Shown here piece by piece: positions 1 through 64,000 of a stretch of DNA of 64,000 bases (position 1 is the stretch's first letter; each line of letters begins with the position of its first letter). The translations under genes were made by a program, and so were the position numbers. Where the stretch lies: assembly GCA_030390025.1 (NCBI GenBank), contig CM059432.1:73658001-73722000 (forward strand), read 5' to 3'. This DNA comes from Squalus acanthias. Its lineage: Eukaryota. A model generated the notes under the pieces. The model searched no databases and was not told where the DNA came from. It saw only the letters and a list, made by a program, of their open reading frames with translations.

Positions 1-811
1 TGGGATATTTGTACCAATCACTATGGTTAATTTAAAAAGTAATGGCCATTTGAGCCAATCATAATTTATTACCCTGCAGGTATGTGACACGTTTGAGGTG
101 TAACACTTGAGCGATGTGATACCCCCAAGGCCACACTTTTCAGGTGTGACACCTTTGAGAGCTGTAACAATATGGATGCATGCAAGACACAAGTGCTCTG
201 AATTTCCATGGGGTTTCCCAAATTCTTGCCATAACTTTGGTGGGAGTTAGCTGAAGCCCCGGAGAAATAGTGTAAAGGGCCATTATTAGCTGTTTGCACC
301 GTTTCTCTGTGTGTTCCAGCAATCTTCTGTTGGAAAAGCCCCACAGACATTCCAGAAGATTTTTACTTATGTATAAATTGGAGAAAATACGTAACAGTAA
401 TATGTAATACAAGTCTTTTAAAGTGCATACAATTTTAGTGGTCCAGAATATAAGCAATCCTCTGTGGTGCTGAAATGTTTTTATAAGTTTTACTATCAGG
501 CAAGATAATTAAGTGAAAAGCATGCTTTCACCATTGTAATTGAAAGAGGAAAGCATTATGACCCTCCAGAATGCAATTGCAGGTACGGCATGGAGCACTG
601 CATGTAGTGATTCCCAGCTCATTGGCAATGATCTGGGGACCAACAATGTCAATGGGAAAATACAATCAAATTACAGAGATAGCGGGGAGGTAAATGACAA
701 AAAGTGCACAGCTTGAAGTGCTACTAAGTTAGTGAAGTTAAGCAGGACTGAGGAAGATGTCCAGAGAGTGGTACAGGAACAAAACCGAGGAAAGACGTAA
801 GAAAACTTATT

Positions 812-1552
812 GGGCCAGAAATTAGGCACTTGCCGGGTGAGTACGCGCTGTGTACTCACCCATAAGGCCTCCTGAAGTGCCGGTTTCCTGCATGCACTGC
901 GCATGCGCGGGAAACCGGAACTTCCGGTTTCATGAAGGGAGTGGTTCAGAGGTGAACTGCGTGCGCGGGCGAGGCTGCGCGCACGCAGCGAACTTAGGTT
1001 TTTTTTCAGGTTTCTCCGGGAAGGTAAGTATGGAAGAAGCTGCGCTTTTAAAAAGGAGGCGCAAGACCCGTTTTTTACAATTTAAAAAATTTTTCAACAG
1101 GTTTATCTTTTTTAGATACTTTAAAGAAAGGTAAGTTTATTTTTAGCACTGTTAAAAGTATTTTAATTTTGTCAAAAATTTAAATTTGTGTTTAAAGTAG
1201 TTAATTTATTTAACTTATAGTTATTTTAAAAATGTGATGGTTTTTTTTTAATTTATTTGAAGTTTAGGTGTTGTTTTGGGGCCGATTTCAATTCATAGAT
1301 TTGACAGGTCTTCCTGTCAAATCTATGAATGAAAGATGGTCTGCTGCCATTGGCTCTCCATGGCCCACGTGATCCCAGGGGACGCATCACACTAACTACG
1401 CCCCTGGGATACACAAGCACTGCGCGCCGGCAGCTGCAGGAGGCCCAGGAGCTGAAGTCCCCGTGGGCCCAGAGGTCAACGACAGGCGTGGTAGGTAGGT
1501 GCGCGCGGGATCATTGCACCCGCGGGAAGCCAGGGAGCCGAATTTCTGGGCC
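812..1552. mobile_element. Harbinger-type MITE (non-autonomous DNA transposon)
   Basis: Terminal inverted repeats GGGCCAGAAATT / AATTTCTGGGCC, ATT on both flanks (3-bp TSD). A reverse-oriented relative starts at 63815. Confidence 0.8.
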
Positions 1553-3817
1553 ATTAAATCAGAATTCAGAAACCAACTCCTGAGGACAAACACACCACTG
1601 GAAGCTGAGGCCGTTTGATGCAATGAGTAGAGATTCAGAAAAACTACCAGTAAGGAAAATAAGCAAAAGGAAAGTTAGGGGCCAGTCAGAGAACAAAGGG
1701 GTAGTGTCAGGCTGAGTCTGGAAAATTCAGGAAGAAACCCATAAAGGAGTATTCCATGGAAAACTAACATTGGAGAGAGAAGGTACAGCACAGAGGCCAG
1801 AAAGTACTAATATAATTTAAAAAGCGCATTGCACGGGAAGTTCTGCGCTGCGCTCATTTAAATCAGTAGTCAGTACCAAAATAATGGGGCTGCCTGCGCT
1901 CTTTTTACGGGTGACCGTTAACCTTGGCACATGGTGGTACTGCCCGTTTTCGGGCTTAATCAAATTTCTAGACCTTAGTCTTTACATGTTTGGTTTTCTC
2001 AGCTTGGTTCCAATCAGCTCTAATGTGTCATTCCCTTTAATTAGTTTGCTTTGCAGCTTCTGTGGCCTTTCAGATTTTGTATCCTTTTTGTACATTCCTC
2101 TGATTTTATCTAGTTTATTCACTTACTTGTACACTGTCTCAGCAATTCTCCTGCTCACTTGTGTTATTACTTTGCTGGAGCTCGCTTCCTTGATTTCAGT
2201 CCTGTTTATAACATTCCTTATGTTGCCTATTTTTCTCTCTCTCAGCATAAAGCTTGATCTTATTATGTATTTTTTTTATGTCATACCCTTCACTGTGGGA
2301 CTAATTTCTGTGAGGGTTCTTCTGCTCATCTCCGGTAACGTTGGCAGAAGAGCTGAGGAACCTCCCGTGCAATGCGCTCTTTCAGGTGGTAAGATCAGCA
2401 GGAGGCCGAAGGTCGGGTCTGAAGTACCTGTGCGGCGTTATCAGGAAATCGCGATTGATGAAAGTGAAGTGCAATGTTTCCGGTTATATTTCTCGGTTGA
2501 CAAGAAAGGGTATGCAGGATAATTGAAAGCCTAAAAATACACTAATTTGTCATATTTTAAAGAATGCAACCAATATTTCTGATTCTACTCCCTAGAATTC
2601 AAATAAAAGCAACCTATTCTTTTCATACACAGACATAGTGAATAAGCTTTGTTATTACAGAGGCTTTCAATATAAGTCTTTTTAGAAAATACCCAGATAA
2701 GCATTTTGAAAGGGCAATGGTGTACTGGAATTGGGAGATTTGTTTGCAATACTGGGTGTCAGAGCCGGCACAGGTGATCCATGATTCCTCCCTGAATAGA
2801 CCAAGAGATGTGAAAAGTTTACTGGATACCCTGAACACCTGAATATCGATACCAGTAAATGCAGATGTACAAATTCCTTCAGAAACAGGAAAAAGTCGTT
2901 GAGTCTCCTTTAATTGAAAATGTAATAAGCTCACACCTGTTACTTCAGAGGGACAGGATGCATATTCAATACAATGTTTGGAACAATAACAGTAAATATT
3001 TACAAAGCCCAAATATCATTTCATTTCCAGGTTACTGACACAACTGCAAGCGCTTATTAGTAAGATTTCAAAATCTGGTGTACGTGTACATCTTACGTTA
3101 CACAACTGACCGACAGTAATGGATCAGGCCTTTAGATGCAGTACAAGTCCCCCAGACTGTTTGTAACCACATGCTGTTCTGTACACATTACGTGCCAGAA
3201 CTCGCTGACCTGCTCCGGTTGAGTGCTGGCATGTAACGTGTATAGAACAGGCATTCAATCTGCTGATGTGTTTCTGCAGCAATCACCATGAGCCATCTCA
3301 CTGGACTGGACTTACTCTGCATAGTTATTGAAGACTTTGGCGGAGAGCTCCGCCGCTTTTTCCCATGCTGGCAATGGCTGCACGCACGGGTGTGCTTTGG
3401 AGAGGGCGGTAAAAGGAGCAGCAATGTCCAAAAATGCTCAGCGTGCGTCAATTTGGTGTTGCACGCCGATTGACGTCACGCCCCTGATCATTAAAATATT
3501 TGAGGCAAGCGCAGGCAACGGCACGCTGCCGACCTGCCTAATATGGCGGCCATCGTGTTCCAAGCTGGAAGTGTGCGGAAGCGAGGCAGCCGCTATTTTT
3601 TCATTAAAATCAGCCTTAATGGCCAGCGCTAAATGTTCCAATTTCTAGGCCTAGAAGTTACAAAGAACTGGACAGGATGAGACTTAAGGAAATATATAGG
3701 GATAACAAAGCTCAGGAAAGCATTGCAAAGGCAGTACTGAAACATGCACAAGTGGGGAACATTGAACAGGCTTGATTATTAGTTAACTAAAAACATTCAT
3801 GAACTGTAGAGCTAGAG

Positions 3818-4171
3818 GCCTAGAAATTCAATTGCGCCAGAAAACATTAGATTTGTGCTATGTCCTCATTAAAATGATTCAGGAGTGTAGCCAGCGCAAC
3901 CCATGCAACTCAATCCTGCACACTTGTTTAGGGGGGGGGAGCAGAAATTTCTAACACCACTCTAACGGCATCTCTAATACCACTTAAAGGCAGCCAACAT
4001 ATCTTAAAGGGGAGGTGCACTCTGGCTGCTGACAGAAGGCAACGCTTCTAAAGAAAAAGTGACTGCAAGAGGGCCAGACAGAGCACCCAGGACATCCGAT
4101 GCTGCAGGCAGTGGTCAATAGGAGGGAGATCCTGTTCCCCCCACCCTGAGGAAGAAAGCTTTCACTCCCAG
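3818..4171 (+). mobile_element. Decayed Harbinger element (5' part, Myb/SANT exon-1 remnant) into which the provirus inserted
   Basis: TIR-like GGCCTAGAAATT at 3818. 4070-4170 reads RAPR...VVNRREILFPPP, resembling exon 1 of the other Myb/SANT genes in the window. An exon-2-like remnant (EKVTHNLRQEAAIGEG) resumes at ~13775. Confidence 0.55.
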
Positions 4172-5870
4172 TGTGTAAAGTTTCGCAATTATCGCGATTC
4201 GAAATAACGAGATAGAAGCAGATTCGTTTGATCAGTTTATTTAAACGAAATGCCGTCATGATTAAACAGGACACAGAAGCCTGTAAAATGGCCGCCGCGC
4301 ATCGTGGCAGAAGTTTCCAGAAGTACAGTGGGCAGACAAGATGGCGTTCGAATAAACATTTTCGATAAGCACTGATAAAGACAGGATGCAACCTGTTTGC
4401 ATTTGTGACAATAGCAAAAGATATGAGTGCTGGAATCGTTTTCCATGCACAAGTAAGGACCATTGTACTGGGCAATCGAAGGCCCATCCAGACACATCAA
4501 TACGCAAATACCCCCACGGCTCTACAATGAGAGAGCCATTCTCGGGTGATTAAACAAGTATTCGGGGGCCCCCAAAACCCAGCCAGGGAGGCTCCGAGCC
4601 GGTTCAACAATGGGGAAAACATTAACGGGTAGTTGGCCAGTCTCAGGTGCTACCGAAACCCGTTAAAGACAAGAATCACCCATGCTGGGAGTTTTGAGCG
4701 CCAATATTTCACAAAGGACAAACATTAAGATTTGAGTGGGAGATAAGGGAACATAGCACTATAACTATAGACAACAAATGTCCATCGCGCTCTTATTTTC
4801 TCTTATCTCGGCTGATGCTCTTGATTTGACCCTTATTCGCTTGATTCGTGCTCTTGTTTCTCTGGACTGTTGACTCTGGACTTTTAGCCGCACTGGACGG
4901 TTATTCGAATGTTGGGTGGAGCTCAATCGGGGCGAGCCACCTCGACGAAGGGCGAGTAACCGGGTGCACCATCCCGAGTGTCGGTAAACGGTGTTTTGGA
5001 CCCGAAGGCCCAAAGAGACGAGACGAGACGAGATGAGAAGAGAAGAAGAAGAATCCACGTGCCGCCGCGGTCAGTAAACCCCGACCGCGCCGAATTTATA
5101 CGAACTCTATCAGTTACTGCACGAACTGGTCATAGACTCTTCCTCGAATTTTATCGACAACTGGTGTCGATACAGGAAGACTCTTCTTTGAATTCTACCG
5201 GCAACTGGTGTCGGTCCAGGAAGACTTTTCTTTGAGTTCTACAGCCGGGCCCGAGCACTGTCGAGTTCTTCATGACAACAGGGAGCCCAGCCTGCTTGCA
5301 GCAGCAGCGAAGATAAACAAGTGGGGTACAGAGACCCCTCAAAACACGTGACAGTCAGGCGCTGCAGCGAAACGAGCCGAGCGCCTCACTTTAAAATTCT
5401 CCGAAGTATCACGAGTGATGAGCATGTTTCCCGATCCTCCAAATCTAGATGTAGTGTAGGTATTGATAAGGGAGGGTGGTTTTATTAAGGATAAAGTATA
5501 ATGTGTTCCCCTTTTTACGATGTGCCGTGCGTTCTTCATTACCATAGACCAAGCTTTATGAATGTATGCATACTTGTACTCTCGTTAATTTGCGCCTATG
5601 ACATGTACTTCATGATTTTGGACGCTATGCAATAAAGATTTCCATTTCATACTATTCAACCGGGTCTATTTTGAGTTTTTCTCTGCATTACTGCTCTCGC
5701 ACCTAAGTCCAGTGTTAGAACCATAAGGGCGAGTGGGTCGAACCACTCACAGGTGCTTATTGCAACAAGGCTGGCCGGAGACCAGAGCAAGCAATAGTAT
5801 TAGGCAACGAAGGCCTAACCCCGCACCAGCACCGTCTGCGATACAAGCACGACACAAAACCCCTTACACA
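4172..5870 (+). repeat. 5' LTR (~1699 bp) of the provirus
   Basis: Starts TGTGTAA (4172) and ends TTACACA (5870), a 7-bp inverted repeat. AATAAA at 5631. Followed after AAA by a TGG-starting PBS. No second copy in the window, so the 5' boundary rests on the inverted repeat and the switch from Harbinger sequence. Confidence 0.75.
5631..5636 (+). promoter_or_regulatory. LTR polyadenylation signal
   Basis: AATAAA ~235 nt before the LTR end, followed by T-rich sequence. Confidence 0.6.
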
Positions 5871-5873
5871 AAA

Positions 5874-5890
5874 TGGCGACCGCGGCAGGA
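5874..5890 (+). promoter_or_regulatory. Primer binding site, tRNA-Ser-like
   Basis: TGGCGACCGCGGCAGGA, 3 nt after the LTR end. TGGCG....CGGCAGGA resembles the complement of vertebrate tRNA-Ser 3' ends; isoacceptor not determined. Confidence 0.7.
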
Positions 5891-5944
5891 CTCTGGCAGC
5901 GAGAGAGTAATATTTTAGACCCTGGTGTGAATAGGCGAAATGTG

Positions 5945-7695
5945 ATGGATGAGAGGGTAGCCGACTATGTGTTTGGGAAGGTTAACTTAACCAAAAGGTG
6001 GATAAGTGACCTACTGATGGATAAGCGTCCGCTAGACGCAGCCATCAAATGGACAGGCAGTAAAGAGCATAAGAAGTCGGTAGAGAAAGCGGTCTGGCTG
6101 ATGTGCTACAAGAAGCAAGTCCAACTTTCGGACCAGGTCATTGTGGCACAGGCAGCTCAGATCAGGGATTTGGAGGTTGAGATGGAGGAAAAGATCGCGG
6201 GAGGACAGAAACTCATTGCATCCTTGAATGCGTTACATCAGGAACGCCAGATAGTAGCCAACCACCATGAGGCTAAAATTGATTACCTAGAGTGTCAGGT
6301 CACGGAAGCGAAATTAAACGAGGGTAGGATTAGAGAACGGTGTGCCCGCCTAGCTAACCAGATAAAAGCCCAGGAAGAAAGCTTGAAGGGAGTTAGGGCG
6401 GCATATAAGATGGCCCTCGAGGATAGGCATGAGGGAGTCGACCACAGTGTTTGCCAGAAGGAGTTAGGGAACCTAAGAGAGGCCCTGAATAAGGCAAACG
6501 GCTTGGTGTGCCTCATCAGCCCGTCAGCAAACCAGCCACAGGTGGGTAGGGAATTCCCAAAATCCCTACCAGACAAAGCAGAGGAGGTATTTGCCACTGC
6601 GCCCTCCGCGCCACCCAGCTATTCGGCAACCTGGGTAAGGGAGGAAGTGGTGGAAATAGAGAAGGAGGTTCCCGAGGCAGGACAATCCCCAGAGGTAGAG
6701 TCGAAACCGGGACCGATGTGTCCGCTCCAAGGTCACAAGAGAGGCCCGAATGGGGAAAATGGGGAGGACGGGGATGTCCTGAACCAGCTGGTATTGCCTC
6801 ACAGCTCACACCAGCTGAGAGCAATGATTAGCCATGTACGGAAGCTGTCCGAGTCAGACGACCCTTCCGTACACTTTAGGGAGGTAGAACAGACCGCAGC
6901 AATTAATGGCTGCGACAATGTGGAAAAGACCAAAATGTTGCTGTTCTCGTTAGATAGCTCGATCCTTCAGTGTCTATCAGACGAGAGCAAGAAGGGGAAT
7001 AAAACTTATGAGGAGTTACGGGACGAGGCCCTAGAAGTGTTAGGGGCGGATGACGAAGGTCCGTTCGTCAGATTGAGTCAAACCATACAGATGGAGGGAG
7101 AACCCCCGAAGGTTTTTGTCAGCAGGCTGTGGCCAGTATACCAGCGTAGCTGCCCAGGTGCGCCAGCGCGCCACCGCCTGGACGGTGCCTGTTTAACTCA
7201 TTGGCTCAGGTGTTTAGTAGCCAACAGTTTGCCAGCCGTCAGGGAGCAGGCCAAAGCGTGGTTTGATCCCACTAACCCCGCCACAACAGAGGAGTCGGTC
7301 CGAAATCGACTCACGATAGGGTATCGGAACACTAGGAGCACGGGAGCGCGTCCCCTTAAGGGAAAGGTGCATGAGGCACGGCCCGCAGCCCCGGCTCAAA
7401 AGGAGTGGCATCAGGAGGGAAACCGCACCCCACAAGCCAATGGTGCTTGTTACGGGTGCGGGAAGACAGGTCACTGGCGTAAGAACTGTAGGAACCCCTG
7501 GAAGGACTCCAGGGATAAAAATCCCGCAGCCCGAACCCAAGCGCCTGTCTCTGAGAGAGGAGCTGGTGTGCCAATAATCCCGATGCGATAGAATCAATGT
7601 TGGGAGCTATGCGGTCCCTTATGATTTCACCAGGAAGGGTGGCAGTCGCTACCGGCCTCACAGAGGCCACAACCCCGTCCACCGGTACCCAATGA
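5945..7695 (+). pseudogene. gag: Gag polyprotein; probable single frameshift at 7555-7589
   Basis: ORF 5873-7591, but its first ATG overlaps the PBS, so 5945 is the likelier start. Coiled-coil N-half, PSAPPSY, capsid-like region, CYGCGKTGHWRKNC zinc knuckle. The pol frame is open 7555-7692 up to TGA at 7693, suggesting the original gag end. Confidence 0.85.
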
Positions 7696-10600
7696 CTAGA
7701 GCCCGCGCAGCCCGTTTACCTCAGCTATGATGCGTGGAAAAGACCCCTGGTTGAGATGGAGGTAGAGAAGCAGAAGGGTAGTTATTTGTTGGACACGGGA
7801 GCTTCATGCACCGTGATTCATACGGATAGCCCCTTTGACTCACCGCTGTCTACCAAGGTCCCATACACATTAGCGGGGTTCACGGGAAAAGAGCAGGCTG
7901 GCGCGTTCTCCATTCCGCTCTCCATTCATTTAGGAGCACTCCACACCACATGGAAGTGCATACTGATGAAATGGCAAGAGGGGGGTGGCAGAGGTATCCT
8001 CGGATCGGATCTCCTATCGGAACACGGGATCCTCGTGGACCTTAGGAATCACTGTCTCTGGGGAGCCAAGGGTGGGAAAGGCAAGGTAGTTGTAATCCCG
8101 GGGAAGGAAGGTAAAGGGGCCCTGTGTACCATGAAGCCATCCGGAGGTTACGACCTCGGGCTTATGGTCGCGGATGTCCCAACGGACATGCAGACGTACG
8201 TGTCAGATAATATGCACGCGTTTGCAACCCACAAGCACGATTGTGGGAGGGTTACCAGGTTTGAGGTCAGCGTAGATGGGGACCCCATAACCCGGCCCCA
8301 AAAACAGTATAACTTCCCCAAAGAAGCAGAACCCGATATGGAGACAGCAATGTCCTCATTGGTGCAGCAGGGCGTGTTGAGGCCGATAGCCACACACGTG
8401 AACTCCCCATTATGGCCGGTGAGGAAGCCGGATAATTCGTGGAGGGCCACGGTGGACTACAGAGTCCTTAACAGTAACATCCCCGCCTGCGCGCCCACAG
8501 TAGCAGCAGTTGCTGACCTAATAGGGAGTATCCCAGCGTCCGCGACCACGTTCACGGTGCTGGATATCTCGAACGGTTTTTGGTCCATCCCGCTGCGGCG
8601 AGAGGACCAGTACAAGTTTGCCTTTACTTTCAAAGGACAACAGTACACATGGAACTGTTTGCCACAGGGTTTCCACAACAGCCCCAGTATTTTCCATCAG
8701 TGTATGGCAGGAAGTTTAAAGGAGTTTAGTCAGCCCAATCAGATAGTACAGTACGTGGATGATTTGCTCCTGTTCACGGGCTCAAGGGAGGAGCATGGAC
8801 CACTGCTAGCCGAGTTATTGGAGCTGCTAGCGAGGAAGGGTTTTAAAGTTAACCCTAAGAAAGCACGTATCGGTCAGCAAGAAGTAAAATTCCTAGGTCT
8901 GACCATTCGCGCTGGGGAAAGAGCCATAGATAAGGCTAGGAGGGAGTCGGTGCAGGAGTTACCAATTCCCAACACCATAACGGGTGTGAGGTCCTTTCTG
9001 GGACTGACCGGTTACTGTAGAGACTTCATCGAGGACTATGCGGCCACAGCAGCTCCGCTGCTCCGACTCCTCCATAAGGGAGTGGAGTGGTCTTGGGACG
9101 AGGGTTGCCAGGCTGCATTCGAGAAGTTAAAAAGGGATTTGCAGACCGCGCCAGCTTTAGGGGCCATAGATGGGGGGAAGGAGTTTTTCCTGGAGGTAGC
9201 TGCCAGCGGAGACAGCTTGAGCGCTGTGCTGCTCCAAGAGCGTCACGGCAAGCTGAGGCCGGTTGTCTATTCGTCCAGGGTGTTAACGGATGTGGAGAGG
9301 AGTTTCTCCAATTGCGAAAGGCATCTTTTAGCCACGCATTGGGCTGTGAAAAGATCAGTGATCTTCACAGGGCTCTCTCCCATCACTCTCCTCACCCATC
9401 ACATGCCAACTAAGATGCTTCTAGATGGGAGGATTAAGGATGGGACCGTAAGCAGCGCTCGTATTGCGCGCTGGACCCTTCTCCTTTCCCAGATGGATCT
9501 TAGAGTTAAAGGTCTTTGCGAGCCCAGGCTTGCGGCCAACTTGGTATACCCCGGAACAGCCCACCGGTGTTCGGTGGAAGGGGTGTGGGAGGTCAACATA
9601 GGTTTACGGGCCGGGATACATCCCACAGGTCGCGAGATTTATGTTGATGGTTCCAGCACAGTGTCCGCTGGCGAACGACTCACAGGGTGTGGAGTTTATG
9701 ACCCTGCGGCAGACCTTGCCCTGGCAATTAAACTCCCCAGCACCATGAGCGCACAGCAGGCTGAGCTGTCTGCGGTGGCGTACATCGTTAACCACCCAGA
9801 AATTTTCCCAACCCCATACACGATTTGTTCGGACAGTATGTTTACGTGCAATTCGTGTACGGAATACCTGGCCATTTGGTCCCGCCGTGGATACACCTCC
9901 GTGGACGGGCGACCTTTAACGGTGAAGCCCTTGCTGGAAAAGATCCTAGCAGCAGTAGGGGAGGAAGGGGAGATTTTCATCCATAAGGTGAAAGCTCACT
10001 CCTCCACAGAGCCCCGCGGGGAGGGCAACCAGCAGGCGGATGCGCTAGCCAGGGAGGGTGCCCGCAACGGCATTTTCTGGGACCCCTATGGACCCGGACC
10101 CGTGGCAGCAATCCAAGGCAGGGAAGGGAATCCCGGGAACACCAGGGTAGCACTGCCCCTAGACCTTAAGACCGTCCAGAACCAGGATCCCGCCCTAAAA
10201 GCAGTTCTCAGGACAATTACTGAGGGCAAGCAGGTAGAGGGCCCGTACAGTACGGCAACCCTCTCCGTTAAAGAAGGCATGCTGTTCCGCGAGGAACAGT
10301 GGGTTGTGCCGCAGCAGCACAGGAGGGAATTCCTCCAGTTGGCTCATGAGGGGCCGGGGGCAGGACACCCCGGGCCCGAGGTTACCTGGCAACGGGTAGA
10401 GCAGGCGGGATGGTGGCCGGGACTCAGGGAGCAGGTCCGCGAGTTCTGTGCAAACTGTCTTGTGTGCGCTGCAAACAACCCATACCCCCAGAAAAGGAAA
10501 GTGCACATGGGGCACATCAGGAGGGTGGAGGGACCATGGCAGTCGATACAGATCGATTACATAGGGCCCCTGCCCACCACCCAGGGAGGCTACAAATACT

Positions 10601-12177
10601 GCCTCGTCTTGGTGGATGTGTTTTCCAAATGGGTAGAAGCCTTCCCCTGTAGAACAGCTACGGCGCTGGGTACTGCTAAGATCTTGGTCCGGGAAGTGTT
10701 CTCGCGGTGGGGACTCCCCCGTTTTGTGGAGTCAGACCAAGGGAGTCATTTCACCGGCCAGGTGATGCAGAGCACCCTCATGCTTTTGGGCATTGAAGGG
10801 AAGTGGCACGTAGCGCACAATCCCCAGTCATCAGGGATTGTTGAACGCATGAACCGGACCCTAAAGGAGAAGCTGAGGAAAGAGACTATGAACTCACCCC
10901 AAAAATGGGCGGAGGTTCTGCCTCTAGTCCTCATGGGGATCCGGGCCAGTCAGTCGAAAAGTACGGGGTACTCCCCGTACGAGGTGATGACTGGTAGGAT
11001 CATGCGAACCCCCACCCATGTACTAGCCCCGGTGCTCACTGAGGGTCAGCTCCAAGAGGTGAAAAGGGACAAGTTTGTCCAGACCCTCTTGGAGCGCCTG
11101 AAGCAGGTTTACGAGCAGGCAGCTGGGAACATGGGAAGACAGCATCAGGGCAATCGCCTGTTGCTGGAACCCCGCAAGAAGCAGGAGTGGGAAGTCAGAG
11201 ATCAGGTCATGGTTAGGAACTATGCCAGAGTAGGGAGTTTGGAACCACTGTATATGGGACCCTACAGTATTGTAGATAAAGCGAGTCCCATGGTGTACGC
11301 CGTAAAGGTACCTCGGCGCACGAAATGGTTCCACATTAACCAGTGCAAGCTGTATAAGCCGGGTGCACAGGGGCCAACCACAGGGGCCAAAACTGCGAGT
11401 GGGGACTCGCAGCCCCGGGTAGGACCGCAGGGCACACAGACCGGTAAAGCAGCCTGCGAGAGGGGAGAGGACATTCTAGAAAGGTGTAGGATCTTTTCTT
11501 GGTGTTGGGATTCAGATGAGGAAGAGCTCGAGGAGCTCGACCAAGGTAGTGACCTGATCGGAGAGGTGCTGGGGTCGGAGGACGGAAGTTTCGTCCTCGA
11601 CTCAAGCTCAGGGGAGATAGGGGCTGCGAGTGGAGATCCACACAGGGTGGAATCAGAAACTGCAGATCCCGAGCCCAGGGGGGCGGAGCTAGGGGAGACG
11701 GAGCCAGCGGCTGTGGAAGGACCACAGGTCGTGACGGTGGAAGTCTCGGTACCCGGTCCGTCGGCCCTGGAAGTCTTGCCCTTGGGGGAGGTAGGGATTG
11801 CGAGTGGAGGACCACATACTGGGCCAAGTAGGGTGGAGCCAGAAACTGCAAATCCCGAGTTCAGGGGGGCGGAGCCAGGGGAGACGGAGCCAGCGGCTGT
11901 GGTGGGACCACAGGCCGTGACGGTGGAAGTCTTGGTTCCTGGTCCGTCGGCCCTGGAAATCTTGCCCAATGTAGCCCTCCGTAGGTCAAGTCAGACACCC
12001 CAGCCCAGGAAGTCGTGGTCAAGTCCCCCGTACGCCCCCAGGCGTAAGTTCAAGGTCAAGGCAACCCAGGGAGATCCCAGTCCCAGCGCAGCAGCGACAG
12101 GCTGCGGCAGATCAAAGGAAGGGGTCAGTGCCCTCCCACCACTGGGAAAAGCTCGTGGCAGCCTTCACAGAATTTAG
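7696..12177 (+). CDS. pol: Pol polyprotein: aspartic protease, RT, tether (degenerate RNase H), RNase H, integrase, long C-terminal extension
   Basis: LLDTGAS protease; LDISNGFW, LPQGF, YVDD RT motifs; FLEVAASGDSLSAVLLQ tether; IYVDGSS..AQQAEL..SDS..KVKAH..GNQQADALA RNase H; H-x6-H...CLVC zinc finger; QIDYIG, SDQGSHF, GIVERMN integrase; GPY module. No internal stops. Confidence 0.95.
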   Translation, partial: LEPAQPVYLSYDAWKRPLVEMEVEKQKGSYLLDTGASCTVIHTDSPFDSPLSTKVPYTLAGFTGKEQAGAFSIPLSIHLGALHTTWKCILMKWQEGGGRGILGSDLLSEHGILVDLRNHCLWGAKGGKGKVVVIPGKEGKGALCTMKPSGGYDLGLMVADVPTDMQTYVSDNMHAFATHKHDCGRVTRFEVSVDGDPITRPQKQYNFPKEAEPDMETAMSSLVQQGVLRPIATHVNSPLWPVRKPDNSWRATVDYRVLNSNIPACAPTVAAVADLIGSIPASATTFTVLDISNGFWSIPLRREDQYKFAFTFKGQQYTWNCLPQGFHNSPSIFHQCMAGSLKEFSQPNQIVQYVDDLLLFTGSREEHGPLLAELLELLARKGFKVNPKKARIGQQEVKFLGLTIRAGERAIDKARRESVQELPIPNTITGVRSFLGLTGYCRDFIEDYAATAAPLLRLLHKGVEWSWDEGCQAAFEKLKRDLQTAPALGAIDGGKEFFLEVAASGDSLSAVLLQERHGKLRPVVYSSRVLTDVERSFSNCERHLLATHWAVKRSVIFTGLSPITLLTHHMPTKMLLDGRIKDGTVSSARIARWTLLLSQMDLRVKGLCEPRLAANLVYPGTAHRCSVEGVWEVNIGLRAGIHPTGREIYVDGSSTVSAGERLTGCGVYDPAADLALAIKLPSTMSAQQAELSAVAYIVNHPEIFPTPYTICSDSMFTCNSCTEYLAIWSRRGYTSVDGRPLTVKPLLEKILAAVGEEGEIFIHKVKAHSSTEPRGEGNQQADALAREGARNGIFWDPYGPGPVAAIQGREGNPGNTRVALPLDLKTVQNQDPALKAVLRTITEGKQVEGPYSTATLSVKEGMLFREEQWVVPQQHRREFLQLAHEGPGAGHPGPEVTWQRVEQAGWWPGLREQVREFCANCLVCAANNPYPQKRKVHMGHIRRVEGPWQSIQIDYIGPLPTTQGGYKYCLVLVDVFSKWVEAFPCRTATALGTAKILVREVFSRWGLPRFVESDQGSHFTGQVMQSTLMLLGIEGKWHVAHNPQSSGIVERMNRTLKEKLRKETMNSPQKWAEVLPLVLMGIRASQSKSTGYSPYEVMTGRIMRTPTHVLAPVLTEGQLQEVKRDKFVQTLLERLKQVYEQAAGNMGRQHQGNRLLLEPRKKQEWEVRDQVMVRNYARVGSLEPLYMGPYSIVDKASPMVYAVKVPRRTKWFHINQCKLYKPGAQGPTTGAKTASGDSQPRVGPQGTQTGKAACERGEDILERCRIFSWCWDSDEEELEELDQGSDLIGEVLGSEDGSFVLDSSSGEIGAASGDPHRVESETADPEPRGAELGETEPAAVEGPQVVTVEVSVPGPSALEVLPLGEVGIASGGPHTGPSRVEPETANPEFRGAEPGETEPAAVVGPQAVTVEVLVPGPSALEILPNVALRRSSQTPQPRKSWSSPPYAPRRKFKVKATQGDPSPSAAATGCGRSKEGVSALPPLGKARGSLHRI

Positions 12178-12436
12178 GTAGGCCGCCCTGGGAACGGGCG
12201 GCGCTGTACAGTATAAGTTTATAAGTTTAAGTTTGTAAGTTTGGTAAGTTTGCAGTTTAAATTTAATAGTAAATGGTAAAGTGATGGGAGTTAGTGATAG
12301 GAATAGTTAAAGTCTATCCAGCATACATGTCCTTTTACGTGAGACGAGGTCAAGGGACCCGCTCACCCTTCACAAGAGCCAGAGACTCTTGGGAGGCTGG
12401 CTACATCATTTTATCTGATCACAGGAACCAGGAGAT

Positions 12437-13747
12437 ATGGAAAGGATTCTGATAGTGCTCGCAACGATCGGATATCGATTGGCCTATCGGGGCCTCACCA
12501 AGGATGTCGTTGTGTTTGGTTGCTCCGGGGACACGGCCCCCATCGTGACGGATGGGACCGGGGAGCGAAAGGCTGAGGAGACCGCCACTTATTTCCACAA
12601 GGGAAGGTGGCCGGGATGGCTGGGAACGAATTCGACGGAATACTCCAGCGCATCCGGATTTGCCTACAAAGAGACTTCTTTACTGTGCCCCAGAGTGAGG
12701 ATCATTGCACCCAGGATCAGCGTCACCGTCGGCAAAAGGATTTGTTTGACCTGCAATGGGAAGGTCCCATTGAGCCGATGGTGGTGGTTACGGAAGTTAA
12801 GCAAGACTATGAGAAATTCCTCGGTTGAGTGGGAGCGATTGGGTAACAATACCCATCGGACAATTACGGGGACTAACGGACAATTGAAAGTCTGTTGGGA
12901 CAAATGGTGGGAACCGGATGAGGGACTATATGTTTGTATGTGGGGATCGAAATACGTTTGCCCCAAGGGTATATCCATATTTTTCGTACACCAGTGGCAG
13001 GATAACGGGAAAGGGATGAGGTGGGATGTCAGCACAAAGGGGTGCGGAGCTCCATTCTCCCCGATCCCGGTAAACGCCACTGAACTCATCACGCGCCCAC
13101 GCAAGGCTCCGCCCATGATTCCGGTGGTTTTGGCTCAGGAGGAAGGGTGCCCTAAAGCCACTAAGGGGCCCGGGAATGGTTTGGTACTGGTCCCAACAGA
13201 CCAGATACTATTTCAGGGGGTACATTACGCGGTGGCCTCGGTGATTCTAAATCTCACCGAGGTGCGTTTACCAGAGTGGTGCCCCAAAGAGACGGAACAA
13301 TTGTACCAGGTCCTGTTGACAAACATGTTCAGACAATTCTACGAGTTTGATTTTGCAGAGATTGACAAAACAAGCTTGTACACCACACCACACGAAGTTT
13401 TGGGTCAGGTGGGGAGACAGAGAAGGGGCATTGTGAACGATATGTTCACCGCCTTTAATACAGGAACATCTGTGGTCAACGCTCTAGACAACGTGGAGCT
13501 GCAGACCCAGATCAATGGTTTAAAAACACAATTAAAAAGCATCCTCACAAGCGAAAACAAGGTAGTAGGGTCTGAGTTACATGAGGACCAGGCCATGACA
13601 CTACACTTAAAAGAGATTATAGCAGAGCTGGAGAAGCATGCGAGAACGGTAAATGCCCTGATCAGGGAAGATCGGAACGCATCCGATCAAGCTGCGCAGA
13701 ATGAGGTGTGCGTACTATACGGGGCGTGGTTACTGGGCGAGGGCCGC
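12437..13747 (+). pseudogene. env: Envelope glycoprotein (class I fusion type, N-terminal Ig-like domain), C-terminally truncated
   Basis: Splice acceptor ttttatctgatcacag at ~12409-12424 just upstream. Short hydrophobic N-terminus, six N-x-S/T sequons seen, RQRR furin site (13415-13426) followed by GIVNDMFTAF and a long heptad repeat. No TM anchor because the sequence switches to Harbinger DNA. Confidence 0.85.
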
Positions 13748-15013
13748 ACTAACACACTTCCTTCTTTCTTGGAGGAGAAGGTCACACACAACCTGAGACA
13801 GGAGGCTGCTATTGGAGAAGGCTGAGCCTGTCTGTACACTTCTTCCTCATGGAAGAAAGCAGGCTAGCCATTACAGACAGGAGGAGAGTAATGGCTGCGG
13901 TGAGTGGCAATGCTGGAAGAGGCATTACACTGGGTTTCTTCACACCGTATCCTCTTTTTCCCTTGTTCCTTCTATCTCATCCTACACAGTCTGCAGATTG
14001 CCAGTTATGGAAGGGCAGTAAATCAGTTGGCTCTCCTGTTGAGCCAGCCGACAGATTGGGCCTGGGGGTGAGGAGAGGAGCCAATCACGGATGGGGTCAA
14101 GGGCAGACAGCAGCCCACATTATTTTTTTAGAACTGCTGGTTAGGTCGCTCAATACCTGGTGAAAATGGGAGGAATCACTCCACCCAGTTGTACCTGAAA
14201 ACTGCAAACTACAACTAGCGTAGGATCCCTATTTGCATTTTTAAGCAGCCTCCCACTGGAAATAGGCATGTGTGATGCTTGCCCTACAGGCCCACCTGAA
14301 AATTGCATCTGTCGGGCCTTGAGCATCAATGTGACGGCCACGTTCCGCCCACCTCCTCAGTTTTTAGGCGAGAAATGGGGACCGGCAGTTGAAAATCATT
14401 CCCAATCAGTCAATGTGGAAATCTTTGGCAGATTAGTGTGTTTTTGTATTATTTTAAGGAGCCCTCCTGTTCTCTTTCTTATCTGATGATGAAGGTTTGC
14501 ATGAGTCCTTTCCCTGAGAGCATAGGGGGGAATTTTAAACCCCGCGCAGGGCAGAAACATTGCTACAGCCCCTGCACCCCTATTCCTGCCCTGGGTTAAA
14601 ATCGGGGCTGATGTAATTGTATTATAGAGTTAAATAATGGTTGTCTGAGAGGAGTGCAAGTGATTATCAACAGCATTTTGTTTTCTTCAGTTGGAGTGCA
14701 ACCTTTCTACTGGAAATAATTGGTCACAATTTCCTGCTTGTTGTCATATGCTGCTGGCAGTAGGTTGTCCTATGCCACCTCCTCTCTCTCATTGGCACCC
14801 TTGTCATGATCAAGGCATTGGTTGTCTCCACCTTCTTCCTCCTCATCTTTTGCAGTTGGGAGGTCCAATCCATTCTCAACTGCCAAATTCTGGCGCATAC
14901 TGCAAGCCACTACAATTCTTGACACCCTCGTTGGGCTGTCGTACTTCCCTGACCTATTCAGGCAACAGAAGTGGGACTTTAGAATCCCAATGGTGTTGTG
15001 TAGCACTCAATCC

Positions 15014-15346
15014 GTCATTTGAATGAGACGCTAAACCGAGGCCCCATCTGCCCTCTCAGGTGGACGTAAAAGATCCCACGCCACTATTCAAAGAAAAGCA
15101 GGGGTGTTCTCCCCAGTGTCCTGCCCAATATTTATCCTTCAACCAACATCACTAAAGAAACAGATTATCTGGTCATGATATCATTGCTGTTTGTGGGACC
15201 TTGGTGTGCATAAATTGTCTGCTGCGTTTCCTACATTACAACAGTGACTGCACTTCAAAAGTACTCCATTGGCTGTAAAGCACTTTGGGATGTCCTGAGG
15301 TCATGAAAAATGCGATATAAATGCAAGTTCTTTCTTTCTTCTTTCT
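15014..15346 (+). mobile_element. DeuSINE-family SINE (body and tail)
   Basis: Deu-domain-like ccctctcaggtggacgtaaaagatccc...attgctgtttgtgggaccttg, and 3' end aagcactttgggatgtcctgagg...tataaatgcaagttctttctttct. Confidence 0.75.
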
Positions 15347-15399
15347 TTAATGCTTAATTTTACCTGTATTTGGCCTCTGTCCTTGAATGATGGAGCGCT

Positions 15400-16150
15400 T
15401 TCAACAGCCACGACTAAAGTGGGCAACCGTGGTGTCCTCTCGGCCATCCTGACATATTGCTCTAGCTGAGCACAGCAGGTATCCTGGATTGCCTGAGAGA
15501 AAAAGAATCAGGGTTGCTTCCTGAGTAGAATGCATTGACATGCAGAATGAGGTGGCGTGCATCACTCACAATCTGCATGTTCAGTGAATGATATATCTTT
15601 CTATTGATGAAATTGGTGGTGCTTTCAGATGGAAACTTTAATGCTACATGGGTGGTATCAATCGCACCCTGCAGTTGGGGGAATACACCAGACGAAAGAA
15701 GTTGATTGCTCTCTCTCTGCATGATGGGTTCATGGGGACAATCATGAAATCAAAGGCCTGCCTGAACAGAGCATCCATTGCCATTTAATGCACCAATATA
15801 TTGCTGATTGATTTATGTGACAAATGTCATCAGAGGCCACTTGGAAACAACATCCAGTGCATAAAAATTTAGTGTTGTTGTCACCTTTACAACCACTGAC
15901 AAGGCTGTGCCCCTGGCAGAAACAGGCTGCAAGTCAGTTACCAACAATTGTCACATTTCCCTTACTGCATCAGGGGTAAACCACAGCCTTCTTATGCACT
16001 GATATTGGAAGAAATCTAGATAGGACCTTCTTGATCTGTAGATCATCTGTTGGTATCTCCAGGTCAGGTGTTGTTTGCGTGGTTGATGCCGTACTCTCCT
16101 AGCTTCCATCCTTTCCTCTTTCATGTCCTCATCATCTTCCTCCTCAAAAC
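15400..16150 (-). pseudogene. Decayed Harbinger transposase fragment
   Basis: ORF pieces FPQLQGAIDTTHVAL...FINRKIYHSLNMQIVSD and YRSRRSYLD..CIRRLWF align by eye to the 22304 transposase. Confidence 0.8.
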
Positions 16151-17699
16151 ACAGGAACAATGGAATTCCCTCCCAAAACCCTTCTGCCTTATCTCTTCCC
16201 TCCTTGCTTTCAAATGCTTATTAAAAAAAATTATTTTCAATTGCTTTTTCCGCTCTGCCTCTTAATCCAGTATAGCTATTCTTCTCTTCCCACTTGATGT
16301 TCATTTTCATTTATTCGATCAGTAGTGTATCTGGTGAATCTTACCTAGACTAAGAGTGACCATGTCCCTTACATTCAATGGGTGCAGGAATGCCACATGG
16401 AAGGAGCTTATACCCAAAAGTGGGGGAGGACATTGTACTGCCTGCAGCAGTGGTAATGGCTGTGACCTTCCTGCTGCCTTTGAAATAAAAACCACTTAAC
16501 TGGTTGAAAGTTAGAGAAGTTGCTGCACCCACTTCACAGATCCTCCAATTTGGGGGTACTGGGCGCAAAGACCTCCACCAGCCAGAGACCCAGCAAAATT
16601 ACGCACATCTCTTGTGCCTCTTTAACATTTCATCTCTGAGTAATTCAGTCTGTTCCAAATGAAAGTACTCCACTGCCTCCTCCTCTAGGAAACCCCCAGA
16701 AGCGTGCATGAAGTACAAAGGTGGTGGAAAGCAGCAAAACCGGTCTCCGCACTTTTTTCCTCTGCTTTGTACCTGGGTAATAATAGGGTAATTTTATCTT
16801 TTGGTGATAGTGTAAAACAGGCGATAGCAGATCAGCTGCCCATTATACACCTCTCCTTTCCATTGAATTCAAAAGCATTTTTGATTGTAGGAATTTCTAC
16901 TCTAGTGGTTAAGTAAGACTCTAAAGAGAGAGGCCATTAGAGTTAGGAGTGAGCATGAGAAGAACTGTGGTTCAATGCTAGTACTGTGATTGGAATCTAC
17001 TAGTGAGCCTAATTTTAGGCAGAGTGTGTTATATGGTCTACATTATTGCTGAGTCAGAAAGATTTAAGACTGTATGAAGAAGGAAAAGTAATGATCATAG
17101 TACTTTGAAAGTTATGTTGAAAAGTACTTAATTTTACTGTCACTTCATCATTAAAATTATCTACAGGATGAAAAATATATGTTAAAGAAAGGCTACATGC
17201 TTCTTAACCTTTAATCCTAAATCCCTCTATTGTATTATTGAAAGTGCATAGGATAGCATATATAGGCAAAACCTTATGTTACTTACGTTTCCAATAGATG
17301 ACTCATCTACCTCTGCATCTGTAGTGTTGGAACAAAAACAAGACATCATGATCTCAGCAGAGAATTAAGTCTGGCGTGAGGAACCTGGTGTGGTTGAAGA
17401 ATGTGTGTAAGCAGATGTGGAACAAATTCAACAGGAAGAGCAAATCATCAAGTGTGTAGATGGGCAAAAGGAGGCAATTTCTTGTTAAGAGGAATGGTCA
17501 ACAACAACTGGAGGATTTTGCAGAGTTAGGCTGGGGTGAGGCAATGGAAGGTTTTATAAATGAGGACAAGAATTGTGAATAGAATGTGTTGGGGAGCCAA
17601 TGAAAGTTAGCAAGCATGGGGGCAATAGACAAGTGGAACTGAATGTGAAGCAAGTTACAAAGTTCTCTAATGTAGCATGTAGACTGTACCAGGTCACAA

Positions 17700-18501
17700 A
17701 GAGAAGTGTGAGGTGATGCATTCTGGCAGAAGGAACAGGGAGAGGCAATATATACTTAATGGCACAATTTTAAAGAGTGTGCAGGGACAGAGGGACCTGG
17801 GAGTTAATGTGCATAGGTCCCTGAAGGTGGCAGGACGTATTGAGAGAGTGGTTAACAAAGCATATGGGATCTTGGGCTTCATAAATAGAGGTATTGAGTG
17901 CAAAAGTAGAGAAGTTATGCTGAACCTTTATAAAGCGCTGGTTAGGCCACAACTGGAGTATTGCGTCCAGTTCTGATCACCACACTTTAGGTAGGATGTG
18001 AAGGCCCTTGAGAGGGTGCAGAGGAGATTTACCAGAATGGTTCCGGGGATGGGGGATCTTAGCTACAAGGACAGGTGGGAGAAGCTGGATTTGTTTTCAT
18101 TAGAGCAAAGGAGGTTGAGGGGTGATTTGATAGAGGTGTACAAGATTATGACGGGTTTAGATAGGCTAGACGGGGAAAGGCTGTTCCCACTAGTTGATGG
18201 TACAAGGACTAGGGGACACAGATTTAAGGTTTTGGCAAGAGATACAGGGGGGATGTGAGGGGAAACTTTTTTACACAGCCAGTTGTGATGACCTGGAATT
18301 CGCTGCTGACGGAAGTGGTGGAAGCGGACACACTCAATGTTTTCAAGGGGAGACTGGATAGGCACTTGAGGGAAATAAACTTGCAGGGCTACGGGGATAC
18401 AGCAGGGGAATGGGACTGACTGGATTGCTCTACAGAGAGCCGGCATGGACTCGATGGGCCGAATGGCCTCCTTCTGTGCCATTATGACTCTATGACTCTA
18501 T
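17700..18501 (+). mobile_element. CR1 LINE 3' fragment with (TATGACTC)n tail
   Basis: QRDLGV, LYKALVRPQLEYCVQF, RRLRGDLIEVYK, TRGH motifs; 3' UTR hairpin and octamer tail. Confidence 0.9.
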
Positions 18502-21500
18502 GGGCTCGATTTTGCCAGGCCCGAGGAGGCGGGATTGGAGGCGTGTGAGGTGGTAAAATTGCAAAAAATGGCGGGCGGGCCCGATCCCGCCTCCATCCCG
18601 CCTCCGAGCAATTTTACCAAATGTGTGTTTTCTGACCCCGTTTCCATCCCGCCTCCAAGAGGCGGGATAGGCCCTTAAGGCCCTTAACAACCAGTTAAGT
18701 GCCTCTATAATCCCATTTTGAGAGGCCTTTCTGATTTTACCACTTTTCCCACGTCCTGCACGTCTCCTCTGGAACACGCCAGTGAATCCTGGCGGCCTCA
18801 CAAGTGGATTGCTTACTAACAGCTGCAGCTCCACCATTAAAAAAGAGTTTTCAGCAATCATCATTTGCAGGTGGCAGAACTTTGTTGTCTCATGTCTGGG
18901 GGAACTTTTAGCAGGCATACCCATTGTTGTGGAAGTTTGGAGCCTGACACCCATCTCCAGTGTGACCTCCTGGGAAACCCCTCTCGCCACCTTGACTGAG
19001 CGCTTCCTCAACTGAGGCATATACCAGAGGCATGGGAACCATTTATTTCCTTTCCTCCTGGACATCAGATTCGGACGAAGACCAACCGTGGCAGCAGTAA
19101 AACCATGAACAACAGCACCACCAACAGCAGCAGCAACAATAGGAGCGCCAAGCTGCTGCTCACCCACCTGAAGCTGCACAGGCCAGAAGGCACCAGCGCG
19201 CGACCTCATTGCTGCAAGGGATGCAAGGGACGCACTCATCTTGGCCAGATTTGCTTAGCCTGCACAATCAAACACTTTTGCCTCGCACCTTCGTATCAGA
19301 CCATCGACAATGGCCAAGAACCTGCGGATTCCTATCACTCTGACTGCCATACTGACAATTGCAAGTCGCCCTAAGCCCTCAATGTGGAAGTCCCATTAGC
19401 GAAATGGCACACGCCACAACTGCAACAGTTTGCCATCAGAATTTTTTATGACAATAAGCAACTGATGGCTTTTCAAAATTAAACACAACATTACACCCAA
19501 GTGACTACCCTTGTGACTACTTGTGCATTATCTTCCTCTTACGTGTGCTCCTACATGGTGCTTCCCCTGTGGCTTCAGCAGATGTGGAGGCCCCTTGCTC
19601 ACTTTCTTGCTGCTCCTAACTCGACACCTTTGGCGGGCGTCCTCTGGGGTTGCTAAGCTGTGAGGGCTCGGCAACAGTCTGCTGCTCCTGCGGCTGTGCA
19701 GGGGTTGAGACGCCGATCTCAGTTGGGTGGGGACTCTGGTGGGGCTCTGACTGAGGGCACTGCAGTGGCATGGTCGTGTGAGCGCTTGGAGAGGAGCCCC
19801 CACTTCCTTGTTGTATGCCACCAACATCCCTCTCATGGGTGAGCCCCACTTCAGAGCTAGCAAGTGGCTGGACAGCACCTTGCTGCACTGCAGGGGGACC
19901 ATGAGGACCCATTTCTGCACTGGAAGTCCTACTCCAGAGGACTTGCATGAAGGTCTGGTTTGTTTGCTCAATAGCTGACCATCGCTCCTCAAGAGATGTC
20001 AGTCTATTCTGAACAATGACCATATTTTCCATACCCTGGCAACTAAGCTCCTCCATGGACGTAGCCATCCTCTCCTCTACCGTAGCCATCCTCTCCTCTA
20101 CGGTAGCCAGCCTTACCATGGAGGTAGACATCCTTTACAAGGAGGTTGCCATCCTTTCCGTGGTGATGCGTTCATGCGCCAATGCCTCCACAAAGGCTCT
20201 GCTCATGTTAGCGATGGACTCCTCCATTCGCTCCACACTCGCAGCGACCCTGGAGACAAAACCTGCCAGAGACTCCTGCACCTGTTCCTGAAGTTCCAGC
20301 ACCGCTCTCCTTCTGGATGGACCCGGAGGCACAGGGTCAACATACAGCGGAGCCGAGCTGGAAGCGTCCTCTCCACTGCGACAAGGACTCTCCACTGCCG
20401 TTCCTGTCTCCACCATCTGCTGATGCTCACTTGTGAGCTGTGATACACCAGGTGACAACTCTACTCTATGTCCCGAAGGTCCCACCGAGGTGTGAGTGTC
20501 TGCGCTGGTGCTGGGTGCGCTTAATTCTGCTGACGGAGCACCCTCAGAGGTTGCAGCTTCCTCTGAGGAGTCTGGAAGCTCAGGCTCTTCCTCCTGGACA
20601 GTGGGGACGGGTGCTCTCGATGGTCCTGTGGGGGAGTAAAGGAAAGAGTTAGAGATGTAAGGTAAAGGTTGCATGCACATTGAATTGTGCAGATCATCAT
20701 AAGTCAATCTGTTAGAGCATCAGAATCATTATCAGTCACTCATGCAATGTCAATGAGAGAGATGCAAAACTATTCTGTCACCAGCTTGCTGTGATGCGTC
20801 CGCCTGTCCGTCCCCCACTTGGGAATCCTCCTCAATCCCGGCAATTTCCAGGGCCGCCTCCTCCGAGGTGGTGAGCTGGGCTACTGAGGGTGGCCCTCCT
20901 CCTGTCCTCGCACTTTCCCTCTTATTGTGGACTCTCTTTTCCTGCAATGAGGGACACAAGTGGAGTTTGAGTGAGAATGAAGGAGTGAGTGTAGAGAATC
21001 CATAGCATCGATGCTTAGAAGGAGACAAAGGGCCCTTCCTGTGTGTTGTAAGTTGTTGTCATTGCGTCACAGTGATAGTGAGTGTGAGGGCTGCATGGTC
21101 GAATAGTTAAGTGAATGTGACCATAGAGAGAGAGAGAATGGGTAAGGGTGCAGGGATGTCAGTGTCAAGTGGGATGTGGAGGAAGAGGTTGGCAAAGCAG
21201 AGTGCTGGTGAGGAGGAGCGATGGGGATGAGATTGAGGGTGATGAGAAAGTCATACTCACTTTTCCTGTGCGGAAAAGGTCATGAAACCTCTTCCTGCAC
21301 TGAAGCCAGGTTCTGCGGCACATAGAGATGGCATTGACCTCCTGGGCCACTTGCAGCCACACAGCTTTAGTCTGTTGTGGTGGCTTTTTTCTCCCTGAGG
21401 AAGGGAAGAGCACCTCCTTATTAGATCTTGCTCCCTGCACCAGAGCTTGGAGGGAGGGCTCATCAAAGCGAGGTGCATACTTTTGCTTGCTGGTAGACAT

Positions 21501-21780
21501 GGTCGGTAAATGAAGTCCTTCATACAATGTCCAAAGTGTTTCCAGTCTCCAGAAGAAGCAAGGCTGCTTGCAGGCCTTAAATCCAGCAGCACTGATGACG
21601 TCATCGGAGGCGACTTTCAGGATGGAAAGACTAATTGGGCCAGGGGTTCCTACACGCTGGAAATCAAGTGCCCAATTAGGGGAAAATCGCACTTTTTTCC
21701 CACTTCACATCGGAGTCGGGGTCCTGACACGAAAACCACCTGACACGCCCCAGCCCGACCCCAATGGCAATATCGAGCCC
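18502..21780. mobile_element. Harbinger element A (transposase deleted; retains Myb/SANT gene)
   Basis: TIRs GGGCTCGATTTTGCC / GGCAATATCGAGCCC, TAT TSD on both sides. Only a Q-rich 5' transposase remnant (~18950-19300) remains. Confidence 0.9.
19616..21500 (-). pseudogene. Harbinger Myb/SANT-like DNA-binding protein, 3 exons (21500-21261, 20941-20782, 20625-19616), one in-frame stop at 20135
   Basis: APRFDEPSLQALV...W..VA..VN...RTW.QCRKRFHDL trihelix motif; canonical GT/AG sites with consistent phases; TGGG motif in exon 2. Confidence 0.85.
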
Positions 21781-22303
21781 TATGACTCTATGGGGGAAAA
21801 ATTCAGTTGGTTGCGCCTCCCGTTAGCGCCTTAAGAGGGCGCTAATGGGGCGTTAAGGCGCTAACGCCCGGACGCAGCGCTGTTTGCGCCGCTCGAGAAC
21901 TTAACTTGAGATTGTGCGGCGGCGCTAAAACTTACCGCTGCGACCACCTGCGCGCGCAGATTGTGACGTCATTCCATGGTGCAACGCCCTTGGGGCGCCC
22001 CGGAGCGGAAATTGAGTGGCGCCCCCTGCCTTACCGCCTGGCGCTTCCAACGACCGGAAGACTGGAACGTTATCAATCGGTGTGGGGCTGGGGGGGGCGC
22101 TATTTAAAGGGGGCCTCTTCCTGTCTTTTTCTGTGGTCGACATTTATGCACCACTCGTTCTGAGAGAGAGAGAGAGATTCGGAGAGAGAGAGAGAGAGAC
22201 TTCTACATTGACTCAACGCTTTGTGAGGTAGTTTTGCCTAGTTCATCCTAACTTTGCTGCTACTTTAGTTGCTGTACCTCATTACTTTTCTGGCAAAGAG
22301 AAT

Positions 22304-23464
22304 ATGGGGGCTGCAATGATTGGGGGCGTCGTCCTGCTCCAGCTCAATCGGAGGATAGTGAGACGCAGACAGAGAGTGGCAATGATGGCCAGACGGAGGA
22401 GGGCCATCAGGCGCATGTACAGGAGAGCTTACCCTCCCAGGGTATATCGTGAACAGCTCTCCTACATCCATATGTCCGAGGAGCTGTGTTTGCGAAGGCT
22501 GCGATTCAGCAAGGAGGTGGTCACTGAGCTCTGCCACCTGCTGCAGCCAGATCTGCAGCCTCAGCTGAGGTCCAGGACGTCTCTGTCGGTGGCAGTGAAG
22601 GTCACAGTGGCTTTGAACTTCTACGCCACTGGCTCATTCCAAGCTGCTGTTGGGGACCTCGCCAATATCTCCCAGTTTGCGGTGCATCGCTGCATCCGGC
22701 AGGTCACCAATGCCCTCTTCACAAGGAGACGAGACTTCATCTCCTTCCCTATGACCCCAGACAAGCAGCATGACCGTGCTATGGGCTTTGCGAGGGTAGC
22801 GGGCTTCCCCATGGTGCAGGGCGCCATTGACTGCACGCATGTGGCTTTGCGTGCTCCGCGAGAGAATGCAGAGGAGTTCCGGAACAGAAAGGGGTTCCAT
22901 TCCTTGAATGTGCAGTTGGTCTGTGACCACAGACAGGTGATTCTTGCTGTCAATGCCCACTATGCGGGCAGCTGCCACGATGCTTTCATCCTGCGCCAGA
23001 GTACTGTGGCAGAAATTTTCGAGGCACCGCATCAGCCAGTTGGTTGGCTTCTGGGGGACAAGGGGTACGCATTGAGCACCTGGCTGATGACACCGCTCCG
23101 TGCGCCAAACACCCCTGCTGAGCTGCGGTACCAGGAAAGCCAACAAGCAACCAGGAACATTATTGAGCGCACAATCGGCGTGCTGAAACAACGATTCCGC
23201 TGTCTGGACCATTCTGGAGGAGCCCTGCAGTACTCGCCTGAGCAAGTTTCGAAATTCGTAGTCGTGTGCTGCATGTTGCACAACATGGCAATCCTCAGGA
23301 CGCAGCCAATGCCACCAGGCCTTGCAGCACCACAAGAGGAGGAGGAGGAAGAGGAGGAACAGGACGAGGACGATGATCAGCAGCAGCACCAAGGCAGGAG
23401 GGCGGCCCACAATGGTCAAACTGCAAGGGCCGTCCGTCAACGACTAATAGCAAGCCGCTTCTAG
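22304..23464 (+). CDS. PIF/Harbinger DDE transposase, 386 aa, intact
   Basis: GAIDCTHV, NRKGFHSLNVQ, GSCHDAFIL, LLGDKGY, RNIIERTIGVLKQRFRCL, CCMLHN motifs; TATTTAAA at 22100 upstream. Confidence 0.95.
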   Translation: MGAAMIGGVVLLQLNRRIVRRRQRVAMMARRRRAIRRMYRRAYPPRVYREQLSYIHMSEELCLRRLRFSKEVVTELCHLLQPDLQPQLRSRTSLSVAVKVTVALNFYATGSFQAAVGDLANISQFAVHRCIRQVTNALFTRRRDFISFPMTPDKQHDRAMGFARVAGFPMVQGAIDCTHVALRAPRENAEEFRNRKGFHSLNVQLVCDHRQVILAVNAHYAGSCHDAFILRQSTVAEIFEAPHQPVGWLLGDKGYALSTWLMTPLRAPNTPAELRYQESQQATRNIIERTIGVLKQRFRCLDHSGGALQYSPEQVSKFVVVCCMLHNMAILRTQPMPPGLAAPQEEEEEEEEQDEDDDQQQHQGRRAAHNGQTARAVRQRLIASRF

Positions 23465-23758
23465 GGCCCCTGCCATTGCTACAAACACGAATCAACCCAG
23501 CACGCAACCCCTAAGCCGGCCAAGGCACCAATAATTCCAACCACCAGCCATGTATATTTTGAATACAGAAACTTATTTATTGTACAAACTCTGTGTGTGT
23601 CAATTCCTCATGACAAACTCATAGAAATAAACACAAAAAAACAGTCAATAACATAACTGGTTCTCACAACCTGGAGATAATGTCCAAAACACTAAACAAA
23701 AGTTGGGCCATGAACCTCGGCCTTTAATAAAAAAATGACCAGCATTTTGGCACACCTC

Positions 23759-25665
23759 CTACTTTTTGCCCTTCGAGGGTGATCTCCTTCCCTTGCGCAC
23801 TTCCCCCCTTCTAACCCTACTGCTCCTCCGTAATGGGACCTCAGTGGCTGCAGCAAGGCTGGTGGAAGGCTGCTGCTCGTCAGACCCTGACACTGCAGAT
23901 GCCCCTGAAGGACGGCCTCGACCACTTCTGGGCCTGGAGGGCCCGGCTGCAGACTGCACCAACTCTGCATGGGCGGCAGCAGTCTGTCCTACAGGCAGGT
24001 GGCAAGTGCAGTGGAGAAGTGACAGTGTTGGCAGCAGGAATGCTGTCATCGTGAGAGAGGACAGCAACTCCCTGCTCGCCCGACACACTGGCACTCCCAC
24101 GGGGCAGCACTTCAGCATCCGGAGCAATTTGCCGGAGAACAGATTGCTGGCCTGCTGCGGCGCGGTGACAGCCCCGGGGACATGTGCACGAACCATCGAG
24201 GATGGCAGCAGTCAGTGCTCGCGTGGCCTCAATCTGAGTCTGCATGAGAGCAGTCTCAGATGGGTTCCTGGCAGCCAGTGACTGAATTGCAGCACTAAGC
24301 TTTAGTGTGGCATCCGCCTGTGCTACAGCGAAGTGCTCCACACTCCTTGCCAGTGCCTCAATGCATTCAGGCACCCTTCCCACTGCACCCATGAGCTCAG
24401 TGTGCATGCCCACCGCCTGGCTGTTCATTTCTGCAATCAGCCGCTCCTCCTCTGCGTCCATTGCAGTAGGAGTGTCTGGCATACTCTCCCTCTGGGGAGA
24501 AGGCTCCCGTTCTTCCCTCCCCCCTCCATGGCGTTGCTGCAGCCCGCTGGGTCCTGGAGCTTCACCATCATCAGCCCCTTCCCCCCTGCTCCCCCGTTCT
24601 TCCCTCCCCCCCCCATCGCGTTGCTGCAGCCCGCTGGGTCCTGGAGCTTCACCATCATCAGCCCCTTCCCCCCTGCTCCCCTCCGGGGAAGGCGTGTTCC
24701 CAGTGTGGCCATGGGCTTCCTCGGGAGAGGGTGGCACTGATGCTCCGGCTTCCTCTTCCTCCTCAGCTGCAGCATCACTCCCAGTGGCAGCTTCAGGGAC
24801 CATCTCCTCAGCTGGTGAATCACCATCTGAAAGCAGGGAGGTACAAGAGTGGCTTTAGCGTGAGGACAGGGTGGCAGTAAGGGAGGAATAAGTGCAGCGA
24901 GTTAGCAAGTTGGATTGAAAGTGTCAAAGGCTGGTATTGTGAGGGACAAGTGGAAGGACAGAGGACAAAAAGGTGATGACCTTACCATTGCTGTCCACAA
25001 CGGGGTCGGCGTCCCCAGTGGCGACGGGACCGATCACCCGGCTTGCCACAATCCTGTGGACGCGCTCCTCCAGATCGCTGAGGGGTTGCAGCTGAAGCCG
25101 CCCTCCACCCGTCCGTTGCTGCTGTCTCCGATTATGAGCCAGCTTAGCCTGCAAGAAAAAGGACAGCATCTGAGTAAATATACAGCCATGGTCTTGCCTG
25201 ATGTGCCTCCCATAGGTGAATAGCCCTTACAATATGCAGCCATGGTCTTGCCTGATGTGCCTCCCATAGGTGAATAGCCCTTACTGTATGCAAAGTGTGG
25301 AATGTGTGTGTGTGATGAAAGGGCCATAGGTGTTGCATGAGTGTTGTGCATTGGGGTTTTAAGACCCTCTGGCCATATAGTGAGGTTGAGATGGAGGGAT
25401 GGAGAGGTATTGAGAAAAAGCCACTCACCCTGACGACCCGAGTGAGGTCGTTGAATTTTTTGCGGCACTGAACATGGGTCCTGGGCACCATGCTCCTGGA
25501 GGAGACGCTCTGAGCCACCTCCCTCCACACTCTTCTGAACTCGCGTGGCAAAGGCCTCCTGCCACTCTCCGGGAACAGCATGCATCGTCTGCGCTCCACT
25601 GCGCCAACCAGAGCATCCAAGGCCCGCTCGGTGAAGCGATGAGCGCGTTCTCTCACCCTCTCCAT
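23759..25665 (-). pseudogene. Harbinger Myb/SANT-like protein, 3 exons (25665-25429, 25148-24986, 24826-23759), probable frameshift near 24000
   Basis: RAHRFTERALDALV...W.EVA..V....RT..QCRKKFNDL; GT/AG sites intact (phase 0 then 1). The basic tail PLRRSSRVRR lies in another frame beyond ~24000. ~87-bp tandem duplication in exon 3. Confidence 0.85.
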
Positions 25666-26054
25666 GCTTGGCAGCAAAATGGATTACAGGTCTCTCCAGG
25701 CTGAGATTCAAGGCTGCAATGAGCAGGGTGTGGCTGGGGAGCAAGTGGCCCCCCCCCGCTTTAAGAAGTGTCCGGCGCCAGTGTGTCTGTGTTCCCTCGC
25801 TAACTGGCAGCAGCTGCGCTGCGCTCGTGCGCTGAGGTAGCGCCTCACTCCTAGGCCTTTGCGCCTTAAGAGAGGTGTGCAGCGCCTAATTTAGCGCTCC
25901 ACTCACCTCCCGGGGCGGTAAAAGTGAAGTTTCCTGTCAGTGCCGATAATTAGCGCCAGGCGCTAATATTTGCGCTCGGACGATATTTGCGCCCCAAATG
26001 GGGCGCGACCTAATTTCTACCCCTATGTATCATAAACGTGTTTATTCTGGATGG

Positions 26055-26758
26055 ATTAACAATTGCATTATCATCGCCACATCCCCCACCATCAATATCC
26101 TGGAGGTCACCATTGACCAGAAACTCAACTGGACCAGCCATATAAATGCTATGGCTACTAGAGCAGGTCAGAGGCTGGGTATTTTGTGGCAAGTGTCTCA
26201 CCTCCTGACTCCCCAAAGCCCCTTCACCATCTACAAGGCACAATTCAGGAGTGTGATGGAATACTCTCCACTTGCCTGGATGGGTGCAGCTGTAACAACA
26301 CTCAAGAAGCTTGAGATCAACCAGGACAAAGCAGCCCACTGGAATCCCATCCACTAGCTTAAACATCCACACCCTGCACCACTGACTGCAGTGTGTGCTA
26401 TCTACAGGATGCACTGTAGCAAGTCGCCAAGGCTCCTTCGGCAGCACTTCCCAAACCCGCGACCTACACCACCTAGAATGACAAGGACAGCAGGTGCATG
26501 GGAACACCACCACCTCCAAGTTCCTCTCCAAGTCACACACTATTTCAACATGGACATTTATCACCATCCCTTCATTGTCGCTGGGTCCAAATTCTGGAAC
26601 TCCCTACCTAACAGTAGTTTGGGAGCACCTTCACCACATGGACTGCATCAGTTCAAAAAGAAGGCTCCCCACCATTTTCTCAAGGGCAACTAGGGATGGG
26701 CAATAAATGCTGGCCTTGCCAGTGACATCCATATCCTGAGAATGAATTAAAAAAAAAT
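26055..26758 (+). mobile_element. 3' fragment of a second CR1-group LINE family
   Basis: INILEVTIDQKLNWTSHIN, IYKAQFRSVMEYSPLAW; same family as 55750-57416; A-rich tail. Confidence 0.85.
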
Positions 26759-27467
26759 TATACATGACACACAGCAATCTTCCCCTGAATTGCCGTAAAT
26801 CATTGCAGAGGGGAAAACACAGTTTTAAACACAGATCATAACCAACATCTAAACTTCTACATCTGAACAGAACAGAAGCTTCTGTTATCTGGATATTTCT
26901 TTTAGAAGAGGTATTATTTGCCACAGAGAAACAGTTGAATCTAACATCTGAACGATGACTGTAATTTAATTTGACAGAAGGGGAAACAAGATAGAAATTA
27001 ATTTATTATTAACATTTTTAGTATTGGAGAAAAGGTACTTTTATTCAAAAGCCTCCCCCACCCACACACATGCTAAATCTGATATCACACAAATATTTTT
27101 TGTTCTATAATTTGCAAATATCATTCTCAATCTTACTCCCTCATGCCATTTTAAATGTTTGAACAAGGTGAAAACTATCAAAAAATTGCTAAATGAATTG
27201 TTTTTATAGGTATTTTCCTGGAGCTTCTCTATGATAGGAACCTGAATACAAAGCTAGGCATAAGATGTGAAAACTGATGCCTAGATAAAATTGGACAAGA
27301 ATATTAGATAGAAGTACAGAAGATGAATGGGAGGGGGCTGTCTTGGGAATTAAAGCAGTTTCTGTAAACTGTAACATATCAAAATCAAAGAATCTCAGTG
27401 AAATGCCTGCAGAAGTGGCAAGCATATCACAAACTGTGGAAATTTATCACTGTCCCAAAGAGTGAAA

Positions 27468-27965
27468 GGGAGAATTCTCCTGCGCGATCAGGATTTCCCT
27501 CCCACAGTTCCTGCCGAGACCGTTGCTAATTGCTCCTTCCCTACCCAACGCATGCAAAAGAAAATAGGGGGAGGGGCCTTGGTCTCCAGCAGATTTTCCT
27601 CCTTTCCACCCCAGTTACCACCATTTTCCGAAGCCAGGAAGCAGTAAAAAGGCCCAGAGTCCCCCCCCCCTCAAAGTAAGGAGAGCGCCTCGCAGTGGCT
27701 TTCTCCCCCTCCAGTCAGCCCAAACACTAACCAGCCGAAACCTTCAGTGGGAGCCTTCATTCTGATTTCCCTCTCTGCCTGCAGCTCTGCCAGACCTTCC
27801 CCGGTTACACTGGTGGGCATCTCTTGATTTCACAAAGCTTGCCAGGAACCCACCATTCATATGCGATAAGCCTCGACTCAGGAAAATGGGTTGGGGTTGG
27901 GGCAGGCACAGAGGGGTGGGCAGAAGTCACGCCCTACTGGAACTCTTCCCGGAAGAGAATTCCCC
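27468..27965. mobile_element. Old MITE, probably Harbinger-type
   Basis: GGGAGAATTCTCC ... GAGAATTCCCC imperfect terminal inverted repeats; TSD not clear. Confidence 0.5.
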
Positions 27966-28311
27966 TCTTGACCTCTAGATCCAGCACAATGAAGTTCACA
28001 TTAACATCCAGCCTTCCCTGCATTGCCAGTTTGTTTATTAAACCTGCACTTATTCCCCAAGTCCCCACTTTAATCTTTTCTGATGGCTCTACCACAATTT
28101 TGAACTCAATCTCTCTTGCACTCTACTCCATATTTAATAGGCCCTTTTTTACCTCTGTATTTCACTTCTGTGACAATATAAGATTTTCCCTTGTATATAA
28201 CTGTGCTATAAAATTTGGCTGTTTGTTTGCGGGGAGCTGTAGATGGTCTCTCCCTCTATTGCCTTGGTCCTATATAAATTGGAAAGTCTGGAACTTGGAG
28301 ACACAATACTA

Positions 28312-28700
28312 GAAACAAAGAATAAACAAACACATTTATATAGCACTTTATCATGTTCTCAGGACATCCCAAAGCACTTTAAAACCAATGAATTGCAGTA
28401 ACAATTATTATACAAGCAAATGCAGCTGCCAATATGCACACAGCAAGGTTCCAGAAACATCAAATGAGGTGATTCAGAGATGAATGTTGGGCAGAACACC
28501 AGGAGAACTCCTGCTCTTCTTCAAATAGTGCTATGGAATTGTTTACATTCACCTCAACCATTGAAACAGGTGCTCAGTTTAACATCTCATTTGGAAAAAG
28601 TGTCAGCCTAGACTATGTGCTCAGGACCTGAAGTGGGACTTGAACCTACAATCTTCTACATCACAGGTGGCAGTGCTACTAACGGAGCCAAGCTGACACT
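28312..28700 (-). mobile_element. DeuSINE-family SINE, decayed
   Basis: Reverse complement matches the 15014 element (catttatatagcac...ctcaggacatcccaaagcacttt) and ends in a tRNA-like head (ggacttgaacc). Confidence 0.65.
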
Positions 28701-29745
28701 CAAATGTCCCAATTTAGTATGTAATTAATTATTGTGTAATTAACAATTTTTAATTGCTAACATGTCTGATTTTTATTTCTAAAGACAAAGAATTGAGCCC
28801 ATTTGCTTTAGCTCATTTTCCCCAATTTACACACTTTTTGCTCACCTGATATTCTCTTACCATAGGAGTTCCACATGATTTCAGGATTTATGCCATTCAT
28901 CTATCATCTCAGGAGGTATTGTTTTATGCAGAATCTAATTACATTTTAGAAGAAAATTAGATTCAGCAATTTTTCAGTCTTGCGATTCTTTGCCTAGGAA
29001 CAGATCCCAATTATTAGCAGGTGAGTTTGTTGGCCTTGTGTCGTACAAACATGTGGATGTGGTGATCAGAATCATATAGTAATGGTAGCACTATCAATTA
29101 ATTCATTGATCAGGATAGGCATTGATCCAGGTCAGCAAAACAGGCTGATCCAAATAGGGTGAAGCTTGGTTCTTGACTTTAGAATGAAAATGGTTCTGTG
29201 TGGTATTGTTGCAAAGAACTGTCAAAGGGGCGTTTCTATACTTGGTAAATTTTGGGAAACAATTGGTTATGGATAACAACTTAAGGAACATTTTTTGTGG
29301 AAACTTTAAGAGGGAGGAGAAATCTTATCAGTAAATATCACAAGATAATTAAGGATGAAAGCCATTTGGCCCATCTTAATTCAGCCATTCAAAAGGATCT
29401 TAATGTCCCACCCCCAGTCTAGTATCCAATTGTTTTTAGCAGCCCGCAGTATTTTTGTGGAGCCAGCAGGACACCCTTTCCTTCCGGCTCCACAAAAAAA
29501 CCATTTTTTAAAAATTTCTGGCCGTTTCCTGATCGAATTCCAGTACACTTGGGGGCGGGGGGAGCATTCACAAGCAAACTAACATCCCATCTCCAACCTG
29601 CTTTTCCTCTCCAAAGTACTTGAAAGTTCTGTTGCCACGAAAATCCATCCCATCTTTCCATAACTCCATGTTTGAATTTCTCCAGTCAGGTTTCCACCCC
29701 TTCTACAATAGCAAATCAACCCTAACCAAAGTCACAAAAGACATA

Positions 29746-30681
29746 GGGCTGGATTTTGCCAGCCCCGAGGAGGTGGGTATGGAGGTGGGACTGCCGGTAA
29801 AGTTGCAGAAAGTGGGGGCGGCTGGCAAACCCGCCCCCATCCCGCCTCCGTGCCCTTTTGCCAGGAGGCAGGGAACCGTCCTGACCTGGGTCCCGTCTCC
29901 TCGAGGCGGGAAAGGGATTAAATCCTTTTAACTGCCTGTTAACACTTAGTTAACAGGCAGAAAAAAGGATTAGTCCCATTTTACCTTACCAACTGCCGGC
30001 TTCCCGACCTCGGAAAACCCCGCCGGGTTGGAGGAGTCGAGTAGGGGGTCTGCGGGGGTCGGAGGGGTCTGAAAGTGAGATGTAGAGGTGAGTGATGAGT
30101 GCAAGTGTGGAGTGGTAAGTATGTAAGGTGAGTGTAAAGTGTTAACAAATGTTCACTTACCTTTGTTTCTGCCTACAGCCTTCATCTGCTCTGGATTGGG
30201 AGTCCCGACATCTTCCTTGTAGATTTCACAGACTGGCTGTTGGATCCTCCGAGTCAACAGTCATCTGAAATCTACAAAGTAGAAAGGTTTGATGAGTCCT
30301 GAACACAAAGGCTCATCAAACTACACAGAATGTCAGTGTTTGACAGCTTCACAGAGCTGTCAAACGCTGACATTTCTTCTTTCAAGAAATCTTGACAGAT
30401 GGCATGTGCTCTGTCAGTGACTTCCCCCTAATTGGCCTGCTGAGCCCACAGGGCGGGCTTAACAAGGTCATGATGCGGAAGGAGCAAATCGATAGCTCCG
30501 AAAGCTTGTGATTTCAAATAAAACTGTTGGACTATAACCTGGTGTTGTGCGACCTCTCAATTTTAACAAGGTCAATCAGGGGAAAATCCCGTTGGTTGGC
30601 CAGAAGATGATAGAGGCGAGACTTATACCCGACAAGCAGCAGTCCCACCTCCAACTCATCTCCATTCACAAAATCCAGCCC
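29746..30681. mobile_element. Harbinger-type MITE (family also at 52676 and 61777)
   Basis: TIRs GGGCTGGATTTTG / CAAAATCCAGCCC, ATA TSD, shared internal palindromes tttgacagct..agctgtcaaa. Confidence 0.88.
30471..30562 (+). mobile_element. Short Penelope-like insertion inside the MITE
   Basis: gctccgaaagcttgtgatttcaaataaaactgttggactataacctggtgttgtgcgac is identical to 54812-54870; flanked by TTAACAAGGTCA duplication. Confidence 0.75.
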
Positions 30682-31076
30682 ATACTCTGTGACCATGAGG
30701 TATTATTCCATTTCATCCTCCTCAATATTTGTAAGGCCTTTTACATGGTTGGTCATACCATCCTCCTCCAATTACTTTACTTTTATCTCTGATCGTAACC
30801 AGAGCTCTCCAGTAATGACCTCTGTTCCCATCCCTGCCCCTTCAGAGTTCACCAAGGATCTATCATTGGTCCCATCCTTTTCCTCATTTGCATGCTGTTC
30901 CTTGGCAACATCTTCTTCAGACACAGGGTCAGTTTCAACATGTACGCCGGCAACACCCAGCTCCGCCTATCTCGACCCCACTCACTGCCTCTGTGCTGTC
31001 TGACTGCTTGTCTGACATTCAGTCTTAGAAGAACCACAATTTCTTTCAGTTAAACATTGGGAAAACCAAAGCCAAT

Positions 31077-31310
31077 GGGCTGGATTTTGATACTGGGGCG
31101 GGTTGGGGTCGTGTCATCCGCATTTTGTGTTATCCACCCGACTGCAATTGGATGTGGGAGATTGATGCAATTTTCACCTAATTGGGCAATTGAGTTCCAG
31201 CATGTGGGAACCCATGAAGCAATTAGTGGTTTCAGTCTGAAAGTCGCCTCTGATGATGTCATCATTGCTGCTGCATTGAAGGTCTTCAGAGACTGCCTGG
31301 CCTTTGCTGT

Positions 31311-31360
<50 letters not shown>

Positions 31361-31813
31361 ATTTTTTTTGCATCCAGGTCCTCTCACAGCAAAGGCCAGG
31401 CAGTCTCTGAAGACATTCAATGCAGCAGCATCAGAGGCGACTTTCAGACCTAATACTACTACTACCTTCATCACATCTCCGTTGTAATAGTGGACCTGCA
31501 GCTGATAGTCAGCTATCCACTTGTGCTCCCGCCAGGCTTCACTGGCGTGTTTCACATCAGGCGTGCTTCACGTCGGAAAAGGGTTAAACTAGCTAAAACG
31601 TTTCAAAATGGCATTACAGAGCCAATTTAGGGCTTGTTAAGGGCTTTAATGGCCTCTTGGAGGTGGGACGGAGTCGGGAACACCGCACACGATTTTATCA
31701 AAATTGCGTGGGGGCAGAATGGAGGTGGGATCAGGTCCGCCCACCAATTTTCGCAATTTTAACCCCCCACACGCCTCCAAACCCGCCTCCACGGTCCTAT
31801 GAAAATCCAGCCC
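31077..31813. mobile_element. Harbinger MITE related to the ends of element A, with internal inverted duplication
   Basis: TIRs GGGCTGGATTTT / AAAATCCAGCCC, AAT TSD; 31100-31280 resembles the reverse complement of 21580-21765. Confidence 0.85.
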
Positions 31814-33270
31814 AATGTCTTTGGACCCTGCTTCAGACTCCATATCCTTGCCACTGATTCCAGACCCATCCCTGGCCACTATCTCAAGCTGAATCAGACT
31901 TTTTGCAACATCGGTGTCCTATTCAACTCCAAACTGAGTTTCTGACCCTCTGTTCTCTTCATTCTTTCTATCCTACTTCCATCTTCATAATATAGCCTGC
32001 ATCCATTCCTACCTTAGCCCATCTTGCTGCTGAAACCCTCATCCATGCCTTAGTCACCTTCATATTTAATTATTCCAATGCTTTGCTAGTCGGCCTCCCA
32101 TCCTCCACCCTCTATAAACTTCAGCTCATCCAAAACTCGACTGCCCAAATCCTATCCCACACCAAGTCCCATTCACACATCACCCCTTTCCTCGTTGGCC
32201 TACATTGGAATGTTTTTCTATGTTAAAATATATATTAAAGTTGTTGTTCTTTATATACCTCTATGAGATACCACCTTTCTAAGATGAAGAGTTCAAGTTT
32301 CTCCAGTCTTTCTTTATAGCTCAGACCTTTAACATGGGATCAGCACTGTCCTTGTTTGGTATTATCTACAAATATAACCACTTTGCATTAAATTTGAAGT
32401 CATATCATTTATGTAAATTAGAATTCATAATGGTCCCAGCATCAAGCTCTGAGGTACCCTACTCAGCCCTTCTCCCCACTGTGACATAACTCCTCTAACA
32501 TGTACCTATTGGTATTTTTTACTCTTCAGCCAGTTTCTTAGTCATTCCCAAGGTTCACCCTAAATCCCACAGCCTTTCATGTGAAACTTTCTCTTAAGAC
32601 TTTTGGAAATCAAGATACACCAAGTTGTAGGGCTTAACACACTTCATTTGTGTTATCACTTCTACAAAGAAGTCGAGGAGATGGTCAGGCAGGAACTTCC
32701 CCTTTTGAATCCATGTTGACTGCTACTAACTAGACTATTGTTGTACAGATGATCATCTCGTTTGCACCTGATAATTGATTCCATTATTTTATATGGAACA
32801 GAAGTAAGACAAATGTACTATTGTGAAAATCATTAGAGGTGATATTGTGGTTGGACATTATCAGCAAGGGAATATAAAAAACAGGCTTCTGCTTTTAATC
32901 TGCATGAGTTGTTGTTTATTGTCTGATTGGCTTCTGACAAATTTAAGTTTTCACTTAATTAAACCTTTTTGTTCCTACGTAAGTTGTCAGCTGTAACTTA
33001 ACATGTGAAGAATATCACACACATCTAAGTAGCCTATTATATCTTTATTGACAAATAAAGTATTACACTGTTAGATTGTGATAATTGCTCTTGCCATATG
33101 CATCATCTTATGCTTTTGTAAATAATTAATGATTACAAAGAACAACATTACAGCAAGTAGGAAACATAAATAGCTCAGTCATTTAACAATCTTGTAATGG
33201 CGCTACTTACCAATTATTAATCATTTATTTGTAATGAAATCAGCACAGTATTAAGGTTCCCAATAAACTG

Positions 33271-36200
33271 AAACATAGAAACATAGAAGATAGGAGCAGG
33301 AGTAGGCCGTTCGGCCCCTCGAGCCTGTTCCGCCATTTAATGAGATCATGGCTGATCATCCAAATTCAGTACCCTGTCCCTGCTTTCTCCCCATATCCCT
33401 TGATCCCTTTAGCCTTAAGAAATATATCTAACTCATTCTTGAATATATTTAATGAATTGGCCTCAACTGCCTTCTGTGGTAGAGAATTCCAGAGGTTCAC
33501 CACTCTCTGGGTGAAGAAATTCCTCCTCATTTCTGTCCTAAATGGCTTACCCCTTATCCTTAGACTGTGACCCCTGGTTTTGGACTCCCCCGCCATCGGG
33601 AACATCCTTCCTGCATCTAGTCTGCCTAGTCCTGTTAGAATTTTATAAGTTTCAATGAGATCCCCTCTCATTCTTCGAAACTCTAGCGAATACAAGCCCA
33701 ATCCATCCAATCTCTCTTCATACGTCATTCCTGCCATCCCAGGAATCAGTCTGGTGAATCTTCGCTGCATTCCCTTCGTGGCAAGAACATCCTTCCTCAG
33801 ATAAGGCGACCAAAACTGCACACAATACTCAAGGTGTGGTCTCACCAAGGCCCTGCACAACTGCAGCAAGACATCCTTGCTCCTGTACTCGAATCCTCTC
33901 GCTATGAAGGCCAACATACCATTTGCCTTCTTAACCGCCTGCTGCACCTGCATGCTTACCTTCAGCGACTGGTGCACAAGGACACCCAGGTCTCGTTGCA
34001 CTTCCCCTTTTCCCAATCTATTGCCGTTCAGATAATAATCTGCCTTCCTGTTTTTGCCACCAAAGTGGATAACCTCGCATTTATCCACATTATACTGCAT
34101 CTGCCATGCATCTGCCCAATCACCCAACCTGTCCAAATCATACTGGAGTTTCTCTGCATCCTCCTCACAGCACACACGCCCACCCAGCTTTGTGTCATCT
34201 GCAAACTTGGAGATATTACATCTAGTTCCCTCGTCTAGAACATTAATATATATTGTGAATAACTGGGGTCCAAGGACCAATCCCTGCAGTACCCCACTAG
34301 TCACTGCCTGCCACTCAGAAAAAGACCCGTTTATTCCAACTCTTTGCTTCCTGTCTGCCAACCAGTTCTATATCCAAGTCAGTACCTTACCCCCAATCCC
34401 ATGTGCTTTAACTTTGCACACTAATCTCTTATGCGGGACCTTATCGAAAGCCTTCTGAAAGTCCAAATACAACACATCCACTGGTTCTCCCTTATCTATT
34501 CTATCAGTTACATCCTCAAAAAATTCCAGTAGATTAGTCAAGCATGATTTACCTTTTGTAAATCCATGTTGACTTTGTCCGATCCTGTCACTGTTTTCCA
34601 AGTGCTCTGCTATTACATCTTTTATAATGGACTCTAGCATTTTCCCCACTACCGATGTCAGGCTTACCGGTCTATAATTCCCCATTTTCACTCTACCACC
34701 TTTTTTAAATAGTGGGGTTACATTAGCTACCCTCCAATCAATGGGAACTGTTCCAGAGTCTATAGAATTTTGGAAGATGACCAGCAATGCATCTACTATT
34801 TCTAGGGCCACTTCCTTAAGTACCCTAGGATGTAGATTATCAGGCCCTGGGGATTTATCGGCCTTCAATCCCGTCAATTTCCCGAACATCATTTCCCTAC
34901 AAATACTGATTTCATTCAGTTCCTCCCTCTCATTAGACCCTATGTTCCCCGACACCTCTGGGAGGTTATTTGTGTCCTCCTTTGTGAAGACAGAACCAAA
35001 GTATGTATTTAATTGGTCAGCCATTTCTTTGTTCCCCATTATAAATTCCCCTGATTCTGACTGCAAGGGACCTACGCTTGACTTCACCAATCTTTTTCTC
35101 TTCACATATCTATAGAAGCTTTTACAGTCAGTTTTTATGTTCCCTGAAAGCTTACTCTCATACTCTATTTTCCCCCTCTTAATTAATCCCTTTGTCCTCC
35201 TTTGCTGAATCCTAAACTGCTCCCAATCCTCAGGTTTGCTGCTTTTTCTGGCCAATTTATATGTCCTCTCCTTGGATCTTATGCTATCCCTAATTTCCCT
35301 TGTTAGCCACGGTTGAGTCACCTTTTTTGTTTTATTTTTATGCCAAACCGGGATGAACAAATTCTGTAGTTCATCCATGCGATCTTTAAATGTTTGCCAT
35401 TGCCTATCCACCATCAACCCTTTAAGTAACGTTCCCCAATCCATCCTAGCCAACTCGCGCCTTATACCATCGTAGTTTCCTTTATTTAAATTCAGAACCC
35501 TAGTCTCTGAGTCAACTACTTCACTTTCCATCTTAATGAAGAATTCTATCATATTATGATCGCTCCTCCACAAGGGGCTTCGCACAACAAGATTGCTAAT
35601 TAATCCTTTCTCATTACATAATACCCAGTCTAAGATGGCCTGATCTCTAGTTGGTTCCTCGACATATTGGTCCAGGAAACCATCCCGTATACACTCTAGG
35701 AATTCCTCCTCCACAGTATTGTTACTAATTTGGTTAGCCCAATCTATATGTAGATTAAAGTCACCCATGATAACTGCTGTGCCCTTATTGCACGTGTCTC
35801 TAATTTCCCATTTAATGCCATCCCCAACCTCAGCATTACTGTTTGGGGGTCTGTATACAACTCCCACTAACGTTTTCTGCCCCTTGGTATTTCTCAGCTC
35901 TACCCATACAGATTCCACATCATCAGAGCTAATATCCTTCCTTACTATTGTGTTAATCTCCTCTTTAACCAGCAATGCTACCCCACCTCCTTTTCCTTTT
36001 TGCCTGTCTTTCCTGAATATTGAATACCCCTGGATGTTGAATTCCCAGCCTTGGTCACCCTGGAGCCATGTCTCCATAATCCTAATTATATCATATCCGT
36101 TTACATCTATTTGCGCAGCTAATTCATCCACCTTATTACGAATGCTCCTCGCATTAAGACACAAAGCCTTCAGGCTTGTTTTTTTAACACTCTTCGACCT

Positions 36201-36336
36201 TTTAGAATTAGTATTTACTGTGGCCATGTTTGATTTACACCCTTGATTTCTCTGCCTTCCACTTTTGCTTTTCTCCTTCCTGTCTTTTGCTTCTATCCTT
36301 GTTTCCCTTTCCTCTGTCTCCCTGCACAGGTTCCCA
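33271..36336 (-). mobile_element. CR1 LINE, 5'-truncated, complete ORF2 region
   Basis: (TTTCTATG)n tail at 33271-33288; ORF2 spans 36227-33366. Confidence 0.95.
33366..36227 (-). pseudogene. CR1 ORF2 (AP endonuclease + RT), one in-frame stop at 34368
   Basis: LCLNARS, ETW, GVVYRPP, MGDFN, SDH endonuclease motifs; YRPVSLTS, LDFQKAFD, FADD RT motifs. Confidence 0.95.
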
Positions 36337-36644
36337 ACTGAAGGTTTATAAGGCAGTTGTCCTTACCAATCTCCTGTATAGAAACATAGAAACATAGAAA
36401 ATAGGTGCAGGAGTAGACCATTCGGTCCTTCGAGCCTGCACCGCCATTCAATGCGTTCATGGCTGAACATGCTACCTCAGTACCCCATTCCTGCTTTCTC
36501 GCCATACCCCTTGATACCCCTAGTTGTGAGTATTATATCTAACTCCCTTTTGAATATATTTTGCGAACTGATTCCACAGATTCACCACTCTCTGGGTGAA
36601 GAAGTTCCTCCTCATCTCAGTCTTAAATGGCTTCCCCTTTATCC

Positions 36645-39386
36645 TTAGACTGTGACCCCTGGTTTTAGTTTCCCTAACATTGGAAACATTCTGCCCGCAT
36701 CTAATTTGTCTAAACCAGTCAGGATTTTAAACGTCTCTATAAGATCCCCCCTCATTCTTCTGAACTCCAGAGGATACAAGTTCAGTTGATCCAGTCTTTC
36801 TTGATATGTCAGTCTGGCCATCCCAGGAATCAATCTAGTGAACCTTCGTTGCACTCCCTCAATAGCAAGAATGTCCTTCCTCAAGTTAGGAGACCAAAAC
36901 TGCACACAATACTCCAGGTGTGGCCTCACCAAGGCCCTGTACAACTGTAGCATCACCTCCCTACTCCTGTACTCAAATCCCCTTGCTATGAAGGCCATCA
37001 TGCCATTTGCTTTCTTGACTGCCTGCTGCACTTGCCTTCCCACCTTCAGTGACTGATGTACCATGACGCCCAGGTCTCGTTGCACCTCCCCTTTCCCTAA
37101 TCTGCCACCATTCAGGTAATAGTCTGCCTCCCTATTTTTACCACCAAAGTGGATAACCTCACATTTATCCACATTGTACTTCATCTGCCATACATTTGCC
37201 CATTCACCCAACCTGTCCAAGTCACTCTGTAGCCTCCTAGCATCCTCCTCATTGTTCACACTGCCTCCCAATTTAGTGTCATCCGCAAATTTGGAGAAAT
37301 TACAATTAATCCCTTCGTCCAAATCATTAATATATAATGTAAACAGCTGGGGTCCCAGCACCGAACCCTGCGGTACCCCGCTGGTCACTGCCTGCCATTC
37401 TGAAAAGTACCCATTTACTCCTACTCTTTGTTTCCTGTGTGCCAACCAGTTCTCAATCCACGTCAACACATTACCCCCAATCCCATGTGCTTTAACTTTG
37501 CACACCAATCTCTTGTGTGGGACCTTGTCGAAGGCCTTCTGAAAGTCCAAATACACCACATCTACTGGTTCCCCCCCGTCCACCCTATTGGAAACATCCT
37601 CAAAAAATTCCAGAAGATTTGTCAAGCATGATTTCCCTATCACAAATCCATGCTGACTTGGACCTATCATGTCGCCACTTTCCAAATGGACTGTTATGAC
37701 ATCTTTAATAATTGATTCCATCATTTTACCCACCACCGATGTCAGGCTGACCGGTCTATAATTCCCTGCTTTCTCCCTCCCTCCTTTTTTAAAAAGAGGG
37801 GTTACATTAGCCACCCTCCACTCCTTCAGAACTGATCCAGAGTCTAAGGAATGTTGGAAAATGATCGTCAATGCATCCACTATTTCCAAGGCCACCTCCT
37901 TAAGTACTCTGGGATGCAGACCATCAGGCCCTGGGGATTTATCAGCCTTCAGTCCCATCAATTTCCCCAACACCTTTTCCCGACTGATAAGGATTTCCCT
38001 CAGCTCCTCCCTCTTACCAGATCCTTTGATCTCTTTTATTTCCGGAAGGTTGTTTGTGTCCTCCACAGTAAACACCGAACCAAAGTACTTGTTCAATTGA
38101 TCTGCCATTTCTTTGTTCCCCATTATGACTTCCCCTGTTTCTGACTGCAAGGGACCTACGTTTGTTTTTACTAACCTCTTTCTTTTTACATATTTATAGA
38201 AGCTTTTGCAGTCCGTTTTAATGTTCTCTGCAAGCTTCCTTTCATATTTTATTTTCCCTGCCCTAATCAAACCCTTCGTCATCCTCTGCTGAGTTTTAAA
38301 GTTCTCCCAGTCCCCGGGTTTGCTGCTACTTCTGGCCAATTTGTATGCCACTTCCTTGCTTTTAATACTATCCCTGATTTCCCTTATTAGCCATGGTTGA
38401 GCCACCTTCCCTTTTTTATTTTTACGCCAGACAGGGATGTACATTTGCTGTAGTTCATCCATGCGGTCTCTAAATGTCTGCCATTGCCCTTCCACTGATA
38501 ACCCCTTAAATATCGCTTGCCAATCTAACCTCGCCAATTCACGCCTCATACCCTCAAAGTTGCCCTTATTTAAGTTCTGGACCATGGTCTCTGAATTAAC
38601 TGTTTCCTTCTCCATCCTAATGTAGAACTCCACCATACTATGGTCACTCTTCCCCAAGGGGCCTCGCACCACAAGATTGCTGATTAGTCCTTCCTCATTA
38701 CACAACACCCAGTCCAGGATGGCCTCCCCTCTAGTTGGTTCCTCAACATATTGGTTTAGGAAACCATCCCTTAAACACTCCAGGAAATCCTCCTCCACCG
38801 TATTGCTTCCAGTTTGAGTAGCCCAATCTATATGCATATTAAAGTCACCCATGATAACTGCTGCGCCTTTTTTGCATGCACCTCTGATTTCCTGTTTCAT
38901 ACCCTCCCCCACCTCACTACTACTGTTTGGAGGTCTGTACACAACCCCCACTAACGTTTTCTGCCCTTTGGTGTTCTGCAGCTCAAACCATATTGATTCC
39001 ACATCCTCCAAGCTAATGTCCTTCCTAGCTATTGCATTAATCTCCTTTTTAACCAGCGATGCTACCCCATCCCCTTTTCCTTTTATTCTATCCTTCCTGA
39101 ATGTTGAATACCCCTGGATATTCAGTTCCCAGCCTTGATTGTTCTGGAGCCACGTCTCTGTAATCCCAATCACATCATATCCGTTAACATCAATTTGCAC
39201 AGTCAATTCATCCACCTTATTACGGATACTCCTTGCATTAAGACACAGAGCCTTTAGGCTTGTTTTATTAACACCCTTTGTCCTTTTAGACTTATGATTT
39301 AGTATGGCCCTTTGTGTTTCTTGCCTTTGTTTACTCTGATTTCCCTTATTGTTTCTCACCCTTCTAACATTTGTTTCTGACTGCAT
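36645..39386 (-). CDS. CR1 ORF2, 913 aa, frameshifted only near the C-terminus
   Basis: Uninterrupted APE and RT domains (GVPQGSVLGP, FADD); leaves the consensus frame just before the TRGH motif (~36660). Confidence 0.92.
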   Translation of the reverse strand: MQSETNVRRVRNNKGNQSKQRQETQRAILNHKSKRTKGVNKTSLKALCLNARSIRNKVDELTVQIDVNGYDVIGITETWLQNNQGWELNIQGYSTFRKDRIKGKGDGVASLVKKEINAIARKDISLEDVESIWFELQNTKGQKTLVGVVYRPPNSSSEVGEGMKQEIRGACKKGAAVIMGDFNMHIDWATQTGSNTVEEDFLECLRDGFLNQYVEEPTRGEAILDWVLCNEEGLISNLVVRGPLGKSDHSMVEFYIRMEKETVNSETMVQNLNKGNFEGMRRELARLDWQAIFKGLSVEGQWQTFRDRMDELQQMYIPVWRKNKKGKVAQPWLIREIRDSIKSKEVAYKLARSSSKPGDWENFKTQQRMTKGLIRAGKIKYERKLAENIKTDCKSFYKYVKRKRLVKTNVGPLQSETGEVIMGNKEMADQLNKYFGSVFTVEDTNNLPEIKEIKGSGKREELREILISREKVLGKLMGLKADKSPGPDGLHPRVLKEVALEIVDALTIIFQHSLDSGSVLKEWRVANVTPLFKKGGREKAGNYRPVSLTSVVGKMMESIIKDVITVHLESGDMIGPSQHGFVIGKSCLTNLLEFFEDVSNRVDGGEPVDVVYLDFQKAFDKVPHKRLVCKVKAHGIGGNVLTWIENWLAHRKQRVGVNGYFSEWQAVTSGVPQGSVLGPQLFTLYINDLDEGINCNFSKFADDTKLGGSVNNEEDARRLQSDLDRLGEWANVWQMKYNVDKCEVIHFGGKNREADYYLNGGRLGKGEVQRDLGVMVHQSLKVGRQVQQAVKKANGMMAFIARGFEYRSREVMLQLYRALVRPHLEYCVQFWSPNLRKDILAIEGVQRRFTRLIPGMARLTYQERLDQLNLYPLEFRRMRGDLIETFKILTGLDKLDAGRMFPMLGKLKPGVTV

Positions 39387-39433
39387 ATTACTTCCCCCTG
39401 TTTCACTACATAGGTTCCCATTCCCCTGCCATA

Positions 39434-40440
39434 TTAGTTTAAATCCTCCCGAACTGCCTTAGCAAATATTACCCCGAGGACATCGGTTCCAGTCCTGCCC
39501 AAGTGCAGACCGTCCCTTTTGTACAGGTCCCACTTCCCCCAGAACTGGTTCCAATGCCTCAGGTATTTGAATCCCTCCCTCCTGCACCACTGCTCAAGCC
39601 ACGTATTTAATCTCGCTATCCTGTTCATGCTACTATGATTAGCACGTGGCACTGGTAGCAACCCAGAGATTACTACCTTTGAGGTCCTACTTTTCAATTT
39701 AGCTCCTAGCTCCCTAAATTCTGCTTGTAGGACCTCTTCCCGCTTTTTACCTATATCGTTGGTACCTACATGCACCACCACAGCTGGCTCTTCACCCTCC
39801 CTTTCCAGAATGTTCTGCAGCCGCTCCGAGACATCCTTGACCCTTGCACCAGGGAGGCAACATACCATCCTGGAATCTCAGTTGCGGCCACAGAAACTCC
39901 TGTCTATTCCCCTTACAATTGAGTCCCCTATCACTATAGCTCTACCACTCTTTTTCCCGCCCTGCTGTGCAGCAGAGCCAGCCATGGTGCCATGAACCTG
40001 GCTGCTGGTGCCTTCCCCTGGTAGGTTATTTTGTGATTTCAAATAAAACTGTTGGACTATAACCTGGTGTTGTGCGACCTCTCAAGGTTATTTCCCCCAA
40101 CAGTATCCAAAACGGTATATCTGTTTTGGAGGGAGACGACCGCAGGGGACTCCTGCACTACCTTCCTGATATTGCCCTGCCTCTTGGTCACCCATTTACT
40201 GTCTGACCTAGCCTTTACCCACGGTGTGTTCAACTCACTAAATGAGTAATCCACAAAGTTCTCGGCATCGTGGATGCTCCAGAGTGAGTCCATCCACAGC
40301 TCCAGTGCCGCCATGCGGTCCGTCAGGAGCTGCAGCTGGACGCACTTCCTGCACACATAGTTGTCAGGGACACTTCCAGTGTCCCTGATTTCCCACATAG
40401 CACAGGAGGAGCACGACACGGTTCCGAGATTTCCTGCCAT
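39434..40440 (-). pseudogene. CR1 ORF1: zinc finger/coiled coil plus SGNH esterase, interrupted by a Penelope-like insertion
   Basis: CSSC...CRKC followed by a Leu-rich helix; esterase motifs VIGDS, CLPGA, VHVGTND, DGLHL. Confidence 0.88.
40032..40084 (+). mobile_element. Very short Penelope-like insertion in CR1 ORF1
   Basis: Same tgtgatttcaaataaaactgttggactataacctggtgttgtgcgac core; flanked by AGGTTATTT duplication. Confidence 0.75.
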
Positions 40441-40899
40441 GACTTAACCCTTATATTACTTTATTAAGTTAAGTCCCTGAAAACAAAATATAAATCGAAC
40501 CTACCTTTTAAATTCCCTCTACCCCTAAAGGTTAGAGGAGGTGGGAGGGTGGGAGACACTACTAGTGTAGTGTCTCGGGTTTAGCAACAGCTCCACCTAT
40601 ATACGGGTACCAATGAATTGGCCCCGCCCTCTGACTTTGACCCCTGCTGATTGATTAGAAAACTGGTTTCCACTGCCTGCTGTGCCAATTTACTGCTACT
40701 GCAGTGTAACCTTGTTTTACTCTTCTTAAACCAACAGAATACCAAATAGTTAACTTTTCCCCTTCACTTAAACTGCTTAAGTACTCTTATCAAGAATGAT
40801 TTAAAGAGAACTAACAATTAAAGAACTACTCCCACTTACCCAAACTCACAGCACTCTCTGCTGACTTGCACTCAGTGCTGGCTCGCATGGATGTGAAAC

Positions 40900-41350
40900 A
40901 TGGACACTCTATAGAAGGCATGCTCAACAACTGGAAAGGTTTCACCAAAGACACCGTCACACCTTATTTTGTTTCCGGTGGCAAGGCAAGATGACTAACA
41001 GCAAAATACTGCAACGTGCTGACAGCATCAGCATTGAGGCTACGATAATGCCCAGCTCCATTAGGTTGAATATGTTAAGATGGTCGATGTACTGAAGCAG
41101 GTGCTTTCTAAGGAACTGGTGCATGGCAGAAGAAATCAAGGCGGACAGCAAAGGTACTACAAAGACAAACTGAAGATTCACTTGAAGCAATGCAACATGG
41201 TTGCTGACTCTTGGGAACCCTGGCCACTGACAGACCGCAATAATGTGCTGACGTGAGAGAAGGAGTGAAGAGCTTCGAACTACAGTGTGGATGCAAGTCA
41301 CAAGAGGTGGAAGGATTGGCAACAGAGGAATCAACAGAGAAATCAACAGG
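40900..41350 (+). mobile_element. Decayed RTE-clade LINE 3' remnant
   Basis: Fragments resembling YKDKLK..LKQCN....WE.LA.DR; heavily degraded. Confidence 0.45.
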
Positions 41351-41740
41351 AGAACGCCCACCACCGCGCCCCCCCCCACCCCACCCCCCCACCCGACCCC
41401 CAACCTCGGCCAGGAACATAGTTACATAGGCTAGTGGTAGACAATGTACAGCAATGCAACTGGGAATCTTTACCTTGGAGTCGGAGCGGGTGCGTAGCGG
41501 GTCGCCATCCTGAAGATTTCAACAGTGCGTTCTGCACTGCACGTTTAACTCAACGACACCAATTAAAAGAGTCATGCGAGTTTCCCGGCCCAATTACATG
41601 GAGCGGGTCTGATGACGTCACTGATGACTCGTTTTCAGCGTGGATATTTAAAGCAGCCTTGCACATATCACATTTGAAGGTTGCTGTAGGTGATTTCCAG
41701 AGATCTAAATTGCTAAATAACATTAACAATTCTGTGGGTC

Positions 41741-44700
41741 ATGGAGACACAAAGGCAGAGGGCAGCCACAAGATTTCCAGATGCCTCCCTGGAAATGCTG
41801 GTCCAGGGAGTAAGAGCAAGCAGGGAGGTCCTCTTCCCTGCGGATGGCAGAAAAAGACCCGCAAAAGAGACAAAGAGGGCATGGCTAGACATCGCAGAGG
41901 AGGTCAGCAGCAGAGATGTGGTGAGGAGAACGTGGATCCAGTGCCGCAAGAGATTCAATGATCTCATGAGGTCAGGAAAGTTGAGTGCAATGCCACACTC
42001 ACCCACATCCTGATGTGCCTCTCAACACATCCCCATCACTCTGCCTTCCCAAGCCCACTCCTGCACATCACTCCTTACACCAACCTACTTTGCAGGACCA
42101 CCCATCCCTCTCTGTCTATGCACCTACTCACATCCCCAAATGACTAACCACCACTGACACTCACTCTCAATCATAGCAAGTAACAACACTGAAGGAGGTC
42201 ATTTGGCAATGTCACCCCACTCCCTCATAGTCACCCTCTACAGATGTAGCCCATCCATTCCTTACACTCATTCCATCACTCTCACTCAAAGTTCTCTTTT
42301 TTCCTTCCTTGCAGGAGAAGAGAGCCCACAACAATAGGGATAGGCAGAGAACCGGAGGTGGCCCTCCAGTCTTCGCAAATTTGACTCCAGCAGAGGAGGA
42401 GGCCCTGGAGATCTCTGAAGTTGCAGAGTTGCTGGCGGTGGGAGATGGAGAGAGAGGGATCTCCCAGCTACCTGGTGACAGAATTAAATCTCATACAGCC
42501 ACATGGCATACAACAGTCACTCATGTTGACCAATGTCAGCAGCCAGTGAAATGACATCATGTGCATAATGGTAACATTACCCATTCTTATCATAAGACTT
42601 CTAATTCATCTCTTTACTCTCCCACAGGTCCCCCCATCAAGTGCCCCCCGCCCCCCCCCCCCCCCCACTGTCCAGCCGGAGGAGGAAGACGACTCCTCAG
42701 AGGAAGCTCCAGTCTCTGAGGGTGCACCATCAGCAGACCCAAGCGCACCCAGCACCAGCGCAGATACGCACACCTCGGTGGGTCCTGTGTGAGATAAAGT
42801 AGTGTTGGTACCTGGTATATCACACTTCACAAGTGAGTAAGAGATGATATTGACAGGGACAACAGAGGAGACTCCTCGCCGGAGGGCGCAGGATGCTCCA
42901 AGCTCTGCTGAGCTGCATGCAGATGCTGCACCTCAGGGGCTATCGAGAAAGAGGGTGATCTTGGAGGGGCAGCAACAATTGCATGAGGTTCTGGCAGCTT
43001 TTACAGACGCGATGTGTGCAAATGTACAGAGAATATAGGAATCCATCTCCAACATGAGCACCACCATCTCGTAGGCAATGGTGACGATGTGCTGTTCCAT
43101 GGAAAGGATGGCCACCTGCATGGAGCAGAAAATGCACCAGTCCAACGAGAACATGCTTTCCGTGAACAACAGATTGTAGAAGCTCATTGACCTCATCTCA
43201 AGGAGGAATACTAACCTAGACTTGGGCGTTCATCGCCTCACTGATGTGTAGCAGGGTGCTCCCCAGCTCCTTGCTAGCAGGGAAGTACAGGTGGCCCATG
43301 AGAGGGATGATGATAAGTAGGGACATGGAAGTGGGGGCTCTTCTCAAAGCACTCCCCCTTCTCTCCCATTGCCTCCCCCTCACATGCTGCCTTGGGTACC
43401 GATGGCCGAGTCTGCCCCTGCATAGTTGCAAGAGGAGCAATCTTTGACGGAGCCTTCACAGGCTCCAGAACACAGAGGACCTCTGCCAAAAGTGTCTAAG
43501 CAGTCACAGCAAGGAATTGAGCAGCTGCCTCTACCTCTGCTGAAGCCACAGGGGTTGCACCTCGTAGTGAAGGGATAATTACTAGTCCTAGCCCTTTTCG
43601 GGCCACCCCGGATCAGGCGTATTCCCCAGACGTTCACCTTCAACTAAAGTTAGAGATAGCCGAATCCTAGAAGACGCTTAATTGGGTCTAAAGGTTCAGA
43701 CTATCTCTCCCTAAAGGAAAGGAACGACTTGAAGATGTTACCGTCCTCCAGATAGCACTTTTAATAAGTTTAACTAGACTGTAACCTTCCGGATATTATG
43801 AGGGTCTGGAAAACTCCCCCAGAATTCTGCAACTCCTCACCAAAGAGTGTACAGAGATTGAGTTCGCGAGTTTGATACAGAAGTACTATGTGAGACAATT
43901 CTAAAAATATATAGATTTATTAAAGAACCGACATGTAGTTAACAGCTGGTGATTCAGTCGCAACATTAACAGTTCAAAATACAAATAGCTTACATTTCTT
44001 ATTCTCAGAGATCCTTATTCTTAAATCTTAACTTCGTTTCATTTTTACATTTCTACTTATTCTTAATCCAGGATATCCACCAAAATCAAATACAAGTACC
44101 TTTGATCACCCAAGACTCAAAGAGTTGTAAACTTACAGAGCTTGCCTCTAAAGTTGAAAATTGCTTGCCCCTTCCAGCAAATTTTGTCTTCCTATTTGAA
44201 AGTCCCATATTTTATATCCTTTTTTCAGTGGTATATCCTTTGAAGTTTTCTGCTAATGTAAGCTAATTATCTCTAGTTATATTTCTGTTGACTTCTTTCT
44301 ATTCTTACTGTCAGTTCAGCTGTTAGCTTGCAGACTTATGTCTGCTGTGTAGGTGTTCAAAACTTATCATAAAAATAATGTAACAGCAGTGGTTCTATTT
44401 GATGCCATTTTTACGAAGGTCCTCTATTCAATTCTTAAATCACCTCAGCTGGTTATAAGCAGACGTCATGTCTCCTAACTGTTCCAAGTTCAACACATAA
44501 ACAATGTGATTGCTTGGTGCATCTATTGATGTCATATTTATGAAAGTCTTCTGTTTGTATCTTTTACAACATGTAAATTAAAAACACTTCCACCGGGTAT
44601 CTCATTGTCTTCTTAGCTACCTCAACTGGTTGTACCACATAATCCTGTCTCCTGTTTCATTTGATATTATATTTATGAAGGCATATGGTTCTTTAATGTT

Positions 44701-45063
44701 CTGTGTTTCTGTTTGAAGTGTTAGTTTATAACACTTTAAACTGGGTATAGCTATTGTGTTCTTTCCAAACTGCAGACTTCTTGGAAGCTCCAACCCTGCT
44801 GCTTCAACAGGGCCATTGTTTCAGTGTTAACAACCAATTCCCATTTCAAAAGCTTGTGTGGTGTTTACAGCTTTGTGTTAACAACTCATCTTATCTCAGA
44901 AGCCTGTATTTACAGCTTTAGCTTGTTAAGGCTTCCAGATTTTTAAACCCAGTTTGTCATGTTTTAATAATCAAAATTCTTTCATAGGATGGTGTATTTT
45001 TCTGAAATATGGCTATTCCTTTACAGTAGAAGCATGCGGAAAAGAAAAAAGACACAATCCTAG
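41741..45063 (+). pseudogene. Harbinger Myb/SANT-like gene (exons 41741-41980, 42315-42474, 42628-45063 with LTR insertion)
   Basis: RAATRFPDASLEMLV...W.DIA..V....RTW.QCRKRFNDL; first donor mutated to TTGAGT; several stops in exon 3. Confidence 0.85.
43568..45025 (-). mobile_element. Solo LTR, 1458 bp
   Basis: TG...CA ends with imperfect inverted repeat (TGAAGGGATA / TATTCCTTTACA), GTAG TSD. On the minus strand TATAAAA (44216-44210) precedes AATAAA (43921-43916). Removing it restores the Myb tail GVAPRRSMRKRKR. Confidence 0.85.
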
Positions 45064-45351
45064 GTGCACAGGGGTATGCACATGGGTGTATGAAAAAATG
45101 TTAAGGTTAAGTTTCAGTTATATTTATGACGCACATGAATTTATTTATTTGCACAATTTTCCCATCTTTTGTCTGCTACCTGGGAAGTGGCTTTGTCACT
45201 TGGAGTGAATGGTAGACATGATTTAACCTCGAGCAATGGGGGTTTGGGTGACAGGAATGGTTTGGTCATTGTAGGACTGCTTTGTGGTGGTGTTGGGCGG
45301 GGGGGGAAGTTAGTACAGCATCTGGCAGCCACATGGGTGGACTGGTGCAGG

Positions 45352-46547
45352 TTAAGTAAATCTGGACATTATGTGGCCATCCCAGGACTCCCGGAGAGCA
45401 ATGTGTACTGCTGCTGGTGCCATCTCCACCTCAGGTTCCTCCTCCTCCACATCCTCCGAAGAGGCTCTGCGCTCTGCGCCTTGCTCCTCCTGCATCTCCA
45501 ATCCTTGCTGCTGCGTTATGTTGTGCGGCGCGCAGTAAACAACCATGATTCTGGAGACCCTGGCTGGTGCGTACTGAAGGGCTCCTCCAGATCTGTCAAC
45601 GCATCTGAAGCGCATCTTCATCATGCTGATTGCTTGCTCTATGACACATCTGGTGGACATGTGGCTGTCATTATAACGCTCTTCAGCCTCATTACATGGC
45701 CTCCTCAAGGGTGTCATCATCCACGTCTTCAATGGATAGCCTTTGTCTCCAAGCAGCCAGCCGGCAAGTCTGTTTGGAGGGGCAAAGAGCTGAGGAAGGG
45801 TGGACTGGCGCAGCACAAAAGAGTCATGACAGCTGCCAGGGAATCTGGTGCACACATGCATGATGATCGTTTTATGGTTGCAGACGAGCTGCACATTGAC
45901 AGAGTGGAAGATCTTGCAGTTCACAAACACTCCTGGGTGATCTGCAGGTGCCTTGATGGCCACATGTGTGTAGTTGATGATGTCCTGCACCTGTGGGAAG
46001 CCAGCCAGAGCCACAAAGCCAAGCGTCCGCTCATCAGTGGCAAAGTTCACATAAGTGGCTGACTTGTCAATAATGGCATCAGTCACCTGGGTGATGCAAC
46101 TGTGGGCAGTCGACTGTGAGATCCTGCAAATATCTGCTGCAGATCCCTGAAAGGCTCCTGAGATGAAGAAGTTGAGGGTGGTGGTAGCTTTGGCAGCTAC
46201 TGGTAAGGTGTGCCCACCAGGTCCTCTGGGCAGCAGGTCTTGTTCCAGCAAGCTACAAATGTCTGCGATGACCTGGCATGATAGCCTGAGCCTCCTGAAG
46301 CACTGCTGCTCAGTCATGTCCAGGAAGCTCATCCTCTGCCTGTATACCCTGTGTTGGGGTATCGCCTCCGGCGTGGTGCAGCCCTGTGCTGACCCCCTCT
46401 CTCGTGTGGAGCATCAGGTCATTGAGGAGAAGGCTGCTGTTGTGGTTGTTGCTGCTGCTGCTGCTGGTGTTGCTGGTGTTGTTGGTGCTGGGGCTCATCT
46501 TGGTCCGATTCTGAGGTCCAAGGTGAGACAGCATAAGCAGCACCCAT
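45352..46547 (-). pseudogene. Harbinger transposase, inactivated
   Basis: 326-aa ORF with [24 protein letters not shown]; first catalytic Asp altered (DIINYTHV); N-terminus frameshifted. Confidence 0.9.
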
Positions 46548-47224
46548 GCTGATCTAATAGATGGCAGGTAAAGTGGAGATCAGAGGCACAATCCTTCAAT
46601 GTACTGATAGTGGCAATAATGTGGTGAGAGTGGCTTCCGAGGTTGCAGAAATGACTTGCAAACTCCTGACAGCTAAATCTCTGCACAAAATGGAGTCAGC
46701 AAAGCCTTTCCATTAGGCAAGGAAGCAGGTGTAATGTGGGAGTATTTATGTGTTTTTTCCTGCTGTCACTTAATGGACTCGCACAATGGCCACTGAGCTC
46801 CCGCCTCCTCTCCACAGGCGAGCTTCCCGAGGTGCGTGAATCCCGTGCGCAAGAAGTTAAAGCCAAAACCTGATGTTAAAAAGGCAGTTAAGGGTCTCTC
46901 AAAAAGCAGTTAATGACCTCAATGCCCACCTCTCCTGAGCAGGTCTGTGGCGCGTCTCGAAGCGCCCCCGAGTTAAATGTGGAAGTCGGCGGGATGATGG
47001 CGGGTTCCCAACGCTCTGTCAATTTCCGCGAATTTAACTGCCGACCTGCCCCCAAACCCACACACTCGGCACCGGAAAAATTCCAGCCGCAGAGTCGTCA
47101 ATGCATCTACTGTGACGTCATGCTCCCTTGTTTGTTGGCACTGTCATCCTTGAGTATGTGCGACACAGTACTACTGCTATTTGCCTTAATAAGATGTTAT
47201 AAGATTTAGCTATTGGACATACTT

Positions 47225-47480
47225 TTAAAAAATGTTCTCAGGATGTGGGCGATGCTAGCAAGGACGCATGTATTGCCCTTTACTAGTAGCTCTGCGAAGG
47301 CGGTGATGGGCCTTCCCCCTTGAACCTCTGCAGTCCTTGTGGTGATTGTGCTCCCACAATAGTGTTAGATAGGGAATTCCATCTTTTTTACTCAGTGACA
47401 ATGAAAGATCCGTGGTATATGTCCAAGTCAGGATGGTGTATGCCTTAAAGGGGAACTTAAGAGGTGATGATGTTCCCATG
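47225..47480 (-). mobile_element. 3' end of the second CR1-group LINE family
   Basis: Reverse complement of the 3' UTR seen at 26500-26750 and 57170-57415. Confidence 0.7.
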
Positions 47481-48384
47481 ACATTTCTCACATAACTGTA
47501 TCTTCAGTAATACATTACAGCTGCCACTGAAAATGTATTTTCAGCAGCAACAGAAAATGGGGTTCTTTGTGAGGTAATCAGTAATAATTTTACAACCAGG
47601 AAATCAAAAATTAATTAAGACTCTGCATGATAATACAATTGAATAAGTAACTTAAAATTAGTAAATAGGTCACCAGCACAGCAGTACTTTTCTATGTATA
47701 AAATTAAAAAAGGCTAAACTGCAGGCAGTTGCAGATGATTAATCCAAATAATCAGAGGCTGTGCCTACAGATCATTTCACACTTGCTGATCTGTTAACAT
47801 TAAATTCCCAGTGTTTCCAGTAAAACACAACCACAAAGTGGCAGTGGCATTATAATTGCTATTTACAAACTGAAAGTCTGCTGATGTGTGTGTGCCTGTT
47901 TTGATAATCCAGGGGAAACTACTGAGATCATTAAAGGTAAAATATATTAATATAAATTAAATATTTAATGATACAGGCTATTCATGAGCCTAAATCTGTT
48001 TCTTCCTCAACAACACTGTCTTTGTGCTTTCCACCGATTCATTTTTCTTGTCTTTTCCTTTATACTTTGCCTAAATAGATAACTAGATAGAACCGGTTAA
48101 AACCAGTTCTACAGAGGATGCAGAAAGATGGAGAGTAAAAGATTTAACCTTCACAACTTGCAGTCTCTGGTTAGTTTCTTTATTAATACCAGTGGAGATG
48201 CCATGGTGTTGCACACTGCGGGGTGGGGGAGGTGCTAATTTTCACCTTCACCGTGTGAGCAGTAATCTGGTGGAGTGGATTCCACTACCAAACCCCCCCA
48301 CCACCCCCCACGTTGTAGAGCCCACCCGATTTTCATCCCCTTTATTTGAATAGGATGAAAATCAAGCAGGTTCTACAATGGGGT

Positions 48385-48630
48385 TAAAGGAAGGGAAGTG
48401 AGGAGAGGAGGCAGGGAGAAATAGAGGAGATAAAAGGGAGTGAAAGAGAAGAGGAGGTGAAAGGGGAGATGAAGAGGAGAGGAGGAAAGTGGGGAGAGGG
48501 AGAGAGAAGGGGAGTGGAAGAGAGGAGTGGGACAGAAGAGGGGTGGGAGGAGTGGGAGAGAACAGGAGAGGAAGAGAGGAGGATGAAGGGTATGTCGGAT
48601 GGGGTGGGGAACAAGGGAGGGGAAGGAAGT
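48385..48630. repeat. GA-rich low-complexity tract
   Basis: Nearly pure purine run of irregular GGAGA/GAAGA units. Confidence 0.85.
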
Positions 48631-50351
48631 TCTGCTCAGTGGACTGTGTCTCTGTGAGGCCTGGGAATTCCTATCTATGGAGGGTAGCTGTTCAGGGGTC
48701 TGTGCCCATGGGAACAACTGCAACATTGTCTCAGCAGGGAAGGAAAGGAGGCCAGGATTTGCTGCTTGTGGAGAGGGAAGTGCCGCATCTCGCAAAACTC
48801 TGAGAAATGAGATAATTCGATCGCATTCAGTCCCTTCAAGAGTTTTGTCCCAAAGGTTGTGATTTTCTCTTGTATCTTTAGATCCCACACTCTAGTATCG
48901 TGCCTAGCTCCTGTTACAAAAAGCTTTTCCCCTTATGGTTTGGACTCCTTTTTATTTTATTATTGTTTCCAAAGACAGTTCACTTCAGAGTACTGAAGAT
49001 ATTGAATTTCCATGAAAAATACAATTCGCTGATTCGTTCTGCCTGCCGAATTTCAACCTGAATCAGCTGTCCTCACAATGGCCTGCCTCGTTTAAATTTG
49101 GTTTGTAGCAACAGAAAGGTGTCTCACCCCCACCCCCATTATTGTTTGTTCTGGTCCTGGCCCTCAAACCATTAGCTGTCAACATATAAACCCCAACATG
49201 AAAACATACTGGCTGGAATTTTGCGGGGGGTCAGCGGGCACGATTGGTGGCGGGTTGGGTGGGAAAGTGTTTTTTTTTCACAACAGGTCGGGACCCCGCT
49301 GGGATCCTGCTGCCACGCGCCTTTCCCAATCTCGGGTCTGTCAGCGCTGAGCAGAATCCACACGCAGCGGCGGGGAACCCAATTCAGGTAATCAGTGGCT
49401 TGTTCAGAGCCACTTAAGAATGAATTTCAGCTCACCTTTTGCATTTGACAGCTCGCCCATGGGGTCCATGCTGGCCGTGGACCACGTCTGTTAAGCTGAG
49501 GCGGGAGTTCAGTGGACATTGAATCAGTTGTTGAGTTGACAGCTTCAAATGTAAAGTAAAAGCTCCCACCTTACAGAGATATCTTCCCTCAGCCACAAGC
49601 TCCTCCTCACTGCATTTCCACAACAGATTCACCATGCTGCGAGTCTTTATACAAGTCTCCATGCACTCGAACCTCATTACCTCTCTCACCATTGACAGAT
49701 TGCTTCTGTCATCTCTACTTCACCTGTCATCTGTTCCATCAGCATAGGTGCCCTTATACTCTCTCACCTTGGTCCTCAGATTTCCACCACAATCAGCCCC
49801 AACACCAGCAGCACAAGGCACACCAGCATCACCAACAACAACACCACCAACCTTCTCCGCAATCACCTGATGCTGCACAGGACAGAGGACATCAGCACCC
49901 GACCACATTGCTGCCCGGGAGGCCTGGGATGGCCTCACCATGGCTAGACTTATGTCACTTGACGCTGTACACCCTGGCTGCCACATGATGTGCCAGGTTG
50001 GCACCACCCCACACCAACACCATAAAGCATCCCTACAATGCCCAAGCCATTCCATTCACACTCATCGCCATTGCGGGGGGTACCGTTATGTCTCACCATT
50101 CACTGCAACTCACTAAGCCACTTCCAAAGGTGCACACAAATCTGTCCAAGAATGCAGTGTTGAAAATAAAGGTTTCAATGTTTGACACCACATTAACAGA
50201 AACTTTACATGAACATTGCATAAAACATCCAAGTGGCTACCTTTGTGTGTTGTTAGTTGGTATGATTACATTAGGATGAGGGTGAGTGTGAGGGGTGGCT
50301 AGTGAGATGTGGATGTGATAATATGGATAGAGGGGGATGGGTGGAGGTGCA

Positions 50352-50905
50352 AGGTAAGACCACACTTAGAGTACTGCGTGCCATATTATAAAAAGGATAT
50401 AGAGGCACTGGAAAGGGTGCAGAGAAGATTTACAAGGATGATACCAGAAATGCGAGGGTGTACATATCAGGAAAGGATGAACAGGCTGGGTCACTTTTCT
50501 CTTGAAAAAATAAGGCTGAGGGGTGACCTAACAGAGGTCTTTAAAATTATGAAAGGTTTTCATAGAGTGGATACAGAGAGAATGTTTCCACTTGTGGGGA
50601 AGAGCATAACTAGAGACCATCAATATAATATAGTCACCAAGAAATCCTACGAGAATTTAGAAGAAACTTCTTTACCCAAAAAGTGGGGAGAATGTGGAAC
50701 TCGTTACCACAGGGAGTGGTTGAAGTGAATAGTATAGATGCATTTAAGGGGAGGCTGGACGAGCAATTGAGGGAGAAGAGAATAGAAGGTTACGCTGATA
50801 GATTTAGATGAGGAAAAACGGGAGGAAGCTGGAGTGGATCATAAACGCCGGCATGGGCTGGTTGGGCTGAATGGCCTGTTTCTGTGCCGTATATCCTATG
50901 TAATC
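50352..50905 (+). mobile_element. CR1 LINE 3' fragment
   Basis: VRPHLEYC, LERVQRRFTRMIP, RLRGDL motifs; 3' hairpin and tail. Confidence 0.85.
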
Positions 50906-52675
50906 CTTTTTAAGTTGGTGTGAGTAAGGATGTGCAGGAGTAGGGTAGGGAAAGCAGAGTGATGGGGATGTGATGAGAGGCACAGCAGGATGAGGTTGAG
51001 TGTGGTTTTGTACTAACGTTTCGTGATCTACTGAGATCATTGAAACATTTACGGCACTGCACCCAGGTCCTCCTGACCACATCCTACTTGTGCCCTCCTC
51101 TGCAATGTGCAACCAGGCTGTGTTGATCTCCTGGGGAGGTCTCTTCCGCCCATTGGAAGGGAAGAGGACCTCCCTGCGTGCTGTGACTCCCTCCATATGC
51201 TTATGGAGGGAGTCATGGGAGAGCATAGGTGCAGCCATGTGCCTTTTTGCAGTGATTGTCAGTGTTTGTCACCTCGGCAGAAACGGGACCAACATCGTCG
51301 CAGGGGGGGCTTGATAGTGCTGTTGGGAAGGATTTAAACTAGTTTGTCAGGGGGCTGGGAACCTAAGTGTGGGCCCAGAATGGAGAGAAACAAAGCTGGA
51401 AGTGCAAGTTAGAAAAGTAGTCAGCAAAACTAGTAGGGAGCAGAAACAAAGGCCAACAGTAAAGAGGGTCAAAGTGCAGAAAAATATTAAACAGGCAAAG
51501 TTGAAGGCACTTTATCTAAATGCACGTAGCATTCGCAACAAGGTGGATGAATTAATGGCGCTAGTAGAAGTAAATGGGTATGATGTAATTGCCATTACAG
51601 AGACATGGTTGCAGGGTAACTAAAGCTGGGAACTGAATGTTCCAGGGTACTCAACATTTAGGAAGGACAGACAAAAAGGAAAAGGAGGTGGCGTAGTGCT
51701 GTTAATAAGGGATGAGATGGGTACAGTAGAGATAAAAGATCTTGCCTTGGCAGATCGTGATGTAGAACTGGAATCAATTTGGGTGGAGCTAAGAAACAGC
51801 AAAGGGCGGAAAACATTGGTGGGAGTTGTGTATAAGCCACCAAACAGTAATGGTAATGTAGGGCACAGTATCAATCAAGAGATTAGAAGTGCATGTAACA
51901 AGGGCAATATGGTAATCATGGGGGACTTTAATCTACATATTGACTGGGCAAATCAAATTACCACTAATGGTGTGGAGGACGAATTCTTGGAATGCATGCG
52001 AGATGGTTTCCTGGATCAGTATGTGGAGGAACAGGCTATTCTGGATCTGGTACTGTGTAATGAGAAAGGGCTAATCAAGAATCTTGTGGTAAAGGGGCCT
52101 TGAGGGACAAGTGACCATAATATGATTGAATTTTACATTAAGTTTGAGAGTGATGTAGTCCAATCTGAAACTAAGGTCTTCAATCTAAACAGAGGAAACT
52201 ACAAGGGTATGAGGGACAAGTTGGCCATGGTAGATTGGGAGACTACACTAAAAGGTATGAAGGTGGACATACAATGGCTAACATTCAAGGAAATAATGCA
52301 TAATTTGCAACAAACATATGTTCCTCTAGGGCATAAAAATCCAAAAGGAAAAGTGATCCAACCATGGCTAACAAAAGAAATTAAAGCTGGTATTAAGTCA
52401 AAGGAGGAAGCTTATAAAGTTGCCAGAAAAAGCGGTCAGCCTGAGGATTGGGATCTTTTTAGAAATCAGCAAAGGGGGCCCAAGAAATTGATAAAGCAAG
52501 TTAAAATGGAATATGAGCACAAACTAGCAAAAAATATAAAAACAGATTGTAAAAGCTTCTATAGGTATGTGAAAAGGAAAAGACTGGCGAAGGTAAATGT
52601 AGGTCCTTTACAGTCAGAGATGGGAGAATTTATAATGGGAATGAGGAAATGGCAGAGAAATTAAATAAATACTTT

Positions 52676-53517
52676 GGGCAGAATTTTCATTGACCCGTGG
52701 AGGCGGGTTTGGAGGCATGTGGGGTGGGAAAATAGCAGATTCGGGGCTCCCGAACCCATCCTGCCCCCAACCCGCCTCCATGCCAGTTTCACAGGAGGCG
52801 GGTACCCGACCTGTGCTGGGACCCGCCTCCCTGAGGCGGGAAGGGGATTAGTGCCAATAAACTGCCTGTTAACAGGTAGTTAACAGGCAGTTTTTGCCTA
52901 ATCCCTATTTTTAGCCCTGAAGTGTGGGCTTCCCAACAGGTCTGAACCACGCCGATTTAGCGAGGCGGACCGTGGGTCTGCAGGGGTTGGAGGGGTCGAT
53001 ATGTCCAGTGGGCAGGTGAGTGATGGGTGTATGTGTGCAGAGGTAAGTGTGTAAGGTAAGTGTAAAGTGTGGAAAAAGTTTTACTTACCTTAACTTCCTC
53101 CTGCAGGTGTCAGCCCTTCAGGTCTCGGGAGTCAGAAATCTCACCGGCACAGAAAGCAGAATGGCCGTTGAGCTGTCAAAAGCTGCAGCCTCTGATTTTT
53201 GTTCTGCAGAGATCTCTAAATCAGCCTGAGAGGAAGGAATTAACTTAGAGGACAGATTGTCAGTGTTTGACAGCTTCAAGGAGCTGTCAAACGCTGATAT
53301 TTCATCTGTCAAAAGCTCTTGACAGATGAAATGTCAATCTGTGACGTCACCTGTTGCCGGGTGGCCCTTAATTGGCCTGCTGAGCCTGCTGGGCGGGCTC
53401 AACAAGATCAATCAAGGGAAAATCGAGTGGGTTGGCCACAACTCGATGGAGGCGGGACTACAACCCCAAAAGCAGGAGACCCGCCTCCTGCTCGCCTCCA
53501 TTGATAAAATCCAGCCC
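52676..53517. mobile_element. Harbinger-type MITE inserted in CR1 ORF2
   Basis: GGGCAGAATTTT / AAAATCCAGCCC ends; colinear with 29746-30681; CR1 frame resumes after it (LNKYF|SVFTEED). Confidence 0.85.
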
Positions 53518-54663
53518 AAAGTTTCTGTCTTCACGGAGGAAGACACAAAAAACCTCCCAGAAATACGAGAAAACCAAGGGTGTGACGAGAATGAGGAACT
53601 TAAAGAAATTATTATTAGTAAGAAAACAGTACTAGCAAAATTAATGGGAATAAAAGTCGATAAATCCCAAGGACTGGATGACCTACATCCTAGGGTTTTG
53701 AAAGAGGTGGCCATTGGAATAGTGGACGCATTAGTTGTCATCTTCCAAAATTCTATAGATTCTGGAACAGTTCCTGCAGATTGGATGATAGCAAATGTAG
53801 CCTTGCTATTTAAGAAAGGAGGGAGAGAGAAAACGGGGAACTACAGACCTGTTAGCCTCACATCAGTAGTTGGGAAAATGCTGGAATCTATTATAAAGGA
53901 TGCAATAACTGAGCACTTAGAAACTAATAGTAAGATTGGGCAGAGTCAACATGGATTTATGAAAGGGAAATCCTGTTTAACAAACCTATTGGAGTTCTTT
54001 GAGGATGTAACTAGTGGAGTAGACAAATGGGAACCGGTAGATGTGGTGTATCTGGATTTTCAGAAGGCCTTCGATAAGGTCCATCAAGAGGTTGGTGAAC
54101 AAAATTAGGGCTCATGGAATTGGGGATAGTATACTAGCATGGATTGAGAATTGGTTAACCGACAGAAAACAAAGAGTAGGGATAAACGGGTCTTTTTCAG
54201 GATGGCAGGCTCTGACTAGTGGGGTACCGCAAGGATAGGTGCTTGGGCCCCAGCTATTCACAATCTATATCAATAATTTGGATGAGGGGACTAAATGTAA
54301 CATTTCCAAATTTGCTGATGACACAAAGCTAGGTGGCAGTGTCAGTTGCGAGGAGGATGTAAAAAGGCTTCAAGGGGATCTCGACAGGCTCAGTGAGTGG
54401 GCGAGAACATGGCAGATGAAATATAATGTGGATAAATGTGAAGTTATCCACTTTGGTAGAAAAAACAGAAAGGCAGAATATTTCCTAAATGGTGAAAGAT
54501 TGGGGAATGCAGATGCTCAAAGGGACCTGGGTGTCCTTGTACATGAGTCACTGAAAGTGAATGTGCAGGTGCAGCACGCCATTAGGAAGGCAAATGGTAT
54601 GCTGGCCTTCATTACAAGAGGATTTGAGTACAGGAGTAAAGAAGTCTTACTCCAATTATATAG

Positions 54664-54873
54664 CCATGATGCGGAGATGCCGGTGTTGGACTGGGGTGGA
54701 CAAAAGTGAGAAGTCGCACAACACCAGGTTATAGTCCAACAGTTTTATTTGAAATCACAAGCTTTCGGAGCTGCTGCCCCTTCGTCAGGTGCACCTGATG
54801 AAGGGGCAGCAGCTCCGAAAGCTTGTGATTTCAAATAAAACTGTTGGACTATAACCTGGTGTTGTGCGACTTC
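54664..54873. mobile_element. Penelope-like insertion with inverted terminal duplication
   Basis: 12-bp TSD CCAATTATATAG (54652-54663, 54874-54885); palindrome 54710-54873 centred on GTGCAC. Confidence 0.85.
54792..54827 (+). ncRNA. Minimal type I hammerhead ribozyme (mirror copy on - strand at 54756-54791)
   Basis: CAC-CUGAUGA-A-GGGGC-AGCA-GCUCC-GAAA-GC-UU-GUG: intact core, stem I CAC/GUG, stem II, palindromic AGCU stem III. Confidence 0.75.
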
Positions 54874-55749
54874 CCAATTATATAGGGCCTTGGTGAAACA
54901 ACACCTGGAGTACTGTGTACAATTTTGGTCTCCTTACCTAAGGAAGGATATACTTGCCATAGAGGGAGTGCAATGAAAGTTCATGAGATTGATTCCTGGG
55001 ATGGCGGGACTGTCATTTGAGAAGAGATTGAGTAAACTAGGCCTGTATTGTCTTGAATTCAGAAGAATGAGAGGGGATCTCATTGAAGCATACAAAATTA
55101 TTACAGGGCTTGATAGGATGGATGCTCGAGAATGTTTCCCTTGGCTAGAGAGTCTAGAACCAGGGGCCACAGCCTCAGATAAAGGGTAGGCCATTCAGGA
55201 CTGAGATGAGAAGAAATTTCTTCACACAGAGGGTGGTTAATCTTGGGAATTCTCTACCCCAGAGGGCTGTGGAGGCTCAGTCATTGGGTACATTCAAAAC
55301 AGAAGTCGATAGATTTCTGACTAGTAAGGGCATCAAGGGATATGGCGATAGGGCTGGTGAATGGAGTTGAGGCAGAAGATCAGCCATGATCTCATTGAAT
55401 GGCGGAGCAGGCTCGAAGGGCCGAATGGCCTACTCCTGCTCCTATTTCTTATGTTCTTATATTCTTATGTTTGCAGCACCTCAATGCTGTAGAACACTGA
55501 CAGCACAAATGTCAAAATAAAGTTGGCCATGGTCCCTTTAAGGAAACCAGCTGATGACGCGTCATCAAATGACATCACCAGACCCGCTTCCTCTAATTGG
55601 CCGGGAAACCCGCTGGGCGAGCTTAACAAGCCCGATCAAGGGAAATTAATTTCATAGTGCAGGTTGGAGCCAGCAGCGGGGTCGGGACCCGCCACCGATT
55701 TCGCCCGCCACGGACGCGCCGAGGTTAGTAAAATCCCAACCACTGCATT

Positions 55750-57416
55750 TGGTACTCAGCAGCCAGAAGTGCCGAGTAGATGATCCATATCGGCCTCCTC
55801 CTGAAGTTCCCACCATCACAGAAGCCGGTCTTCAGCCAATTCGATTCACTCCACGTGATATCAAGAAACGGCTGAGTGCACTGGATACAGCAAAGGCTAT
55901 GGGCCCCAACAACATCCGACTATCGTGCTGAAGACTTGTGCTCTAGAACTAGCCATGCCTCTAGCCAAGCTGTTCCAGTACAGCTACAACACTGGCATCT
56001 ATCCGACAATGTGGAAAACTGCCCAGGTATGTCCTGTCCACAAAAAACAGGACAAATCCAATCCAACCAATTACCACCCCATCAGTCTACTCTCTCAATC
56101 ATCAGCAAAGTGACTTACTCACCAATAACCTGCTCACTGATGCCCAGTTTGGGTTCCGTCAGGACCACTCGGCTCCAGACCTCATTACAGCTTTGATCCA
56201 AACATGGACAAAGGAGCTGAATTCCAGAGGTGAGCTGAGAGTGACTGCCCTTGACATCAAGGCAGCATTTAACCGAGTGTGGCATCAAGGAGCTCTAGAA
56301 AAACTGAAGTCAACAGGAGTCGGGGGGGAAAACTCTCCACTGGCTGGAGTCATACCTAGCACAAAGGAAGTTGGTTGTGGTGTATGGAGGTCAATCATCT
56401 CAGCCCCAGGACATCGCTGCAGGAGTTCCTCAGGGCAGTGTCCGAGGCCCAACCATCTTCAGCTGCTTCATCAATGACCTTCCCTCCAACATAAGGTCAG
56501 AAATGGGGATGTTCGCTGATGACTGCACAGTGTTCAGTGCCATTCACAACTCCTCAGATAATGAAGCAGTCTATGCCCACATGCAAGAAGACCTGGACGA
56601 CATTCAGGCTTGGGCTGATAAGTGGCAGGTAACATTCGCACCACACAAGTGCCAGGCAATGACTATCTCCAACAAGCGAGAGTCTAACCACTGCTCCTTG
56701 ACATTCAACGGCATTACCATCGCCGAATCCCCCACCATCAACATCCTGGGGGGTCACCATTGACCAGAAACTTAACTGGACCAGCCACATAAATACTGTG
56801 GCAACAAGTGCAGGTCAGAGGCTAGGTATTCTGCGGTGAGTGTCTCACCTCCTGACTCCCCAAAGCCTTTCCACCATCTACAAGGCACAAGTAAGGAGTG
56901 TGATGGAATACTCACAACTTGCCTGGATGAGTGCAGCTCCAACAACACTCAAGAAGCTCGACACTATCCAGGACAAAGCAGCCCGCTTGATTGGCACCCC
57001 AACCACCACCTTAAACATTCACTCCCTCCACCACCGGCGTACCGTGGCTGCAGTGTGTACCATCTACAAGATGCACTGCAGCAACTCGCCAAGGCTTCTT
57101 CAGCAGCACCTCCCAAACCCGCGACCTCTACCACCTAGAAGGACAAGGGCAGCAGACGCATAGGAACACCACCACCTCCAAGTTCCCCTCCAAGTCACAC
57201 ACCATCCTGACTTGGAAGTATATCACCGTTCCTTCATCGTCGCTGGGTCAAAATCCTGGAACTCCCTCCCTAACAGCACTGTGGGTTTACCTTCACCACA
57301 CGGACAGCAGCGGTTCAAGAAGGCGGCTCACCACCACCTTCTCAAGGGCAATTAGGGATGGGCAATAAATGCTGCCCTTGCCAGCGACGCCCACATCCCA
57401 TGAATTAATTTTTTTA
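55750..57416 (+). mobile_element. Second CR1-group LINE family, RT region plus 3' UTR, disrupted
   Basis: NYHPISLLS, ALDIKAAF, GVPQGSV.GP, FADD, YKAQVRSVMEY motifs across frames. Confidence 0.9.
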
Positions 57417-57666
57417 AAGCTGACACTTATAATGTATTTTTCCATTAAGATAGTATGACATAGGACTTTTCAATGCATTTTGAAATGGATTGATGTGACC
57501 CATTCACTGATTTTAATATACAATAGATGTCTCCATCAAAGATGTACATGCACAGACATTACACTTATACCATTATTCTCCTCAAAACTATTCCTATTTG
57601 GTAATAATCACATTAGAAATAATTGCGAAGACACAGAATTGTCTAAAAAAATTGAACTCCCTTTTC

Positions 57667-58023
57667 ACAGAATCCCCACAGTACAGATAGAGTCCATTTC
57701 GGCCCATCGAGCCTGCACCGACACATATCCCACCCTATCCCCGTAACCCCACGTATTTAATCCCCCCTAACATATCCCACCCTATCCCCGTAACCCCATG
57801 TATTTAATCCCCCCTAACACTAAGGGTCAATTTATCATAGCCAAATCAACCTAACCCGCACATCTTTGGACTGTGGGAGGAAACCGGAGCACCCGGAGGA
57901 AACCCACGCAGACACGGGGAGAATGTGCAAACTCCACACAGACAGTCACCCGAGGCCAGATTCGAACCCGGGTCCCTGGCGCTGTGAAGCAACAGTGCTA
58001 ACCACTATGCCACCGTGTTGCCC
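57667..58023 (-). mobile_element. tRNA-derived V-SINE (HE1-like)
   Basis: Minus strand has A box TGGCATAGTGG and B box GGTTCGAATC, V-domain gtggagtttgcacattctccccgtgtctgcgtgggtttcctccgggtgctccggtttcctcccac, and a CR1-like tail; ~47-bp internal tandem duplication at 57723-57818. Confidence 0.88.
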
Positions 58024-58098
58024 TTTTCTACCACTTTGCTCATTTCCTGACTCACTGGTCAGCAGTGTCACTGTCTAGGACAACAACTTATAAAGGGA

Positions 58099-58265
58099 TG
58101 AATTTCTGCAGAGGTTCTTCCACTTGCCCTCCATATCTTTGGTGGAAGAGCTGCGGAAACATTGGAAAAATGATCTAAATGTGTTTACGCTGTTATTCCG
58201 GGGTTTTCGCAGCTCTCCGGCTGAAGTTACGGTGGACGATCAGGAGAACTTCTGTAGAAATTCAT
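58099..58265. mobile_element. Small hairpin-type MITE
   Basis: ATGAATTTCTGCAGAGGTTCT / AGAACTTCTGTAGAAATTCAT inverted ends. Confidence 0.6.
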
Positions 58266-58330
58266 ATAATTTTTGGCCATTGACATCCAGACTTGCTGTA
58301 AGTAAAGACCCAAATGGAATAAAACCCATG

Positions 58331-59223
58331 GGGGTAAAAATTAGGTCGCGCCCCATTTGGGGCGCAAATATCGTCTGGACGCAAATATTAGCGCCTGGCG
58401 CTAATTATCGCCACTGACTGGAAACTTCACTTTTACCGCCCCGGGAGGTGAGTGGAGCGCTATATCAGGCGCTGCACACCTGTCTTAAGGCGCAAAGGCC
58501 AAGGAGTGAGGCGCTACCTCAGAGCGCTGGCGAAGCTCATGTAATGTCAGTCAGCAATGGAACACACACACAATGGCACGGGCCAGTTCTTAAAGGGGAT
58601 GGTTAATCTTGCTTTCCATCCACATCCTGTTCATTGCAGCCTTGAATCTCGGCCTGGAGAGACTTGCACATCAAATGTGCTGGAAAGAACAATGGAGAGT
58701 ACCAGGCAAAGAGCTCAGAGTGCAGCTCCCACAGTCTCTGCTAAATCGATACAAGGAATGGCAAATCAAAATGAACCTGCAAAGTGCTGCTCAGTACCCA
58801 AAACTCCTTCACACAACGTTGAATCTCTCCAGAAGTCTCTCCCTCTCTCTCTCAGAATGCGTAGTTCAAAAATGCCACCAACAATAAAAGACAGGAAGAG
58901 GCCCCCTTTAAATAGCGCCCCCCCCAGCCCCACAGCGATTGATAGCGTTCCAGTCTTCTGGTCGTTGGATGCGCCAGGCGGTAAGGCAGGGGGCGCCACT
59001 CAATTTCCGCTCCGGGGCACCACAAGGGCGTTGCACCATGGAATGACGTCATAATCTGCGCGCGCAGGTGGTCGCAGCGGTAAAGTTTAGCGCCGCTGCA
59101 CAATCTCTAGTTAAGTTCCCGAGCGGCGCAAACATCGCTGCGCCCGGGCGTTAGCGGCTTTGCGCCCCATTAGCGCCCTCTTAAGGCGCTAACGGGAGGC
59201 GCAACCAATTGAATTTTTACCCC
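58331..59223. mobile_element. MITE derivative of the Harbinger B family, reverse orientation
   Basis: Perfect TIRs GGGGTAAAAATT / AATTTTTACCCC, ATG TSD; both ends closely match element B's subterminal regions. Confidence 0.92.
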
Positions 59224-60619
59224 ATGATGTTTACAGTATAAAAAAACAGATCATCAGTGAGAATGGTGATTAAAAACCTCTATCTAACCATATTGCAAAT
59301 TAAAAAGTGCAAAGACCATCTTAAGACTATGTACAGCAGCTCGAATGTTGTGCTGCATGCTGCAGAAGGAAACTGTTGAAGAATTGCCTTGTGCTCCTGG
59401 TTGTTTTGAAATCTGTGGAAATGTCTGTTTTGAGCACGAGACTAACTAACATTCAGTTCAAACAAAATTACAAAAGTTCTGTATATAATTTCTACATATT
59501 TTTGTTATTTCCACATAATTTTTTTTACCAAATACCACATGAATAATTGAAACACAAAAATACTTCACCCATCACCATAGAATAATAACTAAAATGTAAC
59601 AACCTCCCCCATATACATACATAACATACAAATAATTCTATCACCTACTACTTGTTATTCAACACAACCTGCATTACAAATACAATTGTTATTCATGAAA
59701 GTTAACCCTTATCTGACATTACATCCTGGTTCTAAATCTACTATTAGCATTACATATCATTACAGTGGCATGAACAGAATTTAACACCATCCCAGTGATA
59801 CCATAGCCTATAAATTAGTGTCACTGTAAAGTATTACACAGTGGCAATTGTAGGCCAGAAATTCTGGCTATTCCAGTGTCTATGCAATTTCTGGTCTCTG
59901 AACGCCCATCATGATTATACTATAGGGCGTAGGGCATTTGAACTGGCATTTAGCTATAGTGTAGGAGGTGCATTACACTTCCAGAACAGGACAGTTAAGA
60001 GTCCTTTGGTGATGACAATTTTGCCTTTAAGTAATTTATCCACTGTTCCACTGAAAATTAGTAGTGCAATGGTTATTGTTATTTCTAGTTAGATTATCCT
60101 ATTTTTTATTTGTTCTTTGTGTTATGCTATTAATAATATTCCATATTGTGCTCAAAATTCAGGATGTGGTTTTTAACATCCAGCATTATGTTGTTTGTTT
60201 TACTATTAGTAGCCAATCAAGCTGCCTAGCCATCAAAGCCTAGAAAGTGCTACACTAAAGTATTACACGGGTGGAAATTGTGCACTGAGGACAAGTAAGA
60301 GTAGAGAAGGTTTGCCAAAGATGTCAGATGGCACTAGAGACATGGGGATTTATTTGCACCTAATCCACCAGGCAGAAAACTGATGGGATCGGGTCATTCG
60401 CCCGTTTAACATTCCATCTGGCTTTGCTTTCCATTGATTTTAATGGAACGTATAATTGGGCTGGTTGTAAAATCCATCAGTTTCCTGTCGGATGGGTTAG
60501 GTTGAAATTATCCCCATACTGTCTGCATCCACAGCTATGCCACTCATTGCATCAATAGGCCCAACCACAGCTAGCACATAGCACAGCACTGCCTCAGGGG
60601 CAAAGTTACAGAGCTGTGC

Positions 60620-61360
60620 TATCTGCTTCAAGAAGATATACAGGTAACCTTAAACATAAGGAGGGCAGCACCAGCGGCTGTTAAGGTGACTGCGACCCTC
60701 TTCATGCCTCTGACTCCTTCAAGCTGAATGGCGGAACAGGCTCGAAGGGCTCAATGGCCTACTCCTGTTCCTATGGGGACCTCTGCAGTGTCAGCCAATT
60801 TGTTGATACTTTAAGAAGATCACAGATGCATTATTGAGCAGGCTCAGTGACTTCATGACATCCGCTATTGACCAAAAGCAGCAACATGAGAAGGCAACAC
60901 AAGTTGTAGGATTGCTGGCTTTCCCAGTGTCTAGAGCATCAACGTCTGCACCCATGCTATTAGGATCCCTGGGAACAATGCTATGCCCTGTATGATATTG
61001 AAGGGATTTTTCTCTCAACTTTGTCACAGTATCTGACCACCAGTACAGAATCATTCAAAGCAATGCTTGCTTCCCTCAAAGCCCCTATAATGCCATAATT
61101 TTAAGCCTATGTCTGCCACAATTAGTTAAAGGAAAATAAAGGAAAGATAGAACCAGGAGACTAAGACCATCCTATATAGCCATGGCTCATAATACCCACG
61201 TACGAAACATGATCAGAAGCACATTACAAGTGCGATGAAGTTCTACAACAAAATTATCAAACGCTCCAATACTATCTTGAAATAACGGATATGGCTGGAC
61301 TGATCAGAGGACAACCTTACAGTATAACCCTCCACAACCACCTGTGAAATGCTCCATAAC
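60620..61360 (+). pseudogene. Very decayed Harbinger transposase remnant with short CR1-tail insert (~60725-60775)
   Basis: Fragments resembling AVKVT, RIAGFP.V.., GFFS.N. Confidence 0.5.
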
Positions 61361-61776
61361 TTTTCCCTGAAAAGAGGCCTCCGCATGTAGCTAGATGAAC
61401 GGGGAAAAGGTCAAAACTGCCAATAATGAATTACTGGCAGTACCAGGAATTCAGCAAGGAAGATTCATGCAACAGATACTAATTCCTCATGTCTTCCATG
61501 GACTATTACAGATACACCATCTGTTAAAGTGACAAACCACATCAGCCAAATAACTACCTCATTCTGCACTTTCACACTCACTTCTTCCCGTCCTGTGCTG
61601 GGATCCTGCTGTGTTGTAAAAAATGACAAATAAATACTCAGCCGAATGTTCAAGTCAATTGCAAGCATTTATTGCCCCTGTTGTGCAGTGTGTGAATGTT
61701 GGCAGATTGAGTTAGCATGGTGCTGCCCCATGGTTAACCTTTGATCAACAGCTGAACAGCAATTTCGAGAGTCATA

Positions 61777-62563
61777 GGGGGGAATTTTGCCAGCCCTGGG
61801 GAGGCGGGTTTGGAGGCGGGACTGCCGGGAAAATGGCAGAAACTGGGAGCGGGTACCAAACCCGCCCCCAACCCGCCTCCATGCCATCTTCCCAGGAGGC
61901 GGGTCCCCGACTCGCGCTGGGGCCCATCTACTCAAGGCGGGAAGGGGATTACAGCCACTTAACTGCCTGTTAACAGGCAGTTAAGAGGCTTATCCCCATT
62001 TTACCAACACAAGTGCGGGCTTCCCAACGTCGGGAAACCCCACCAGGGTCTGCGGGGGTCAGAGGGTTCGAAAAGTGCGCTGTGGAGGTGAGTGATGGGT
62101 GCAAGTGTGGAGAGGTAAGTACGGGAGGTGAGTGAAAAGTGTTAGAAAAAGTTTCCTTACCTTTGTTTCTTTCTGCAGGCTTCAACCGTTAGGGATCCGG
62201 AGGCTCCTCATCTCCACGGCAGAGATGACAGAATGGCTGCTGCATTCTCCGATGCAACAGCCATCTGATTTCCGCTCAGGAAATAGTTTGGTGAATCTTG
62301 AGTACAAGGACTCACCAAAGAACAGAGATTGTCAGCGTTTGACAGCTTCTCAAAGCTGTCAAACGATGACAATTCATCTGTCAAAAATTTTTGACAGATG
62401 AAACGTCATACGCTGACGTTCTCTGTCACCGGCTTTCTCTTAGTTCAACAAGGTCAATCAAGGGAAAATAGCGTGGGTTGGCCGGATGTCATTGGGGGCG
62501 GGACTGAAACCCGACAAGCAGCAGTCCCGCCCCCTACGCGCTCCCATTGATAAAATTCCCCCC
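61777..62563. mobile_element. Harbinger-type MITE (29746/52676 family)
   Basis: GGGGGGAATTTT / AAAATTCCCCCC ends, ATA TSD, colinear with the other two copies. Confidence 0.88.
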
Positions 62564-63414
62564 ATAGAGCCTCTTCTGCCCAGTGAGAAATTACGATTTG
62601 CTTCTCAAATCCTTGAACACGACATAAAACCAATAATACAATTACACCACAAAAAGGCAAAAGGGAGTTTCTTCTCCATGATCCCACCCAAAACCAAACA
62701 GGATCACAGTGGATTATGAAGAAAAATTCAAGCAGTGAGCCCTACCACTGCTTCACTGCCCTGATTGGGATTTCTCTCCACCGCCTCTTCTCCCCCCACT
62801 CCGCCCCCCCCCCCCCCGGGACTGCCGCTAGCCATTCCTTCCCCATTTAAACCACACAAATGGTGGTGTAGGCAGCTGGGCTCAGGCCTCCAGAGGATTT
62901 CATTCCCTTCCGCCCCACTTACTGCTGCTACCTAGGGCAGCTATGTGGAAGGTGGCTATAAGTTCATGGAAGCAGAGGTAAACGCACCAAATTCCCCTAA
63001 TAGAGGGAGAAGGCCATGTTGTGGCCTCTTCCTCCTCCAGTCTGGTCCCTAACACTTACCTGCTGAAGGCCCCAGTCTCGGCCAAATCCTTCAGTGAGAC
63101 ATGCATTCCGATCCTTGGGGCACTTCTGCTCCATAAGGTCCATTCATATCTCTTTTGCTGCTGTAGCTCGGCTACTGATTTTCCACCCTTGCACTAGCAG
63201 ACTCCCTCTTAGTGATGGGAATCCCACTGGGATGGGTGGAAGTCCTGCACTGCCTGCTGGAACTCCATTTGAAGAGGAAAATCCCAGCACAGAAGTCAAG
63301 AAGGCAGAACCAAACTCATGGTCTGCACAGAGTCATAAATGATTATCTGTCATTGTCATTGTCATTGCCTTGGACATCTCCAAAGCCTTTGACACATTCA
63401 AATATTGTCCAAAA

Positions 63415-63600
63415 GCAAAATACTGCGGATGCTGGAAATCGAAAATAAAAACAGAAAATGCTGGAAATACTCAGCAGGTCAGGCAGCATCTGTGGAGAGA
63501 GAAACAGAGTTAACGTTTCAGGTCGGTGATCCTTCGTCAGAACTGGAAAAAGTTAGAGATGTAACAAGTTTTAAGTAAGTACAGAAGCAGGGAAAGCAGG
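63415..63600 (-). mobile_element. Fragment of a second Penelope-like family
   Basis: gcaaaatactgcggatgctggaaat...actcagcaggtcaggcagcatctgtggagagagaaacagagttaacgtttc with a hammerhead core on the minus strand. Confidence 0.65.
63508..63544 (-). ncRNA. Minimal type I hammerhead ribozyme
   Basis: AGUU-CUGACGA-AGG(aucaccga)CCU-GAAA-CG-UU-AACU: stem I AGUU/AACU, palindromic ACGU stem III. Confidence 0.7.
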
Positions 63601-63656
63601 GATATGTTGTCCACTTCTAAACAGGTTACCATCATGTGGCCTCACACCTTTATTAA

Positions 63657-63814
63657 TGGCATCTTGGTTCAGTAGTAATACTCTTGTCTCTGAGTCAAAA
63701 GGTATGGGTTTAAGCTCCACTCCAGGACTTGACCACAGAATGTAAACTGACACTCCAGTGTAGTGCTGAGGGAGTGTTGCATTGTCAGTAGTTCTTTCTT
63801 TCAGATGAGATATT
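63657..63814 (+). mobile_element. DeuSINE 5' (tRNA-like) head, interrupted by a MITE
   Basis: ttggttcagtagt...gggtttaagctccactccaggacttga...gtgctgagggagtg matches the head of the 28312-28700 copy. Confidence 0.6.
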
Positions 63815-64000
63815 GGGCCAGAAATTCGGTTTTCCAGCTTCCTGCGGGTGCAAGCATCGCGCGCGTACTTACCTACCGCGCCTGCCGTTGTGTTTTGGGC
63901 CCACGAGAACTTCGGGTCCTGGGCCTCCTGCAGCTGCCGGCGCACAGTGCTTGCATATCCCAGGGGCGCAGTTAGTTCGAAGCGTCCCCTGGGATCACGT
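63815..64000. mobile_element. MITE of the 812-1552 family, cut by the window end
   Basis: GGGCCAGAAATT after ATT; reverse complement of ~1367-1552. Confidence 0.85.

Follow-up and report, generated by a model that had tools for sequence, protein, structure and literature searches.

A dead, 3'-truncated provirus in Squalus acanthias belongs to a high-copy, probably snakehead-retrovirus-like family whose envelope likely joins an Ig-V-like domain to an F-type fusogen

Snakehead retrovirus (SnRV) combines a coiled-coil Gag carrying one CCHC knuckle, an in-frame gag-pol readthrough layout and a TGGCG-type primer-binding site (PBS), which we take to be of the arginine tRNA type; the 1996 description of the virus reportedly gave an arginine tRNA primer site as one of its features. 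Foamy viruses are canonical retroviruses whose class Ib fusogen carries an additional binding module; their Gag lacks CCHC knuckles and their Pol is made from its own mRNA. The structure of foamy Env is related to the F proteins of paramyxoviruses and pneumoviruses, a type denoted class Ib (PMC11468914). Lokiretroviruses, as PMC7947760 describes them, share with the element studied here a tether plus RNase H, an F-type env layout and an N-terminal coiled coil in Gag, and their Env matches PF00523 at 2.2e-7, a match that the present env does not give. An IgV receptor-binding domain, N-terminal like the module described below, has been reported on gamma- or alpha-type Env (bioRxiv 10.1101/2024.03.17.585361), whereas here it would sit on a predicted F-type core. 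Wang and Han left four scenarios open for the acquisition of retroviral Env. SnRV itself is listed as an unclassified orthoretrovirus (PMC12193657), and SnRV-like (clade Huo, class III) endogenous retroviruses (ERVs) are already known from cartilaginous fish, the elephant shark's CmiERV lineage I being one of them (PMC4422223; PMC6001957).

We analysed a 64-kb window of the S. acanthias genome (CM059432.1, positions 73,658,001 to 73,722,000), which contains an LTR-gag-pol-env array on the plus strand (Table 1). An earlier note had read positions 4172..13747 as a young lokiretrovirus-like provirus. The provirus is real, but it is dead, truncated at its 3' end and not a lokiretrovirus. Its gag frame is shifted near 7575 relative to all eight pol-bearing sister copies compared and meets an early stop at 7591, the family's own gag stop being the TGA at 7693-7695. 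The env frame is cut at residue 438 of 783 and continues past 13752 into unrelated DNA, up to a stop at 13825; the 3' half of env and the 3' LTR are absent from the window and from the next 19.8 kb. A deletion would have removed the 3' 3 kb of this copy. The frameshift and the missing half of env mean that neither Gag-Pol nor a membrane-anchored Env can be made from it, and its single LTR makes it undatable. Rfam gave no match anywhere in the window. We hold with good confidence that this dead copy represents a high-copy ERV family inside the canonical Retroviridae, likely of the class III SnRV-like group, with an env in which an Ig-V-like domain is likely fused to a paramyxovirus-F-type (class Ib) fusogen.

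Table 1. Features of the truncated provirus (positions in the 64-kb window)
Feature	Position	Strand	Remarks
5' LTR	4174..5868	+	1,695 bp, TGTA...TACA; matches the 3' LTR of 19/20 sister copies, whole or in part
Candidate promoter signal TATAA	5497	+	motif in LTR
Candidate polyA signal AATAAA	5631	+	motif in LTR
Primer-binding site, tRNA-Arg(TCG)	5874..5893	+	20/20-nt complement of host tRNA-Arg(TCG) gene 3' ends plus CCA
gag	5873..7695	+	N-terminal coiled coil, capsid region, one CCHC knuckle (zf-CCHC E 0.0019)
Gag-pol junction UGA-CUA-G	7693..7699	+	type II readthrough context
pol	7696..12177	+	open; protease ~7735-8028, RT ~8419-8907, tether ~9094-9492, RNase H ~9634-10062, integrase ~10306-10824, SH3/GPY ~11227-11355
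Pol tail	11356..12174	+	acidic/proline-rich, ~270 residues; 138-nt direct repeat 11644-11781 / 11830-11967
env, first 438 of 783 codons	12437..13752	+	junction with unrelated DNA at 13752
Ig-V-like domain of env, residues ~85-175 (likely)	12689..12961	+	C..W..D/E-G-x-Y-x-C pattern
F-like core of env, N-terminal part (likely)	13148..13752	+	F2-like strand and helix with Cys282
Furin site RQRR	13415-13426	+	followed from 13427 by a weakly hydrophobic fusion peptide, then heptad helix
Cys425 of env	13709	+	

The primer site, which had been called tRNA-Ser-like, is a perfect complement of the host arginine tRNA, which would prime reverse transcription; the gag ATG overlaps it. In sister copies gag and pol share one frame across the UGA-CUA-G junction, with pol following directly after the TGA, and this heptamer, of the type II readthrough motif class (PMC13517186), is identical in the window and in all five pol-bearing copies read at this anchor. 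The 120 nt that start at the UGA showed no stable RNA structure, and their folding energy lay above the shuffled mean. The pol frame is open, as had been claimed, and spans 1493 codons from stop to stop or 1473 from its first ATG; that ATG is very likely not the start of Pol, which, judging from the layout, would arise as part of Gag-Pol by readthrough of the UGA codon. The catalytic motifs of pol are intact. They include the YVDD of RT, a protease, and an integrase of the HHCC/DDE type with GPY/SH3. The dual RNase H described earlier is also confirmed: a tether (RT_RNaseH/RT_RNaseH_2, FLEVAASG) without the first catalytic Asp is followed by a second RNase H with the D-E-D-D residues. As a lineage mark it says less, since it is common to all retroviruses and Odin elements and hence not diagnostic of lokiretroviruses.

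Phylogenetic placement was examined with FastTree on 208 RTs and with IQ-TREE (LG+G4, without the mixture option) on 59 RTs and on RT plus tether of 35 rows; the rows for both IQ-TREE runs were hand-picked from the FastTree result, and foamy, beta and lenti RTs were not knowingly included. The Loki clade was anchored by two eel proteins (P0013/P0014) that match the published Loki-Aro RT by eye (supplement of PMC7947760), and SnRV by P0093, which contains two exact SnRV peptides from the same supplement and shows 99% identity to a viral record of 10,688 nt. The window RT fell inside canonical Retroviridae in all three trees (0.996 in FastTree, 100/100 in both IQ-TREE runs), whereas Loki formed a separate clade (100/100 or 100/99 in IQ-TREE), and both IQ-TREE runs gave the class I (gamma/epsilon) rows a clade of their own, with the window outside (100/98-99). 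By its RT the element is a canonical retrovirus outside class I. Its position in the canonical retroviruses near SnRV corresponds only in part to a place inside the orthoretroviruses, which the earlier note had named as a result that would speak against its reading. A place within Ty3/Gypsy (Metaviridae, including errantiviruses), with a single catalytic RNase H, was ruled out by the trees and the dual RNase H.

Membership in the class III, SnRV-like group appears likely. The window RT shares the motifs PTVA and PQGFH.SP..FH with SnRV, the whole Pol matches SnRV Pol at E 8e-109, and the PBS type, the readthrough layout and the Gag organisation all recur; the CCHC knuckle and the in-frame readthrough layout also set the family apart from foamy viruses. 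The tie to SnRV itself is unstable: a clade of window and SnRV received 0.984 in FastTree and 60% of bootstraps in the 59-row IQ-TREE run, and it was recovered neither in the 35-row run nor in an integrase tree. The family has its own features as well. Compared with SnRV-like ERVs it uses tRNA-Arg(TCG), has a 1.7-kb LTR that ends 4 nt before the gag ATG, and combines a long Pol tail with an enzyme-less subfamily and hundreds or more of near-identical copies; its junction reads UGA-CUA-G versus UAG-GGC in SnRV, and its 783-aa, short-tailed env stands against an SnRV env frame of ~1,130 codons. SnRV itself has an accessory 3'ORF and complex splicing. An accessory frame like this 3'ORF was absent from the 398 nt after env in one copy, and a frame of 70 or more codons starting with M occurred in the 3' region of one of six copies. 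The nearest named pol relatives are from frogs, Xenopus, coelacanth and turtle. Searched against viral contigs, the window RT gave no match. The frog pol relatives carry the name 'NYNRIN-like'.

Full-length env, taken from sister copies, has 783 aa (777-783 aa; open in 5 of 20 copies). An N-terminal hydrophobic stretch is followed by the Ig-V-like domain, a Pro-rich linker, an F2-like segment, RQRR at residues 327-330, a weak fusion peptide (mean hydropathy 0.55), a long heptad helix, a Cys-rich region, a second helix, a transmembrane segment (TM) at ~734-752 and a short tail. The parts of class Ib proteins (F2 segment, furin site, fusion peptide, HRA, Cys-rich domain, HRB, TM) are thus present in their order, and the segments to which the earlier note had pointed (GLVLVP, RQRR, the heptad region, NEVC) were all found. 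Close homologues of env (58-81%) are named from sawshark, catshark and skate (Pristiophorus, Scyliorhinus, Rhinoraja), in line with the cartilaginous-fish host that the earlier note had proposed. The S. acanthias genome also holds a second ERV family, 56% identical to the window family in RT and 29% in env, that keeps the env layout and most cysteines, 10 of 13 in the core, Cys282 and Cys425 among them. Furin would cut Env at RQRR, the Ig-like domain would bind the receptor and the F-like core would fuse the membranes.

The Ig-V-like domain had been overlooked in the earlier note. That it is an Ig-V-like domain is likely on three weak, agreeing results: an env profile compared with PDB gave CRTAM IgV (E 0.0028) and CD8 alpha (E 0.046), Pfam gave Ig_3 (E 0.0078), and the Foldseek matches listed for a low-confidence env model were chiefly antibody or Ig V chains (best E 0.006). 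In addition, a C-W-D/EG.Y.C pattern is kept in five homologues. By eye, the Env of Loki-Rca has no such N-terminal domain, and foamy viruses have their binding domain inserted between the two subunits; the one predicted here would be N-terminal, the other arrangement for which PMC11468914 leaves room.

The F-type assignment of the core, likewise graded as likely, draws on the order of the parts and on the neighbours of env in the ESM Atlas, which are Gypsy env, Baculo_F and Fusion_gly clusters (0.93-0.96, with 203-214 shared features; Fusion_gly clusters 0.93-0.94). SnRV Env returned the same clusters in a query of low recognition value (1613). On the other side, phmmer on PDB, a profile compared with PDB, and Pfam gave no match between env and F proteins, and the AlphaFold models of env (pLDDT 33 alone, 35 with 15 rows) were unusable. 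The F-likeness first proposed stands for the layout and the language-model neighbours and falls short for profile similarity to class I F proteins. A reovirus sigma-3 match of the env profile against PDB (E 0.004) disappeared with deeper alignments and was taken as chance; a torovirus-spike match in Foldseek (E 1e-4) had a TM-score of 0.14 and was regarded as unreliable.

We also compared env with SnRV Env. The pairwise comparison was not significant (E 0.16), and in a first profile test 2 of 60 shuffles scored as high. A profile built from both families was colinear with SnRV Env over 284 columns and scored above all 60 shuffles (32 vs a top of 25), while in the hmmsearch version of this test 16 of 1000 shuffles scored as high, which is not significant. 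The alignment is weak and places furin site on furin site, and the N-terminus of SnRV Env gives a weak V-set signal too (E 0.064). The SnRV env core found no match in the S. acanthias genome. No publication that connects SnRV-type Env with F turned up in our literature search, made mostly outside subscription journals, and a prior mention is possible.

Three other readings of these data were weighed. If the element were a genuine lokiretrovirus, it would be the first known from cartilaginous fish; this reading would accommodate the dual RNase H, the F-like env layout and a coiled coil before capsid (compare the Loki 'smc'), and it would fill an open niche, since the six chondrichthyan genomes found by name in the Loki survey carry no Loki mark (PMC7947760). 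We consider it highly improbable: monophyly of window and Loki, a grouping fixed before any tree was made, was rejected on the 35-row RT plus tether data (p-AU 0.00058, a cost of 72 log units), the Loki RT motif PFGY.NS, seen in 8 of 9 Loki-clade rows, is absent from the window RT, and RT identity over the same columns is 33-39% to five Loki rows, against 43% to SnRV and 48-54% to frog, Xenopus, coelacanth and one further relative. Two Loki protein queries of the S. acanthias genome retrieved only this family and its kin, at up to 38% and 44% identity, a search that decayed Loki fragments could escape. Other parts of pol are nearer to Loki than to SnRV, namely the tether (34-41%, with one row at 25%, vs 27%) and the integrase (42-45% vs 36%), and by eye a tether stretch, R(I)xDGxVSxxRI..W, is common to the window and Loki-Rca; more generally, tether and integrase resemble those of lokiretroviruses and Odin elements as described in PMC7947760 and PMC9040795, while RT clade and motifs differ. 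Since domain swapping has been reported (PMC7947760), the family could be a mosaic of a canonical RT with Loki-side tether, integrase and env, or else an early-branching canonical lineage that includes the frog, Xenopus, turtle and coelacanth relatives and lies apart from SnRV proper. The 35-row tree agrees with such a separation, as SnRV there leaves the window's group to join class I and others (94/98) and the window+SnRV clade receives 0%; the integrase tree does not recover that clade either, and with no firm branching at its base it lends little to a separate lineage or a mosaic. We nevertheless judge both variants unlikely, because SnRV branches long in all trees, so that low identity to it is expected, because PBS type, readthrough and Gag layout agree with SnRV, and because by eye the cysteine pattern of env is unlike that of Loki-Rca Env.

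The remaining reading concerns env alone and takes it for an ordinary class I protein (gamma-/epsilon-type, class Ia), its F-likeness amounting to generic furin, heptad and transmembrane features. The failed HMM and structure comparisons fit this reading, as does the second family's env, whose membrane-proximal helix gave a weak GP41 match (E 0.009). The TM subunit of gamma-type envelopes is short, however, whereas here the fusion peptide is separated from the TM helix by ~400 residues, a Cys-rich, beta-like region among them; the full-length env has no CX6CC motif in its cysteine list; and the six Atlas rows shown for env were all F-type families or unnamed, with no retroviral TM among them. 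An ordinary class I env is therefore improbable in our view, less so than lokiretrovirus identity and more so than a mosaic or separate lineage, and we retain an SnRV-like class III family with a probable Ig-V plus F-type env.

The window locus is a dead copy and does not extend the host range of lokiretroviruses; the interest of the family lies in this envelope and in its enzyme-less subfamily within SnRV-like class III ERVs. With the F fold of foamy Env (PMC11468914) and the F-related Env of Loki (PMC7947760), an F-type env in this family would agree with F being ancestral and does not mark Loki. Tentatively, and with the balance tilting slightly against it, we propose that SnRV-like class III retroviruses, SnRV included, enter through an F-type fusogen with a captured Ig-V receptor-binding domain, that F, found also in foamy and Loki envelopes, was the ancestral retroviral envelope and gamma/beta-type envelopes its later replacement, and that the Pol tail is a required accessory protein, reached by UGA readthrough and kept without the enzymes. 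An F-type env in a canonical lineage other than foamy viruses, if true, would favour an F-type ancestor, and the joining of Ig-V to F would give a new example of a minimal fusogen to which a host-like domain was added. SnRV grows in fish cell lines, so one solved structure could test F-type ancestry.

Sister copies were collected by a DNA search of the 3.7-Gb genome, which gave 40 scored env matches at 98-100% among 2,986 candidates, and for 20 of the other 39 copies, each a plus-strand match, we examined the flanks. Nine of the 20 carry pol, nine lack the sequence corresponding to window 7630-11340 or slightly more, and two are rearranged. The nine enzyme-less copies share one replacement, in which the same UGA-CU context and a few pol-like codons are followed by a coiled-coil stretch similar by eye to the coil of gag. 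In seven of them the frame after the stop is open to the natural end of pol, each copy having a length of its own (297-405 codons); the same enzyme-less build (382 codons) recurs in a copy from a related family with a diverged LTR. Several independent indels have thus kept the frame, which suggests that the tail reached by Gag readthrough matters in these copies. The subfamily would have exchanged the enzymes for a gag-like coiled coil while keeping gag, env and the in-frame Pol tail, and as a non-autonomous group it would depend for its mobilisation on Pol provided in trans.

LTR pairs were obtained from 17 of the 20 copies (overlap of at least 700 nt) and differ by 0.35-2.45% substitutions, with a median of 1.33%; exact 4-bp target duplications flank 7 of the 11 copies read. 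Whether the family is young hinges on the host clock: with the mammalian rate of PMC7947760 the median gives about 3 Myr, with the shark rate that PMC4422223 assumes (2.2e-10) about 30 Myr (8-56), and a very low mutation rate has been measured in sharks (PMC10587355). Among the top-scoring matches, which are biased to intact copies, about 37 of 113 for env lie within an open frame of 789 codons, and for pol 34 of 51 fall in frames of at least 1,470 codons; the 12 pol matches that were checked are 90-95% identical to the window. Env pN/pS was 0.14-0.29 between the window and 12 copies (a simple estimate without CpG correction, for copies picked by env similarity) and 0.15-0.26 in six pairs of open copies. 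These values point to purifying selection on env and suggest that the family spread by a route that requires env, most simply reinfection, and so by repeated infection of the germ line. Contigs of four presumed-RNA runs cover all 30 bins, with no env splice joint among the matches listed, a result neutral on expression. At least 113 near-identical env copies are present in the genome, whereas the insertions of ERVs for the elephant shark, the coelacanth and the lamprey are given as 100-700 (PMC4977317); an elasmobranch genome can carry very many coding-competent, env-bearing ERV copies.

In sister copies of the window retrovirus that lack the enzymes, a gag-like coiled coil stands in place of pol. 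Reading of the junctions showed that the acidic, proline-rich Pol tail is still in frame downstream of the UGA gag stop in seven of these nine copies. The same enzyme-less build, with an in-frame Pol tail behind the UGA, was found in one copy of a related retroviral family (L060:610-1758).

The Squalus acanthias genome holds at least three additional families of this retroviral group, with RT identities of 56%, 73% and 78%. The env of the 56% family is 29% identical to that of the window family and differs from it in the N-terminal part, which is Cys-rich in the 56% family. Snakehead retrovirus Env resembles the shark env in starting with a V-set-like segment, albeit a weak one (nt 6131-6470 of record L059; Pfam E 0.064). 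Two sawshark gene models (P0003 and P0004) annotate the window-family env as joined to Niban-like or zinc-finger host exons; these fusions are probably annotation chimeras, real exonisation being possible.

In the same genome, tRNA-Arg(TCG) and tRNA-Ser(GCT) genes sit within long tandem arrays of 1.62-kb period. The tRNA-Arg 3' end has 422 exact matches genome-wide, indicating very large numbers of genes for the primer tRNA.

Other elements in the window
Feature	Position	Strand
410-codon ORF	22232-23464	+
ORF resembling the 410-codon ORF	45352-46413	-
Two head-to-tail LINE copies (endonuclease, RT)	33366-39458	-
Additional LINE fragment	53323-54108	
Almost perfect palindrome (two directly abutting arms of 88 nt with 97% complementarity)	54704-54879	

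The 410-codon ORF is a candidate Harbinger/PIF DDE transposase, and opposite-strand ORFs adjoin it (region 22232-25885). The paired LINEs, presumably CR1-like judging by their motifs, are ~80% alike, and one has a 937-codon open frame. The palindrome is built from a repeat end that also occurs at 30494 and 40019.

Follow-up and report, generated by a model that had tools for sequence, protein, structure and literature searches.

In retroviral envelope proteins (Envs) of the gamma type, an IgV-like N-terminal receptor-binding domain (RBD) followed by a proline-rich region is the standard arrangement, and an alpha-like Env has captured the IgV domain of the host protein SIRP, RBDs being known to move between Env groups (bioRxiv 10.1101/2024.03.17.585361). 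The class Ib fusion protein F has been described as a minimal scaffold able to accommodate binding modules either N-terminally, as in coronaviruses, or internally, as in foamy viruses; both virus groups are proposed to have added receptor-binding modules to an F-like scaffold, the intermediates having been lost (PMC11468914). In CrocERV31, a crocodilian endogenous retrovirus (ERV), nectin3 (three Ig domains, ~76% identical to the host protein) replaces env (PMC4299795). ERVs resembling snakehead retrovirus (SnRV) are known in cartilaginous fish, as CmiERV lineage I of the elephant shark (PMC4422223), and belong to clade Huo (PMC6001957). Five chondrichthyan genomes screened for lokiretroviruses are not marked as hosts in PMC7947760.

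We analyzed a 64-kb stretch of the Squalus acanthias genome (the window), in which an earlier note had described an Ig domain at the N terminus of an F-like retroviral Env and regarded it as a candidate new system. Set against the literature the novelty is lower than that, as an Ig head with a proline-rich linker and the capture of a host IgV domain are both known from gamma/alpha-type Envs (bioRxiv 10.1101/2024.03.17.585361). The argument that an F-type core usually needs a separate attachment protein is likewise weakened, class Ib scaffolds with binding modules of their own having been described (PMC11468914). The new part is the combination of an Ig head with an F-type core. No earlier report of it on a retroviral Env was found in the openly accessible literature searched, which included neither Repbase nor journals behind subscription nor the publication on the SnRV genome, nor did the same literature yield an Env description for this large, recently expanded cartilaginous-fish ERV family, which we flag here.

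A provirus and its family in the Squalus acanthias genome

The window contains a provirus with the following features, the parts of env being given by amino acid (aa) as well.

4174..5870 (+): 5' LTR of ~1.7 kb, starting with TGT; matches both LTRs of other copies over 4174 to ~5869
5873..7591 (+): gag, an open reading frame with one CCHC zinc knuckle (zf-CCHC, E 0.0019)
5874..5891 (+): primer-binding site (PBS) complementary to host tRNA-Arg(TCG), overlapping the first gag ATG (5873)
7696..12177 (+): pol frame, open from stop to stop, with protease, reverse transcriptase (RT), tether-like RNase H, second RNase H and integrase (reading frame and Pfam)
12437..12490 (+): probable signal peptide, env aa 1-18, from the hydrophobic start and a helix at 2-16 in the model
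12491..12685 (+): conserved pre-Ig arm, env aa 19-83 (52-60% identity between families; pLDDT <50 in both models)
12686..12988 (+): very probable IgV-like domain, env aa ~84-184, with Cys106, Trp115-117 and Cys167 and the extra Cys103/Cys153 and Cys84/Cys175
12989..13147 (+): linker, with a proline-rich stretch at aa 206-229 (13052-13123); pLDDT <50
13148..13752 (+): N-terminal half of the class Ib (F-like) fusion core, from Cys238, ending abruptly at 13752
13415-13426 (+): furin-type site RQRR, aa 327-330, inside the core
13753..13825 (+): continuation of the env frame in unrelated DNA; past 13752 there is no match to family copies

The pol frame matches the Pfam families RVP, RVT_1, RT_RNaseH/_2, RNase_H, Integrase_H2C2 and rve. 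No LTR pair occurs within the 64-kb window, the 3' LTR being absent together with the 3' part of env and its transmembrane (TM) anchor; identity to other copies stops at 13752, and the window copy cannot make a membrane-anchored Env. A natural full-length Env from the same genome (P0002, 783 aa) was used as the query for searches and folding.

Elsewhere in the genome (3.7 Gb searched) the family returned 8,666 candidates, and all 96 matches that were scored are 95-100% identical. By hand count, ~39 of these 96 copies have an unbroken 789-codon env frame, and in four of six loci the LTR pairs are 97.4-99.7% identical. This is a large, young and recently expanded ERV family. Its PBS motif has 431 genomic matches, as against 0 for the control, and tRNA-Arg(tcg) was found in all three loci scanned. 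No env splice joint was present among the 15 listed of 29 joints, which came from four runs presumed to be RNA with short contigs over the element.

The first gag ATG lies three bases past the LTR and overlaps the PBS, so that the PBS would encode the N terminus of Gag. The same overlap, with no leader between, was seen in the window and in three of nine loci scanned with one PBS pattern; it occurs in L045, L046 and L066, the last of which has a different PBS sequence. A second peculiarity concerns pol, which is deleted with env kept in at least six of the 20 closest copies (L002/L054, L003, L005, L007, L011 and L017), the end of gag (window ~7624) being joined to the end of integrase (~11340-11380); five of the six carry the 789-codon env frame. 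In amplified ERVs the loss of env is the usual pattern, and the reverse found here suggests that env-keeping defective elements spread with a helper. The acidic pol extension after integrase contains a 138-nt direct repeat, 91% identical (window 11644-11967). Further along the window there is an open Harbinger-type DDE transposase of 410 aa (22232-23464, +; DDE_Tnp_4, E 2e-37) which, with a divergent Myb/SANT-like frame recognized by eye (21165-21704, -), makes up an ordinary transposon. Elsewhere in the genome, long tandem arrays with a period of ~1,623 nt (G000:C26:38.99-41.89 Mb) include tRNA-Arg(TCG) genes along with tRNA-Ser(GCT) genes.

Position among retroviruses

The earlier note had expected a lokiretrovirus, an assignment that the RT does not favor. 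Counted by hand on the printed alignment rows, the element shares 93 of 188 positions with SnRV (49%), but only 69 with Loki-Lca and 63 with Loki-Xtr (34-37%), and its RT motif reads LPQGF as against PFG in the Loki rows. An RT tree, from which the short L051 (86 aa) was left out, places the element among RTs of retrovirus type, in a clade (97/97) with pols from a frog, a coelacanth and its own genome, inside the LPQG group; this tree had no SnRV or Loki row and the group assignment rests on the hand count. The viral contigs searched contained no retroviral RT relative. The PBS matches host tRNA-Arg(TCG), and a tRNA-Arg PBS is presumably a feature of SnRV as well. From these sequence comparisons the element is probably SnRV-like. 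A pol with dual RNase H and an F-like Env are both present; being shared with other retrovirus groups, they are not diagnostic of lokiretroviruses.

A probable Ig-like domain at the N terminus of Env

With Met1 of env at 12437, aa 86-185 correspond to positions 12692-12991. The motifs that had been noticed there are all in place: ISVTVGKRICLTC ending in Cys106 (12752-12754), Trp115-117, GQLKV at 148-152 and DEGLYVC ending in Cys167 (12935-12937). The two cysteines are 61 aa apart, and the linker that follows is proline-rich as described, with seven prolines in aa 206-229. The region thus has the B-strand Cys, the C-strand Trp, the F-strand D-x-G/A-x-Y-x-C and a Cys spacing within ~55-75 by which membership was judged. 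An Ig-type pattern of this kind (B-strand Cys, Trp, D-x-G-x-Y-x-C), which was written after the sequence had been seen, occurred in none of 20,000 shuffles of aa 20-237.

Searches against Pfam gave a match to Ig_3, but below the curated threshold: the translated window segment 12692-13012 scores E 0.024 and 15.5 bits (aa 92-167) and P0101 18.6 bits, against a cut-off of 30 bits. In an alignment of the heads (A3), 11 of the 14 rows match Ig_3 at E<=1 (best E 0.0011), the window row as trimmed in it gives no match and none of the heads reaches the cut-off. Used as a profile, the 14 homologues have the IgV domain of CRTAM as their best PDB match (E 0.02), aligned gap-free over positions 12-103 (92 positions) with both Cys in register; next after it comes an ArfGAP zinc finger (E 0.036). 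A first profile (A1), diluted by long rows, produced no Ig match under E 0.46, and neither the window Env nor the full-length copy, each used as a single-sequence query, had a significant match in the PDB. Cys106 is invariant in 14 of 14 rows and Cys167 in 13, and Cys103 and Cys153 are also invariant in all 14. On what we take to be the standard Ig numbering, aa 150-167 fit the V-domain register without gaps, and Cys103 and Cys153 face each other on strands B and E. Controls with shuffled sequences point the same way: under an HMM of 47 host V-set exons, each of the 11 heads of the window type beats at least 298 of its 300 shuffles. In the Atlas the named matches are all Ig clusters, with a score of 0.90 that 4-10% of shuffled proteins equal.

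In an AlphaFold model of aa 18-217 (mean pLDDT 40) the strands come in Ig order, and strands A' to F appear again in the full-length Env, with pLDDT 45-60 over the domain; the order is A'-B-C-(C')-D-E-F in both models. Foldseek listed 48 rows for the head model, all of them antibody, TCR or CD8 chains judging by entry and size, at E 0.008-0.04 and none at E<=0.001, and the top match in VIA (Z 5.5, rmsd 2.9, 89 aligned) has a Z within the tool's range of common arrangements. Compared with the two-sheet Greek-key beta sandwich of an Ig domain (strands A' to G), the models agree in strand order and have Ig folds as their only structural matches, but with a pLDDT of 40-60, a Z of 5.5, a G strand that is not formed in the full-length model and Foldseek values short of E<=0.001. 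Two extra conserved Cys pairs, Cys103/Cys153 and Cys84/Cys175, suggest that the domain may be a rigid unit.

Each single test is sub-threshold, and yet the evidence from profiles, models and shuffle controls all agrees, for which reason we hold an Ig fold to be probable. Env aa ~84-184 would, with high confidence, constitute an IgV-like domain.

A class Ib fusion core behind the domain

The description of the downstream region as F-like proved well founded, both structure and profile matches leading to F and foamy Env. A profile of 42 homologues matches foamy virus Env (E 8e-4 and 5e-3), and the model of the full-length copy from the same genome aligns over aa 245-656 to paramyxovirus/pneumovirus F, Foldseek giving hPIV3 F at E 6e-11. 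VIA values for the core are Z 10.9-12.1 (at Z 12.1, rmsd 5.9 with 318 aligned). The top 12 rows of a wide structural search consist entirely of F and foamy Env entries; among predicted viral structures, lispivirus, baculovirus F and walleye retrovirus Env match the core as well. The full-length copy also has RQRR at aa 327-330, a long heptad helix at 351-444 and a hydrophobic helix from 730. The core is a class Ib fusion protein with the domain I-II-III fold. Its match to F begins at env aa 245, corresponding to F residue ~29, so that the Ig head lies wholly N-terminal to the scaffold.

Heads and headless forms at one junction

A representative search gave 51 related proteins, and searches of the S. 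acanthias genome itself added more families. In all 28 Envs examined the core starts with the motif Cys-Pro...Gly-hydrophobic, with 19-279 residues ahead of it. The junction is fixed, and before it stand either one of seven types of head (A-G) or, in three headless Envs (P0039, P0049 and P0052), a signal peptide directly before the core. Type A is that of the window, and the domain is conserved in relatives from skate, sawshark and whale shark elements. Type B comprises P0014 of Chiloscyllium, auto-named 'Ig-like domain-containing protein' in UniRef, along with own-genome families; type F belongs to two frogs, and type G (P0037) is V-set-like (Pfam V-set E 0.045), with no PDB match for its head. 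Types C (L049-L051), D (P0013/P0024/P0032) and E (L052/L055) are Cys-rich heads of 150-280 aa that have no Pfam or Atlas assignment, P0013 having been searched in the Atlas for type D; they are possibly new folds or decayed Ig domains.

Between the seven types hhalign detected no similarity in any of the 21 pairs (probability <=1.2%), the alignments being shallow. No Ig Pfam match was found in the six heads searched of types B, C and E. Under the HMM of host V exons, four of six type B rows score above all 300 shuffles, as do both type F heads, and the G head is above 298. Type C is borderline (7-13 shuffles as high, three rows), type E mixed (1 and 59) and type D negative in all three rows.

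In a tree of the cores, which has no true root and in which long branches were flagged, A is sister to C, D and E (100/100); G (P0037) and a headless Env form another sister pair (97/92). A single clade of the Ig-bearing Envs A, B, F and G is rejected (p-AU 3e-47). From the placement in this tree and the rejection of a single clade it follows that gain, loss or replacement of a head happened repeatedly. The three headless relatives, together with all lokiretrovirus Envs, indicate that the core family can work without a head. An apparent conflict between the env and pol trees, with the Env core grouping with C/D/E and the RT with type B, did not reach significance (p-AU 0.12).

The Env of the skate Rhinoraja longicauda (P0003) is 77% identical to that of the window family, while sister families in the same genome are ~70% identical, hinting at movement between hosts. 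In the sawshark Pristiophorus japonicus (P0005), pieces of Env are joined in gene models to Niban 1 and to a zinc-finger gene; these fusions are possibly exonization or annotation artefacts.

Origin of the head

The earlier note had proposed that the domain was captured from the host. The canonical B-F cysteines and the CRTAM-like alignment make an old capture plausible as far as sequence features go, but the donor was not found. When the head profile was used as a query, all the homologues it brought up were viral (5 of 7,745 candidates). The highest score among 47 host V exons was 9.1 bits, where shuffles reached at most 4.9; these exons were taken from 50 among the 150 highest-ranking V-set matches, a set that may omit CADM, CRTAM and nectin genes.

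The same failure of profile search and V exons to produce a donor speaks for another origin, in which the Ig head came from another virus (e.g. as a gamma-type IgV-like RBD) or was ancestral and later lost or replaced, without capture by this lineage. RBDs are documented to have passed from one Env group to another (bioRxiv 2024.03.17.585361), the domain is common to skate, sawshark and whale-shark elements and must be old or have moved between hosts, and types C and E, with their borderline scores under the HMM of host V exons, may represent Ig domains that have decayed. A counterargument is that the shark head has retained the canonical B-F cysteines, a pair that the retroviral RBD-C is without (bioRxiv 2024.03.17.585361); in addition, the Ig-bearing Envs are rejected as one clade and have heads without similarity, as would be expected from repeated gains; ancestral presence with losses would give the same. 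We regard a non-capture origin as a tentative possibility deserving attention.

The tree data fit both repeated gain and an Ig head that was ancestral and subsequently lost or decayed. On the former reading, which we likewise put forward only tentatively, a fixed N-terminal slot in the F-type Env of aquatic-vertebrate retroviruses would have been filled several times independently by host Ig-superfamily (IgSF) domains, each serving as a receptor-binding head. It would count at least four unrelated Ig-like heads (shark, frog and others) beside the Cys-rich and headless forms, a tally as provisional as the reading itself. If repeated capture is true, these Envs would be a natural record of a bare class Ib fusogen acquiring its own attachment module. 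Since the headless state and several heads occur at one junction among close relatives that share a core, the step of module gain can be studied on a tree.

Selection and the possible role of the head

The Ig region is 55-74% identical between families; synonymous sites are saturated in four of five pairs, and in the remaining one dN/dS is 0.14. Among seven close copies its pN/pS is 0.18, with 0.19-0.21 for the core. This purifying selection on the Ig region implies that the domain had a function while the virus was replicating. Constraint is equally strong on the pre-Ig arm, with 52-60% identity between families and dN/dS of 0.09-0.31 where estimable, and the Ig domain is therefore not set apart by selection. 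The linker, at 47-55%, is the least conserved part of the ectodomain. Receptor-binding domains often evolve fast, and the strong conservation of head and arm would fit a structural role too.

The Env is a single chain in the order signal peptide, short arm, Ig domain, proline-rich linker and class Ib core. Cleavage at RQRR would separate F2- and F1-like parts, the latter held by the TM anchor in full-length copies, and the head would stay on the F2-like surface subunit. There it may bind a host surface protein, replacing the separate attachment protein of paramyxoviruses, and may be an exchangeable module like the RBDs of gamma-type Env. Ig domains typically bind other Ig-superfamily proteins. 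It is somewhat likely that the Ig head, retained on the surface subunit, serves this F-type fusogen as its own attachment module by binding a protein on the host cell surface; functional precedent for binding heads exists (PMC11468914; bioRxiv 2024.03.17.585361).

Alternatively, the head could be a structural cap or trigger that packs on the prefusion trimer and stabilizes or shields it, binding being left to the core or the pre-Ig arm. The strong and even purifying selection over arm, Ig domain and core would suit such a part, as would the existence of headless Envs with the same core and the rigid unit suggested by the extra Cys pairs. A low-confidence proline-rich linker between head and core argues against it, and unrelated heads at the same position are hard to fit with one specific packing surface; we consider a cap unlikely. 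Less likely again is a role as immune decoy or modulator, in which the head would imitate host IgSF proteins (CRTAM/CADM, CD300-like or TCR-like) and not bind an entry receptor. The best sequence match of the head, CRTAM, is a T/NK-cell receptor, and an ERV with env replaced by nectin3 has been described (PMC4299795); nevertheless, the similarity to host proteins is marginal (E 0.02; best exon 9.1 bits), too low for close mimicry, and in all copies examined the head is fused in frame to the fusion core, with no separate secreted gene. Just as improbable is another small Cys/Trp-rich beta domain resembling Ig by chance, since the sub-threshold score of every single test, the failure of the window row alone to match Ig_3 and the ArfGAP zinc finger close behind CRTAM are set against five different methods that arrive at the same fold and register, the shuffle controls and the automatic naming of the related P0014 as Ig-like.

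Comparison with known systems

Lokiretrovirus Env is of the same F-like type and shares with the shark element the R-x-K/R-R site, the GP-x-x-G-hydrophobic core-start motif and the dual RNase H pol. It differs in the head: 22 of the 23 Envs printed in PMC7947760 pass from signal peptide to core motif and the other one is a C-terminal fragment, so that the domain, as the earlier note had allowed might not be the case, is absent from the published lokiretrovirus Envs. The word 'immunoglobulin' does not occur in the accessible main text of PMC7947760, PMC13524379, PMC9040795, PMC12440569 and PMC12583693, and occurs once in PMC11521997, in a context that is not visible. SnRV has the closest RT of the three rows counted, and presumably a tRNA-Arg PBS as well; the parts covered of PMC4422223 and PMC6001957 contain no Env domain description for SnRV-like ERVs. 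CrocERV31 resembles the shark ERV, as read here, in having host IgSF sequence in a non-class I/II ERV of an aquatic vertebrate (PMC4299795). There nectin3 replaces env, whereas the shark ERV has an env of working type with just one Ig domain, strongly diverged, as a fusion.

The core fold of the shark Env is the same as that of foamy Env, coronavirus spike and paramyxovirus/pneumovirus F. Paramyxovirus F is without a head, and the Ig head of the shark Env occupies the coronavirus position and not the foamy one; in foamy viruses the RBD has a novel fold and sits as an insertion ahead of the furin site (PMC11468914), in contrast to the small, N-terminal, Ig-like module found here. The order of IgV-like domain, proline-rich linker and fusion machinery is that of gamma-type RBD-C (MLV, FeLV, Env-Pb1) and of the SIRP-like RBD of Env-Dbi. 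The head of the Env-Dbi type is host-derived, has the canonical B-F disulfide and aligns clearly to its donor, unlike the shark head, for which no donor could be identified. Finally, the gamma/alpha-type Envs have an orthoretroviral SU/TM core (bioRxiv 10.1101/2024.03.17.585361) and the shark Env a class Ib (F-like) one, and our reading would thereby extend the acquisition of Ig-type heads from gamma/alpha-type Env to a second, unrelated fusion core.
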